Source: Argiope bruennichi
Taxonomy: Eukaryota
Length of the DNA stretch: 64,000 bases
NCBI RefSeq assembly: GCF_947563725.1
Contig: NC_079163.1
Coordinates: 54,886,922-54,950,921 of the forward strand
Reading direction: 5' to 3'
The notes below the pieces were generated by a model that had not been told where the DNA came from, ran no database searches, and worked only from the letters and a program-made list of their open reading frames with translations. Positions 1 through 64,000 of the stretch are shown in pieces. The stretch's first letter is position 1. Each line of letters opens with the position of its first letter. Made by a program: the position numbers and the translations under genes.

Positions 1-393
1 TCATTCTAAAATATTCTCTTATTTCCTGAACTCATTCCACTTTTTCTATTTAATTAATGCAACAAAAGCTCCGTGAAAATGATTTGGTCAGCGGTCCCCA
101 CTCTCCGAGTGAAGTGATAAAAATTGCTGATAAGATCCCTGTGTTTCCCTTGTCTAAATCGGCGCGTGTTGAGAAATCCCTATCAAAATTTCATGGTATA
201 TAAGACCAGGGATAATTAATTTCTTTCTCTTTTACTCTAATCTGCCCTTGTGTCGCGCTGTGAACGGACTTGCCTTGCCCGTGTTGCCTGTGCCTCCCGA
301 GATGGAGAGAATTAAACGAAGTAAAAATTCAAAGTGCCTTCTCTGACTTCAGCCACGACTCTACTTCAAAAATTATGCTCACACACACACATT

Positions 394-436
<43 letters not shown>

Positions 437-800
437 AATGATATTTCTAAATCTAATTTAAACCCTATTTAATTTCCTAACTTTTATCTTAATTTTGCCT
501 ATATTAGCTTCATTCTAAAAGGGCCCCTTATTTCCACTTTTTATTTAATTACTTTTAACACGCGCTCTAGAAAACTGTTGAATACAGTTGGTTCCCACAT
601 TCTGAGAGAAGCAATAGAAATCCCTATGCCTACCACATTCTTTTAAAGATACCTAAATTTCCCTTTCCTAAGACTACACATGTCAAAGAAATCCGTATCA
701 AAATCTCATAGTAAAAACCACTGAAAGGAAAAATTTCGGCCTCTTTTGTTTCTTCTGTTCTTGTGTCGCAATGTAAATGGACGTCATTTTTATCATCGCT
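1..800. repeat. Diverged tandem duplication of a unit of about 450 bp (unit A about 1-440, unit B about 505-800), separated by a compound microsatellite
   Basis: Positions 1-80 (tcattctaaaatattctcttatttcc...) resemble 509-575. Positions 170-275 (gagaaatccctatcaaaatttcatgg...tgtgtcgcgctgtgaacggac) resemble 617-790 (agaaatccctatgcc...aaatccgtatcaaaatctcatag...tgtgtcgcaatgtaaatggac). Confidence 0.45.
381..436. repeat. Compound microsatellite (AC)5 (TA)10 (GT)11
   Basis: Direct reading: acacacacac atttatatatatatatatatatat gtgtgtgtgtgtgtgtgtgtgt. Confidence 0.95.
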
Positions 801-960
801 TCTTGTACGTAATATGCCTCCCCCCCCCTCGTGATAAAATAAATCATATCTAAAATTTCAAAAGTTTCTTCTATTCGTCCACGCAAATGCTAAAATGTTT
901 ACATACATATATTCTGAGGAAATAACAGAAAATTCTTTCAAGTTTGCCCGAAATAAATCG

Positions 961-983
961 ATTATTATTATTATTATTATTTA
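961..983. repeat. (ATT)n microsatellite just upstream of the FS-exon acceptor
   Basis: attattattattattattattatt read directly. Confidence 0.95.
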
Positions 984-1022
984 GCTTTTTAATATTAATG
1001 CTTTTTTTTTTGTACATTTCAG

Positions 1023-1249
1023 AGCCTTGTGAGAAGAAGCACTGCAAATTTAATGGTGATTGTTTTGAAGAAAATCGCCGAGCAGTATGCCGATGTCCAA
1101 CAAATTGTAAAGAGCATTACAACCCTGTATGTGGAAGTGATGGCATGAATTACAACACTGAATGTCAGATGCGAGTCGACTCTTGTCGTAAAAAGAAGAA
1201 TATATATGTGAAGCATGAAGGACTGTGCTCGCGTACAGAATTTTCTTAA
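1023..1249 (+). CDS. Terminal coding exon encoding a follistatin-like (FOLN + Kazal) cysteine module; stop TAA at 1247-1249
   Basis: An acceptor ...ttttttttttgtacatttcAG ends at 1022, preceded by a T-rich tract and an (ATT)n run. The translation is PCEKKHCKFNGDCFEENRRAVCRCPTNCKEHYNPVCGSDGMNYNTECQMRVDSCRKKKNIYVKHEGLCSRTEFS*. It has the FS-domain cysteine pattern (C-x3-C-x5-C-x7-C-x-C, then C-x7-VCGSDG-x-Y-x3-C-x6-C...G-x-C), as in follistatin, agrin and SPARC. The exon phase needs one base from an upstream exon outside the window. Confidence 0.75.
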
Positions 1250-1360
1250 TCTTCATATTTGTATGTGAGAGTTCATGTCTTTATACAATCATTGCATGTT
1301 GAGAATTTAACTATTTAATATATTCAATTTACGATGAATTTTACAGTCTTGAAGCGTTTA

Positions 1361-1366
1361 AATAAA
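1361..1366 (+). promoter_or_regulatory. AATAAA polyadenylation signal about 110 nt downstream of the FS-exon stop codon
   Basis: Canonical hexamer at 1361-1366, followed by T-rich sequence. The position is plausible for a short 3' UTR. AATAAA is frequent by chance in AT-rich DNA. Confidence 0.3.
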
Positions 1367-1491
1367 ATACTACTACTTTTTAAAAAAGATTCTGGAACTT
1401 ATTTTATTATAGAAGAAAATTGCAGTTTGAAAACTAATTTATTTGGTATTTCCTACGAAGTAATAACCAGGTGAAGCTATACAAATTTGCC

Positions 1492-1829
1492 ATCATTCAG
1501 ACAAAAATGTAAACGCTGATTGCAAGTTTTCATTTACCACCTCCTCCAAGGTCTTCGTCGTTACACTTCTTCAGGACTTGAGAATCGTAGTTCCTTAAGC
1601 AAATTCTCCATCTAATTTATATGGCAGTGGCATAGTGACTTGGGGGTAAGGGGTATCACCATCATTCAGACAAAAATGTAAACGCTGATTGCAAGTTTTC
1701 ATTTACCACCTCCTCCAAGGTCTTCGTCGTTACACTTCTTCAGGACTTGAGAATCGTAGTTCCTTAAGCAAATTCTCCATCTAATTTATATGGCAGTGGC
1801 ATAGTGACTTGGGGGTAAGGGGTATCACC
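1492..1829. repeat. Perfect tandem duplication of a 169-bp unit (1492-1660 and 1661-1829)
   Basis: Both copies read identically, from atcattcagacaaaaatgtaaacgctgattgcaag to gcatagtgacttgggggtaaggggtatcacc. The unit's 3' end (TGGCAGTGGCATAGTGACTTGGGGGTAAGG) has a tRNA A-box-like motif. Confidence 0.9.
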
Positions 1830-1845
1830 CTGGGGACAAGACATT

Positions 1846-2378
1846 AGTGCGCTTATGACAGTTTTAAAGTTAAATATCCCGATAGAGAGGATAAAAATTG
1901 TTTACTCTTTCTAACTTGTAACACGAGAAAGAAGGGGACGAAACATTCCTATTGCGCTCCGGGTGCCAGTTACGCTCGCTCTGGGTAATAGTCTGAATGT
2001 GCCATTCCTGGAATGTGTTGCTTTGAAAAGTATTTTGACATCAGGACAGACTTATGTGTTGGTGTATCATTGTGATGGAGCAAGTATGACTTGGCCTTTC
2101 GCATATTTGCCGAACTACTGTCTCACTGAATTTGCAAAGTTTTATATAAAAAGTTCTCCTACTTTGACAATAGTTTTTCGACTGCCATTTTGCGCAATAT
2201 TTTCGACAATGATAACTTTTTTTACTCTCTTCGAAACTGACAGCTACCTTCAACCTTCCATAATCTCGTTACTCTCGATCCTTTTTGAGCCGTCGATACT
2301 TTGCAAACTCTACTTTGACTCATTGCTATTTCAACGGGAATTTGCGATCATTTGAAAAAAAAAAAAAAAAAAAAAAAA
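1846..2378 (+). mobile_element. Poly(A)-tailed retroposed segment (A24 at 2355-2378), unclassified; possibly one composite element with the 169-bp duplicated units upstream
   Basis: Relatively GC-richer non-coding sequence ends in a pure A24 run. The ORF 1963-2355 has no recognisable protein features. Confidence 0.3.
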
Positions 2379-5300
2379 CTCAGCAAAAGTAAACATAATT
2401 TGACAATTTACCGCTTTTTAAAATTTGGCATCTTTAGCTATATCCTTGCGCTGTATGTATATGAACTGGATGGAATCAGCTCTGATTAGACAGTCACGTG
2501 ATTCAATTGGCTTGTTCAGTTGGAAATGGTATAAATCATGAAATGGCGCATTGAATGGTATTTGGTTTGAAAAATATTTTTAAAGTTACGGAATCTTTTA
2601 CATTTAGTAGTAAATTAAAAGAGATTAAGCAATGAATCATATTAAGATTTCTGTAACAGTAACTCTTGAACTCATTGTTATTCTTTGATTAATAAGCATA
2701 TCTTCTATTATTTAATTTTCAACCGATTATAATCCTTATAAAAGCATGAAATTTCTCTTTTAATCCAATCTAGGGAATTTCGCTGGGTCTTCCTTAGACA
2801 TATATTTTACGATTTCAGAATGTTCTAACACTTTCCATTGTAGTATTCATAGTACAGAAGGTACAAAATTTCTGTACTTTCTTAATCGGGTTTAAACTCT
2901 TCAGGAGCAGTAATACATATTATTATCACATGTGCTTCAGCCTTTATTTATTTAATTTTGAATATTTTAATGTTAATCAATGAAATGATTTACTTAATAT
3001 TTGCACAGAAGTTGAAAATATTTTTTATTAACAAAATTGTAATTAAATGGACTTAATTTTGAAATAAATACTTTTAATTAAAAAGTTAAGTTTAGAAATA
3101 ATTTTAAATATTTTTTGAGTGTTCCTTACGCTTATTTATGTAGAATTCGAGGAATATAAAAAGAAAATGGCAGTGTTGTGATATTTTCTGTCTTTCGACA
3201 ATCTTAATGACTTGATAGAAAGCCGTTTTATTTTCAATCGGATATTTTAGGCAAATCTGCCTTAAGACATGGAGAACTTGAAATAAAATTTTAAATAAAG
3301 CTTACAAGGAACTTTTATAGTTGATCGAACTCCGATTAGGCTAGCGAGACTCTGTCATATTCTGAAACTGAGGTTAATAAAAAATATTTAAAACAGCGAG
3401 ATTTGAAAATTTTATAAATTCTAAGTCATTGAAAAATTTGATTTCCTAAATACGATTCCATGCCTTAGTAAAACCATTTCTTTGAGATAAATGATTGCTG
3501 TGATATAACCAAAATTCTGTGGTAGTCATTCTTTTAGATTAATATATCATTTTATACAAAATATTAATATGTGAATATCTAAGGACTAAAGGCAGCTATG
3601 TATTAATTTAGGAAACTAATAATAAAGAGAAGGCAGGAACAAACTATACAAGACAATGATGCATGTACGCTTCATTTACAATTTTGAAATTTTAAAATTA
3701 ATCTCGAATAATTTAAAAATTAATTATTAAACTATCGAAACAGGATGGCTTTTGAATAAAAAAAAATGTTAACAAGCAATTACAAATGCTTAATCAATTT
3801 TAATTAGGAAATTAAATTTTAAATTTTTAATAATATTTGTATTAGTATGCACAAATATTTTTTAAAAATAAAAAAAAAATTGCACAGTGTAGAGTTAAAT
3901 CAGGTAATTTACTAAAACATAATGATATCACTACATTTATCATAGTATAAGTTTACAGTTTTAGTTTTATTATACATTAAAATTATTAACAGAAAATTTA
4001 TTAATAGAAATATTTTTAATTTTTTTTTTTAAATAAACGCTAATTATCGAATTTTTTTACTAGACTATGTGTTTGTTCTGTTTAGTCATCGAAAAAAAAA
4101 TTAAAGAGTAATTTTTTATTAAAATGTGCATTTCACAGTTATTGAGGTAATACTCTAAGTATTCTGTCAATCACATTCTCTATTAATTTGTTGATTTTTA
4201 CCAGGTTTTTCTTAGGTAATGGGTTTTTTTATTTTTAAAGATTTGAAAATAAGAACATTAATAATTTGATTTCGATTAATTCTGTATAAATTTTCGTAAA
4301 TTTTAGCAAAAAAAAAAAAGTTTGAAGGATAAAAGATGTATTCTATTATAATACAGAATAAAGATGATGATAGCATAAAAAAATCAGCATTTTAAAAGAG
4401 AAAAAAATTGTTGCCACTTGTTACATGACTATTAACAAATGAATATTTGGCTGAATTAATGCTTGTTAATTAAATATTAGAATGCTTATAAACAAGCTCT
4501 TCTTATTTATCTTGTATCCAGTAAATTAAAAGTAATTAAATAAATCTTTTAATCATTTTTAGCAAGAAAATGATGATTTGTAAAAAATTATAAATTGAGA
4601 TTTACTGTAATTCATTGTGAAAACAGCAAAAAAATCCTTTTAGTGCATTTTATAATTGTATTTTTAAAATTTTTATTAGTTTTTTAATACCAATGGAATA
4701 ACAAAAATAAAGGAAATAAAATCTTCAATCATTGCTAATATTTTTGTTAAAATAAATGAGTAATAATGAGACTTCATTGCTTGCTTAAAAACATCTATGC
4801 GATTTATGAATAAAATTTGTTGAATTTCAATTTATTCTTGTATAAATGTAAAAATACTTATGCATACTTCTTTAATACATTATTTTATACGTTATTTTTC
4901 ACATTTTTCAGATCTGAAAAACAGAGCTTTATTCTGGTATAATTATAGCAAATGTTCATATAATCACAAATTTCTATTGAAGTAATTTAAGATATTACCT
5001 AATCTAATCAGAGAAGAATATTAGTTGTTAATTTAAATATGTTATGTAATAAAATGATACATGATGATACTGCAGAATTGAAATAATCTCCAAAACATCA
5101 TTGCATTAATATAAAAATCTTTATAAAATAAAATAAAATTTGTTTTTGTAATTATTTTTTTCAGACATTAAGCGACAATGTAAGTATAAACGCTTACTCC
5201 AATTAAGAAAGAATTTTTAAAAATAGCCCAAATAAAATTTAAAAACCAAAATCAATTTAAAAAAAAAATTGGGATGGAAAATTGAAAGTATTTCGAAAAA

Positions 5301-5586
5301 TAAAAATTAAAAAAAATATCAGAATTTGATAAACATTTCAACATTTTACACTTCCTTTTGAGAAAGTAAGAGGCTTCGCAAGTCAGAGAAACATGGAAGA
5401 GAAGGGAGTTTTCTGAATTATTATGTAAATTAAATATATTACACTCATATTTATAGCAAAAATTTTAACAGGACTTAATATAATCAGGATTGCTTTCTTG
5501 AATAATGAGCAACTTTTGATTATAAAGAGGATTTTTCTGAATTTGAAGGTGGCATAAAATCATTATTGTGTATATATATATATATG

Positions 5587-6118
5587 TAAGCATTATTTTA
5601 TGTGAAGCAGAAAATGGAGTTTCGAAGACAGTGAAAAGACTTTTTACATTTTTAATTCTTTTTAATCCATTTGGAAAGCATAATTATTTACAAGAAGGCA
5701 CGGACATTGCGCGTCCGCCACAGTGCGGCACAAAATGACGAAGTGGGGAAGAAGGGAGAAATAAATTATCCCTCGTTTTATATAACATGAGATATGGATA
5801 GGGAAAATATTATTTTACAGTGCTAATATATTATTAAGATTCTGATAGGGATTTCTAACGCATGTCAATCACATGTAAAGGAAACACAGGGATCTTTTAA
5901 AAAGAATGTGCTTACTGGACATTTTTTACCCCTTCGCGCCGAGCGTGTGAAAGTTCGGCTTTTAGCCGATTCAGCCATTTTATAAAGCTTCTCTTGAATT
6001 AATTAAGTAGAGAAAGTGGAATTGGATCACGAAATAAGAGAATATTTTAGAATGAAGTTATTATGGGCTAAATTAAGATAAAACCTTGGAAATTAATTAA
6101 ATTGAAATTAAGAGTTTA
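5587..6118 (+). repeat. Interspersed repeat family D, copy 1 (about 530 bp)
   Basis: About 75-80% identical to 24089-24616 in the same orientation. Shared blocks include aagcattattttatgtgaagcag...tttcgaagacagtgaa, gggaaaatatt...agtgctaatatat, cttttagccgattcag and ggaattggatcacgaaataagagaatattttagaatgaagtta. It is flanked by (TA)n on the left and (AC)n(AT)n on the right. Confidence 0.8.
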
Positions 6119-6125
6119 AAATATC

Positions 6126-6128
<3 letters not shown>

Positions 6129-6206
<78 letters not shown>
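6129..6206. repeat. (AC)31 (AT)8 compound microsatellite
   Basis: Direct reading. Confidence 0.95.
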
Positions 6207-6207
<1 letters not shown>

Positions 6208-7268
6208 ATTAGACGAAATCACAAAATTGAATCGATAGAAAATTATAGAAAATATTTCATTACCAATTAACATACGTATACTTTAAAAATACTTTACAAC
6301 TTTTACTAAATCAAAATTTTGAAATTCAAGTGATTTTTTAAGTTTTCTATATTTTAATAAGATGGAATGAACAGTTGTTCTTATTAACATTCCTGTTTCG
6401 ATATTCTGAATGTCGAAAATAAGATACAATACGATATCAGTACAATATTGCAAAGATATTATAACAACATTGTAGGACATTATGTGCCATAAGAGGTAAT
6501 TCAAACTTGGACAATAGCAATAACTTAAAACGGATGCCAATTAATACGTGTGTCAGTTTTCGCTCAAAAAATAAGTCCTGTTACGAAAAAGAGTACCTTG
6601 CTTCAAATCCAGTTTCACACTTTAAAACCGAAATTTAGGAGGTAATAAATAGAGAGTTTCGTGACAGAATGAAATCATTAGTTCAAAAACTTGTTAAAGT
6701 TGAAAAGTAACGATTTTAGCTCAAATTTTTCCAATCGAAATCGATATTTCTTTTTCGCTCGCCTATCATTTGAAATCGAATTAATAACATTTCTGAAATA
6801 CCATAACAAAATGTAACAAGTCTGCTTTTTTAGCTTATAAAAAATAAATTTAGTGCCTGGTTAAAAGAACTGAGTAGGGCGATTGAATGGTTTTAAGGAG
6901 ACTAATTTCTCTCATAAAAAGCTTAGCTTTGTTTTCCTCATTTTTTTAGTATCGATTTTTATTTAAATTTTAAATACTGTAATTATTTCCCTCTTCATTG
7001 CTAATCATTTAGAACTTTTGTTATTGCATATTTTAATGCATCTTCCCCTGGGATTATCTTTACATTCTTTCATCTTGATTTTCTGTTATTATTATTACTC
7101 AGCATAGTTAACTCTGCACGCCACTGCTCAGATTTAACTAATTCCTCAATCCAAATTTTAAGTTAATATTATGTAATGCGCACTTTTCAATGCATGTTTA
7201 ATAAGCTAGTAGCTCATTTTCAAAGAATTTTATTCTTTAAAAGCTCATTTATTAATGAGAATATTAAC

Positions 7269-7288
7269 TACTCTCTCTCTCTCTCTCT

Positions 7289-7321
<33 letters not shown>
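7269..7321. repeat. (CT)11 followed by T31 homopolymer
   Basis: Direct reading: ctctctctctctctctctctcc then 31 T. Confidence 0.95.
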
Positions 7322-7325
<4 letters not shown>

Positions 7326-8129
7326 CATTTAAGAGAAGTTAAATTTTTTTATGTGATGTCTGACACAATCCGTGAGAAGTCACAAAGACATTTTTATCTT
7401 CCATTTCTAAGTGAGAAAGATTGGATTTTTTTAGTATAAAGAAACCTTATTTGTAAATAAAGCATTTAAATTAATTTCAGTATCCATCATCGCAATTTTT
7501 CTACATGATTTTTAATTTAGTTTTCTCTTTATTGATATAAAATTTTATGAGGGTCAGTTAGTATCAAGAAATGATAGAAAATTTAATATGTGTGGGTATA
7601 TAATAAAGCAAATGTATGCATAGTCTTCCACTGAAATAATTGGCATTTTAGTTAAATGTCTGCAAACGTCTAAATGATTTTTAAAGGAAGAATAAAGTTA
7701 ATTAATTAACTGCTTAACTTATAACTTCTTCAAATAATAATTATATTTCTTCAAATAATTCTTTATAATTTCTTCAAAAAAAATGAAAAGCTCTTGTATA
7801 AAGGTAGATGCATCAAATTTGATATATTTGAAGCGTGTAATTAGTTTTGAATCCTTATGAATGAAAAATATTTTCCACAGTTTAAATGACCCCTCTTTTA
7901 TATATGAAAAATAGGTTTATAAATTTGTTTCATTTTATAGAAAAGTCATACAAATATTTGAACCAATTTACATTTAATTCTATAATTTTTAAGAGAATAT
8001 AAGTTTTAATCTAGATTATTAAAGCAAAACATTTAATAAAAATATAACTAAACTAGGTAAGATTACTTTAGTTTATACTTAAATATTAATTTTTCATATT
8101 TCTAAATGAACTATTAATTTTAAAACAAT

Positions 8130-8300
8130 TTATGTTAATTCATGTTAACAATTTATGTTAATTTTAAAACAATTTATGTTAATTTTAAAACAATTTATGT
8201 TAATTTTATAACAATTTATGTTCATTCATCTTAACAGTTCATGTTTAATTTATGTTAACATCTTATGTTAAATTCATGTTCACAATTAATGTTACTTTTA
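8130..8300. repeat. Minisatellite of about seven copies of a roughly 22-bp unit (ttaattttaaaacaatttatg and variants)
   Basis: Repeated aacaatttatgttaattttaaaac units read directly, with degenerate flanking copies (catgttaacatcttatgtta...). Confidence 0.85.
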
Positions 8301-11300
8301 AAACAATTTAGATTACATTTATTTTCAGTAAATTTAACCATTAAAAGAAACCTATTAATGTGAATTGATTATAAAAATACTTTCTTTTATTATTTTATCA
8401 TTATTTTCAAAACAGCAAACAAATATAAAATAAGTTTACTTATTTAAATAAAATTCGGTTAGTTACTATCCCATATAGAATTAAAGGAACTCATTATGAA
8501 TTAAATAAACTGCAAACAATAAAAATACATGCTGATTTTTATCCTGGATATAAGTCCATGAAATACGTTATTTCTATGCGACCACAGCCCAAATTACCAT
8601 CGATCGAGAATTGAGGCTATCGAAGTAAAACTAATGATTAATTGTTCCAAAAGTATGGTTAAATTGACTTTAAAAATATGACGTCTCCCTCTTTTCGCAT
8701 GAGTAGATACCTTCACTAGCAACTGATCCCAGCTAAATTTCAAAGTATCATGCCGTGTTAAATTTCCTATTCGATTTTACAGAAACTAAATACATTAAGT
8801 CTAGGTGATTACGTTTCGTGATGATATAAAATTTTAAGGTGCTTTTTTTCTTTGGAGATGATAATTAAAGAATAATTGATTTCTGTAGAACAAATTTTAA
8901 AGAGTCTATTTAAAGCTAAATAATTATAGAAATTTAAACTTAATAGATTAAAACACAATATATAGCGGAACATGTCTTATTCGAAGTTGACCGAATCACA
9001 ATAAAAGTTGGATGTACTTAAAAATTCAAATGAAGAAAAATTAAATCTAAAAACAGATATTGATAAATGAAAACGACAATTTTTAAACTCAAAATGGCAA
9101 TAAAATTTTAATTTGTGCCAAGTTTAATAATAATGAATAATTCATAATGGATTATAAATAACGAATAATCTAGATAAATAAAACAGAAGTAATCAATGGC
9201 TCATCTGTTGTGTTGCCTGATTGTAATCCATAATAAAACCACAAATGATTTAGTTGCAGGTATTTGTGGATTTTTAAGCCGGTTCCACCACATATTTATA
9301 TTTCACCGTCTTACGAGAGTTTATGTTTGCTGAAAGTTGTTTCATATTAAAGGGATAACAAAATGGAAATGACTCCAGGAGTTACCTCTACTTTTCAATT
9401 AATTAACGAGTTAAGGAACCCTATTTCCCGAGAAATGCGAAAATTAATAAATGGAGTTCTTTCATGCATGAAAACAACAAGCCTTGTTTATTATAAGCCA
9501 GTACATGTAACCGAAAACTTTCTCAGAATGGAGCGATATCTTTTTTGCAGCAAATTCTTCAATTTTAATTAACAAAATTTATACAGCGCTTTGAATGCAA
9601 TAATAATTAAAACAATAATGTATCTTTCAAAATAAAAAAAAAATTCACCTACAGGCGCTCAATTTTTTTTAAAGAAGTATGAAAATTCCTTGAATAAATA
9701 GATCGTACTTCTGTGAAATCGTCGAGGAAATTAACAGACTTGAAAAAAACTATTCGCTTGCGGATGCAAAATACGAAGGAATTTAATCAATGAAAACAAC
9801 TCAGAAATAATCCAGTTTTTTACAACTTTTGCTTTTGACTTAAAACTAATCTAAATAAATTCTAATTTCAGAAGAATTTTTATTGTAAACAAGAAATTCA
9901 AGGAACCAGAGATAAAATTCGAAGAAAAAAGTTCGACTTATTCAAATTCCTTTGTACATGAAAATGCAGAAAACCACGTCTTAAGTTCGAAATGCGAATG
10001 AATTTCTGTGCATTTTAAACATAGCACGAATAAAAATACGCCTGGTAATAAATGTTCTAAGTTATTTCTGGAATTCGACTTTAAAAATCGTCTGCAAAAA
10101 ACAGATGTTAATATGTTATTTCTATATATTGTACTACTCGTGTCATAATTTTTTTTTACCTGCAATGCAGAATGTGTTTACGGATTTTGCAAACGATTTC
10201 AGAATCTAAAAAAATTTATTCTCAGCAGAATCATGGTTGGTAACACCGAAAGTATGTTTGAAATGGGAAATTATTGCTATGAATAGCTTTAGCCCTTTTT
10301 ATGGCGTGATATCATAACTGGAAAATCTTATCAAAAATTCAGTTTTTTTTTTGTGTGTGTTTTGAAATATAAAATGAGGGATTTTATTTACTAAAAAAAG
10401 CGGCAAGCGTTGATTTAAACAAATTAAAAGCATAAATTGATATCTAAAAAAGGTTCTTAATCACCTAGCTCTACAGAAGTCGCATCGATTTTTTAATAAA
10501 AAACCTAAGCTATGAACAGCTCCTGAATTTTTTTTTATTACGGCTCATAAACTATAAATACAATAATTAAAAAAAATTCAATGAAATGAAAGCAAAAATA
10601 TATTTCTTGCTGTCTTTTACATGGACATGTAACCGAACAAAGAAATGAAGACTAAATTATTATAAAAAAAAACTTTTTAGAAAGATTGAAGCGAAAAATA
10701 TATTACCATTATTACTAGACAGTACTATAGTTCAATTACCGTAATAAAAAAAAAAGAGATTTATTTGCGAATCATATTTACGAAAGTCAGAAATTTGATT
10801 TAAAGTATGCAAGGGAAGTTTAAAAAAAGATTTATGGACAAAAAGTATATTAAAAAAGAATTTATGGACAAAAAATTATGGACTAAGAAAAGATTTATTA
10901 GTATGCATTTCATGGAATATTTAAGTCAAGAAATGCTGCAAAAATGCAAAATTGAACTCTAACTATTACTAAAAAAATTTAGACGATAATTTTTAAAGAA
11001 GCATTCCAAAATTTTATTGAATGAATGAACGGAGAATTTAAACGGGAGTAAGAATTCCAGACGCTCATAGAATGAAATAGAACCAACACAACCATCGCAT
11101 GCATCATGCCATGTTAAATTTCCTACTCTATTTTGATATATCGAGGAGACCACGCAAGAAGAACCTGTTATCCTATACTTAACATTTAACAGCAAACCTG
11201 CAAGTGTCCAGTTGTTGTTTCAAGGGATATATATGCTTTTTAAATTTAATCTTTTTTTGTTTTGTTTTTTAATTTAACTGATTTTAATGATTACACTTTG

Positions 11301-11600
11301 TTTATTTCCTATCAAGCTTTTGAAAAAATATTTTGAAGCAGGAATCTCAATATCTTTAGTAAACGACAATGGGTAAATGGAGTAAAATCCCGTTTAAACT
11401 TCCGCAAAAAAAAACTCCTATTAAAGTAGAAATCAAGATATAATTCCAAGAACAGTATTTAACTACATTAACATATAAGGTTTCCTGAAATATTTTTTGT
11501 TTGCCTCTTAAATATAATCTGCTGTTTTTTTTAATTTGTTGTTGTTTCTTTTTCATTTGTTCTTGACAAGCTCGCTGACGAAATCGGCCATTTTAAGCCG

Positions 11601-11815
11601 AGGGTGCATCTCTTGTTTTTTAGTAGCGCCAACTTGGGCCAAGAGTACGTCTTAGCTACTCACGCATCACATTCACTTGCAGAACCCCTTTTTACAGGGG
11701 GGCACATTCACACATCTCATAGATAGAACAGATGAAGAACAACCATGCTCGAACCCAGGCCGCACAGATCAAGGAGAAGATGCGTTACCCCTATGCCAGG
11801 ACGCCATATTATTCT
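11601..11815 (-). mobile_element. SINE-B family copy (tRNA-derived head, internally deleted relative to the 59051-59374 copy)
   Basis: On the minus strand the head reads GGCGTCCTGGCATAGGGGTAACGCATCTTCTCCTTGATCTGTGCGGCCTGGGTTCGAGCATGG, with a B-box-like GGGTTCGAGC. The tail (...gtgatgcgtgagtagctaagacgtactcttggcccaagttggcgctac) is homologous to the tail of the 59051 copy. Confidence 0.65.
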
Positions 11816-12655
11816 ATCACAGCAACCCTACGATAATATAACTTCAAATTCCAGGAATACAACATGGAATATTATATTACCAAGTCTATAGATAGCTACA
11901 GATGTAGGAGAGGTCTGTGTCGATATTTGTTAGCGCTTTCTGGACAAAATTCCATGAATTCTTGATATAACTGCTATAATAATATAGATCTTGAAATGTA
12001 TTTAATTTTGGTCAATCATCGTTGGTTTTTCTTTTTCTTTATTCCCCGAAAAAATAATAATTTTAAACATTGATAATTACCTGCGATTGTTGTTTACTAC
12101 AGTGTTGTTAACCTTTTACATATTTTAATGCGAGATATCGGAAATATGTTCAATTTCTGGATCAATCAATTGATTTTAATGTTTTAGCAATGAAGCATCC
12201 ATCCACATTCCGTTTTATGTTTATACTGCAGAGGCGAATGAAACTGTTTTATTTATATTTTTTATAAATACGTCAGTAAATGAATAATCAGTAAATAAAT
12301 TTAAATTGGGAAAATAAAGAAAGTTGAAAAGAAGGCGACTTTGAACAATTTGCAATAAGAATGCATGATTGCATCTTTTAGCTATTGTGTCATCTTTTAT
12401 ATAAATGCTCCAATATTGTTTAAAAAACTTGACAAAATGTACGGTGGCGTATTTCCATTGGCTATTATGAATTTTCCTTCAGAATTAACATTCGATTCTA
12501 AAAGAAAAGATTTATCTTAGAAACTAAATACTAAGTTTACATTGTCTTTTCTGTTAGGTTTCTTTTATGTTCCGTTGGTTTTCTGTTTTCTGTGTTCTTC
12601 TCTCTTCGTTTTGGTAGTGTGAGAACACGTAGTTCTCTTTTTCTCTTTTCCGCCA

Positions 12656-12680
<25 letters not shown>
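12656..12680 (-). repeat. T25 homopolymer (A25 on the minus strand), possibly the tail of a minus-oriented retro-insertion
   Basis: Direct reading. The ORF 12565-12789 that spans it is a lysine-rich artefact of the poly-A. Confidence 0.5.
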
Positions 12681-12686
<6 letters not shown>

Positions 12687-14131
12687 GTGAATTTGATAAA
12701 TTTAATTCAATCCATTTAAAGTATTTATCACAAACTGTGAACGGTACTTCAGCCCCTTGCCGTTTTGGGCTTTGATAGGGCCAAGACATGCGTACAGTCC
12801 TTTTAAAATGGACGTTGACAAATTTTTAAATTTTTTGGAGGGCGATTAAAGCATAGAATTATTTAATTAGTGAATCTTTAAAAAATGGAAATAAAAAAAG
12901 GCAATTTAGAAAGTTATACTTTCTCAAACTTATGGATTTACATGTATGCGCGGAATCAAATGCCAAATGTGAAGTAATGGGGTAAGGGATAATTTGTATT
13001 AAAGGAATACTCCGATACAGTTATTTTTTCTATTATGAAATTAAAAAGTCGTTAAAATATTACTTATATGATAAACAAAATAACCGCGCTTGTTATTCAA
13101 AAATTACTACATTGTCGTTTCATAAAGTATTTCAAAGTTGTTCAAAGATTTCTTTCTTCTCAAAATGTGACGTATTTTCAGTAGTATAATATCCAATTAT
13201 GGAATTTTATTAACAGCCAATTTCGAAAAAAAAGAAGTTTGATATCTTTGAAGACCTTTCTTTATGAAAACGTAATTTGGATATCCATTAAATAAATTTG
13301 TCTCATCTAAAAATAGCTCTTCGGTTACTTTAGAGACCCATTATTTCAGAGAAAATATCACCGAACACCGCCCGAATATTTAGAATATCAATTTAGAGAC
13401 TAATAATAATGAGGTAATTATAGAAATGTAGAAAAAAACAAAATCATTAGAAATAAGGAATAGAGGAGTTGAATTAACTTGTTTAATACTCGTAGAAAAG
13501 ATGTTGTTTAAATCGCGTAATTTTACACAATTCAGTCGAATTCAGTAATAGCTTGATGATTTGGATGATACTAAGATTCTGCATTCGGAGGCTTTAGCAT
13601 CGCCAGTTCATTAGGGAAGGAAATAAAAATGATACCGAATAAAAAAATTTACTTGTTCTGCTTTCTTATTTATGCTTATAACATATTTTTCGATTTATTT
13701 GATTTGAAACAAAAATATAAAAGTAATTGGAAAGAAAAGCATATCAGATTAGTTGGGGTAATTGGGAATAAATTTTGCAGAAGTTGTCATTTTTTTAAAA
13801 TTTAAAATTCTATTATGAGATGAAAATATATATATGTTCTTGTAAGTGCCTATTTACGTTCAGTAGGGCTGGCTCTTTAGACAGTGCCATTTTTTCCAAG
13901 TTAATTCATTAATTAGCCATTCTCAATAACAGGAATATTCCTAATTACCCAGGCGTTTTTCTAATTACACAAAAGATTATGAGAAAATTATGAACGTGTT
14001 GCGGTTTCTATCACATTAATGAATATAACATATTTGAAATGAAGAGAAACTGCTGCATATTGCCTCAAAATGTATTTTACTGTCTGTTCCCATAAATCCG
14101 AAAGTACTTTTTAAACTGTTTTGCAGAAAAG

Positions 14132-14138
<7 letters not shown>

Positions 14139-14166
<28 letters not shown>
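14139..14166. repeat. (TA)14 microsatellite
   Basis: Direct reading. Confidence 0.95.
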
Positions 14167-14170
<4 letters not shown>

Positions 14171-15041
14171 TATTAGAATCAAGTTAATAGGAAAAACAAA
14201 AATCAAAAAAATTAAACCAAAAAAATTATAAAAAATATAAAAAAAGAATCCGGCCTGAAGACTTTTTCAAGGGTCACCCTCAGGCAGGGATTCAAAGAAA
14301 GGGATTTTTTCTGTGAGGAAAAACAGACATTGTCTAAAAATGATTCCTCTTGACCCGAAAATCCCCTGAAATTATGCTCAAGAGATATACCATTTTAACA
14401 GAAAGGAAATATAAAACAACAAATAAGAAGAAATTAACCACAACAAAGTAAAAATACAATAACAAAAATAACAATAAAAACAAACAATAGCACAAAATTA
14501 AAAATTAAAAACGAAAAGGCCAGTACATACCATTAACAGTCAAGAAAACTTTAAACTATTGATTGTGATTCCGTTTTTAAAAAACTAGCGGTAAATTATG
14601 TAAACAGATGTAGGCTCCCAGCGCCATCTATTGAGTAATCCAATATGCAAGGAAAGTTCTATTTTTATTTAAGCCAAAGGATTAATCCCAAACCATACCT
14701 TGTTTAATTAAAAAATTGACATTACAGTAATTTCTAGGAAATTCATTTTTAATTAAATTTTTAAGGAGGTTGTTTGATGCTTCAATATAAGAATTTTTAT
14801 TATTGCAAACCCTTTTGATCCTGTTAACTTGTGAGAAAATTAGATTTTTGAAAATTTTAGAGTTTAGATTGGAATGGTAGTTACATAGTTTTGTTATTTT
14901 AAAGCTGAAATCATCCCTTTTATCGTATATACCAACTATTGTTTTATCAGTAGCAATTTCGATTTTTAAATCCAGAAAGGTAGCCTCAAGTTGATTTTTA
15001 TTTGTATCTTTTAGAATTAAATCTTTTGGATAGCAATTAGT

Positions 15042-15045
<4 letters not shown>

Positions 15046-15112
<67 letters not shown>
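15046..15112. repeat. (TA)33 microsatellite
   Basis: Direct reading. It creates the artefactual MIYIYIYIY... start of ORF 14682-15116. Confidence 0.95.
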
Positions 15113-15115
<3 letters not shown>

Positions 15116-15197
15116 TGGAATATGACTAAAGCATTGTTTCATATCATCAATTTGGAGTGATTCAAAATCATTCAATTTTTTATTTTCTCTACACAGC

Positions 15198-15460
15198 CGG
15201 GGACAGCTCAGATTTGAAAATGAGAATCATTCAATATGGTAATTGGTTCTCGCCGCTCTGGAGGGTATAGAAAAGGGGTGGAACGGATATATCCTACTGT
15301 TGATAGAATGTATTTCCTACAGGGGTGGTTGTACCGTGGCCGGTAATGGTCCTTAGGACTCAGCAATACTTCCCACCTACGCTGTCTCTAGAGTTCCGAT
15401 TATTCAAAATTTCCGTGTGCCTTCGGGGATCCGTGCCAGTAACTTAGAATTTCCATTTTT
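15198..15460 (+). mobile_element. Family C SINE-like element, copy 1 (adjacent to copy 2, forming a tandem pair)
   Basis: Conserved core shared by all four copies: GGGGACAGCTCAG...AAGCTTCCGGTATGGTGATTGGTTCTCGCC...GGTTGTACCGTGGCCGGTAATGGTCCTTAGGACTCAGC...TTTCCGTGTGCCTTCGG. The start GGGGACAGCTCAG resembles a tRNA 5' end and A box. Confidence 0.7.
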
Positions 15461-15555
15461 CTCGGGATAAGGCAGAAAATGAGCCCTTATAAAAATAGAA
15501 ATGAGTGAATTTTATAGCACAATAATCATTCTATTTCCAATTTTCTCTAATACAC

Positions 15556-15774
15556 CGGGGGCATTTCAAATTTGAAAATGAGAAGCTTCCGATATGGTAA
15601 TTGGTTCTCGCCGCCATGGTGGTTAAAGAAATAGGGAAATACATCCCGCCAACAGTAGGGACCGGCTATCTCCTACTGTTGGCGGGATGTATTTCCTATA
15701 GGGGTGGTTGTATCGTGGCCGTTAATGGTCCTTAGGATTCAGCTATACTTCCCTCCTATGCTGTCTCTAGAGTT
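15556..15774 (+). mobile_element. Family C SINE-like element, copy 2 (3'-truncated)
   Basis: Reads gggggcatttcaaatttgaaaatgagaagcttccgatatggtaattggttctcgccgcc...ggttgtatcgtggccgttaatggtccttaggattcagc...ctgtctctagagtt. The flanks (gcccttataa[a/g]aa[t/c]agaaatga) also match, so the duplicated unit is larger than the element itself. Confidence 0.7.
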
Positions 15775-16380
15775 GCCCTTATAAGAAACAGAAATGACTG
15801 GATCTCAGAGCACACAAGAAGGAAATATATAAGACTTAGAAACATACATTAAAATCAGTAAAAACTAGTAGCAGTATGTAGAAATTCCATTTCGAATACA
15901 TTGCTTCTAAATTCTTATCGGACAAATACTTCAATCTTATCAAGATTATGTCAAGGGCTAAGAAAAAAAAAAATCATTCCATTTCAAAGTAGAAAGTGTC
16001 TGGAAACTGAAAAAGAATTCTGATACATATGTATGTAGTGACTCCTATACTAAACTTACTTTTGGAAATGTGTGTCAAACCATTATTATTACTTGTATAT
16101 TGGCGAATTTGAAAGTTTTTCATTCTGGTTCATCGGCAAATTGAATTTTTTCTCTGGCCTCTCAAATTTCTTGTTAATATAATGTTAAAACAATGTCTGT
16201 AAGAAGAATTTATTTTGTTTAGTTTAATGACAAGATTACAAACTGTAATGTTTAGATTTCTGAGTTGTTTTCATTAGTTAAACACATCCATACTTTATGT
16301 GCGCAATGATCACGAATAAATAACTTTTTAAGGCTCTTAACTCCTTCGCGTTCGTGAGTACTACTCAGTATATCCAATAC

Positions 16381-16407
<27 letters not shown>
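16381..16407 (+). repeat. A27 homopolymer; possible tail of a retro-insertion
   Basis: Direct reading. ORF 16252-16473(-) is a phenylalanine-run artefact of this tract. Confidence 0.5.
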
Positions 16408-16412
<5 letters not shown>

Positions 16413-16741
16413 AATTTCCTGAATTTCTGAATTTTTTAAAAAGTTTAAGGACTCTAATTATAAATATTCTCATAAAATTATTTAAAAAATGTATAAATAA
16501 ATATTATTTCATCGTCTTTTTAAAAAATTATGCCTTATTTATTCATTGTGTTCTGTTTATTAAAGACTGTTAAATATTATGAATAAATTATTCTTCGCCA
16601 TTTTTGGTTTAAAATTCGTCGCTTTCTCTTTCTGTACTTTTATTTTCTCGTAAGCAAAGTATACAAAGAGAAAGCATTGCTTATCGGTAATATATATATA
16701 TTCTGTAAACTCGAGATTATAACGAATGTCCACCTTTCAGA

Positions 16742-16756
16742 CCCCCCCCCCCCCCG
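16742..16756. repeat. C15 homopolymer immediately upstream of family E copy 1
   Basis: Direct reading: cagacccccccccccccccgatttcg. Confidence 0.9.
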
Positions 16757-16786
16757 ATTTCGAAAATTACATTTTCTGAATTATTT

Positions 16787-17232
16787 CTGTCTATCTGTTT
16801 GTGAACATGATAAATCAAAAATATTTTAAGCTAGATGGATGGGATTTGGTATATGGTCTTTACACCAAATTGGTAGGTACATTTCAATCAAATTTTAAAC
16901 AAAATCCATTCACATGACTTATGTCTGTCCGGTTGTCCAAGAACTGGTAAACGCTACAACTAAAAAAAAAGTAAAGAACTAGACAGATAAAATTTGGTAT
17001 ATAGATCTAGCATCCAAACTACGGATATCTATTATATTTGGAACTAAATCTTTTGAAGGTTTGACTGTCTGTCGGTCTGTATTTAACAAAAGCATTAAAC
17101 GTGATAGCTCAAAAACGCATTGCCTTAAATATATGAAACTTTGTATGTGATTTTGTTATTACAATTGTAATGCTATATCAAATTTTGGTTTCAATCAGTC
17201 GTAAAAAAAGACACCCAAAATACATATTATGT
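16787..17232 (+). repeat. Interspersed repeat family E, copy 1 (composite of two related sub-units, about 16787-17040 and 17050-17232)
   Basis: Sub-unit 2 (...aaaagcattaaacgtgatagctcaaaaacgcattgccttaaatatatgaaactttgtatgtgattttgttattacaattgtaatgctatatcaaattttggtttcaatcagtcgtaaaaaaagacacccaaaatacatatta) matches 40842-40985 and 53395-53540. Sub-unit 1 (...tatgtctgtccggttgtccaagaactggtaaacgctacaactaaaaaaaaagtaaagaactagacagataaaatttggtatatagatctagcatcc) matches 53230-53330. Confidence 0.7.
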
Positions 17233-17535
17233 TTTCATGTACTTATGTATCAATAGCGTACCAGCGATTACTTGCCAAAACCAGTCGCCAGAGATTGCAC
17301 CCTAACATGCTTTTTCGTAATTGAAATTCGCTAATGGCAAGCGGCTATTAATACATAAGCACATTTAATAGAAAGTTTCTTGTAGATTACTACCATTCGG
17401 TAGAAGTTCTCTCAAATTTTTGAAGCTTCCAAGTAGTCACCTTCCGCATCCCGGTTCATTACTCTGTAATGCTATTTCTACATTATTTGCTTACAAAAAC
17501 ATAATTTCTTTAGATATATCCAAGACCATTCCTAA

Positions 17536-17822
17536 TGTTTAGTTTAGTAATATTAAAATCCCGTTTTAAAGCAACACTAAGGCTATTTTGGCACAGACCT
17601 CGCAATTTTGAACCACGGTCAGAAAGTGAGGGCGAAACCTGAGATGGCACCTCCCCACTCCAAACTTCCACACCACACCAGCTGGAGGACATTTGGCCCC
17701 GACGGATTTAACGTGTTCCAGACCCGCTTACACGACGGTTCTTTGATGAAACCTGAAACCTCCACCCCCTACCCCCACCCCGCTTCCGAAATCGAGACTT
17801 TAGGGCCCGCGAACTGATAAAC
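17536..17822 (-). mobile_element. SINE-A family copy (tRNA-derived; minus orientation; head partly degenerate)
   Basis: Homologous over about 280 bp to the full copy at 31222-31500. Shared + strand blocks include cccgttttaaagcaacactaaggctattttggcacagacctcgcaattttgaaccacggtcag...gatttaacgtg...cgacggttctt. ORFs 17510-17692(-) and 17608-17817(+) lie inside it and are spurious. Confidence 0.75.
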
Positions 17823-18138
17823 CCGTAAATATATGCAAATTTTATCTACCTTTATTTATTATATCAAAATAAATAAATCGAAAAAGAAAAGAAAAGTTTT
17901 TAAATATTCGGATGCTAAATAAATTTTTTTTTCTTTTCGTTGGAATGCCGTAGACATAATAATAAAGAAGGGAAATTAAATGTGAGTTGAATTTCAAAAC
18001 AGTATTATTTTTAAGGCATCAAGATAATTATTTGTTGTCCTTTATAACAGTTTTTATAGTCTGAAATAATGAGAATCAATTCTTTTCTATAAAATCGTTT
18101 AAATGATAACAAAATTTTTGATTTTAACCGGGAAATTA

Positions 18139-18236
18139 TCTATTTTTTGCATTTGATATACATTATTATTTATTTTTTGCATTTGATATACATTATTATT
18201 TATTTTTTGCATTTGATATACATTATTAATTTCTTT
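18139..18236. repeat. Minisatellite, three copies of the 31-bp unit ttattttttgcatttgatatacattattat
   Basis: Direct reading. Confidence 0.9.
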
Positions 18237-18277
18237 TTCTAATGCATTTTTTATGCATTTTTCTAATGTGTGTGTTT

Positions 18278-18288
18278 GGGGGGGGGGG
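18278..18288. repeat. G11 homopolymer
   Basis: tgtgtgtttgggggggggggcaattattg read directly. Confidence 0.9.
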
Positions 18289-20058
18289 CAATTATTGAAA
18301 TGGAATTTTCACTCACTTTTAGATGTGGTAGAGTTTTGAAAACTGCACACTCCTTTGTATTTTCTATAATTACAAACATGTGACAGTTTTAATTTTTTTT
18401 CATAATCAACTCATGAATTGATAGATCAGTTTACTTAAATTTCAATTCCATGTGAGTGATACCGTTTGAGAATGAATTTGAGAAAAAAGATTATTTGTCT
18501 TAATTTCTTTTTAATAATAATTAATGACTACAAGTAAAAAATAAATAAAATAAAAATATCTATTTCTTAGTTAAGTAATAAATGCGCTTTTAAAAAGTGT
18601 TTTTATCAATTAATTTATTTTATTTTCTGTGTGAAATTTGGCTGGCAACCAGATACTACTGTACATTCTATTTTCAATTGGACCTCACATCTCTTAAGAC
18701 CGACCATGGATATATAACTAACTATACGTGCTAGATAGTTCAGCATCTGAAGATTTTAAGATTTTGGATAGTTCCATCATAATAAATATAAATCAATAAA
18801 ATAGGATTAAAAATCAATGAAACATTAATAAAATATTTATATTCTTATACGTTATTGCATTTTAAAATTTTTTAACAATGATCTAATCCATTATTCTTGA
18901 ATTTTGTAATTTATATTCATGATTTGGAGTTCACCCAACGCTTCATTTGCCAGTTTTACTCTTTAATTACACTTGTTCGGTAATTGCGAATGAAATTCTT
19001 GGCTGCTTTTAAGAAGTTATAAAGTATATAATGCAATTTTAACAAATAATCATTAACTATATTAACGCATAGATTTTTCCTCATATTTTTTGATGCTCTT
19101 TGTTAGCGACGTGAGTTCAAAACGTAAAAATTCTCCAGCTATAATATCTGGGCTTTAATTACTTGATAGATGAATTTAAAATGCTACCTAGTTTGTTATT
19201 TAGAAGATCTTTAGGAAATATTTTTTATGAATTCCATATGACTAAAATTATAAGTTTAAAATTAGTATAATTCGATGCATCGGTCAAAACATATCAATGA
19301 CTTAAAAGACACAGATTATTAACAGAAAACTTATGTAACAGTTTTGTTCTTCTCTTATGTTAAAGGTCATTTTATTCCTCAAAATGCAATAATAATCTTA
19401 ATGAACAGTGACAACTTATTTAGATTTTTCATGGAAACTATTCAGGTGTAAATAATGGTTAAGTATAGGATAAAGTTTACTAACAACATTAGGACTAACA
19501 TTGTTTCAGCATCTAGAGAACTAAATAAAACAGAATGAAATAAAAAAAACTTCTATCCGAATATTTCGAAACAGTTAATGATTGTTATGTAGCTTTTGCG
19601 ACCTAAACTTCTTTTTTTCCTTGAAATGAACCTGTGGCCTAGCGGCAATCTATTAGCTTCCAGGTTGGAGAATATTTTATTCAAGGCGACAATCCAGCGT
19701 GTGTACGGAATTAGGGCGATATAGTTAGTTTGAAGAGGAAGAGTACTAGGTTTAATATCGTCCTTATTGTTTTTGTTTCACCCTGTGGAAAACTGCGATG
19801 TCCGTTTGATATACGTCCGTTTCATTTAAAACTAATGTAGTTTCGAGATGGAACCTTTATTTAATCAAATCAACCTTTTTTTTATGGTACAGAAATTACA
19901 ATTTGAAGGCTAACTCTTCCATCTATACCAACATCTTTGAGTCAAGTGTCAAATTTCAGAATTTTTTATTTTTAAGTTCATTATATAAAATCAAAGCAGA
20001 AATGAATTAAAAAGACAAAAATCCCTTGGCACACATAAATTTTTCATGCATCCATTGA

Positions 20059-20310
20059 GAGGCAGCTCAGAAATGAGGATAAGCTTCCGGTATGGTGATT
20101 GGTTCACACCACCTTGGTGGATACAGAAATGGTGGGAGTTGGCTACTTCCTATTGATGACGGGACGTGTTTCCGACGGGAAAGGTTATACCGTGACAGGT
20201 GATGGCCTTTAGGAGTCAACCATTGTGTTACCTGCAGGTGTTGCTATCGAGGCGGTATGGTCAATCAGATTTATCTGTGTGCCTTAGTGGCGGGTCGGAG
20301 AAGCCGGTTA
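20059..20310 (+). mobile_element. Family C SINE-like element, copy 3
   Basis: Reads gaggcagctcagaaatgaggataagcttccggtatggtgattggttcacaccacc...ggttataccgtgacaggtgatggcctttaggagtcaacc...tgtgtgccttagtggcgggtcgg, aligning with copies 1, 2 and 4. Confidence 0.7.
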
Positions 20311-20756
20311 AGGTTTCATGCATCAAAGATGAAGAAAACTGACAAGTTCACAGCAGATACGAGAGTAGTAAATGAATCAATAAATATTTCAATAAAAATA
20401 TAATAAATATCTTATGTAGTAAATACATATCTCAAACATGTTCTTATATGAATAAAATTGATATATGTCATCTAATCAGGCGGTTAAATGAATTCGTAAG
20501 TCAATTCGTTCTTTTTTCAACTGCGATTCGTACCCAAACTAAGCAATATAAGCCAAATAAGAAATATTTCTTTCTCCTTACTATACAAAACAATTTAGTT
20601 AATCAAATTTTTTATAGACAGAAATTATAATTTCACTCCTGATAGGAATATTTTAAAATAAACTCATAGATTATTTTTAAGTAATGGGATTGTTATGTTA
20701 ATCAGTTGCTTCATTTGTCTAATATCGTGGTAGACAAAATTAGGTTTTACTGCATA

Positions 20757-20767
20757 CCCCCCCCCCC
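20757..20767. repeat. C11 homopolymer
   Basis: ctgcatacccccccccccgaaagaac read directly. Confidence 0.9.
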
Positions 20768-22878
20768 GAAAGAACTTATCCAATCCATGATACTACAGAG
20801 ACATTCTTATTTAATTTTTTAATGGAATAGAAAGATAAATTATACTATAAAGTCTCATATAATTCAGTTTCCATGATGTTAATTCCAAAGCAAACAAAGG
20901 ACAACTGAATTTTGTAAAAATACTTTCACTTGTAAATTGCATCAAACTATTGAAAAAATTAAACATTATTAGTAATATATTATTAACTTTATTGATATCT
21001 GATAAAAGCTCCATTTTCAATATAAGATTAAAAATGTATGTCAAAATATTGACATTCATGTTTTAGATTTTAAAACGATGAGAATATAATCTTATTTAAT
21101 ATCGATAATCATCTGAAATATCTAAAATCTGAATCATCTAAAATAAATATATTTTCATTTATCTTAAAATAAATTTTTAGAAATTAAATTCGTTTCTTTT
21201 TTCTTCTTCCTTTTTACGTCGGTTGTTTAATCAAGCCGAATGGAATTGTATAAACAATTTATCTTGATTGAAAAGACGAGTAAATAATTTATTTTCTCTT
21301 TTCTGAAGAAACTTTTTCATTTCATTTTATTTACGTCACGTTTAAATAATTTCAGGTCTGCAAAAAGTTTGAAATTCCTTTACAAATGTAAAAATATGCT
21401 TTAAAAATAAAAATTATATTTTAATATGCTTTATAAATAGCTATTATATTGCTATATATGCTATTATATTACTTCAAAGTATCCCTTTTCAAATTCCGAC
21501 TAATATATGATTTTTTTTCGGAAATTTAAGCATTTCATTGCATTTAAAAATACTTTTGAATCCACTTCTATGGTTGATCCGGCTCTTTATTCTTCGTGGT
21601 AATTGGTTGATTACAATTTAAATTAGATTCAATTATTTAATTTCTTTTAGCTGCACTACTGAATTTAGATATTTCACGAGAAATAAAACAATCATAATTA
21701 AAGCACAGATAAGATAGTAATTCCAACCCACAGAATATCTTAAATAAATATAAGTCAACATTCGTTTTAATTCCTGGATAAAAAAAAAAATACTTTCTAA
21801 TTTATAAAACAGAAATTTGTAACTATATTTGATTGTCATTTATAAATTGTGCAGTTTTAATAACCCTTATTTGAAATACTTATGTTTAAGGAAATCCAGA
21901 GTTTTTAAACTATAGGATTAATGCTTAAATGTATTTAAAAATTTCTAAATATGCATTATTTGCGCATGATCATTAAACCTAAGATTTCTTCCTAAGACAT
22001 TAAAATCATTTATATTTTATTGTCTTAGGAAGAAAGACATTAAAATATAAATGATTCGTTAAAAATTGCAATAAAAATCCCAGCAACATAAGTGTTCTTT
22101 CTGCCAGTTCAAAATTCTTAATATTCTTCAACTTTTAAATCAACTGATTAAATACATTTATTTTTTATAAGAAAGGAAATCTCGCTTTATATAAAAATTA
22201 TTTGATCTGAAATTAAGCAATGGCGATTTTATTAATATAATTAAAACTCTTTTTTTCACGTGATCTATAGAAACAATTAGAAATAATATATAGTCCATCA
22301 ACAAGTAGGCTTGACAAGATGTTTCCAATCGGCAATAGAAATTTTGCAGGTGTTTTTTTTTAATTTTTTTTTTAATATTTCAAAAACTATTGCTGGTATG
22401 CAAGTAACTTTTGGGATTCCGATATTTAAGCGATCTCTCGTAGGCAATATTGCTTAACTGAATTTCTGCTTGAAGCTGATAAATTCTTATATATGCCACT
22501 TGAAGGCTTTAAAGTAGGTAGTTTGTGTTAGATGATAATTTTTAAAATTATTTTTAATAGTAAGTTTAAAAATTAAGTAAGTAGATTTTTATTATATTGT
22601 ATATATTTTGATGGTCTAATGTTTTTACACAAGCCGCTGCAGTGTTTTTTGTAAAATTGTTTTATTTTTTATAAAAGTATCATATCTTGTTAATAGTTTC
22701 AGCAAAATTTCAATCTTATATTTTTAGATTGTCAGGAAAGTCTCAGATGATCATTGGTTTAATTGAAAAGTAATTTTTTCCAATTATGTAGTTTATTCAA
22801 TAATTTATGCATGATTTTATTAGGTAAGTATCTTCTGCCATGTTTTGCGAAGTCTCACTATCTCACTTTCATAGAAAC

Positions 22879-23066
22879 ACTGCTCAAAGTTTCTGCTAAA
22901 ACTCTGTTCAATACTGCTCAAGGTTTCTGCTAAAACTCTGTTCAAAACTGCTCAAGGTTTCTGCTAAAGCTCTGTTCAACACTGCTCAAGGTTTCTTCTA
23001 AAACTCTGTTCAACACGCTACTCAAGGTTTCTGCTAAAACTCTGTTCGACATTACTCAAGGGATTG
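22879..23066. repeat. Minisatellite, about five copies of a 36-37-bp unit (ctgctcaaggtttctgctaaaactctgttcaacact)
   Basis: Direct reading of the consecutive near-identical units. Confidence 0.9.
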
Positions 23067-24088
23067 TCTGTAGTTCTCCTAACAATTCAAAAAAAAAAAA
23101 ATTTTTTTTTCCCGTCAGCGAATTTTGAAAAGAAGGGAACAAATAGTATACTGTTAGTGCCGAGTGTGGAAATATACATGGAGGTAGTATCAAGACTTTT
23201 TTGACAACTCCGACAACATTTACTGAATGATTATAGAGCAATAGAACAAATTCGTTGAGTTATTTTTCAAAAAAGAAAATTAAGTTTCTTTTGCAGTTTG
23301 TAGGTTGTTTCATTCACACGAAACAAAGGACCATCTTACAGTCCCATATCCGTGACCGTGGTTTCCAGTACCCGAGACCATGGTCATGAGTATGGGGGTA
23401 TGAGATGGCATTCTGTTCTTCACACTTGTTTTCCTAGCTCCGATTCCTAGAATGATAATTCTGTTTTATTGTTAAGAAAAGACAATGAAACCACAAAAAC
23501 GTGATTGCAAACTTTATTTTACCAATTTGAAACTAAATACAGTTTTTTCAATCACGTTATAATTCATAAATAATATTTACACTAATTTTTCTAAACAGAA
23601 ATAGGAATCACGTTCTCAAAATGAAAACAATAACAGATGATACTTTTGTACGACGTCTCGAAGCAGTCTCGTGAGCATGAAAAACTGAGATGGGGTTATG
23701 AAGAATTCGGCGACATGCACTGGAATAAAATTGAAGCCTTTGAAGGAAATGAACGCACTCAATACAGAGAAACGTAAGACAAGTAAATGAGAGTTCCTGG
23801 TTTCACTAAAACATCCTTTCCATTCGGTAAGCAAAAACCGTCGTACACGATCTGAAAGACAACAATAACAAAAAGTAGTTTAATACTTCAGAATAAATAG
23901 TATCATAGACATTACCTCAAGTAGAAAGATTCATTATTGTATTTACATATTTATTTGACTTCTCTTGTTTCACATTTAAAAAGATGGAAATTTGTCACCA
24001 ATTTGTTTCCCTCATTTCCTAATGCGCCGAAGTGTTTTCTTTTTGTGTACTTCGTGTTTTCGATGAAAATACACTATATATATATATA

Positions 24089-24611
24089 TAAGCATTATTT
24101 TATGTGAAGCAGAATGCAGTTTCGAAGACAGTGAAGAAACTTTCGATTTCGTGACGTCGTTTTATTTCATCTTAAAGTAGCACGCATTATTTACAGCAGA
24201 AGCGACGAGCAACACACAACACAGAACGACATAGAAAAGAATGAGGAAAAAGCACTTGAACATTTTATCCCTGGTCTTATATAACCTTAGATTTTGATAG
24301 GGAAAATATTTCTTGATAGTGCTAATATATAATGAGATTTCGATAGTGATTGTCGCTACACGCGCCGCCAAGGCAGGGGAAACACAGGGAGGTTTTAAAA
24401 AAGAATTCGTCTCGTCAGCGGTATTTTGTCCCTTCACGCGGAGTGTGGGAAAGTTAGGCTTTTAGCCGATTCAGAAATTTTACAAAGCTCTCTTGAATAA
24501 ATTACGTAGATAAAGTGGAATTGGATCACGAAATAAGAGAATATTTTAGAATGAAGTTACTATGAGCAAAATTAAGATAAAATCTCGGAAATTAATTAAA
24601 TTGAAATTAAA

Positions 24612-24616
<5 letters not shown>
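24089..24616 (+). repeat. Interspersed repeat family D, copy 2
   Basis: Homologous to 5587-6118. It is bounded by (TA)n tracts on both sides (24075-24090 and 24617-24644). ORF 24162-24437(-) lies inside it and is spurious. Confidence 0.8.
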
Positions 24617-24646
<30 letters not shown>

Positions 24647-26256
24647 CGCTTTGCCTTGTAATCTTGTAAACAGAAGGATTAGAATAAGTTTGTTTGTATT
24701 TTAACTACTTGGAATATATTGTTAGAAATGTAAATATCTTAGACGAGTTCGTAAATGGCTCATCTAGCTGAAAGGGGGTGGAAATGGTTAGGAGGTTGAA
24801 ATTTTCAAATTTTCATTTCGTTATAACTTTCTTAATTTTAACGATAGAATCATAAATTTATTTAGCAAAATTATCGCCTCTTTAAGACGATATATATATA
24901 AACGAATGATCAGTGAAGAACTTGAAGAAATTTTTCCGAAGTCTTGTCATGAGAACCAATGACTGTTTAAGAACTTTCTTTCACCTAATATTCATTGCGG
25001 CTTCTCCACATTCTGCATAATAATTGTAAAAGTAAACGAAAGGATTTATAATTATAGCTAATTAATAATCCAAAGTAATAGCTATTGGAAAAGTTTTCTC
25101 TGTTTTATCTTAGTCATATTTTTCCCCCAGATGAATTTCAACATATGATACACCGATACTGAATTTCGCCGTCTATTTTAATAACGGCAGAGTAAATAGC
25201 TGCAATTTCGCATAGCAGTTTTCAAATTGTTACATGAATTCGATTGGAAAACTAAGTTTTTTTTTTGGTTCATAAAATTTTTAAGATAAAAATTCAATGG
25301 ACTCTCTGTTTTAATATGATGTAAATATCTTTTGAGAAACGGATAGCATTCGGATATTCTTTTTGATAAATTTTACAAAAAATTATATCACCGAAAAATG
25401 GCACAAAATAAAATGGCGATTTTTAATACTTACAACTAAACTTGAAAGAAATTACAGCTCTGTAACTGAAAAAGTTATAGCTGAAAACTTACCTAAGCTA
25501 TGCATTGGATCGGAAAGCACATATTGGCGTTTTCAACATTATAGAAGAGACTGAAGATAAATTTTCTTTGTTCAAATCTTTGTTCCACTTTTTGCATTAT
25601 TTCATACTAGTTGAGTCAGCAAAGAGTAAAAATTAAGTAAGTTCTCTATAATTAAAATATGTGCTCAGTTTTTTTTTTTTTTTTTAACTTTCTGTATTTA
25701 CGCGAATGCAATAGCTGTTCTTTTAGTTCTTGTGTTATGTGCGTGCGTTTTTCACAAGCCACTGCTCCTTAACTATTTGCGAAAACATAAAATTCTTTTG
25801 ATACATAGCCATAAAAATTGCTAGTTATACGATTTTGATACATTGCAGTTGCTATTTCTCTAGTTTGAAAAATGAGTTCAGGTTCATGACATTACCATTA
25901 TACTCATACTAAAATAACTAACTAATAACTTTTCAGTAATTTTCAGATAACACTGCCATCATTATTGAAAAGATTTTGTAAATTCGGTTGTCTGTACTTG
26001 TATCAATTTACGCATTGATTTAGTAACATATGCTATTGAGCATCATTTTGTATTACATTCTGAATAAAGATAAATAACTTGAGTTAAATGCAATATTGAA
26101 CTATTATTGGTCGTAGAATACTGTTTGTCTCATTTATCGTAGATTTCCATCAGTTGACTGACAAATTATATTTATTTTATTTAATTACATACTTATCTTA
26201 TTTATCGAGCAAATGATCTAAAATGATAATAGAAAAGAAGTATTAAATTCACTAAC

Positions 26257-26529
26257 CAGGCCATCACGGTCCATAATAGTGATTTTCCAACCCCAGTCTT
26301 CATTTTGAACCACATCGTTGATTCGATTCACCGTATAGCAATCAATAGATAACGAATGAGCAAAAGTGATGACGTCCATGTCATGATTAAGACCAAGAAC
26401 ATTCTGATATTTGATTTCAGCTTGCCTCAAAGCCTCTATGATGGTCATCAAGGGAGACACCGTGACAGTGATGTCACGATTGATTGGGTTCAAATCGTCA
26501 CCAGAATTCACTCGAATAGTTGCTCCAAC
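26257..26529 (-). CDS. Internal coding exon (91 codons, phase 0 to 0) of a minus-strand gene, encoding a cysteine-poor globular segment of unknown family
   Basis: Acceptor on the minus strand is atatatgttttttttttaattactttcAG|GTTGGAGCA. Donor is GATGGCCTG|GTTAGTgaat. The open frame reads VGATIRVNSGDDLNPINRDITVTVSPLMTIIEALRQAEIKYQNVLGLNHDMDVITFAHSLSIDCYTVNRINDVVQNEDWGWKITIMDRDGL. Composition is non-repetitive and not AT-biased, and the frame is continuous with the exon at 29107-29481. Confidence 0.6.
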
Positions 26530-29106
26530 CTGAAAGTAATTAAAAAAAAAACATATATGATCAAGGGAAGTTTGCGAGTGCCATCATTACAGGTTTATAT
26601 CAAAAAGCATGCCGCCTTTTATGTATTTATTTATTTTGAAATATGAGTCCTGATTTCAAGATGTATGATAAGTATGAATTTTGGAATCATTTGCTCCAAG
26701 CTAAAGTAGATAAAATCTAAACTCAGCGTGAAAAATAACTTAAGCCATGGGCAATGCTTTGTATCAGAGGGCTTTGTATATCGCTTTCTTTCATTATTCC
26801 TAATCTTTTAACAATTCGTAGATCAGAATTACAGCCAAATCAAGATCTCAAATAGGTATATTGACTTTAAAATTCTTTTGTTCAAATAGAATTCTCTTGT
26901 TCAAAATGTTTGTTATATTCAAAATTGAAATATTTTGATATTTTAAATAAAGATAAGACATTTTTTTCTAAAAAAAGATTCTTTTCAGTGTTGTAAAAGT
27001 AAATATATCCCAAGTATTTTCGAATCTTTTTCTTATTTGGATATATAAAAGTGAAATAATTTGGATCTAAAAAAGAGAAATAATTTGAATCTAAAAAAGG
27101 GAAATAAAAGCACAATTATTTTGTCTTCTTGTGTCTTTCCCCTAAGAAAAGAGTTCAGCATATTTATACCCTTCTAGCCCCTTTTATCTAATGTCACTTA
27201 ATCCCTTGCATCTTGCGTTTTTTTTTTCAAAGTTTTTATATTATATTCATATAAAAATGAAAGCACTTTGTAGTATTTATCCTTTCATTTTTAATTTCCT
27301 CATAACTAAGAAAGATGGAATTTGTTGAATGTTACTTTTTGATAATTTATGAACTTGTCAATGCAGATAGAAAGGTTTAAAGAAACATTTTTAATGCAGT
27401 GGCTTATAATTTTATTCACATTTTTGTTAGCAATATACTTTCTTGGAAATTAAAATAGGTTCTTCTTGTTTTTCATATTCATTGTTTTTATCAGTCATAC
27501 TTTTGTATATGAAATTTTTCACATCAATGCTTTATTCAGAAGTTATTTTCCCCTTGTTTCGTTGGGTTTTTTTTTGGGGGGGGGAGCATTTTTTTTCCTC
27601 AAACGGGGGATTCAGTATATTTCCTCTCAGTCTAAAAGCAATCAACCAACTAAATTTTCTTTCTTCTTCTGTTTCGAAATATATACATACAAATAATTTT
27701 TATTATTATACAAAATATGCGATATGAGTATCGTTTCCTGAGATTTTGTTCAAAGTTATAAAAACGTTTCAGCGGAATTTTGTAATAACGGTTTGCTCTA
27801 ATCTTCTATCAGATTAATAATATATCTATCGTGGTTTTGACTTCTTATATTCTGTCGAAGAGAAAATTAACTTAGTCGTATTTGTACATGCAGCTGGCAA
27901 TGAAAGAAACGAAAATAAAAAATAAAGTTACATAAAACTTGCAGGTTTTCACACTTTGTCAGTTTGTCACTTGACATTGTAAGGAAGGCCGGCGAAATAT
28001 ATGAAATACTAATTGTTTCACATTTCAACTAAAATTGCCTAAATATTATACGGAATGCCACATTTTGAATTTACTGATAACATATAATATGAAGCCTAAC
28101 CTTAAAATATTGATTGTTATTTTAATTTATATAATTCCAAAGGATTTTATTTACGATACTGAAGTTAAAATAATTTAATAACTTATTTATCATGTAAGCA
28201 TGACAGTTAATAACATCAAAACTCCTTATATCAGATTTTTGAAAGAAACTCATTTTAATTTACGGAAATAACTAAGAAAATAGCAAATGCGCTAAATTTG
28301 GAAAGTTCTATTAATATATTTTTATGATGGTCTTATTTTCAAGCACGAGCTTAAATCTAATGGAAATATGAGACCTTAAATATTTAAGCGATTTTTTTAG
28401 TAACTTATTGCATTGATTCTTATATTTATCTACTAATGCGCTCTAACCCCCCTCCCCCTTGCAACTTCTTTCAACTATTCCTTAAGTATTTTTTTAATTT
28501 TGCAAGCTTATTGTTATACTTATTGGTAAACAAGAAATCTTGTTTCAGAAATTTCTAGAAATATTTCTAAGAAGCGATAAATATTTCAAACAGAAGTGGA
28601 ATCTTTATCTTTTTTTTTTTTTTTTAATCTGTTGTATTTTCACTCTGAAAGCTTAGCAAATGCAAAATACTTAGCAAGATTTGTTTTAAAACAAGCATTT
28701 ACGAATAAATTAATCAAAACAGTTTTCGAGAGCGCACTTTTATGAATGGACTTAACAGCAGAATTTTTCTCCTTTCATTTACTTTTTACTTTGTAATTAA
28801 TAATTCATTATTATAAATATTATAGATTCTTGTAAACAATTTTTTTCAAATCCACTTCCAGATGGCGGCACTCATAAGGAATCAAAACTTAATTAGATTA
28901 ATAGATTAATGGATAACTAAATTCTGAAAATTTTAAAACAATGTATTAGTATCGAAAAGTGCAACACGTCAGGAAAAGAGAGAAAAACCATTTTAAAAAA
29001 TTCTATCTTTAGAAACATAAAACAAGTTAAATTGAATAAAAGTGTGTAAAAATACAATATGAAGAATTAAGAATAAAATGCATGATGAATAAAGAACAAA
29101 TCTTAC

Positions 29107-29481
29107 CGGTGGTCTTAAGTGGTTGCTTTTCATAGGGATGGGAAAGATGGGAAACACTGCTGGCAAGACATGGTTCACCTTTGGTACAGTAGGTACTACG
29201 TTACCGAATACAAAAGGTGCTTCATTTCTCACTTTTAAGTCTGGTTTCATCATGGGAGGAAACATATTGGGGAAACTGTTTTGAATAGGATCAGCAGGCG
29301 CTACAGGGATTATAACAACATTAGCGTCTTCCTCTTCACTGCCGCTGAGGGGATCATTCGAAGGCAAGGAGTAAGGAGTATTGCTAGGAGCAGGCGGAAA
29401 TCGTGGCTGTGGAGGTACATCCATGATAGAGGGACTAAGCAGTTCAGGAAGAGGAATAGCATCGATGGAATTCAGCATGTT
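29107..29481 (-). CDS. Internal coding exon (125 codons, phase 0 to 0) encoding a proline-rich segment
   Basis: Acceptor is tgtgtgccttttttgcttttttAG|AACATGCTGAATTCC. Donor is TTAAGACCACCG|GTAAGAtttg. The translation is NMLNSIDAIPLPELLSPSIMDVPPQPRFPPAPSNTPYSLPSNDPLSGSEEEDANVVIIPVAPADPIQNSFPNMFPPMMKPDLKVRNEAPFVFGNVVPTVPKVNHVLPAVFPIFPIPMKSNHLRPP. It is the longest open frame in the window, and GC-balanced codon usage is unlike the AT-rich background. Confidence 0.65.
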
Positions 29482-31221
29482 CTAAAAAAGCAAAAAAGGC
29501 ACACAAAAAAAGATTCATCATTATAAATGATGATAGTTGAAAATACAAAATTAATAGTTAGTACATTCGATACTTTTCAAATGTGATATAAATAAAAAAA
29601 TACTTCATTCATGAAAGTTAGTAAAATGTTCAAAATGCAAATAATAATAATAATAATAAATAAATAAAATAAAAATACTTTAAATCTAAATATTTCACGA
29701 ACTCATGGCGCATTCCGTATTTGAGTGTTTTCATAGTAATGATCGATTGTAATGGATTCAATCATTTGTAAGACTCAAACAGCTGGATAATAACAATAGT
29801 TTTATAACACGGTAAAATCTCTCAAACCCAACGCGCAATTAATTGGCAATATTAAAATAAAGGCAGTTTTAATGATATAATTTTAAATCTGAAATTGAGC
29901 CTTATGAGATAAAAAATGAAAGATATGTAATTGATTAGTGATTAGTACTTAATAGTAAAGAAGAAGGGTGGGATGTAAGCCATACTATTTCTGTCATTAT
30001 CTCCCTTTCCTTTGATACCGACAATTGATTTGAAATCGAACATGTGTTGATAACAAAATCGAACTAGTAACCGTATAAAGAGCTCATAAAGAGCATCTTA
30101 AAATTGAAATTATTCTTTAGTAATGAAGTAAAAGCATAAAAATATGATTTCCTGCTTAAAATGTCAAGAAAAACATTCCATATATATATATAGTAAAAGA
30201 GATAATTTTTTTTTTTTTTTTTTACATATATTTACCACAATTCAGTCTCAAAAAAAATATAGCTGATGTTTACTTAAATCCTTTCTTAAAAGCAATGGAA
30301 TTTCTCTTAATTTGTTAAGGTAAAAAGTTAATTGTGAAGGAATGCGCACATTAAGTATTAGCTTTTGTTTCCGATAACCATGTCAAGACAAATTTACGCA
30401 GTAACATTCACAGTCAAAGAAAACTTTTTTATTGAAAGCATTTTTTTTTTAATCTTTTGTTCGCTTCAGTAGCTCTGTTTTCAATAACAGCGCAATAATT
30501 TTATAAATTGACGGAAAAAGGAAGAAAAAAACTTGTTTACATATGTTTGAAATCTATTTTTTTCTTAGAACTGAAAACATTTTTACATTTCCTTAGAAAT
30601 ATTCAATGAATGCTAAATAAATGTTTATTTTCAGCATGGGAGAATATTAAATTGCTAAATGCTACTGTGGACTTTTATAATTATAATTTTAATACCTATA
30701 TTTTTTGCCTATTTCTATTGAATGTAAAAACCAGCTATCTGTAATCATCTGCTAAAAAGAATAAATATTGAAGAGAATTCTTGACTTAAGAGAATAACTT
30801 AAATATTTGAGAGAATTCTTGATATTTAAGAAATTTTTTTTTTCAAAATTAATAAAGTATGTTTTTGTATTTGTTATTTTATGGACGGGAATGCACAGAA
30901 TTCGGCTTTAGATATGCAAACGTTTTATTTCTTATTATTATTCAGTTCCACCATGTTCATTTTTGAGATCTAATGTCGATTCAATTAATCATCTGCTTAA
31001 AAAGTTTTTTTAATAATTGGAAAGTTTTTTTAAAATTCAAGTCAATACCTTCCTTAAGTTCGGCGAAGGGCAAGAAATTCGCCATATTGAGATTTTTTGC
31101 TGTTGTTACGAAAGTAGTCAGGGGAGATGTAAAGATATGCAGTTTCATGAATTACTGAAAAATTGATGTACTGAAGTTGTCCAGAATGCTACTCAAACGA
31201 GTAAGAAACAACGCCTGATGT

Positions 31222-31500
31222 TGGTTGGTTGGTTTGGTTATATTAACGTCCCGTTTTGAAGCAACACAAGGGCTATTTTGGGACGGACCTCGTAATTTTG
31301 AACCGCGGTCAGATGACGAGGACGACATCTGAGCTGGCACCCCCCTCTCCACACCACACCAGCGGGAGGAAGTTTGGTCATGACGGATTTAACGTGCAAC
31401 TGACCCCCTTACGCGACGGTTCTTCGGTGGAATCGGGTCTCGAACCTGAAACCCTCCGGTTCCGAAGCTGAGACCTTACCACCAGGCCACCGCGGCCCGT
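31222..31500 (-). mobile_element. Full-length SINE-A (tRNA-derived) insertion flanked by a 16-bp target-site duplication AAACAACGCCTGATGT (31206-31221 and 31501-31516)
   Basis: Minus-strand head: GGGCCGCGGTGGCCTGGTGGTAAGGTCTCAGCTTCGGAACCGGAGGGTTTCAGGTTCGAGACCCG. The A box is TGGCCTGGTGGT and the B box is GGTTCGAGACC. The tail ends in ...TAATATAACCAAACCAACCAACCA. Exact direct repeats abut both ends. ORFs 31152-31352(-) and 31256-31471(+) are internal and spurious. Confidence 0.85.
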
Positions 31501-32933
31501 AAACAACGCCTGATGTACGGCGGATTGGTTTACTGAATCAACACTTCCTCATTTGGGCAGGCGACATCTATAAAGGGGAACAAATAATCATGAAGCAGCT
31601 GATAATAGCATTTCCTGTTCAATTTGGCTAATTTAATCCGGGCAAAAGAAATGCTCTTCATATCATTATAGAACCATCAATTTTTGCGGTACCTTGTTGG
31701 GAAGTTTGGTCCGTAGTCTTCTGACCCTTTTTCATTTACCTAAGATCAAATGCCTATAATTAATTCCATCACAAGTTGAAATGCCACTTGTCAATGATAA
31801 GCAGTGGGTAAAAGCACTCGGTTTTCAGCTGCCTTATTTCTGCACCGATGCAGTCTTTTGCTGCCATACCTCATAAACTCCAAAGTTTTCTTTTTTGCTG
31901 CTGGTCGCCAGATTCTATTATATACGTCATTAAATTTGATAAGGTGGCGCAGTGTCATTCGCCTACTCACATGAATACGTTAGATAAGATATTTTAATAA
32001 TAATAATTTTAATTCTCTGACTGCTAATTTTTAAATTACTATTTAAGTAGTAGTAACAAACAAGTTCAAATATTTTTTTTTAATGAAACGAATTTTTATT
32101 ACATGTTACCCATTAATAATACGATATATTGTTAATATAGTTAAAATGGTTAAATACATTAATATTTAAGTTAAATGATAATAGTTAAAAATGTAATAGT
32201 AGAAAATATTAGCCTACGAAAATCGTAGGATGCAGTAGAAAACAGCCTGACTTCCAATCCTTGAAAATCTCGTGATAAGGATTTGGAAGGTTACAAATAT
32301 CGATTTCATTAAATAACTAAATAATTCTAATAAATAAAGAGTATTAGAACTTAGAATAAAAAGATAAAACTTTAAAATCAGCAATAGAATTTACATTTGA
32401 AATTTTGAAATTTTTATAGAATTAGAATTTTTTTTATTGTTTTAGATAAATTGATTATAAACTGTTATGAGAACTAAGAACCATAGAAAAATATTCACTA
32501 GCCATCACTGATCACAAATGGTAGTGACGTATTTAACTAATGAAAAATAATTCAAGTACAAAAATAACTTATTACAATTTTTAGATTTGATTTCGAATTA
32601 ATTAAATAAATTCTAATTATGGAGGATTTTTAAAGTTATGATAAAAAGAAAATTCAATAACTAAAGAAAAATTCGAATTGCAGAAGAATTCGAATTAGTT
32701 AAATTCCACGATTTATGAACTATTTTTAAGTTCATTAGGATCATATTGAGGATTATTTGACTGAGAGTGTTGTAGCTTTCATGGCAATGTCCACTTGAGT
32801 TGCTATTGACTGTAGTTATTTTCAGCTACGAGTAAAAAGAGAGAGAGAACGGAAATGGGGAAGAAAAACTATTCAAATGTAAAGAAGAGAAACCATATCC
32901 AATTAACTTTCACCGGAAGGAAAGAAGTCTTAC

Positions 32934-33305
32934 CTCTTCAATTTCCTCTCTGTTCTTCATCCTTTTATACAGCGTCTTCAAAATCGCAAATGGATTTGTT
33001 CCTTTTCTCAGTGCGACTGCTTCGATGAGGTCTTGTAGGTCATTCAAGCCCACGCTGTCGACAATTTCTTCCATGTCGCATCCGACGACCCGATTACTTT
33101 GCAGTGCCATCCTGTTCGCCGAGGTTTTCAGAGGATCCAGATTGTTTTCCATGTCCGACAGTTGCTTGATTGCATTGAACTGCGGATAGTTGGAGATGGA
33201 AGAGTGGACGACTCCCATCAGCAGAAGGAAAGCGACGGAAGGAGAGAACATCCTTGGGATGCTGGAAGAGGGACAGACTCAAAGAAAAGCTTCACTGGGG
33301 GGATT
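32934..33305 (-). CDS. First coding exon of the minus-strand gene: ATG at 33251-33249, CDS 33251-32934 (106 codons); the exon starts at a 3' splice site at 33305, which implies an upstream non-coding exon
   Basis: Minus strand reads tttttttttctctAG|AATCCCCCCAGTGAAGC...TTTGAGTCTGTCCCTCTTCCAGCATCCCAAGG ATG, with an in-frame TGA 30 nt upstream of the ATG. The translation is MFSPSVAFLLLMGVVHSSISNYPQFNAIKQLSDMENNLDPLKTSANRMALQSNRVVGCDMEEIVDSVGLNDLQDLIEAVALRKGTNPFAILKTLYKRMKNREEIEE. Donor is GAAATTGAAGAG|GTAAGActtc. The hydrophobic N-terminus VAFLLLMGVV looks like a signal peptide. Confidence 0.6.
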
Positions 33306-34429
33306 CTAGAGAAAAAAAAATATTTTATTAATAGAAGGCAGATATATAATTATTTTCGTTATCCTACATAACGCACTTTTTATTATGGATTTGATTTGCT
33401 ATGCAGCTATGCGTGGGCTGATTTCCAGACTTCCACGCCACACAGGAATGAAGGTATTTTCCTCATAACAAAAAATTTAAATCACTTCTCGGATTAAAAT
33501 ACAATATTGTTAGATTAACAGCAGCAGTAGCACTTGATTTCATTTGTATAGAAAATGGGTTAATTTAAGGTATCCAACTAGGTTTCAAAGATGCTTTTTC
33601 CAGTAAAGTTTGAAATATTTTTTATGATTTGAAAATAAAGTGCAAATTTTGTAGATTCAAAAGCAGACTTTGTTTTTAATATATGTAAGATAGAACTATT
33701 GGTACAGTAGTTTCAATAATACACAAGAAAGAAAAATGAAATCGGAAAAAGTGGTATTTTTAAACGAAAATGAGTGATTTAGTTCAGTTTTACCTTAAAA
33801 GATTTTTTTACCTTATCCAAAATAATATTTGATATGCTTATATTAACTCTCTACATACTCAGCCATAGTTTGCTTATTTTTGGCAATTCTATTAAAAAAG
33901 CATGAAAATACATTCGTTTCCAGCGCATCTGGATGAACTAATTTAAAAGTGCAATGTTTAAACGCATTTTCTGTACAATGAATATTTCACTGTGATTGAT
34001 TCACGGGAAAAAATGATATCTCAAAATCAATTTAATGAAATTTGGTATACATATATCCAAAACCTTTGAGGGTGTGATAAACCGCTTCATATAGACATAT
34101 TTTACAGACACTTTAAATTCAAAACACAGACAAATTTTGACAAAAAAATTATTAACGACAACTTCAAATGCTCATAAAATTTTATTTATTAAAATAATTT
34201 TTCCTAGCATTTCCTAGTATTTCCTAGCACTGAAAATGTTGCTAAATTTTCATTAAATAAACAATCTTTTCAGAAACTAAAGGCAATGAGCATATTTTTT
34301 TCTCCGAATAGTGACCTTTCAAGTCTGTTTTAGATATTTGATACAATAAAAAATGTTTATGTATCATTTTTTTAAGAATTCGTCTCCGAACCTAGTCGGA
34401 TAATTTTATGAAAATGCTTACGATAGATC

Positions 34430-34735
34430 ATAAGGGAAATATAACATAAGGGAAAATTTAAATGCTCCATATTCGCATTACTGCAGATCTGCACATAGTT
34501 TGAGTAATAAGGGAAATAGTAAGTGCAGCAAATATGCATCTTTACAATCCTGCACATATTTTGTCTAACCAGGAAAGGTTTGAGTGCTGCAACTATACAT
34601 CACTGCAGACTTGCACATCCTTTGACTTATTAGGGGAAATATGAATGCCTCAAATATGCATTGATGCAGACTTGTACATTTTTGGATTAATAAAGGACAA
34701 TATGAGTACTGTAAATATGCATCGCTACGTAGCAT
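34430..34735. repeat. Minisatellite, about five copies of a roughly 60-bp unit (aagggaaata..aagtgc[a/t]gcaaatatgcat..ctgcagatctgcacat..tttg...)
   Basis: Direct reading of successive units. Each unit contains the motifs atgcatc, ctgcaga[tc]ctgcacat and taa[gt]gg[ag]aaat. Confidence 0.85.
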
Positions 34736-35384
34736 AGGATTAAACATGATTTGTTAATAAAGATATAATATCACTTCTGAGAATGAAACATTGGCTGCAG
34801 GAGGAAAATTGGAAAATAGGAGTTTAACAATGACTACCCGAATATATTTAAAGCTTACAATTTGAGCTCAGCTATATCAGGAATGTTATGTAAAATATTT
34901 ATGATTATGAGCAGAGAATTATCCTTCTTTGTAAGCATGTTTGAAATAGATGAAAAGCTGGGAAATGAACGATGAATCTAATGTTACTTAAATATTCTAG
35001 TTATATCTATTCAATAATATCACAGGAACATAATTAATTCCTTTTATAAAAAATTTTCAGGCATTCATCAACTTCAGGTATTCCTCTCAGCTCATGATAT
35101 ATTTGCCAACATTCTCAGAATGATGACGGCATAAAAGGAAATATTAATAAAAAAAAAACAGTGACTTTTAGTATGGAGAACTAGTCACCCACTCCTACAT
35201 TTATATCAAGAAGTCAGATTCCTTGGGAGAATACATGAATTCTTGGAGAATCTTTGATATGATTCCGAACCCATTTGCTGAAAATATCTACCTTGTTGAT
35301 CTGTTGTTGCCGTTTGCCGTTGCTCCGCATTTTTGGTAAATATCTTTCTCATATATTTTCAGAATGGTATGTCTCTGTTTGTAC

Positions 35385-35396
35385 GGGGGGGGGGGG
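35385..35396. repeat. G12 homopolymer
   Basis: gtttgtacggggggggggggtgataatagg read directly. Confidence 0.9.
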
Positions 35397-37002
35397 TGAT
35401 AATAGGCATCTTTTCTCATATCGAGAGTTAAGATTCCTTTCAAGATGGTAGGTAAATAAGCAATAAATAGAATCAATACATTTAGTGAAAACGTGAATAG
35501 ATTCTGTGGGCCTCATTTTATTTGATAACAGCCTTGTATTATTTGTTTAGAAAAAAAATTAAAAAATTTGTTCTGCAAAAATTTTTTTAACTTGTATAGA
35601 TTTCAAGAGTAAGCAAAATAAATAGATAAATAATTTTTTTTAATGAAAAGCTTTTTTTTTGTAGTTTTTTTAAGTAAGTCTACCCCTTCCCCCTCCAAAG
35701 GCATGTGCACTTAATTTTCGTTTTGACTTCGTTAGCATTGCATGTTTTATTGATTAAAATTAATTGATTTGCAATTTTTTTGTCACTTTAAAGAAAAACT
35801 GGCATCTCAAAGAATCACAGATTTATGCTTTATTTTTCTGATGCTATTGCAATGATTGTAGCCTCAAATCAAATGTAAATGAAAGAATTACTTTAAAAGT
35901 TTAATTACAAATGAAACATTGACATAAATATTTGCATCAAGATGTTAATTAGAATTTATATAAAAAAGAAAACCACGAAGTATATGATTAAAATAATACT
36001 ATATCCTATTAAGAGTTTTTCGATTGAATAAAACTGAAATTAATTGAGTAAATAATATTTATAGGAAATTATTATGCAGCAGCTTTTGACAACACAGATT
36101 TCAGCAGATTTTTGAAGGATTCATGGGTAAAAAAATGTTTCAATTTAAGTGCAAATTTCCTGATGATAAAGTATATAAAAAGGTGATTAGCTAGTTTTAT
36201 CATTTTATTTCATTACTTTGTCTCATCTCTAGAATACTCTTTTTCTTTACAATAAAATATGTTGCAAAAGTTATTTTTTCTTTAATAATGAATTCCTTTC
36301 ATAAAAATTCATCTTTTCATTTCATATACAAATATAATTTCTGTCTTCTAGATTTGCGACTTGAATTTTAATAATAATAATAAAGAAACATTTTCCTGCT
36401 ATTTAATTTATACACTCAGCAACTATTTATGGAATGCTTTCTTTTTTTATATAAACTGACTACCTAAAATATTTTGAGGTGGGCGGTAACATTATTATTA
36501 TTTTTTTTTTTTTTTTGCACGAGTATTTAGGTATGTGGTTATAGAAAAATAACCTCTTTAAATAAGGGATGAAATTAAATCTCATTATTATTATTATTAT
36601 TTTGTAAAAAAGAAAGCTTTCTCCCGACGTTACATTGTTTTTAACCTCATTTTGTTAGTCCTCTATTTTTAATTGTTAGAAATTAAAGATAAACGATTTT
36701 TATTTTCAACGGTTAGAATTTCTTATCTATAAATTATAATGTAAAAACAATAATTTCTAATTAAAACAGTGAAAAATCACCTTTTAATGTATTATGAGCA
36801 AATTATACTGCAAAACATAAATTGAAAAAAAACATCGTTCCTCTTTATTTTTATGTGATCTTCTTATCAATTGACTATTAAGCTTCCCAGAGAATTCTGT
36901 ATGTAACTCTAATTATTATAAAATCTGTAATATTTGTTATTTCAAGGACTTATCCTTTATATATTCAGCTAGATACTTGTGGAGCAGCTCGGTTTCATCA
37001 AA

Positions 37003-37140
37003 GTATTGTTTTGAAGGGATTTGAGGGATATTTTGTGACCGATCTCTTAATTTTGAACCGTGATAAAATGATGAGCACGATATCTGAGCAGGTACTCACT
37101 CTCAATTAACACATCAGTTGGGGGACAAGAGGTCAACCAG
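37003..37140 (-). mobile_element. SINE-A family fragment (body only)
   Basis: gttttgaagggatttgagggatattttgtgaccgatctcttaattttgaaccgtgataaaatgatgagcacgatatctgagcagg aligns with the + strand of the 31222-31500 copy (cccgttttgaagcaacacaagggctattttgggacggacctcgtaattttgaaccgcggtcagatgacgaggacgacatctgagctgg). Confidence 0.55.
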
Positions 37141-37876
37141 TAGAACGAGAATAGCGTATAACATTCTTTGTTCAATAAATATATGAACTAAGACATTAAG
37201 ATTGGCTTGAGATACGTGTGACCCTGACCTTGTCTGCTTTGAAAAAACTCTCGGAAAATTCATAAAGAGTTTAATGGTGTCCATGGCTATTGCATATTGA
37301 AGAAAATAGTTCCGTTCAAATGCATCAAGTATTTCAGTGAAGTTCGTGATGATTACAAAAATGATGGAGGAAACCTGCTTTGTAATTTGATGAAAAGAGT
37401 CGCAGCAGTTGAATATTCAGACTTTTGAGAATTTCCAGGAATATGTTGAACAGTGGAAATAGAGAGTGGGTAAAAGGAGCATTTTATAAGAAGAAAAATT
37501 AGTTTATTTAAATTTTGTGAACTTACATTCTTACTACACAGTTTGCGTATTTATTAAACAAAATACGTAATTAACCATTTTCTTTGTTCTGGCACGGCAT
37601 ATAAAGAAGAGGGACTAATGAACGGTCTTTATTTTTTCTAACAGATAGATCGTACCTCTTAAGATGAAAGATTACTGTTTGGAGTGCGTCGTGATTGGGC
37701 TTGTTTCACACGAAGTACAATCCCTCTCAGTGGCCTACCATTAAAATTTTGAGTGTTATGGTATGTTGCGAGGTCTCAGATTTCGTTTTTTAGTTATTTC
37801 TCTTCTACATAAATATTTATCTTCAATAATTTTCTTATTGGTTCTAACTTCTTATTAATTTTGATGTATGTCCCAT

Positions 37877-38126
37877 GGGGGACACCTCGTAATCAAGGAT
37901 GAAAAGCTTCCGGTATGGTGGTTGATTCTCGCCACTCCTGTAGTTACACGAAAAGGTGGGGGTCTTGCTCCTCCCATCGATAACGGGACATATTTCCTTA
38001 GGGAAGGGTTGTACCGTGGCTGGTGATGGCCCTTAGGACTCAACCACAGTTCCCGCCGGTGTTGCAGTTGCGGCGGTCCGGTCATTCAATTTTTCCGTGT
38101 GCCTTCCGGCGTGTTGGAGTAGTCAG
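37877..38126 (+). mobile_element. Family C SINE-like element, copy 4
   Basis: Reads gggggacacctcgtaatcaaggatgaaaagcttccggtatggtggttgattctcgccactcc...ggttgtaccgtggctggtgatggcccttaggactcaacc...tttttccgtgtgccttccggcgtg. ORF 37855-38085(-) is internal and spurious. Confidence 0.7.
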
Positions 38127-38301
38127 TTTGTGATTAATTTTGATATATTTATCAACGATGATTCGTGTTTATGATATATGAAAAAGACAAAAGACTTTGA
38201 CAGAAAACTTATGCATTATTATATATTTTATGAAATTAAGAGTTATATATTTATGTGCTTTTTGAGAAATGTAACTTGTGCCGTATCCGTATTGTCAGAC
38301 A

Positions 38302-38614
38302 ATACAGCACACTATTTGTTGTCCAAAATGTTTGTAGCAAATCTTTAAAAAATCTCTTTTTGTCTGATACGTATTACAATGACCATTGGAATTTATTTTC
38401 TGAAGACAAATTTAGAAATTTTAAATGAATTATAGCGATAAATTATTAATTAAAAACTACAGCACACTATTTGTTGTTCCAAATGTTTGTAGCAAATCTT
38501 TAAAAAATCTCTTTTTGTCTGATGCGTATTACGATGACCGTTGAAATTTACTTTCTGAAGAAAAATTTAGAAATTTTAAATGAATTATAGAGATAAATTA
38601 TAAATTAAAAACTA
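38302..38614. repeat. Two-copy tandem duplication with a period of about 157 bp
   Basis: acagcacactatttgttgtccaaaatgtttgtagcaaatctttaaaaaatctctttttgtctgatacgtattacaatgaccattggaatttattttctgaagacaaatttagaaattttaaatgaattatagcgataaattattaattaaaaacta is repeated with about 8 substitutions. Confidence 0.9.
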
Positions 38615-40841
38615 TGAAGTGGAAAATAATTAAAATTAAAAAAAATTATAGTAAATTAATGCAATTGTATTGTTATAAATGTGATTATATCTGAAACTTA
38701 TACCACTTATAGTGAAAGAAGCCAGTGTATAGAATTTATTCTGAAATTATTTATTCGGTTCAAAACGGTAAAAAGTAAGATCTTTAAGTAAAATACCGAC
38801 CTTAACATTTGTTTTGTTGTAATAATTCAACCGTAAAAATTAAATGAATAAAAATATAATCTTAAGTTTTATTAAAAATTCAAAATGACTATTAAGGACT
38901 AATTCAAATCCTATGAAAAAATAAATGCTTGAGTAACTCGTACGAATTCCGTATGCAATTACTGAAGCAAAATCAACAAAATAATTCTCCTGACTTCATT
39001 TTAGATTTATTTGTATATGTTTTTTATAATAATAGAATCCATAAGTGTCTAGAGATGCTAATTGAAATGAAGCTATTTAAAAACGCTTTCGAATTAAAAC
39101 AAGTAATAAAGAATTTCTCCTCCCCCCCCCTACTATTCAGGTTTTTATTGTTCTGGAAGATCAGATTTTTTTAAATACTTTTTTTTTTCAAAGCGGAGCA
39201 TTTCCGGTTCTCTATTTAAAGTGTCGACTGAATCCTAAAGAGTTTTATATTGGCCACTTTTCAACTTTTTAATTATCATTGCAATTTTTTTCAAACATTC
39301 TTCAACGCATTTTGTAAAAAAGGGCAAAGAATGAAACATTTTTTGTTATTGAAAAAGGAAGGTTTTATGAATTAAACAGTAACAGCAAAGTATTTGATAT
39401 CTCAGAGCAACAGATTAAAAAGTGATTACAGTCACATAATTTAATAACATTTTTTGTCATCGAATAATTTCTTATTGCTGCTTTTTTCATAATTAGATTA
39501 CTTTCTTGATAAGATTTCTTTATCATAATCGATTGAATAAAATTAGAAAAAAAAATAATCAGTAATCAGCCTTTTTATCTTTCTAAATGTCAAATAATGT
39601 TAAAAAGGGGTTAATAGCAAGGATAAAAAAAAATTTCTCACTCACATTTCTAAGAAAAGACGTTAGCTTTAAATTTAATTAATTAGGTTGGTGACATAAA
39701 AAAATATAATGTAAAATAAAATTTCCTGAAGTATAAAACGGTATATCATTTGCTTAAGCCAATAACTGTTTAGTCGCGAAATAATTATTCTAGAAACATT
39801 TTGACTGCTTATGTCCGAAGGGCAGAAAAAAATGTAAATTCTTTTAACACGTTCAAAGCCCACTGTATCTTAAGTGCATGATTTATATCAGATCTAACAC
39901 TTTTTAAACCAGAAAGGCACAAAAAAAATCACTTTTATAATAACTGTTAATTCACTGATAGTATCAACAAAACTGATTTTACCAAATATCTATGTATATG
40001 CCAGCTAGAATAACTTTGATTTAATTGATGATATAGCATTGTGACTTTCATCTTATGTTTAATTTTGTTGTACATCATCAAAGAGCAAAGTAGAATTTTC
40101 AGTAAATTACTCTTTTTAAGCACTTTTATTTAACTTCATAAGTTTCATGTGGCTAAAAACAGCATCTTGTTGTTGCTTTTTCACTTATTTTTTGAAACAC
40201 AATAGTTTAGAAAATTCGCACAGTTATTTATTTTCTAGGACAATATTCTATTTGAATATTTTCAAGAACAAATAGATAGAATAATTTAATTAAATTAAAT
40301 ACCATTTGTTAGTGAATTCGAGAAAGAATGGATTTCAAGTGTCGATAATACTCATAATAAAGAATTATAAATTTAAGACTGAAAAGTAAATAACTAAAAT
40401 AATTAAAATAAAATTCCATTTTTTAATACACTAATAAAACTATGTTCTTAAATATAGTTTATACTATATAAATTATTATATATATCCTCTTGAGTAAAAG
40501 AGATATAATATTCTTAGATTTATAGACTACATAAAAGGTGGTTAATTTGTACATTTACTGCATCTAAACGCAATGCAGTAAGGTTATTATGACTGGTACT
40601 AAATGCTGACTAATTTCTACTAAATACTGATATTAAATAAATTGAGATCTAATTTCTAAAAAAAAAATGAAACTCAACTGGATTAAAACGTGAACAATAT
40701 ATACTGTGATCAAAATTTAAGATTCAGATCAGATTTAACATCTTGGATACACAGATTTAACATCTAAGATTCAATCAGATTCCTGTCATATTTGGAATTA
40801 AATACACAAAAAGGTTGACCTTCTATGGGTTTACACTTCAA

Positions 40842-40985
40842 TAAGCACGTAAACAGAATAATTCAAAATTGCAATGACTTAAATATATGAAATTTGGAAT
40901 GTGATTTTGTGACTGGAATTATAGTTCTATGTCAGATTTTGGTTTCATCCTATCAGATCAAAAAACATCCAAAATAGACATTCCA
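40842..40985 (+). repeat. Family E repeat, partial copy (sub-unit 2 only)
   Basis: aagcacgtaaacagaataattcaaaattgcaatgacttaaatatatgaaatttggaatgtgattttgtgactggaattatagttctatgtcagattttggtttcatcctatcagatcaaaaaacatccaaaatagacattcc aligns to 17075-17230 and 53395-53540. Confidence 0.65.
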
Positions 40986-43900
40986 TTTTCTGGAACGGTT
41001 AATGCCAGTAAACAACAGTGATTAATCACAAAATATTTGCCAACGATTGCTCTTACATAGACTTTTTCATATCTACCGTTCGTCAACGGTATGCAGTTAA
41101 TAATACACAAGTGCATGTATCAGAAAGTATGCGAAAAAGTTTCGAGAAGAGCTCTCGTGCTGGTTTAATATGTTGTTTCATTAGGACTCTATTTTTTGCA
41201 TTCACTTTGCTTTGGATTGCTTGCTAGGCATACTTTGTTTTTATGGCATTTATGAAAGAATGTAATAGCATATTTGATTTCAGAATATCGTGAAATGATA
41301 GCTACAAAAAACACATAGTAGTTGGGGAGTAAACAAATAAGTCTCCTGGGTCTCAATAAGGTATGTTATTGATTTTCTTCGTATAAGAGCGTGGATTTAT
41401 TTCTGGAAACATATAGCAATATATCGAATGGATCGAATTAAATTATCCCTTGTCAGAAGAATGTAAGTAATAAAACTATTTTCTCTGATCATTATTTCCT
41501 AATTTGTAGTTCATGTTCATCTTCTTCTTTTGATTAATATGAGAGAAATATGAGGAATCAAATTCATCAGAAATATGAGAAATTTAACTAAAGCTCCTTG
41601 GGATAATAAAGCTACAAATATTTCGAATTAAATGTTTGAGTTAATTTGGAAAAATAGAGAATGTGTATCGGAGACACCTACGAATTCAAGCGAAATGCGG
41701 TATAAAATGTTGTTGGGTCAGGTGTTCTAAGAACGCTGTCAGATTTGTTTATGTCAAATATGCAAGAAGAAACTCATCCTAACGAGGGAGTAAATATAGC
41801 CCACTCAAAATTCATTTCATTCCGACGTTAAGTATTCGAGCATAGCATTTTGATCCATGTGACATGATACCTGCAAGCCTACAGCAAAAAAAACACATGG
41901 CTGGCTGTATATTTCGCTAACATATCTTTAATGGTGAAGAACACTTTGATGATTAGTATATTTATTTTTATGATTAACTCTTGACACACTGCCTTATCAA
42001 GATTGCAAATCATGAACACTGAAATTACAACATGATGATGGCTTTTATTGACTATTTGGAGAGCTAGAGCTAGAGCTATTTGATATAAATTTGTACTAAA
42101 TAGAAAAAGATTTGATGTTTCTGCTACAAAATTTGGAAGAAACCACAACGCAACTGACAGAAGATGAAAAAAATTACTGTAAAACGATATGACATTGATT
42201 GAGTTTTATATAAACGGATTTAAGATTACAACCAGCTTTTAATGGGGTTATTTATAATGCACTTTGAATAAAAGAGAATATTTGAAGAATTAAAATAAAA
42301 TTACAGAGATAAATTAAGATATTATCATCAAATTTTGCAAATTTCAAGATAAATCGCGATTAAAATTTGGCGTTAATATTTCAGAATAAAATAATTAAAA
42401 AAATACAGAATAATATTTTTCAGCTGCTTTTTTCTGTACATATGTTTTTATATTGAATTTAGCTCTGAAAAGTTCCGTTATATCTTTTAAGAGAACATAT
42501 AGAAATCTAATAATTTATTCCCAATAAAGGAGTTTTCATTTTAATAATAACATGACTTTTGAAGCTACCGAAGTGTATTATTGCTAATAACATATTTGCT
42601 TCATATCATATTCATTTTCATTTTTATTTGACTCCCTAGCGCTTTAAAGCAATTATATATTATAATGAATCGCAATTCAATTCATGTTAGAGCGGAATGT
42701 TTCAAATAAAAATAATCTGATGTATTCGCAACCGAAATGAATCTATGCATCCCCTATTATATATTGAATGATTTTAATGTATTTTCTTCTGAATAATATC
42801 AAAAGAATAAAAGGCAATATTCAAAGAGAGAGCTCACGAAATTGCATGCATCATTTTTGTGCAATAAAAAACAATATTGTTGCCGGGAAAGAACTGTGAA
42901 TTGTGAGAAAAATTATAGAAATAATGAAAGCGGAACTAAAAATTTTTAACACTGCAAGCACGCTAACAGGAAATAATGATATTAAAATAAATTTATGAAA
43001 TTAATATAAAATTCTTTTCGACTGAATTGCGAATCATGAAAATTTCTGTTCTACTGAAATAATTTCGAAATTTTATTCCGACTTCCCTCTTTGATGAATT
43101 CATACATTTTGATTTCATAAACGAAATAGTTAATCGATAAGATTTCAAATTAAAATTGTATGGAAAGCTAAAAGAAACAGCATTACTAATAAAAAAACAT
43201 TGACAGTATTTTTATGCACCTTACGACTGCGTGTAATAGACTATAAAATTAAACCATTTTCGTTTTAAGAATTGCGTTTTATGACTTACAATATCAATAA
43301 TTTATGATAAATCTAATTTTAATTAAGATTTATCAGCAGGTTTTAAGTACATTGGAATCATATTCTGGACTATTTAATAAGTCGAAAAGATATACCATGT
43401 TATGTTCACTATACTGGATATTTGAATTTCTTCTCATCATGGTATTTAAATTTGTTTTTCCAAGTCTATGTTCACAAATTTGTTTTTCCAAGTCTATGTT
43501 CACAAATTTGTTATTAATAGACAGAGAAGATTTTAATGAAGTAAAATCGCTCCAGTTATAAAAGTGCTATTAAAAACATTGCAGGAATTTTTTAAAAAAT
43601 TTACACTGATTTTGAATTAGGTTTCAGTCTTATATATTTAATTGATGCTAATTTTTTGATCGCAAATAAATCAATTAATCAATTTCTGTTAAGATGCCTC
43701 ATTGAAATTTCAAGAACTTTTTAAAAAGGTGCAAAACAAATGTATGAAGTAGTAAAAATAACTCTTTCTCCGAAATTTCATCATTTTTTTTTTTTGCACG
43801 CTTTTATTTAACATGACTTGTTTCGTTTTTGTAAGATGGTCTTTTGTAATCGAATTTTCCTTAATTTCCTTATGAATTAGAATCTTGAAATTTTGCAGAC

Positions 43901-46900
43901 ATGTATTCTTTATGAGCCTATGCAACTTCATTATTACAGAAGTTAATTATCGTTTAATTGATTAATTGAGTTAAATTTTCCTTTTTTTAGTTATATATTT
44001 GAGGAAAAAAATATTTTATGATTTTTTAATATTCATTATAATGAATTATAAATTAAAATCGAACATAATTAAAACAAAATATTCTGTTTTTGATTTTTTT
44101 TTAAAAACTATTCTGTGAAATTGATTTTAAAATACTATGGCACTGAATCCTTTAAAGTGCAGGCAGACGCGTAATTAAAGAATTTTCATACCGATGAATA
44201 GTGAATTTTAAAACAGCAATTTTAATGCAGTAATTAGAATTAAATTAGTGCTAATAACATTTTACGTGATAAAAAATATTGAAGAAGCGTTTAATAACCT
44301 GGCATTTAAAGATATGCAATAAAAGAATAACAATACCCAGAATATGTTTAAAAATTGAATAAAGTAAGAGGATACAGGCCAATGAAATATTCAGAAAGTT
44401 AAAGAGATTGTAAATAACCGTAGATCTTTGATACTCTAAATTTAACAGAATAAATATTGAAAAGGAAACGTGTCATGCTTGATCAAATGATTACACAAAG
44501 TATTAATACTGGGAAAAGCTTTCTTGAATGCCTAGGACAAGATTTTTAATGAAAATCATGAGTGAATAATGATCAATCTCATTTATTAATCATTAATGAG
44601 TTTTGCTTGAAATTAATACAACATCATGATGTTGCAACCAATATTAACATCCGTTTGATTAATTATCAACTAATGTTGAAATAGGGTTGTTAGGTGTTAA
44701 AATAATCTTTGAAAGCTTTCAGTTATTCAAGTAATTCATTCATTAACCATTATTCAATATTACAATTAATATAACAGCGATAGTTATTTAGTAATAGCTA
44801 TTCAATACAACAACTCATCATGCTTGCAAATGAGTTGTCTTTCGGTTTTTAAGTTTTCGAGCTCCTTCAGAAAAGAATTTTTATTATATGAATCAGTAAG
44901 CCTTGAGTGCCTATACAGGATAGTGTTGGCCCTGTGACAGAACCTCAACTTTTGGACAGAAGTGTAGAGATTCGATTCCACAAAAGTTTGTCCAATAAAT
45001 GGATTAATGCTCATTAAATTTGAGTTCCCTTCTAATATGTTGTAGATTCAAAGAGAGGGTTATTGACTCTAGAATAATTTTTTGTCATCTGCAACACTTC
45101 GAGGTGCTTGCGGAAAAAACTCGCGTTTAGCTTCAAAATAGAAAAGTTAATCTAATAAACTTATATTAAGAAATTTGATTAATGTGATTATCTGCGTTGT
45201 TATGGTTACTTTATTTATTGGATTTCAGAGTTAAAGTTTGTTTTTTGTTTTTAATTTTGCCACCTCTTCCTCAAGAATTTTTAATAACTGCTATTATAAC
45301 GCTGGTTAAAAGCAGCCAAGGATCGCACTTTTTTCTCTTACTTTCATTCTTCAATAAAGCATTTCATTCAAAAATTGACGTAAAAATTTCATTTCAAGTT
45401 TGTGTTCAAAATGGATTCATTATTAATGAATTACAAAACTATTATTACAAAATTAAATGAATTACAAATTTCTTTCAAAATACATGCAAAAAATTAATAT
45501 GAAAAAATATCCAATTTTGAAATCAAATGATACAGGTGAGAAATTTTTCTTACAATATAATTTCTTCATAGCCAATTTGGGAATGAAAACATTTAGTTCA
45601 TAATAGAGATACCGATATGTGAACATAATATTGTATTATTTTATCGTATTGCTTTATTTTTTACAGATTTTACTCTGAAAAAATTATTTATATAATAATG
45701 GAAATATAGCTAAAAATCTTAGCAATGAAAGAAAAACAAAGGATAATAAAATATTTATTATTTTGAATAAGGGAAAAAATTACTTAACACTTAGAAAATC
45801 TTAATTTTGCAACTTATCTGTAAAACCTATGATAATCAAGTTTTTGTTAAGCTGAGAAAAGTTAAATAAACATATAAACTATAAATAATTCTACAAAAAC
45901 ATTTTCTTTTATTATTTATTGCTCCTTCTATTTAAAAAAATTGGACTTAAATCTGATAAAAAGAATTGTAATAACTATGCATTAAAGTTTTCTTAATTAT
46001 TGATATAAATGTTTTCGCACCTTTCAGAAAGGGGATCCGAGCGACATTTTCAGATGAAAATGCAGTGAAGAAAAGTTTTGCGAAAGATTCATATTAATTT
46101 TAGCATTTTTGTTGAAACGCAGAGATATTCAACTTTATTTTCAATAAAAATTAAATTTATTCCTAAATATAATATATTTTCAAAATTTCATCAATAAATA
46201 ATCATTAACATTTCAGTTAAACCATTTTCCAATTCTTCCACCAGAAATTTTCTGATCATTTTTATTTTCTTATCAAACGAACTGATTTTACACAAACATG
46301 CAGATCATGAATTTTTCTGGTAATCGTATTTACAATAACAAAGAAATAATTTTTTTAAATTATTCCAGAAAAAAATCTCAACATTTAAATTGAAAGATCC
46401 TAATGTGTTTTTTATTGAAACATATTTAGATTACTTCAAAATCTCTCAAAACTAAACATCCTAAATTTTCTTTTCTAAAACATATAGACTTTGTCAAAGT
46501 TCGAAGAATAATGTTTGTGGAAATCATCACAAACAGTTTGTGCGATTCTGTTTAAATCATTGTTAATAAATTCGCACTTGTAATTCTTAAGTAATTGCGC
46601 AGAGAGTTCTAACAGATTCTATTTAAAATTACAGAAAAAATTTTAAATCTTAAAATTTACAAGTTTTCTTATCGACAATATGCGATTATTTAACTAATTA
46701 TCTTAAAATATTATTGAAAACATTTGCGATAATCTTGATTTGAGTTAATAATGATATTAGCTCTTAAACACAAGAAATGCCTTATTAAAACTTCATCCCC
46801 AAAAAAATTTCACAATTTTAAACTAGAATTTCTAAGAATTATTTTACTGGTAACTTTTTAATCATTGCAGAGTCTTCAAAAACTAAATATTACACATTTT

Positions 46901-47980
46901 TCTTTTTAAAATAATTAGAGAAATTGCTATTGTTATATATTACTTTAATTAAAGTAAGTAAAATCTTTGAACTAAATCTTGACTAACTAACTTATTTTAA
47001 ATCTTATCTTAACTCATATTCCTTCACTCCGAGCATTCTGGTCATTCCAATCAGTTTAGTAATTAAAAAACTAATTAAATAAATTTATAAATGAAAAAAA
47101 CTCCAAGAATTTTGAAAATATACAATGCCTTTTGTGTTGAGAGATCAATACATTTAAAATAAATCTTCATGAAATAGATATTCGAATACCATCAATGCGA
47201 ATTTCCCGAACACTTTACTGACTTTTCGAAAATTAAATAACGAGCGGTGTTGTTTTCGAAAAGATTTAGAAAATCCTAGATATTAAAGAATAGGATATAT
47301 CCATACAAGCGGCATTCTATTTATGATAAATATTATAAATAACTGTGAATACATTTGCCTATTTCTATTGAGAATTCTAAAAGGTTTTTATATCATTCAG
47401 TAAAAGATCTCGATTTCATTATTTTCACTAAAAAAATCTAATTAATTTCCGAATTATAGTTTTTTTTCTTTTTCAGTGTGAAGGACAGCAGAAGGCGCAT
47501 CATAAATATCCAAATACAATTTTACTTAAAATAAATTTAAGAAGCTTGTAATTGCCCACACCAAAAAGTTCTGAAATCTTCCGCAGATCTTTCAAATGTA
47601 TTGAATAAAAATTTCAAACTTTTTTTTCGAACATTTCTATATTTAAACAGTACAACAATTGAATCTAAAACTAGATGCTACTTATATTCGAAAGTCAAAT
47701 ATCATAAAATTTTCTTCTTAACATGCTCGCGGAAGTGAGTGCTATAATATTCATTTTCACTGAAATACACGATGCAATAAATACTGTGGCATTCAAATTT
47801 ATGATATAAAAATGGATTAATTTTTTTCTTACTATTTTAAAATACCATGCATTCAATTCCATATGATCATTTTTTTAATTATTAGACAAATTAAATCACT
47901 AATTCAACAATACTCTAAATATCTTCATTTTTTTCTAATCTTTTCTTTCGTTGTCCGTGAACATATTAAAAAAACTTATA

Positions 47981-48345
47981 TGATCAGTATTTTGAAAAAT
48001 AATACTTTTATAAATCGAAATAACGTTACATAAAAGCATCTTCATGACAAAATTTTTCAGAGAACTTTTAAATCGCTTTTAATTATTATCAAAAATTATA
48101 TATCATGAAACTTTTTTCAAAAAATTTGGCCGCAACAGAACTTTTAAAGAATCAGATTAGTATCTTTTTAAAAAATAATGTTTGTATAAATCGAAATAAC
48201 GTTGCATTAAAAACATCTTCATGACAAAAATTTTGGAATATTTACACGAAAACTTTCAAATTGCTTTTATTTATTATCTAAAATTAAATATCATGAAACT
48301 TATTTTCAAACAATTGGGTTGAAATTTTAAAGAATCATATCCGTA
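47981..48345. repeat. Two-copy tandem duplication with a period of about 182 bp
   Basis: aataatacttttataaatcgaaataacgttacataaaagcatcttcatgacaaaatttttcagagaacttttaaatcgcttttaattattatcaaaaattatatatcatgaaactttttt recurs as aataatgtttgtataaatcgaaataacgttgcattaaaaacatcttcatgacaaaaattttggaatatttacacgaaaactttcaaattgcttttatttattatctaaaattaaatatcatgaaacttatttt. Confidence 0.85.
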
Positions 48346-48659
48346 CAAATGAATATCATTCATTTAAAAGTAAATATCATTTAACTTCTTCTTTACTTCT
48401 TTATCTACTTTTTAAAAGTTCTCTTTATCTACTTCTTAAAAAGATATACAACAAATTTTCAATAATTATCCGATTCAGAATTCTAGATTTTACAGTTATG
48501 CGATATTCGAATTCTCTCAAAACTTTCTAATTATTTCTCAAACTCCGAAAAACTAAATTTTTGGCATATATTTTTCCAAAAAAAGATAAAATGCCTTAAT
48601 ATCTTTAAAGAATTCCACATATCATTCTATTGAAAGTAAATCTAATAAGTTTGCAGAAG

Positions 48660-49330
48660 CCCTTACCGAAATATGCTGCAACTTTCAACAGGTGACAAGG
48701 ATCAGAGAGCTTAGGCAAAGGCGACTCGTTGCTTCTGAGTCGAAAACCAGAGTAAGCGATTTTTCGGGGTGTTCTCTATATATCTGAGCTTCTTGTTGCG
48801 GGGGAGTGGCGCCTGCTCTGTGAATTCCTTCTTCTATATTTTCATTCACTCACTCCTGCTTGCGTCACTCCTACAATTTATCGGAAGAATATTCGAAATA
48901 TGTGTACGCGAGAAAAAGTAGTTTACAAATCTCTGGAATTCCGGTAGTGAGAAACCCCGTAACTTATCGATATTTATTTCGCACAAAATGCGGGAAGAGT
49001 TGAGAGTTGGCACTTGAAAAGCCTTTACTTCGGCCCGTTGCAAACACTTTTGCGGCCCTCACGAGTGTGATTCATCTGGAATATGGCTCATCTACTACAA
49101 GCGCATGTTTGAAACCTGTTGCTGACGTGCCAAGTTTCTTCATCTCACTCCTTTTTCAAGATTCAGTCTATAAATCGACTTATTTTTAAGCGAAAACTCA
49201 TGTTTGCTAGTTAAATGAAGGACAGAAGCAAAGCGTCGTGTCGGTTAGCATCAGTTGAATACCGCTGATATCTGTTTAGGCAGCAAAAATTTTTTTTGTC
49301 TTTGTTCGGTAGCAAATCGTGTACAGTTCA
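48660..49330. promoter_or_regulatory. GC-richer, CpG-containing, repeat-free island with a TATA element (+ 48775-48784 tctatatatc; minus-strand TATATAG); candidate promoter and 5' UTR region
   Basis: Local composition is markedly less AT-rich than the flanks, with CpG-containing strings (gcgcctgc, gtacgcgag, cggcccg, gcggccc, cgtcgtgtcgg). There is no long ORF on either strand and no similarity to the repeat families defined here. Confidence 0.35.
48667..48750 (-). other. Candidate non-coding first exon of the minus-strand gene; the 5' end is approximate, the 3' end is a GTAAGG donor
   Basis: Minus strand reads ATATATAGAGAACACCCCGAAAAATCGCTTACTCTGG...GTTGCAGCATATTTCG|GTAAGGgcttctgc. The TATA element lies about 90-110 nt upstream of the donor. 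The first coding exon at 33305 opens with an acceptor, so a 5' exon is required somewhere upstream. Linking the two is inference. Confidence 0.25.
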
Positions 49331-49440
49331 AGTTACAAGATTGTCTTCGGATTCATTAGTTGTAGACTCATCTTTTGCGGCGACAAAATACAATCATCTT
49401 TAAAAAATCGGAACTCATTAAATCTGTTATTACTTAATTG

Positions 49441-49620
49441 TTCTTATATTGGTATGAAATATAAATCTTAAAAATGAGTTGTCATCTTGGAATTCTAAAC
49501 TATATGGGGTATGGGATAGAAATCTAAAAAATGAATTGTCACATTAGACTTCTAAAATATATGGGATATGAGATAGAAATCTAAAAAAAATGAGTTGTCA
49601 CCTTGGAATTCTAAAAAAAG
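49441..49620. repeat. Minisatellite, three copies of a roughly 58-bp unit (tatg[ag]gatagaaatctaaaaaatga[ag]ttgtca[tc]cttggaattctaaa...)
   Basis: Direct reading. Confidence 0.85.
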
Positions 49621-49933
49621 GCATTTCATCTGTAGGTAAACTGAATATTATTAAATTCACGGAAAATCTTTCAATAAACGACATCCTTTTTTCATTTCAG
49701 TTTGTCAATTAAAGTAATTAATTCTATCAACAGAAAAAAACTCTTAAAAAAGTGCGGCTTTCAAAACACTATGCAAAAACTCAGGAATCATCATCTTTGA
49801 ACACTTAAAAGTGACCAGGTCAAAAGAAAAGAAAAATGAATGAATGATTAATCCGTTTCTTGTTGCTATAAAATATCATCTCTGTAACGTGACAGATCAT
49901 GTGAATCAACATATCTTCAATATAAAATAAATG

Positions 49934-49935
<2 letters not shown>

Positions 49936-50019
<84 letters not shown>
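49936..50019. repeat. (TA)42 microsatellite
   Basis: Direct reading; it is the longest pure dinucleotide tract in the window. Confidence 0.95.
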
Positions 50020-50021
<2 letters not shown>

Positions 50022-51564
50022 CCTTTCGGCATCTTCAGAAGTTCAATGACATAGGTGTACCAGTTTGTTTAAAATGATGAGTCCTTAATCAATTGATGCT
50101 ACCCATTGAACTGGTTCGTTTTCTCTACTATTTAATTAGAAAACGCTTTTTATTTGGAAATGTTACGTTATTTTTATTTTAATGATAATCCAAAGAACAC
50201 TTGAGATATTTGTGCATTTTGGTTAATTTTTATATTAAATCATAACAATTATGAATGACAATTATCGATTAAAAAATGTAAAAATATAATAAATCGATGC
50301 TCATAGAGTAAGGAGATGCAAGTTAAGGGGTTAATAATGATATTATTAAGCTTCAGTATGAAAACATTTTTTAAACACCGATTGATTATCTTTCAACACT
50401 TCAGCGAAAATACGTGTATATTGATTGCGGGAACCGAAAAAAAAGTAAAGGAGTTCTCAAATGCTTTACATTTTTTAAAAATCATATATACTCTGGTAGG
50501 ATAACATATTATTCGATATTGTACGATATTATGCGATGTTGCAAATGTAGCTAGATATCATAATATGTTGTCCAGCATTTGCGTGCTATTGTGATTTTAT
50601 AGTACTGAGGTACCTAAAAGCTGAGGAATCGAAAGGCTCACTGGAAGCGTTCAGGTTTAAATAATAATATATGATACTGTATGAAAATAATGTAATAATA
50701 ATGATGAACATATTATATAAATAAATGTTTAATGAGATTTTTCTATTCTGTGCGGTATTAAAACGAAACAAAGATGGGTTTTAAAGCTTCACGAATGTTA
50801 TTTTGGCATATATAAAGTAATTTTTAGTTCTGTCCAAACAATAAAGACAGCACATGAGTCGTCATTCCGTTTCCAAATTTTAACAGTACAGTAGTGGAAG
50901 GCGTTTGATCCAGATAGTAGTTGAAATCCATGAAAAAACGCGCAATTGGGTTTACTCGACATTCTGAAAAAACATAAAAAATAATTTTTTATCAAGCGCA
51001 AATTACTATTTTTTATTCATCTATTTTCACTTTTGTTAAAGTTAAAAAGAAAAACTTTAAAAAAAGTCTAATATTCTTCAGGTATGTGGTTAATTTGTGT
51101 GATCAAAATGAGAGCATACATTTAAATTAAAAAAATCTGTATAATCCATTGATATTTTTAAAAATATTATTCCATACGCACAAAAGGACAGTATTTTAAT
51201 TGTAGAAAGATGTTAAAAATAAAAGAAATGTGACTATATCGTTTTTTGTTGAAGAAATGTAAACGATATTTTACAGCTGCAAATTTCGATCGAAGTATGC
51301 TCCTGAATGACCAACCTTTGTACTGTGAACTATAAACTTTCAAAATAGATGCCACGACTTCTCGCTTCATAGCGAACCCACCCATCACAGGATAATGCGA
51401 CGTTTCATAAAACAGGACGCATTTATCAGTCCAACAAAGTCCTGAATCCGCATATTTATATATCATTTTTCGTACTCCAATGCCTCAACCCCCCCCCACC
51501 TTAATAAATAATATAAATCATATTCAAACCCCAATTCCACTCACGATCCGTCTTCTGTTTGGGC

Positions 51565-51700
51565 CTAGAAGCGTGGAAGCTCAGATAAGAGGAGCTAACT
51601 CAGGTATCGTTCTCGTCGTTCGATCACGGTTTAAAAGTGCGAGGTCCGTTGCTGAAATACCCTCGTTTTACTGGTTAAAACGAAGCAATAACCCACCATT
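51565..51700 (+). mobile_element. SINE-A family fragment (3' body, + orientation, rearranged)
   Basis: cgttctcgtcgttcgatcacggtttaaaagtgcgaggtccgttgctgaaatac matches the minus strand of the 31222-31500 copy (CGTCCTCGTCATCTGACCGCGGTTCAAAATTACGAGGTCCGTCCCAAAATAGCC). ORF 51480-51737(+) is internal and spurious. Confidence 0.4.
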
Positions 51701-53070
51701 CCTAAGATCTAGGATACTTGGGACCTCAGAAGACTGAAGCATCCGAGTTCGTCTCTCAAAGATAAGAGAAATTTATTTTCTGCCACGAAAACACATGGCA
51801 GCTTGTAATCTTAAATGATTGATTTACAAAAGAGGACTCTGATTTGTCAAAGATTTCAGGGGAATTTGGGGAAGGAAATGGATTCGGCTCTCCCTTCCCA
51901 CGATGGGAACCCACTCTAACAAATAAAACACACTCTTCCACTATTCTATTAATAAGATGGAATGGATGAAAATTTTATAGAGATATTCGGGTGATCGCCG
52001 GACATTTCAGGTACTACAATATTGAAAGCGCTAATGTAACTAAAGGAATATTTTATCCATAAAGTATTGGATATGTATAAACGAAATCAAATAAAACTCA
52101 ATATCTGCTGCATATCCAGAGAGTAAAATATAATCTACGCTGAATTAACCGTGGTAAAATTTTCTTTGCTGATTTGTATAATTTATTACAGTATAATTGT
52201 GTAATTCAGTATAAAAATACTAAAATTTAAGACACTAGAGAGTTATGAATTGAATCATGCATAAGGAAACATCCATTCTCTGAGAAATCATACATGTGTA
52301 CAAAATTATGTTACAAAATCATCATAAAAAGTAAAAATATACAGCTTCACGAAGTACATATTCATCTCCATATACTAACAACAAGTAAAGAAACCTAGAT
52401 GATACTATGATTGTATTCTCAAATCATAAAATTAAAATAGTTCTTATTTGTTTTAAAAGTAAAAAATTAAGCAAGTGAAAATCTTGTATTTTGTGGATAT
52501 TTAATCTTATAATTAGAGAAAAAAATCTAAATATACTCTAACGTGAAAATGATAATAAGTGAAATTAAAGTTTTTTATCATTCATAATTTTTTGCACTCG
52601 GCATTCATAATTTTTTAGTTTATATAACAAAATGGATATTCTGAAAGTTTTTAAAATCGACATCGGTAAATATTAGAGATATGCCTTAGCAGTGCTCATA
52701 ACATTCATACATAAAATAATGGCTAAACGTGAACACAAACTGATTTAGAAATAAATCCTACGAAAAAATTATATATGTTCATTAACTTTCATCCCCAATA
52801 TGTTATTGTATCAAAATTCAGTATCCTACCCTTGAATCTGTTTGTTTATAAGGTCATAATTTTTTGTTTCCTTTTCTTCTCGGAGGATTGGGGGTAATTT
52901 TTGTTTGAATAAAGATGAATCTCTTTAATAAAGCTCTTAATAAAAGAATCATTTAAAAAAATATTTAATTTTCTCGTATACGAAGTACAAAAGAAGTATA
53001 ATCGTCAAAAAATTCGAACTCGAGATTTTTACGCATCTCCACGTTTCACACCTCCCTAGGTTAGAAAAAT

Positions 53071-53540
53071 ATCTATCTGTCTGTATATATATATCTATCT
53101 GTCAGTCAGTCTATCTGTGCGCTTGTAAAAACAATAACTCAAAAACACTTTGAGCTAAACTGATGAAATACTGTATACGGATTAGTGTCCAAATTTGTAT
53201 TTTCTGGTAAATTTTCAGCAAAATCCATTTATATAAAATCTATCTGTCTGGCTGCTCGATTACAAGTGAACTTGATAACTCCAAAATGCAAAGAGCTAGA
53301 TAGATAAGATTTGGTGCACAGTTTAATGATCTAAAATATACATTCTCTTCAAATTTTGAGCCAAGCGGTTTACCATTTTTTTTTTTTTTTTTGTCTGCAC
53401 TTTCGCTTGCATGTCAGCACAATAACTCATTAATAGAATGTCTCAAATCAATGAAATTCAGTATGGCTACGGCTGTAGTTTTGTGTCAAATTTTGGTTTT
53501 ATCGGTTGTCTAAAGGATGTTCAAAATACATATTCGCATG
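53071..53540 (+). repeat. Interspersed repeat family E, copy 3 (both sub-units, separated by a T17 tract)
   Basis: atctatctgtctg...ctgtgcgcttgtaaaaacaataactcaaaaacactttgagctaaactgatgaaatactgtatacgg...tcaaattttggtttcatcggttgtctaaaggatgttcaaaatacatattc aligns to copy 1. Confidence 0.7.
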
Positions 53541-54599
53541 GTAGATTCAGTAAAAATGTTATATTCACACCATAGATCTATATTTCGTAACTATTCTTCG
53601 TTAATACCATGCAAAGCATTCACGGCCTTATTCAAGGTCAATAATTTTTTGAGGGGGATAAGACTAATTGGAGAGTCTGCGAGATAATTTCGAGGAGACA
53701 TATTTCCTTCCTGGCATATTTCCAGCAATACATGATCCTTTGTATAGAACATCTTCTGTTTATATTTTGTTGAAATATTAGAAAATATATTTGTATAGGA
53801 CGAAAAACTAGATTAACACATTCAACAAACAATCTTTTTTAGGCGTATATGTCATAAATAATTGTAGAGGGAAAGTTTGTATAATTCAAATAAAAGTGGA
53901 AGAAAATGTAACTGATGAGAGCTTTCCATAAGATGTCATGGGTTTGGGTTAAAAAGCAATCGAAGATAAGGGAATTTAAAATTGGTTTTTAGCAAATAAC
54001 TTTTAAGTTATTGTAGCTCTTGAAAAACTTGCCAAAAATTCTTTATTATAATGAGGCGAATACTCTCCTCTTTCGAACTTTCTATCTTCGATTGTAAAGA
54101 TGTTAAAGAGAAATGCAAAATTTCCCCTACTGCTAACACCATTTTCATTTCATATGAGATGGTTGGCCTATCTATAAACTTGGTTGAGAGTTCCGAGAGA
54201 AAACCGATGTAATCTACTTAAAAACGGATAGGCTATTCAGGATATTGTTGAAAACCCGAGTGAAATTTTTATTACATATTTCGATCACTCAGGCTAACAA
54301 CTGTTAGGGAGAGCTTGGCTAAAGAACAAGAAATCTCTTTCCCCTTACAGTTGTAAAATGCAAATAGTAAAGCACAATGCATTTTACTTCTTTAGAACAT
54401 TTTAATTTTTGTTTCTTCCGCATCATTATCAGTGGTTTTAACATAATTGAAAATAATTATCAATTAAGATTAAAGACACTACAACAAACATACCTCGAAT
54501 TATAAAAGAAAATTAAACCCACCCTAGCCATTTTGCTTATCTTATCATATTAACAATTAATTTCATCGATCATTCAAAATGATTCTAATTTTTATTGCA

Positions 54600-55090
54600 A
54601 ATTTGTAATATTGCTTACCTGCGCAGGAAATCTCGTGGTAAGGAAGATAGTTTTACAAAAACAATGGCTGCAAAATGGACATCGAGTGCATGATAATCGT
54701 CTTGACTATTTGGCGACAAATTTAGTGACTCCGGCAACAAAAAGGAATGACTCAATATCTTCGAGAATCTTGGTGATAGCTTCATTAGAACTTGAATTCG
54801 CTTATGTTTTAGAACATCCTATGCTCTCTTACAAATCTATAAAATCTCGAGGTACAGAGTCGGAAGTGAGCCAGTCAAGAGACGTGATTAGTTGAGCGAA
54901 GCCATTCTTTGGGATCCTTATCTTCAGCGAATTCTCGTTGAGCGTTTTGTGCTGTTAACGGTTCTTTATTATCTATTTGCTGCTTTTGGGCTGCTGTTTA
55001 CTATAAGTTTGTGTATGCTTCAGCAGTGCTTTGTTACTTGTGTTTCAAATTTTCATGTAAAATAAAGCGTCTTTATCCGTTATTGAACTT
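54600..55090. other. Unique, GC-richer, non-repetitive block ending in AATAAA (55062-55067); candidate UTR exon or non-coding transcript, strand unresolved
   Basis: Composition contrasts with the flanks. The ORF 54611-54895(+) starts at TTG and has no recognisable features. The minus strand holds only a 30-codon frame (...KILEDIESFLFVAGVTKFVAK*). A + strand AG at 54625-54626 is followed by sequence with GC-balanced composition. Confidence 0.2.
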
Positions 55091-58000
55091 GTTAAGACTT
55101 TTTCACCATACATCCATCGGATTTGGATTTTCCGTTACGATATTTTGTGATGAGCTTAGTTCACCCCATCTTTTGTTGAACCCAAAATGATACTTCCTAT
55201 TTCCCTTTTGCTATCTATTCTTATTTCCCATAATTATTTTTGCTTTTTTTTTTTTTCATTTTATCACTTTCCTCTTCCTGAAATAGGACGTTTACGGTAA
55301 AGAAATAAGGTTTAGGTATATTTCATCTCTGTGGCAAATCCAGTTTTGGGAACAAATATTAAGATTGAAACATTGGAAAACAAATATTAATTATACAACT
55401 ATTATTAACATTATAACAAAATTATCGTGAAATTATGAAATTTTATCAAGAAATCTATAATTTATTTCATTTTTAGTTTCTTCGAGTTTCAGTGCAGAGT
55501 AATTGTTTTGTGCATCAATCCTCCAAATGAGTCACTAGATTTTTCTTGCAGTTAAATTCACCCTGTAAACAAAAAACAGAATATTTCTATATTTAATAAA
55601 TATTAATTCAAAATATTTTGAAAAACAGTTTTAAATGCTAAATAATCTAATTCATAAATAGAATATTAATTTTATTGGAATTTTAAAAACATTAGCAGCT
55701 ATTTTAAAATTGTAACTAATCCACTTTATATAAGGTAAATGTTAAGATACCTTTCAAAAGAATTGGCAAACACTATTTTAATATTTTTTCACTTTAATTC
55801 CGGAAATTTAAAAAGATAAAGCTCTTTTATTTTTTATCAAAGATAAATTTTTGAATATCGCGGAGTGTTTTGAAAAGTTAATCCGTTTAAGCAAAATATG
55901 CTTATGAAATATGCTTTATATGAATTTTCCATCTAATAAACTTCTACTCGACGAGTTTAATGCCTTTTACACCCACTAAAATACAACAAACAGTATACTT
56001 TACATATATTTAAACCTATCTCTTGTTTTCGCTGCTCGCTTGACAGAGGATTGTAGAGGGAAAAAATGCTTCTTTAAAACAAATAAGATAATCCGGTGCT
56101 TCACTTTTGAAGATAACATCGTATCGGAAAGCGTATCTCGCTTCAAAAGAGTAGTTCGTGCAATTGCTAGTTATTATTTTAATTCATCGATATTTTGAGT
56201 CTTCATTCAGGGAATTAGAACTCCAAAATACCTGTTAGGATTTTAAAGTTTTGCAAAAAGTTTTGTTTATTATCATCATTCTTCAAATTTCTTTTTTTTT
56301 TTCCTCTCTTTATTTTTATTTACATATATTTACTTGTTACTGTTTCAAATTTTACAAATAATCAGAATTTTATTAAGTTTGCAAAATGATTAGAAGCTCT
56401 CGATTATTGTAATTAGCCTTGATAATTGAATTTAATTTGGTAATATTTATTCGTGGATTCAATAAAATGGCTATAATTTGGTTATAGCTTTAATAATTAA
56501 TAAGTATTGGTGCAATTCCTGTTTTGGGTTGGTAAGTGCGTGTGGATTTCGGTGTAATATACAGATATTCGCCTTAAGGCTTAGAACAAACGAAAAATTT
56601 TAAACAATATATTAAGTATTGAAAGATAAAGATATTACGGAAATACCAAAAAATATATATTATGGAAGCTTACTTTCCATTTTTAAATGTAAAGCTTCTA
56701 TACGTAAAAAAATCCTTATAGATCGAACTTTTTTCAAGAATCTTGCAATTCAAACCCTAGTTTCTTTATATCGAATACAATTTCTATATATCGAATTAAA
56801 ATTTTCCATAAAAAAATTATATATTCATATAGAAGTGAAAAAGGAATCACTCATTTCGTGCATAAGAAAAAATGTAAATTAATGAAGAAAACCGTTTCAT
56901 CAGTTATTACTGCAATAGATATTCTCGGAATAGTGAAAGGTTGATCTATTTCCTAACTTGAAACCAAGATTTTCTTTAAATTCAGTTCAATTTTAAACTT
57001 TTTATAGACTACATCACTTTTAAACAGAAATCGTTAAGAGTAAATGAGAAATTCAGCTTAATAAAAAGACATAGAAAGTGGCAGGGAAAATAAAAAACAG
57101 CAAAAATCACAAGAATTTTTTTAAGTACAATGACGTTCGAATGTTTGAAATTATTATTAGAATGTTATTAGAATGTTTGAAAATGTTGGAGGAGATAAGA
57201 AATGATTTAAATCTGTTACATTAGATAAGATCAGCGAGATAATACCGAAATGAGTAAAAGTGGTGTGAGACGAGCTATAACGTACGTGTGAATGGCCTAA
57301 AAAGAAATAATAAAGAGACTGAATATGCTATAATTGAGGGAATTTCAACTTCAAAGCCAGCTCTGGATGGTTTGATAAATTCAAAAAGTTTCACTTTAAT
57401 AAAAGGTAATATCCGGTGAAAGTCCTTGCTTTTCAGAGCCCTCAATGTTCTCAATGGCAAAACATACTTCTGAAGAGCATTTCCAATGTACTTAACGCGG
57501 AAGGATCGGCATCAGGCCTCCGAGACCGAGAGATTTAAAAATATATCACCAAAATTCTATTTTTCCATGGAAATCCATCTTCATAGTTGCTGCATTAAAA
57601 ATCATTTGGAAGGTGAACAAAAGCAACTCAGCAATTTGTCTTATTATTATTATTTTCTTAACCTTAAAAATCACATGTCTGGGACTCTGAAACCCGATAA
57701 GCGAGTTCACTTTTCAGTATTAGATTTCTTAGAAAAAAGTTTGCAAATAAATTTTATTTCGAATTTAGTAATATAATTTTTATTATGAATAAATAATGAT
57801 TTAAGTATGACCAATTAAGTATGACATTATTTTCTCAGTTCTCAAAATCGAAAACTTCTTAAAATTATTTTCCACAATTACTGCTTCAAATATTTTTAAA
57901 CGTGGAATATTAAATGTGGTAATTAAGTAAAAACTATTTTTTTTTTATATATTGTGCTTTCAGATAACTAACGTTTTCCGTAACCCAAATGTAATCTTCT

Positions 58001-58189
58001 TTGTGTTTATTTAAAAAAGTTATACGGACCTACATAGCCCGATGCGCGTCCTCAAATAAATAAAAAAAAGCGCGTCTTCGCGGGTTAATGTAGATGAAGT
58101 TGTTGGTTTTCTACTCTTTACCTATTGAAACTCTTACATTCAAAGATCATAAATGTTTTCGAAGAAAACATAGTAATAGAATCAAGATT

Positions 58190-58545
58190 GTTGAGGCTAT
58201 AGTAATATTATAATATAATAATGGGATCACGGTTTGCGCAAATATGATCAGTATGGAGAATTATAAGATCTTGTGGTAAGAAAATGTAAACTGTTGCATT
58301 GTTTCAAAAACATAAAACCACTTAAAGTTAATTATGATGATATTAACAAAAAATTTATAGATGACTGGAGAAATTTCCAAAAAAAGAGAGTGGAAATTTC
58401 TAAATTTGAAAAAAGAAAAGTGATTCTTTTTGTGTACAGTTGCCTGGTCCATCCAACCTCAGCTCAACAAAAATTAACTAATGTTAAGCTCGTTTTCTTT
58501 CCATCTGATATGACTGCGAAATTACAGCACCATGAGCACCATAGA
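58190..58545 (+). pseudogene. Decayed pogo/Tigger-type (CENP-B-like) DDE transposase remnant
   Basis: The frame at 58273-58548 reads ...RKVILFVYSCLVHPTSAQQKLTNVKLVFFPSDMTAKLQ..., matching the family signature (K)VLLLLDN.S.H.....L.NV.VVFLPPNTTSxLQP(x)DQG. The catalytic D of the LLLDN motif is mutated and the LQP..DQG tail is corrupted. Upstream, GITVCANM...K resembles the ITVLLCAN.DGSEK motif but is truncated and interrupted by stops. Confidence 0.5.
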
Positions 58546-59050
58546 TAATTCAAAATTTGAAAGTATATAACAAAAATAAAAACAAATTCTCAAAAGCTTC
58601 ATCTTTGCATTTAATAATGACAATCTTGCAAAAAAAGAAATTAGTTTCCGATTTAGTTTAAGCACATTAGGTAGAATTTAGGACAATAATGTCTTACTCA
58701 CCAAAATAAATACTGTAACTTGTTTCGTAGAAAAAATTTGAGAGGAAAAAAAAAGATTAGATGCAAACGAATATTAAATGAAAGAATCTTGGAAGCAACT
58801 CATTTCATTAGAACAAATAAATGATGGTATTAAATTTGAGAAATTTTTTCACCTATACGAGCAGTCATATTGTTGCTGATTACTGATGAGGATCATTGAT
58901 GGTTATTGGAAAACCATTGCTTAGATCAAGATAAACTTATAAATGATGATGATAATAAAGATTAATTAATTAAAAAAATAAGTTGTTGTTTCTAATGGCA
59001 CTTGTCAGAGACAAGCCCTTTTGAATTTAGAAGTCAGTGATTTTAAGGCA

Positions 59051-59374
59051 AGGCTGTGTCTCTAGTTTTATCAGTAGTGCCATCTAGGACCAAGAGTACG
59101 ACTTAGCTACACACACGTCATAACCCGTTTTACGGGGCAGACTTCATTCATGCATTTCATTCACAGATCGTAATTTAGACCTGAACCAGAGAACGATCAC
59201 CCTTGATCCAGTATCCCCAGTGGTATTATTGTCGACATGGAGGACTTTGGGACCACGACAAATTTATACGTGAGTCAGCTACCACACACACGGAGAGTCT
59301 TTGGCCGGCGGGATCTGAGCTCGTAACCCAAGAGACGCGAATCCAACGCCCTACCAACCAGGCTATCCCAGCCC
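59051..59374 (-). mobile_element. SINE-B family copy (tRNA-derived head GGGCTGGGATAGCCTGGTTGGTAGGGCG...GGGTTACGAGC; followed by A6 on the + strand)
   Basis: The tail (...tgtgaatgaaatgcatgaatgaagtctgccccgtaaaacgggttatgacgtgtgtgtagctaagtcgtactcttggtcctagatggcac) is homologous to the 11601 copy. ORF 59203-59427(+) is internal and spurious. Confidence 0.65.
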
Positions 59375-61199
59375 AAAAAATAAGTAATAATTGTATGCCA
59401 AAGTGTCTTAGAAAGCTTAAGATTTAATTCCCAACGTTCCTGAAGAAATTAAAGCAAATGAGCATTATTAGTTATTATTTTGAAATAGTTTCAGTAAAAA
59501 ATTATGCTCAAACAGACAGTAAAGACAATTTTGCTCAAAAATAAATAACCTATTTTGTATATGAATATACATTTTTCAGTAGTATTTGTAATCAAATTTG
59601 CAAATTACGTTTATATTGTACATCTTTAAATACTTTTCTTTGAAAATTTAATTTTTAATTCTTCTTTAATCCCCAAAAAATTAACTTTGAGTAACTGCTT
59701 TTTTAATAAAACGTTGAAAAATTAGCAAGACGTGTTTCTATATATCAAAATTACCCGGTGTCGATTTTTTTTCCCAGACACCAATTTCAAAATATAGAGT
59801 ATTTGACTGCATCTATAAAATTTTATAAATTTAATTTTAAAAAACGCCTTATTAGAATTAATCTTTTTAAAAATTGTCTAAGACACACTTGTTGACCATT
59901 TAGATAAAAGGTTTTAAAAGCAATTAGAACAATTACATACTTCGGAAATTACATTTTTCCATATTCATATGTTAGCTACATAAACAAGTAAACATACAGA
60001 TATTGTTTATGTAGATGTATATTAAAGAAGTAGATATCAGTGGCATAATAAGGATGTGTGACGTCCGGAACATGATATTATTTTTTTCATTGTCATTTAA
60101 ATCGTGAATTAAATGATGGAATATTTTTCCTCCATCGTGCCCTCTAAGACTGAATGGCAAGGCATTTCATCCAGTTAAGGATATCACGGTCTCGGCAACA
60201 CTGCCATGGTAATCTTAAAAGAATAATCTGACAAAAAGTTTGGAGCAAATAAATTTTTAAAAATAAAAACGATTTAAAAGCATTATATAAACCGTAAATA
60301 AATCTATACAGCTTCATAAAACTCAATTTTTAAGCTAAAATACATTTCTCCCTTATCACCACGTACATAACTATTTTGACCTCAATTTTTTCGTTTTGCA
60401 ATGTCTTCAACAAATCATATAATCTTGAGTTACTATTTTATAAGATTCTTATTCAAATTCTCTGTTAAAAAAAGAAAAGAGTCGTTGCCAGGCTTACAAT
60501 AAATGGTAAGAATTTTATTCATAAATAATTAAAAGCACCATTTTTACTTTAAAATATTTTTTTGTAATTTTTGTAATTTTTAATTTTTTAATTGCAATTT
60601 TACTGAATTTCAAAACTTCAAGTCAAGACTCAATAATTTATTTTTCTACGTTCTTGTGATTTATCATGCATAATTTTCAAATGCAAAGGTTAAATTCTAT
60701 CTCTGTAACGGACCATGGATCTGTACCCCATATACACACACATATTCATGGTTAAAACTTGTATTGTATTTGTAAAAAAAATTTTGCACTGGTTTTATTT
60801 GTTATTGTAGCACCAGTAGTCAGTATAAATCTTACTGATCTCATCGGCAATTTTATGAAGTCGTTCTGAAAAATATTTCTATTTCTTGGAAATAGGAAAT
60901 GTTTCAATCACGACATCCTTTGATTATGTTTTTAAAGCAAATTCTAAAAAAATTCCCTATATCGATTTCATTAAAAATATGCGTAATAATTATTTTGAGA
61001 AATAAAAAAATTCAGAACTATTTTAGTAATAAGTATTTCATTATTTATATCCTAAATCATTTGTAAAATGAAATTTCTTACTCTAATAATAAATATACAA
61101 ATAATTACACTCAAAGAATTAATAATGAAAAGAATTAAGAAGAAGAATTGCATTTTCAATGCGTCATTAGTAACTAATTTGCCGACGTCACTGTTGAAA

Positions 61200-61843
61200 T
61201 TTAAATAAGCCATTTATAATGTCAATGTAACTCTTATAGGAGCTGTTGTATGAACATCCTTTATTTGCTTTTTAAGGATTGGATATTGTGTTATTATCTG
61301 TCTTCCTGCGATGACTCAGTCTTTCATTTTGAAATGCTGGGATACTCCATTGTGTTCAAAACCCTTTGAATGTTAGATCAAGAGAAGCCATATATTGCTT
61401 AAACGTTTCATCTAAGAAGCCTTCTCTGATTAGAATTATATCTGAGCTCAAAATCGTTCAGCCAAGAGTTTGGGATACTCTGTACACTTCCGTGAATCTG
61501 AATTAGTGAAGTAAATAACTTGGCTTATTGCAGTATCACATTATGCTTCTGTATCTGAATAGTTGAAGCCTTAAGGACAAGATTTGCTAGAGGCTGCGTC
61601 AGTATTTTTATGGAGTTAGCCCTTTTTAACGTATGTGGCATCGTATTCTTGGAAATGTTTTATTCATGTAGTGGCATGAGCTTCGTATTTTGAAATTTGA
61701 AAATCAATTCAATAAACGTTGTTCAAATTGTCACTCTATCACGATACCAGGTGCGGATGTTTTCTGTTTCTTTGCAAAGCTATATAAAGCCGTTGAATTT
61801 TCGCATTCTAGTTCAATTTCTGCAAAAAAAAAAAAAAAAAAAA
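61200..61843 (+). mobile_element. Poly(A)-tailed retroposed sequence (A20 at 61824-61843), unclassified
   Basis: A block of about 600 bp of GC-balanced non-coding sequence with internal imperfect repeats (gggatactccattgtgttcaaaaccctttgaatg / gggatactctgtacacttccgtgaatctgaat) ends in a pure A20 run. Confidence 0.3.
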
Positions 61844-63024
61844 GTGGAGATGAAATTGGTAAATAATCTATGGCAAAATAGAAGAAAAACATTCGAGAAC
61901 AGCTCCAAACATGTGTTCTCTAATGCATCATTGATTTTTAGTGATTAATATATGAAAATTTATTGTAATACTGATTATTTCAGTGGTAAGAAAAGTTTTG
62001 TTTTAAAAAATTATAGAATGCTACTTCGTGAAAATACATCCATTTTCCATGAAAAGCCCTGTATAATTTTCATGTACTGTTAGTTTTATTACTTAAATTT
62101 TTTTTCTATAAATCCAATTAATTAACTTTCTGTATAAATGTACTAGCGTTGCATGATCATAAATGGATACAGCTTTATATCGCTTTAAGGCATGGATATA
62201 TAGCAATAAATGTCCAAAATAAGTAATATTAATATAAACAAAAGCCATTGTATGTATATATGTATGTTCAACATATCTTCCTAAATTATTGAGCCAATTT
62301 TAATCGAACTTTGCATAACTATTCGTTAAGGTAAGAGAAAGTATATTGTCAGTTTTTCAAAGTTCAAAAGCTAATTAATTGTTCAATTAATTAGAAATAA
62401 ACCGTAATGTTATCGTTTTTCTGAAGTAATCTCGGAACAATTATTCTAACAAGAAACATTTTAATACTTTATTGAAAGTCATAATTTTACCATTTCAATG
62501 ATATCTATTTAACTTTTGCATGACATTTCTTTCAATTGATATCGAATTTTTTTAAAAAACACGAATTTTTCCCGAAGGATTTTTTTTATTTCTGTTTTAT
62601 TTTAATACTAGCCGCCTTTGGCGACCAGCCGGTTCGGGAATCTTAATGTTCGTTAAAATTTTTATAATTAAATATTTTATGCAATTCTTACTTTAATAGC
62701 TTCTTCATCAAAATATTTTAAAACTTCAAATTTTGATAGACATATAATTAATTCAATCATAATATTATATAGGCCTTCAGTCATAACGTAATATGTATAT
62801 CTCTAATTTTCTCTTAGCTCCCGTAGAATTTATACTTTAAATTAAAGTGGAAAGGATTAAACTGCAATTAATATAATAATATTTTTTACAGAACAAAATA
62901 ATTTTTTGTAATATGATTACTGAAAACAGAGTTACTGAGAGTTTAAACTTCATGGGCACTAAAAAATATCCTTCTTAATTTATGTAATATTTCAAGAATT
63001 TGTCAGCAAAATTTTCTCATATTC

Positions 63025-63530
63025 ATCATGACCAGATCGATTCATTAACAATGTTTAATTTTAAATGCATCAAACACTAAGAAAATAAAACGAATCGTTT
63101 AAAATAATCGGTTGAAAACAGGTTAAAAAAAAAACAACTTAAAAAACGATGCACTTAAAACTATAAGCATATATAAAAAATATATAACTAACATAAATGC
63201 AATTTACTTACAAAAGCATGCAACTAACCTAAAAATAATTTAAATCCAGTCCGCATCCGTTGTTAATAATTGTCAACAATCAGAACACAATGCGCATGCG
63301 TGAATTTCCAACGTCAGTTACGGTAACGCAAATGCGTGAATTTTTCTAAGCCAGTTGGGGTTAGATTAGACATTTTTTATTTCCTTTATTCTGTGTTATC
63401 TTAATTCAAAAGTACTTCAGAATGAATCTGAAAGATCGATTCATTAACAATGTTTAATTTTAAATGCGTAAAACATTAAGAAAATAAACAGAATCGTTTG
63501 AAATAATCGGCCGAAAAATCTTAAGCCTAG
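63025..63530. repeat. Pair of direct repeats of about 100 bp (63025-63125 and 63432-63530) bracketing about 300 bp that contain their own short repeat (gcgcatgcgtgaatttcc / gcaaatgcgtgaattttt)
   Basis: gatcgattcattaacaatgtttaattttaaatgc[a/g]t[c/a]aaaca[c/t]taagaaaataaa[a/c][c/a]gaatcgttt[a/g]aaataatcgg is shared by both copies. Confidence 0.8.
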
Positions 63531-63741
63531 CCTCAATATAGTGGGGAAAAAACTGAAGCCTTATTTGGCGGCGGGGAAAATTGAAGGATTTTTTTGGCAG
63601 GAAAGTTAGTTTTTAATTAATAATTAAAATTCTAATTAAAAATTCAAAAAAGGGAACCCAGATGCACATTCCCGACCTCCAAGGCATACATGTACCAAAT
63701 TTTGTAGCTGTAGGTCAAACGGTCTGGCCTGTAGAGCGCCA

Positions 63742-63764
63742 ACACACACACACACACACACACA
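63742..63764. repeat. (AC)11 microsatellite
   Basis: Direct reading. Confidence 0.95.
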
Positions 63765-63965
63765 TTGAGCTTTATATAAGTATAGATATATCTTTTTAAA
63801 GGAATTTGTTTCAACGTATTGATTGCGTAAAAATAAGTCAATTGCTAGAATGGAGGAAAGAAATGTAAAATACTTGCTAGTGAATTAATCAATAGCATCC
63901 GCTTCAGGGTATGAGAAATTTATCAGTATTATAGCTTTCTTCCACTGAAACTTTGTCGGAAATTA

Positions 63966-64000
63966 GGGGTCGCGGTAGCCTGGTGGTAAGGCTTCGGCTT
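63966..64000 (+). mobile_element. 5' head of another SINE-A copy, truncated by the window end
   Basis: GGGGTCGCGGTAGCCTGGTGGTAAGGCTTCGGCTT matches the head of the 31222-31500 copy (GGGCCGCGGTGGCCTGGTGGTAAGGTCTCAGCTTCGG) at about 85%. Confidence 0.7.

What the first reader, a model, noticed from the sequence alone, without database searches (positions are those of the whole stretch)
31206..31516. Intact tRNA-derived SINE-A insertion with a perfect 16-bp target-site duplication; family has at least five copies in 64 kb
The copy at 31222-31500 is bracketed by exact AAACAACGCCTGATGT direct repeats. It carries a tRNA-like head with recognisable pol III A and B boxes on the minus strand and ends in an (AACC)-like simple tail. 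An intact TSD implies a relatively recent insertion and defines the family's full length at about 279 bp. Other copies are at 17536-17822 (minus, degenerate head), 37003-37140 (minus, body fragment), 51565-51700 (+, rearranged) and 63966-end (+, head only). Several spurious ORF-track entries (17510-17692, 17608-17817, 31152-31352, 31256-31471, 51480-51737) fall inside this family.
Basis: seen in the sequence. Interest (0 to 1): 0.55.

Follow-up and report, generated by a model that had tools for sequence, protein, structure and literature searches.

The report
Spider SINE retroposon insertion with target duplication
This is an ordinary short "jumping gene" (a SINE retroposon) that copied itself into the genome of an orb-weaver-type spider; it is real and cleanly bounded, and it is not unusual except that public databases wrongly list hundreds of its copies as proteins.

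Summary
A 279-bp GC-rich element (31222-31500, sense on the minus strand) is flanked by an exact 16-bp direct repeat that occurs nowhere else in the window. It has pol III A and B boxes at tRNA-like positions, a body and an 18-nt (AACCA)-like tail. It has no terminal inverted repeats and stop codons in every frame.

The window is spider DNA at about 29% GC. The translated element matches only short "hypothetical proteins" of Araneus ventricosus and Trichonephila clavipes. DNA fetched around those proteins holds the same element. Five further copies there, full-length or 5'-truncated, each have their own 12-14-bp target-site duplication. That pattern indicates LINE-mediated target-primed reverse transcription.

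- The tRNA origin is only weakly supported, and the parent tRNA cannot be named.
- The intact duplication bounds the insertion age only loosely.
- No partner LINE was found.
- I could not check Repbase or Dfam, so "unnamed" is untested.

The 3' half is up to 96% identical between the window copy and A. ventricosus copies, while the 5' body is about 70%. This is a routine member of a well-known class of element and of low interest.

The parts
31501..31516 (-). Target-site duplication, 5'-flanking copy in element sense (AAACAACGCCTGATGT on the + strand)
   Evidence: This is one of only two copies of the exact 16-mer in the window; 0 of 100 shuffles gave two matches.
31424..31500 (-). tRNA-like head (element positions 1-77) with the pol III internal promoter: A box at 31479-31489, B box at 31436-31446
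   Evidence: Regex matches to the A-box and B-box consensus lie 43 nt apart, start to start. There is a weak Rfam tRNA hit at 31425-31491(-), 15.1 bits. ARAGORN finds a cloverleaf only at 80% of its threshold. A relaxed A-box pattern ([TC][AG]G[CT]NN[AG]GTGG) is found in 8 of 11 head-bearing copies from three species; 4 of them match the strict TRGCNNAGTGG.
31351..31423 (-). 5' body (element positions 78-150), the part that varies between subfamilies
   Evidence: It is 64-77% identical to A. ventricosus and T. clavipes copies. Two subfamily types are visible in the alignment.
31240..31350 (-). Conserved 3' module (element positions 151-261), the presumed site recognised by the partner LINE's reverse transcriptase; it contains a 10-bp hairpin at 31309-31332
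   Evidence: Positions 151-262 match the A. ventricosus copy on L007 at 108/112 (96%). Truncated A. ventricosus copies are 93-96% identical to it. Covariation for the hairpins does not exceed the shuffles.
31222..31239 (-). Simple-repeat tail AACCAAACCAACCAACCA
   Evidence: Read from the sequence. Family tails are (AACTA)2-3 in A. ventricosus and AACTAAACCAAACCA in the L005 copy.
31206..31221 (-). Target-site duplication, 3'-flanking copy in element sense
17536..17822 (-). Older full-length family copy; A and B boxes lost, tail ACTAAACTAAA, no recognisable TSD
   Evidence: blastn gives 79% identity over element positions 69-275. nhmmer covers profile positions 5-279, E = 6e-76. Sequence.
36992..37126 (-). 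Decayed copy; only the 3' part is recognisable
   Evidence: nhmmer covers profile positions 128-269, E = 6e-15. blastn gives 77% identity.
51571..51681 (+). Decayed copy, 3' module only; possible remnants of the head/body junction lie just upstream
   Evidence: nhmmer covers profile positions 145-253, E = 3e-15. Sequence.
63967..64000 (+). 5' end of another copy (A box TAGCCTGGTGG), cut off by the end of the window
   Evidence: blastn gives 85% identity over element positions 3-36. Sequence. A box.
50778..50913 (-). Weak, very old remnant of the family
   Evidence: nhmmer covers profile positions 117-253, E = 4.5e-5.

Best explanation
The element at 31222-31500 is one insertion of a non-autonomous retroposon (a SINE) that is abundant in araneid spiders.

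[quoted passage not shown] The transcript's conserved 3' module and (AACYA)n tail are bound by the reverse transcriptase of a partner LINE. That enzyme nicks the chromosome, primes reverse transcription on the nick, and copies the RNA into the target. Repair of the staggered second-strand break duplicates 16 bp of target on each side of the insertion. The enzyme sometimes falls off early, which leaves 5'-truncated copies.

Shown here: the architecture (head, body, tail), exact and variable-length TSDs in six copies, 5' truncation, interspersed multi-copy distribution in three spider genomes, and the absence of coding capacity and of terminal inverted repeats.

Inferred, not shown: pol III transcription, the tRNA parent, the identity of the partner LINE, and whether this particular copy is still active.
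For: - TSD: an exact 16-bp repeat at the precise element ends, which does not extend.
- Promoter: A box TGGCCTGGTGG and B box GGTTCGAGACC at tRNA-like positions. A relaxed A-box pattern is found in 8 of 11 head-bearing copies from the window, A. ventricosus and T. clavipes, and 4 of them match the strict TRGCNNAGTGG.
- Same ends elsewhere: full-length copies of 267-288 bp in A. ventricosus and T. clavipes loci.
- Independent TSDs: CTATGACCTTTCTC (L001); CTTTCATAAGAAA around a 5'-truncated copy (L005); AAGCTTTCTCTC around a 60-bp 3' remnant (L004); CCCCCCGGnAGTC (L006) and CCCACCCCATCAT (L008) around truncated copies.
- Not a DNA transposon: no terminal inverted repeats.
- Not coding: stops in all six frames and no Pfam domain.
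- Modular conservation: the 3' module is up to 96% identical to A. ventricosus copies, against 64-77% for the 5' body.
- Copy number: 671 representative protein clusters match its translation. At least 7 copies or remnants lie in this 64 kb.
- Typical of the class: TSDs of 6-18 bp, microsatellite tails and LINE-derived 3' ends are reported for tRNA-related SINEs (PMC11481361; definitions in PMC3531059).
Against: - No partner LINE sharing the 3' module or tail was found. The roughly 214 kb of spider DNA in hand has no reverse-transcriptase ORF next to a 3'-module match. The two SINE reading frames searched as protein found no long protein with a reverse-transcriptase domain.
- The head fails the tRNA thresholds.
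- No empty orthologous site could be examined. The only orthologous locus available, from T. clavipes, aligns only at one exon and one short conserved segment.
- Transcription was not tested.
Confidence: 0.9

Rival explanations
1. The two 16-mers belong to a local or segmental duplication rather than to a target-site duplication, and the repeat element merely lies between them.
For: A second short imperfect repeat (12/14) exists in the flanks at 31162-31175 and 31524-31537.
Against: - That second repeat is not colinear with the 16-mers (spacing 362 against 295).
- The 16-mers abut exactly the 5' and 3' ends that the family has in other genomes.
- Other copies each have their own different flanking duplications.
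- The identity does not extend one base beyond the 16 bp.
Confidence: 0.02
2. The element is a non-autonomous DNA transposon (a MITE) mobilised by a transposase.
For: It is short, non-coding, multi-copy and flanked by direct repeats.
Against: - It has no terminal inverted repeats.
- TSD length varies from 12 to 16 bp and TSD sequence is unrelated between copies.
- Copies are truncated only from the 5' end and keep the tail.
- It has a polar structure with a pol III promoter at one end and a simple-repeat tail at the other.
Confidence: 0.02
3. The element is a functional tRNA gene, a tRNA pseudogene or another structured small-RNA gene, not a mobile element.
For: It has A and B boxes and a weak tRNA covariance-model hit.
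Against: - ARAGORN finds no tRNA at default settings.
- No Rfam family reaches its gathering score anywhere in the window.
- The 3' half of the acceptor stem is missing, and the anticodon call differs between copies.
- About 200 nt of non-tRNA body plus a tail follow the head, and the whole unit is dispersed with TSDs.
Confidence: 0.01
4. The region encodes a real small protein, as its relatives are annotated in A. ventricosus and T. clavipes.
For: There are 83 and 24 database 'hypothetical proteins' matching two frames of the element, and 671 representative clusters.
Against: - Two overlapping frames of the same DNA are both annotated.
- The window copy has stops in every frame.
- There is no Pfam domain.
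- Matches sit at arbitrary positions in proteins of 61-868 aa.
- The DNA carries retroposon hallmarks.
Confidence: 0.01

Closest known systems
tRNA-related SINEs with a LINE-derived 3' region and microsatellite tail (SINEBase definition, PMC3531059; bivalve tRNA-related SINEs, PMC11481361)
   Same: It shares the head/body/tail layout, internal A and B boxes, and a length of a few hundred bp. It also shares a simple-repeat tail, TSDs within the 6-18-bp range reported there, and a strongly conserved module that persists across genera.
   Different: No partner LINE was identified here. The tail unit, (AACTA)n/(AACCA)n, is a pentamer.
Automatically classified SINEs of Trichonephila antipodiana (RepeatMasker classes tRNA-Deu, MIR, tRNA-Core, tRNA; 106,507 copies, 1.11% of the genome; PMC7976613)
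   Same: They occur in the same group of spiders and in a comparable abundance class. Copies of the present family occur in T. clavipes.
   Different: That paper gives only class totals, with no family sequences or names. Whether this family is one of those classes is therefore unknown.
Ruka, the SINE of ixodid ticks (Sunter et al. 2008, cited in PMC3531059), which I believe is the only chelicerate SINE in SINEBase
   Same: It is a chelicerate tRNA-type SINE that is frequent in genomic DNA and in transcribed sequences.
   Different: I have not seen its sequence, so I made no comparison. The resemblance is one of kind only, and the point about SINEBase is recalled from the citation and my own knowledge.

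Membership tests
SINE (non-autonomous, pol III-transcribed, LINE-dependent retroposon) | Internal pol III type-2 promoter: A box and B box in the 5' head at tRNA-like spacing | tested here: met
   TGGCCTGGTGG lies at positions 12-22 and GGTTCGAGACC at 55-65. A relaxed A-box pattern is found in 8 of 11 head-bearing copies from three species, 4 of them matching the strict consensus. The strict B box is found in 2, with one-mismatch versions in others.
SINE (non-autonomous, pol III-transcribed, LINE-dependent retroposon) | Head derived from a cellular pol III RNA (tRNA, 5S or 7SL) | tested here: inconclusive
   The Rfam tRNA model scores 15.1 bits against a gathering score of 29, E = 2.6. An A. 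ventricosus copy gives no hit. ARAGORN calls a tRNA only at 80% of its threshold, as Pro, Leu, Lys or undetermined depending on the copy. There are no 5S or 7SL hits.
SINE (non-autonomous, pol III-transcribed, LINE-dependent retroposon) | Short (under about 600 bp) and without coding capacity | tested here: met
   The element is 279 bp, has stops in all six frames, and has no Pfam domain.
SINE (non-autonomous, pol III-transcribed, LINE-dependent retroposon) | 3' tail of simple repeats | tested here: met
   The tail here is AACCAAACCAACCAACCA. Related copies end in (AACTA)2-3.
SINE (non-autonomous, pol III-transcribed, LINE-dependent retroposon) | Insertions flanked by TSDs of variable length and unrelated sequence; 5' truncation | tested here: met
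   The TSD here is 16 bp. Five further copies have TSDs of 12-14 bp, and three of those copies are 5'-truncated.
SINE (non-autonomous, pol III-transcribed, LINE-dependent retroposon) | Interspersed and in high copy number | tested here: met
   There are at least 7 copies or remnants in 64 kb and 1-8 per fetched locus of 12-22 kb. Its translation matches 671 protein clusters. No genome-wide count was possible.
SINE (non-autonomous, pol III-transcribed, LINE-dependent retroposon) | A partner LINE sharing the 3' end or tail | tested here: inconclusive
   None was found in about 214 kb of spider DNA or among protein hits to two reading frames. The sample is far too small to exclude one.
SINE superfamilies with highly conserved central domains (CORE, Deu, V, Meta and others) | Sequence homology of the central domain to the superfamily consensus | not testable with these tools
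Exact-string searches of the literature for three conserved motifs gave nothing relevant.
tRNA gene | Passes the tRNA covariance-model or cloverleaf thresholds | tested here: not met
   ARAGORN finds 0 genes. Rfam at gathering thresholds finds 0. The best tRNA hit scores 15.1 bits against 29.
MITE / non-autonomous DNA transposon | Terminal inverted repeats and a TSD of fixed length | tested here: not met
   The only inverted repeat is an internal 10-bp hairpin. TSDs range from 12 to 16 bp.

The most novel reading that the evidence does not exclude
This may be a family that has not been formally described: an araneid-specific tRNA-like SINE, part of a wider spider SINE group that includes the distant relative at 59150-59375. 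Its 3' module has stayed about 96% identical between the window copy and copies in Araneus ventricosus, while the rest of the element has diverged. It would be mobilised by an unidentified LINE that uses (AACTA)n tails. The family would also account for hundreds of bogus 'hypothetical proteins' in the public A. ventricosus and T. clavipes proteomes.
Probability: 0.35. Interest if true: 0.25.

Novelty: new member of a known kind. Interest (0 to 1): 0.15.

Why it matters
The value is mainly for annotation. Spider genomes are reported with 20% or more 'unclassified' repeats and very different SINE totals: 0.08% in Argiope bruennichi against 1.1% in Trichonephila antipodiana (PMC7788392, PMC7976613). 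A curated consensus for this family would move part of that fraction into a defined class.

It would also flag several hundred spurious protein entries, since 671 representative clusters match the translated element. Clean TSD-flanked insertions like this one could serve as presence/absence markers for araneid phylogeny or population studies. None of this changes what is known about how SINEs work.

Tried and rejected
1. **Naming the parental tRNA.** ARAGORN at default settings finds nothing. At 80% and 60% thresholds its anticodon calls conflict between copies. Rfam gives a sub-threshold hit or none. I treat that as a lead, not a result.

2. **Finding the partner LINE.**
   - There is no reverse-transcriptase ORF next to any 3'-module match.
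   - No other element in the sampled DNA ends in the same tail.
   - Protein searches with two SINE frames returned mostly short proteins (79-145 aa; 82-98 aa; 61-233 aa).
   - The one long hit (868 aa) has no domain. One partial protein joins a SINE 3' end to a LINE endonuclease N-terminus, which is an adjacency and not a shared 3' end.

3. **Testing for an empty orthologous site.** The T. clavipes agrin-like locus aligns to the window only at one exon (83%) and one short segment (79%), so the non-coding sequence around the insertion cannot be compared.

4. **Identifying the species.** Ten ATG-started window ORFs are not in the protein collection. The best exon match is 89% amino-acid identity to T. 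clavipes.

5. **Scanning metagenomes.** Two conserved motifs gave 0 hits.

6. **Searching the literature.** Searches for a named spider SINE and for exact motif strings found nothing relevant.

7. **Testing hairpins in the 3' module.** About 74% of cells are paired, but covariation does not exceed the shuffles (35/500 and 52/500), so this is inconclusive.

8. **Treating the 37-kb and 51-kb pieces as LINE 3' ends or another family sharing a module.** I rejected this because comparable partial blastn hits in the other spider loci extended to near full length under the profile search, and because they share no upstream sequence with each other.
Full report
**What is in the sequence**

The window is AT-rich (about 29% GC) with no bacterial character. 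Between 31222 and 31500 lies a 279-bp island of 56% GC. It is bracketed by AAACAACGCCTGATGT at 31206-31221 and 31501-31516. This 16-mer occurs only at these two places, even with two mismatches allowed. The chance expectation is 0.01, and 0 of 100 shuffles gave two matches.

The identity stops exactly at the 16-mer on both sides. The only other flank repeat is a 12/14 match that is not colinear with it.

**Anatomy, read on the minus strand**

| Element positions | Window coordinates | Feature |
|---|---|---|
| 1-77 | 31424-31500 | tRNA-like head |
| 12-22 | 31479-31489 | A box TGGCCTGGTGG |
| 55-65 | 31436-31446 | B box GGTTCGAGACC |
| 78-150 | 31351-31423 | 5' body |
| 151-261 | 31240-31350 | 3' module, with a 10-bp hairpin at 31309-31332 |
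| 262-279 | 31222-31239 | tail AACCAAACCAACCAACCA |

The boxes come and the hairpin. There are no terminal inverted repeats, every reading frame has stops, and Pfam finds nothing.

The tRNA resemblance is weak:
- ARAGORN finds no tRNA at default settings.
- Rfam finds nothing at gathering thresholds.
- The tRNA model gives 15.1 bits against a gathering score of 29.
- An A. ventricosus copy gives no tRNA hit at all.
- Relaxed ARAGORN runs call a 72-nt cloverleaf at the same place in several copies, but with different anticodons.

The head is therefore tRNA-like in its promoter and layout, but the parent tRNA cannot be named. I treat that as a lead.

**Family within the window**

- 17537-17818(-): full length, boxes destroyed.
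- 36992-37126(-): 3' part.
- 51571-51681(+): 3' part.
- 63967-64000(+): the 5' end of a copy, cut by the window edge.

Two faint remnants are added, at 50778-50913(-) and 45088-45152(+).

**Where it comes from**

One frame of the element, translated, matches 83 database proteins. All are 79-145-aa 'hypothetical proteins' of the spiders Araneus ventricosus and Trichonephila clavipes.

A second, overlapping frame matches 24 more A. ventricosus proteins of 82-98 aa. An exhaustive search counts 671 representative clusters at E of 0.001 or below. Every one that I looked up is from those two species.

Two overlapping frames of one non-coding repeat cannot both be genes, so these are spurious gene models.

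A Kazal exon at 944-1249 is 89% identical in amino acids to a T. clavipes protein. That protein's neighbour carries the agrin N-terminal domain. At the DNA level only that exon (83%) and one short segment (79%) align with the T. clavipes locus. The window is therefore from a spider related to these two species but is not T. clavipes.

**Evidence from related loci**

I fetched DNA around eight of the proteins. It holds the same element at 267-288 bp with the same ends. Individual copies carry their own target-site duplications:

| Locus | Copy | TSD |
|---|---|---|
| L001 | full-length | CTATGACCTTTCTC |
| L005 | 5'-truncated | CTTTCATAAGAAA |
| L004 | 60-bp 3' remnant | AAGCTTTCTCTC |
| L006 | truncated | CCCCCCGGnAGTC |
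| L008 | truncated | CCCACCCCATCAT |

Duplications of variable length and unrelated sequence, truncation only from the 5' end, and retention of the tail together mark LINE-type target-primed reverse transcription. They argue against a DNA transposon or a segmental duplication.

**Modular conservation**

Compared with A. ventricosus copies, the window copy differs by region:
- head: 74-85% identical in the four full-length copies;
- 5' body: 64-77%;
- 3' module: up to 96% (108/112).

Truncated A. ventricosus copies are 93-96% identical to the window copy over the 3' module. Two subfamily types of the 5' body are visible.

This pattern fits a 3' region held constant because the partner LINE's reverse transcriptase must recognise it. 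That is inference. No such LINE turned up in the roughly 214 kb of spider DNA in hand or among the protein hits. Two hairpins can be drawn in the 3' module, but covariation does not exceed the shuffles.

The family tail is (AACTA)n in A. ventricosus, and this copy has an (AACCA)-like variant. A majority consensus of six copies is given.

**Age**

A perfect 16/16 duplication has probability exp(-16d) for pairwise divergence d. It therefore excludes only d above about 0.19 at the 5% level.

Better indicators of relative youth come from comparison with old copies:

| Indicator | This copy | Old copies |
|---|---|---|
| GC content | 56% | 36-48% |
| CpG observed/expected | 1.02 | 0.57-0.69 |
| Strict B box | intact | not found |

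Its A box matches only the relaxed pattern, with G in place of A at the seventh position. 'Relatively recent' is reasonable but cannot be quantified without the genome.

**Comparison with what is known**

The element meets the SINEBase structural definition of head, body and simple-repeat tail (PMC3531059). It behaves like the tRNA-related SINEs described in bivalves, which have TSDs of 6-18 bp, microsatellite tails and LINE-derived 3' ends (PMC11481361).

Spider genome papers report SINEs only as RepeatMasker class totals:
- T. antipodiana: 106,507 SINE copies, classed as tRNA-Deu, MIR, tRNA-Core or tRNA (PMC7976613).
- A. bruennichi: 0.08% SINEs alongside 20.5% unclassified repeats (PMC7788392).

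I found no paper that names or describes this family. I could not query Repbase or Dfam, where an automatically built model may well exist. Membership of a central-domain superfamily could not be tested for lack of consensus sequences.

**Verdict**

The finding is correct and well observed. It is a routine SINE insertion, so it rates as a new member of a known kind, or already known if a repeat library holds it. The most useful by-products are a family consensus for spider repeat annotation and the recognition that hundreds of public spider 'proteins' are translations of this repeat.

Noticed in passing
window 59150-59375 (-): A second GC-rich (about 50%) SINE-like element has its own tRNA-like head (GGGCTGGGATAGCCTGGTTGGTAGGGCG...GGGTTACGAGCTCAGATCCCGCC). 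It aligns colinearly with the 31222-31500 copy across head, body and 3' part: local score 66 against 26.8 +/- 4.5 for shuffles, maximum 41. The family profile does not detect it and it has no Rfam hit. It is probably a distant sister family.
   Followed up: partly
protein databases (P0001-P0236); loci L001, L002, L004-L008: Translations of this SINE match 671 representative protein clusters. Every named one that I sampled is a 'hypothetical protein' of Araneus ventricosus or Trichonephila clavipes. Two overlapping frames are both annotated, so these are spurious gene models.
   Followed up: yes
window 944-1249 (+); L003: A Kazal-domain exon (Pfam Kazal_2, E = 6e-11) is 89% identical in amino acids to a T. 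clavipes protein labelled Fstl5. That protein's upstream neighbour has the agrin N-terminal (NtA) domain. The window therefore starts inside an agrin- or follistatin-like gene. Whether the SINE 30 kb downstream is intronic was not resolved.
   Followed up: partly
window 8634-8778: This segment is 79% identical to T. clavipes L003 18383-18527 and colinear with the Kazal exon. It has stops in all three + frames, so it is either a conserved non-coding element or a shared repeat.
   Followed up: no
window 28993-29478 (-), 32910-33251 (-), 26218-26511 (-): Three minus-strand ORFs (161, 113 and 97 aa) look like real coding exons. One is proline-rich and one has a signal-peptide-like start. The 33.0-33.2-kb ORF sits in a 49.5% GC peak. 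None has a Pfam domain.
   Followed up: partly
window 14682-15116 (-): A 144-aa ORF begins in an (IY)n run produced by a TA-rich microsatellite and continues into a non-repetitive stretch with no Pfam hit. It may be a fragment of another mobile element.
   Followed up: no
L008 9123-11128: In A. ventricosus, one 5'-truncated SINE copy with an exact 13-bp TSD sits between gene models carrying DUF7041 and a reverse-transcriptase (RVT_1) domain. This suggests the SINE inserted into a retroelement.
   Followed up: no
L005 7434-7883 (+): An ORF in this A. ventricosus locus reads like a PIF1/Helitron-type helicase fragment, judged by eye only.
   Followed up: no

Follow-up and report, generated by a model that had tools for sequence, protein, structure and literature searches.

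Does the GC-richer island at positions 48660-49330 of the 64,000-nt stretch of Argiope bruennichi DNA analyzed here (hereafter, the window) act as the promoter and first exon of the minus-strand gene whose first coding exon opens at 33305, as was proposed from its letters alone? The two elements on which this proposal was built are indeed present on the minus strand, with TATATAG at 48782 to 48776, GTAAGG at 48666 to 48661, and a distance of 116 nt between the start of the TATA element and the G of the donor. Here, comparison with the corresponding loci of other spiders suggests that the island very probably provides this gene, LOC129960452, with its RNA polymerase II promoter and a noncoding first exon.

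Composition and chance background of the island

Compositional analysis of 48660-49330 revealed a GC content of 0.423, a level attained by just 0.9% of 670-bp windows, compared with 0.290 across the window. The island contains 32 CpG dinucleotides with an observed/expected ratio of 1.07, compared with 0.93 for the window, and this ratio is reached by 28% of windows. CpG is not specifically enriched in the island, which simply contains more G + C; the elevated GC content and the presence of CpG that had been claimed for it are real, but the claim does not extend to CpG enrichment. The "CpG island" argument fails because this genome region is not CpG-depleted. Under criteria of the Gardiner-Garden type, a CpG island has a G + C content above 50% and a CpG observed/expected ratio well above a depleted background. 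Vertebrate promoters of this class share with the island a locally raised G + C content and more CpG than the flanks, but they differ in that the island's GC content is only 42%, its CpG ratio is in effect no higher than background, and a TATA box is present. Membership of this class was therefore rejected on both GC and CpG.

The island is single-copy, as neither the window nor 10 spider loci, the orthologs apart, contain it a second time, which agrees with its earlier description as repeat-free. It had also been singled out as the only stretch of its kind. The other GC-rich 670-bp windows are SINE-like or dispersed repeats from one family (31201, 17151, and 51251) or a second (37451, 19651, and 15151), coding exon 2 (32801), and an exact 171-bp tandem duplication (1451). 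The distinction essentially holds; 31201-31870 is GC-richer than the island. Across the AT-rich window, 578 TATAWAD and 83 GTAAG sites were counted on both strands together, and in 19% of 670-bp windows a TATA element has a GTAAG 60-200 nt downstream of it on its own strand. Because such pairs are this frequent, the TATA/donor pair alone is weak evidence and does not exceed chance. What lies beyond chance in the island is only its composition and its cross-species conservation.

LOC129960452 and its predicted 5′UTR intron

The open reading frame at 32910..33251 on the minus strand matches araneid spider proteins. Joining four minus-strand coding exons at canonical splice sites gave a 352-aa product that starts at the ATG at 33251, and this spliced model (33251..23759, minus strand) is 100% identical to "uncharacterized protein LOC129960452 [Argiope bruennichi]". 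Exon 2 (32934..33305, minus strand) comprises 5′UTR from 33305 to 33252 and, from the ATG at 33251 to 32934, the first 106 codons. It is followed on the same strand by exon 3 (29481 to 29107; 125 codons, part of the identical spliced product), exon 4 (26529 to 26257; 91 codons, with 78% identity to positions 14253-14562 of the Caerostris darwini locus L001), and the coding part of exon 5 (23851 to 23759; 30 codons and the stop). Past the latter, a conserved 3′UTR reaches at least ~23511, and window positions 23511-23862 are 71.5% identical to Caerostris L001 19719-20069. Eight further spiders were found to carry an ortholog, namely Larinioides, Caerostris, Trichonephila clavata, Nephila pilipes, Oedothorax, Uloborus, Stegodyphus, and Parasteatoda, and the protein is of uncharacterized function and so far spider-only. 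A Pfam search with the 352-aa product returned no family at E ≤ 1, and its hydrophobic N-terminus, which resembles a signal peptide, suggests that it may be secreted. A 111-aa Larinioides model (P0001) was looked up and is not on record. The Logan contig L002 was considered as a transcript and rejected as genomic; its sequence continues past the exon-2 donor, with only 205 bp 5′ of the ATG.

A polypyrimidine tract and AG are located ~37-65 nt 5′ of the ATG in nine of nine spider orthologs, and this conserved acceptor therefore requires an upstream noncoding exon, as the original prediction had argued for the first coding exon. In Argiope, the acceptor reads ttttttttctctag/AATCC (slashes mark splice boundaries), and the exon opens at 33305, 54 nt before the ATG. 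The start of exon 2, AATCCCCCCAGTGAAGCTTTTC, aligns with AATACTTGGAGTGAAGCTTTCC immediately 3′ of the Caerostris acceptor. At the other end, the candidate 5′ splice donor TCG/GTAAGG (48661..48666, minus strand) aligns with CAA/GTAAGT in Caerostris. Starting at 48666, it is the best donor 3′ of the TATA box, with six of nine consensus positions compared with at most four for the other GT sites, and it matches the other donors of the gene in type (G/GTAAGA, G/GTAAGA, and G/GTTAGT). The corresponding donors are AAG/GTACTT in Oedothorax and ATG/GTATGT in Parasteatoda, and in all four species the donor lies 3-19 nt past the element CACCTGTTG. The resulting intron 1, a 5′UTR intron at 33306..48666 on the minus strand, would be repeat-rich and 15,361 nt long, in line with the acceptor at 33305 and the ~15.4-kb first intron proposed originally. 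Within 33306-48666, no block is conserved with the upstream regions of Caerostris, Oedothorax, or Parasteatoda, and collinear residual matches were found only with the closer relative Larinioides.

An annotated 68-aa "gene" extends over positions 4844-9955 of the Caerostris locus, just 5′ of the ortholog. We listed the GT-AG exon combinations with a 68-aa product and looked up each by exact sequence; a single combination (4844-4964, 5455-5526, and 9942-9955) corresponds to a deposited protein, CDAR_118641 (GIY87678.1). The last intron of this model runs from the donor at L001 5526 (5526/GTAAGT) to the acceptor at L001 9942; the junction of CDAR_118641 is thus the ortholog of 48667^33305. The coding sequence given to this model, which starts in a tandem repeat, is plainly spurious. 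The Caerostris genome was annotated by BRAKER 2.1.4 with HISAT2-mapped abdomen cDNA-seq (PMC8692038). Because this annotation took in mapped cDNA-seq, the Caerostris junction is probably read-backed; BRAKER is also able to place introns ab initio, so that read support is likely rather than proven. Mini-models of T. clavata (79 aa) and N. pilipes (68 aa) share the same end point in the exon-2 5′UTR and start >10 kb upstream.

Conserved elements of the probable promoter and the predicted first exon

When the whole window was compared with the Caerostris locus by BLASTN, a collinear series of inverted matches emerged, comprising the 3′UTR and last exon (23511-23862), exon 4 (26245-26560), exon 3 (29108-29379), exon 2 (32921-33189), and the island, where 48721-49034 matches L001 5465-5124 with 70% identity over 356 bp (E 1e-45). 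The Caerostris island lies 4.4 kb 5′ of the acceptor. Pairwise alignment and sliding identity with Caerostris delimited a conserved block at ~48667-49036, with a weaker tail to ~49100. Its local identity of 70-88% is at least as high as that of the coding exons (65-78%), and it includes twelve identical runs of 8-23 nt each; identity drops immediately past the donor. Indels of 4, 1, 18, 8, 9, 1, and 9 nt separate the two species, and because of them, no reading frame is intact in the island. The extent originally given to the island is thus borne out for the conserved core, which has a GC content of 0.435, and weakly up to ~49100; the remainder at 49037..49330 (GC 0.405, no strand assigned) is GC-richer yet not conserved, and we give it no function.

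A profile built from Argiope and Caerostris only was searched with nhmmer against both strands of ~290 kb of other fetched spider loci. It matched Parasteatoda L008 1831-2054 (plus strand, E 3e-8, ~8 kb 5′ of the ATG) and Oedothorax L009 5065-5121 (plus strand, E 2.6e-6, ~4.9 kb 5′ of the ATG). Both matches are on the gene strand, one per species, and no other score was below E 1. Conservation in relatives, which the original prediction had named as a check, is thus collinear and gene-oriented in Caerostris, Parasteatoda, and Oedothorax. The other loci were probed with collinear distinct blocks as well as with nhmmer, the raw count of shared 8-mers being swamped by AT-rich words. The multi-species alignment was made with E-INS-i; a default three-way MAFFT alignment misplaced Oedothorax after the first block. 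In Uloborus and Stegodyphus, the search to 10 kb from the ATG found no island, and a three-block match in Uloborus (L007 7097) was discarded as a repeat-like false positive. The fetched loci of Larinioides, T. clavata, N. pilipes, and an older Argiope assembly have a 10-kb flank and stop short of the island.

In gene orientation, Argiope, Caerostris, Oedothorax, and Parasteatoda share one order of elements: (A)ATATC(G/A)ATAA; a block of ACCGGAAT and TTTGT(A/C)AACTAC; TGACGCA; GGCGCC followed by CTCCCCCGCA; the TATA box; CACCTGTTG; and, 3-19 nt on, the GT donor. In Argiope, the part of this series that precedes the predicted start site would form the conserved proximal promoter (48754..49036, minus strand, ~-1 to -284 from the predicted start), and conservation is strongest at 48860-48985 (75-88%), 5′ of the TATA box. 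The ATAAATATCGATAA block (48964..48977, minus strand, ~-224 to -211) is identical in Caerostris and contains the DRE-like palindrome TATCGATA (48972-48965, minus strand, ~-215), which is exact in Caerostris and Oedothorax and replaced by TATCAATA in Parasteatoda. It is followed by the ETS-like ACCGGAAT and the forkhead-like TTTGTAAACTAC (48918..48945, minus strand, ~-192 to -165); within this block, the 20-nt run TTTGTAAACTACTTTTTCTC is identical between Argiope and Caerostris, and the Oedothorax version reads CTACCGGAAT.CC.GAG.TTTGT.AACTACTT. Closer to the gene are the bZIP/CRE-like half-site GTGACGCA (48861..48868, minus strand, ~-115 to -108), of which TGACGCA is invariant in all four species, and the GGCGCC palindrome with the C-rich box CTCCCCCGCA (48797..48813, minus strand, ~-60 to -44). 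GGCGCC is likewise present in all four, while CTCCCCCGCA is invariant in three and reads TTCCCCCGCA in Caerostris. We take the conserved motifs of the island to resemble ETS, forkhead, bZIP, and E-box sites and liken TATCGATA to the Drosophila DRE. Several of them (TATCGATA, TTCGAA, and GGCGCC) are palindromes and thus fit dimeric DNA-binding proteins rather than an RNA-level role.

The TATA box (TATATAG, 48782 to 48776, minus strand) is located at ~-29 to -23 from the predicted start site, and a TATA-like element occupies the aligned place in four of four species (ATATATAT in Caerostris, GATAAATA in Oedothorax, and AATAAATATAG in Parasteatoda). A second TATA-like element, AAAATATAGAAGAA, at 48842-48829 is kept in Caerostris and absent from Oedothorax, where the proximal TATA box is kept. 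In Parasteatoda, TCAGTT, which we take to be the canonical arthropod initiator, follows ~29 nt after the TATA box. In Argiope and Caerostris, CTTACTCTG at the same distance fits the loose consensus YYANWYY, a degenerate motif of the sort that often matches by chance, and the Argiope initiator match is weak, the candidates being TTACTC or TCTGGT as compared with TCAGTT in Parasteatoda. The predicted transcription start site was placed near the A at 48753 (± ~6 nt) because TTACTC has its A 29 nt past the first T of the TATA box, the 23-nt run ACCCCGAAAAATCGCTTACTCTG spanning this site is identical in Caerostris, and Parasteatoda carries TCAGTT. In Argiope and Caerostris, DPE/MTE-like matches seen by eye between +18 and +32 were dropped, as the segment is deleted in Oedothorax and Parasteatoda.

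The predicted noncoding exon 1 accordingly spans 48667..48753 on the minus strand (~87 nt). The E-box-like CACCTGTTG is located within it at 48694 to 48686 (~+60) and is invariant in four of four species, though the remaining sequence and the length of exon 1 (~44-94 nt) vary among them. Together with the 54 nt of exon 2, the predicted 5′UTR would comprise 87 + 54 = 141 nt. The predicted 5′UTRs of Argiope (141 nt), Caerostris (153 nt), and Oedothorax (112 nt) contain no ATG, compared with 1.6-2.4 per 5′UTR, or ~5.7 over the three species, expected from composition. In Parasteatoda, an ATG occurs at the extreme 3′ end of exon 1.

These observations are consistent with the following route from the island to the protein. 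Sequence-specific factors would presumably bind the fixed series of conserved motifs TATCGATA, ACCGGAAT, TTTGTAAACTAC, GTGACGCA, GGCGCC, and CTCCCCCGCA within the ~280 bp at 48754-49036, and the conserved TATA box at 48782-48776 would set initiation ~30 nt on, near the A at 48753. The ~87-nt noncoding exon 1 would end at TCG/GTAAGG, whose ortholog is used as a donor in the Caerostris annotation and which probably acts likewise in Argiope. Removal of the 15,361-nt intron would then join 48667 to 33305, giving a 141-nt 5′UTR free of upstream ATGs that leads to the ATG at 33251. For Argiope, we infer both the start site and the 48667^33305 junction; the proposed promoter and the splicing of its first exon to 33305 are backed by the conserved TATA box and donor and by the orthologous junction of CDAR_118641. 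A broader reading, in which a motif order fixed across the araneoid families Araneidae, Linyphiidae, and Theridiidae, with an E-box-like element in the 5′UTR exon, drives a gene for a spider-specific secreted protein, is put forward only tentatively. These three families span ~100 million years or more.

Alternative readings and related promoter types

Could the conserved block be a distal enhancer or a minor alternative promoter, with the main start site of LOC129960452 further upstream or within the 15-kb interval? The conservation peak 5′ of the TATA box at 48860-48985 would suit an enhancer, and the second TATA-like element, being conserved with Caerostris, might mark another start. The distal element is missing in Oedothorax, however, where the proximal TATA box is retained; the 33306-48666 interval is otherwise devoid of conservation with Caerostris, Oedothorax, and Parasteatoda, and the 5 kb located 5′ of the Caerostris island matches nothing in the window. 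We consider this reading unlikely because the adjoining 3′ donor is conserved and used in the Caerostris annotation and no other conserved candidate exon was found. The original prediction had itself allowed that the island might drive a plus-strand transcript. A divergent lncRNA or an unannotated gene, transcribed alone or additionally, could start from the near-palindromic TATATAT, which is readable as a TATA box on either strand, and the conserved block would then fall downstream of the plus-strand TATA box; moreover, divergent transcription is common at promoters. This alternative, which we regard as quite improbable, went unsupported: the module points the same way with respect to the gene in four species, and there is no conserved plus-strand donor or ORF, no conserved block past 49100, no minus-strand gene called in the 5 kb upstream in Caerostris, and no RNA family or folding signal on the plus strand. 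Unstable divergent transcription may nevertheless occur at the island.

A sharply bounded conserved block of ~300 bp, with identity equal to that of coding exons, might also be expected of a small noncoding RNA gene or a short conserved coding exon. The indels that distinguish Argiope from Caerostris break all frames of such an exon. As for an RNA gene, Rfam gave no gathering-threshold match in the whole window and best E values of only 3-6 for 48000-50000 searched at E ≤ 10, ARAGORN found no tRNA, and the conserved block folds no better than shuffled sequence on either strand (z of +0.14 and -0.49). All that the large deletions in Oedothorax and Parasteatoda have left is a set of short motifs, several of which are palindromes; this pattern suits protein-binding DNA, and either gene type appears very improbable. 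Finally, the frequency of TATA/GTAAG pairs across the window and the lack of CpG enrichment would both be compatible with a chance fluctuation of composition without function. This explanation is in effect refuted by the cross-species matches (E 1e-45, 3e-8, and 2.6e-6), which are syntenic and in the same orientation, and we assign it a negligible probability.

As the probable promoter and first exon of LOC129960452, the island most closely resembles the TATA + initiator ("focused") type of RNA polymerase II core promoter, found at animal genes that are regulated and often tissue-specific. It shares with this type a TATA element at one place in four species and dense conserved short motifs over 250 bp upstream; a candidate initiator-like sequence lies ~30 nt past the TATA element (TCAGTT in Parasteatoda). 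It differs in that its start site is a prediction, with a weak initiator match in Argiope, and in that the invariant E-box-like CACCTGTTG is located in the transcribed exon and not upstream. The exact 8-nt palindrome TATCGATA of Argiope, Caerostris, and Oedothorax, a putative site, recalls the DRE/DREF motif of Drosophila; there, the DRE is typical of TATA-less housekeeping promoters, whereas here it stands alongside a TATA box, and Parasteatoda carries TATCAATA instead. In its predicted arrangement, the 5′ end also follows a layout that is common among arthropod and vertebrate genes, in which the first exon is noncoding and the 5′UTR contains a long intron. Exon 1 is short and untranslated, the GT-AG intron ends 54 nt before the ATG, the UTR has no upstream ATG, and the intron position is kept in nine spiders, with nothing unusual among these features. 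The length of this intron ranges from ~4.4 kb in Caerostris, 4.7 kb in Oedothorax, and 7.9 kb in Parasteatoda to 15.4 kb in Argiope, and exceeds 10 kb in Larinioides, Trichonephila, and Nephila.

Taken together, a probable 5′ end completes the model of this real, though uncharacterized, gene, and the reading made from the sequence only is supported. The island is otherwise ordinary eukaryotic gene anatomy of a thoroughly known kind. The comparison also exposes a recurring annotation artefact, in which 5′UTR exons are deposited as separate "hypothetical proteins" of 68-79 aa in Caerostris, Trichonephila clavata, and Nephila pilipes; the Caerostris ortholog is additionally split by a frameshift. 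For spider biology, the locus offers a compact candidate promoter with a clear, testable set of conserved motifs. If gland-specific expression holds true, this ~400-bp promoter would be among the first comparatively defined spider promoters and a possible tool for spider transgenesis.

Conserved segments of the predicted transcript and matches in intron 1

Within the predicted noncoding exon 1 of the minus-strand gene LOC129960452, a 9-mer, CACCTGTTG, is invariant in four species, lying at window 48686-48694 (-) in Argiope bruennichi and at approximately 5499, 5238 and 2081 in the Caerostris darwini (L001), Oedothorax (L009) and Parasteatoda (L008) loci, respectively. The donor follows the 9-mer by 3-19 nt, while the remainder of the exon is divergent on both sides. 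At the other end of the gene, conservation with Caerostris extends to the 3'UTR (window 23511-23758, minus strand), and the block at 23511-23862 displayed 71.5% identity, about the same level as that of the coding exons.

When intron 1 was compared with the upstream region in Larinioides, collinear matches emerged at 39363-39562, 40071-40138, 38770-38857 and 34736-34789, the best of which reached 78.6% over 201 bp. No counterpart of these blocks was found in Caerostris. The matching blocks could represent residual similarity or else a younger intronic conserved element.

Repeats and other GC-rich patches

Apart from the GC-richer island read as promoter and exon 1, most GC-rich patches were explained by two dispersed repeat families, one at window 31226-31432, 17536-17751, 37008-37095 and 51590-51683, and the other at 37895-38128, 20072-20300 and 15311-15427. 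The former also occurs in the Larinioides, Trichonephila clavata and Nephila pilipes loci. Directly upstream of the island lies a 57-bp tandem repeat (2.9 copies, 49451-49616), and a perfect (TA)42 microsatellite (49935-50019) is likewise close upstream.

Deposited models of the ortholog

In Caerostris, the deposited annotation splits the ortholog (L001 4844-19819) into three gene models. CDAR_118641 covers the 5'UTR exons with a 68-aa ORF that is spurious, CDAR_118651 represents the N-terminal part and terminates at a frameshift in exon 3 where the ORFs 12923-13060 and 12933-13328 overlap, and a third model of 143 aa occupies 13200-19819. Mini-models were also found in T. clavata and N. pilipes (79 and 68 aa, respectively; L005 and L006 1-9955), each stopping within the exon-2 5'UTR. 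The N. pilipes ortholog P0008 carries the UniRef label 'Spider venom protein'; in this analysis, neither a domain nor a function could be assigned to the ortholog family.

Kazal-domain neighbour

Convergent to LOC129960452, a Kazal-domain ORF is located at window 944-1249 (+), adjoined by a GC-richer stretch that contains an exact (100%) 171-bp tandem duplication (1490-1660 and 1659-1829; window 1490-1829). An NtA/Kazal (agrin-like) gene occupies the same relative position in Oedothorax (L009 22303-25915, minus strand), and synteny is therefore conserved between the Argiope window and Oedothorax.
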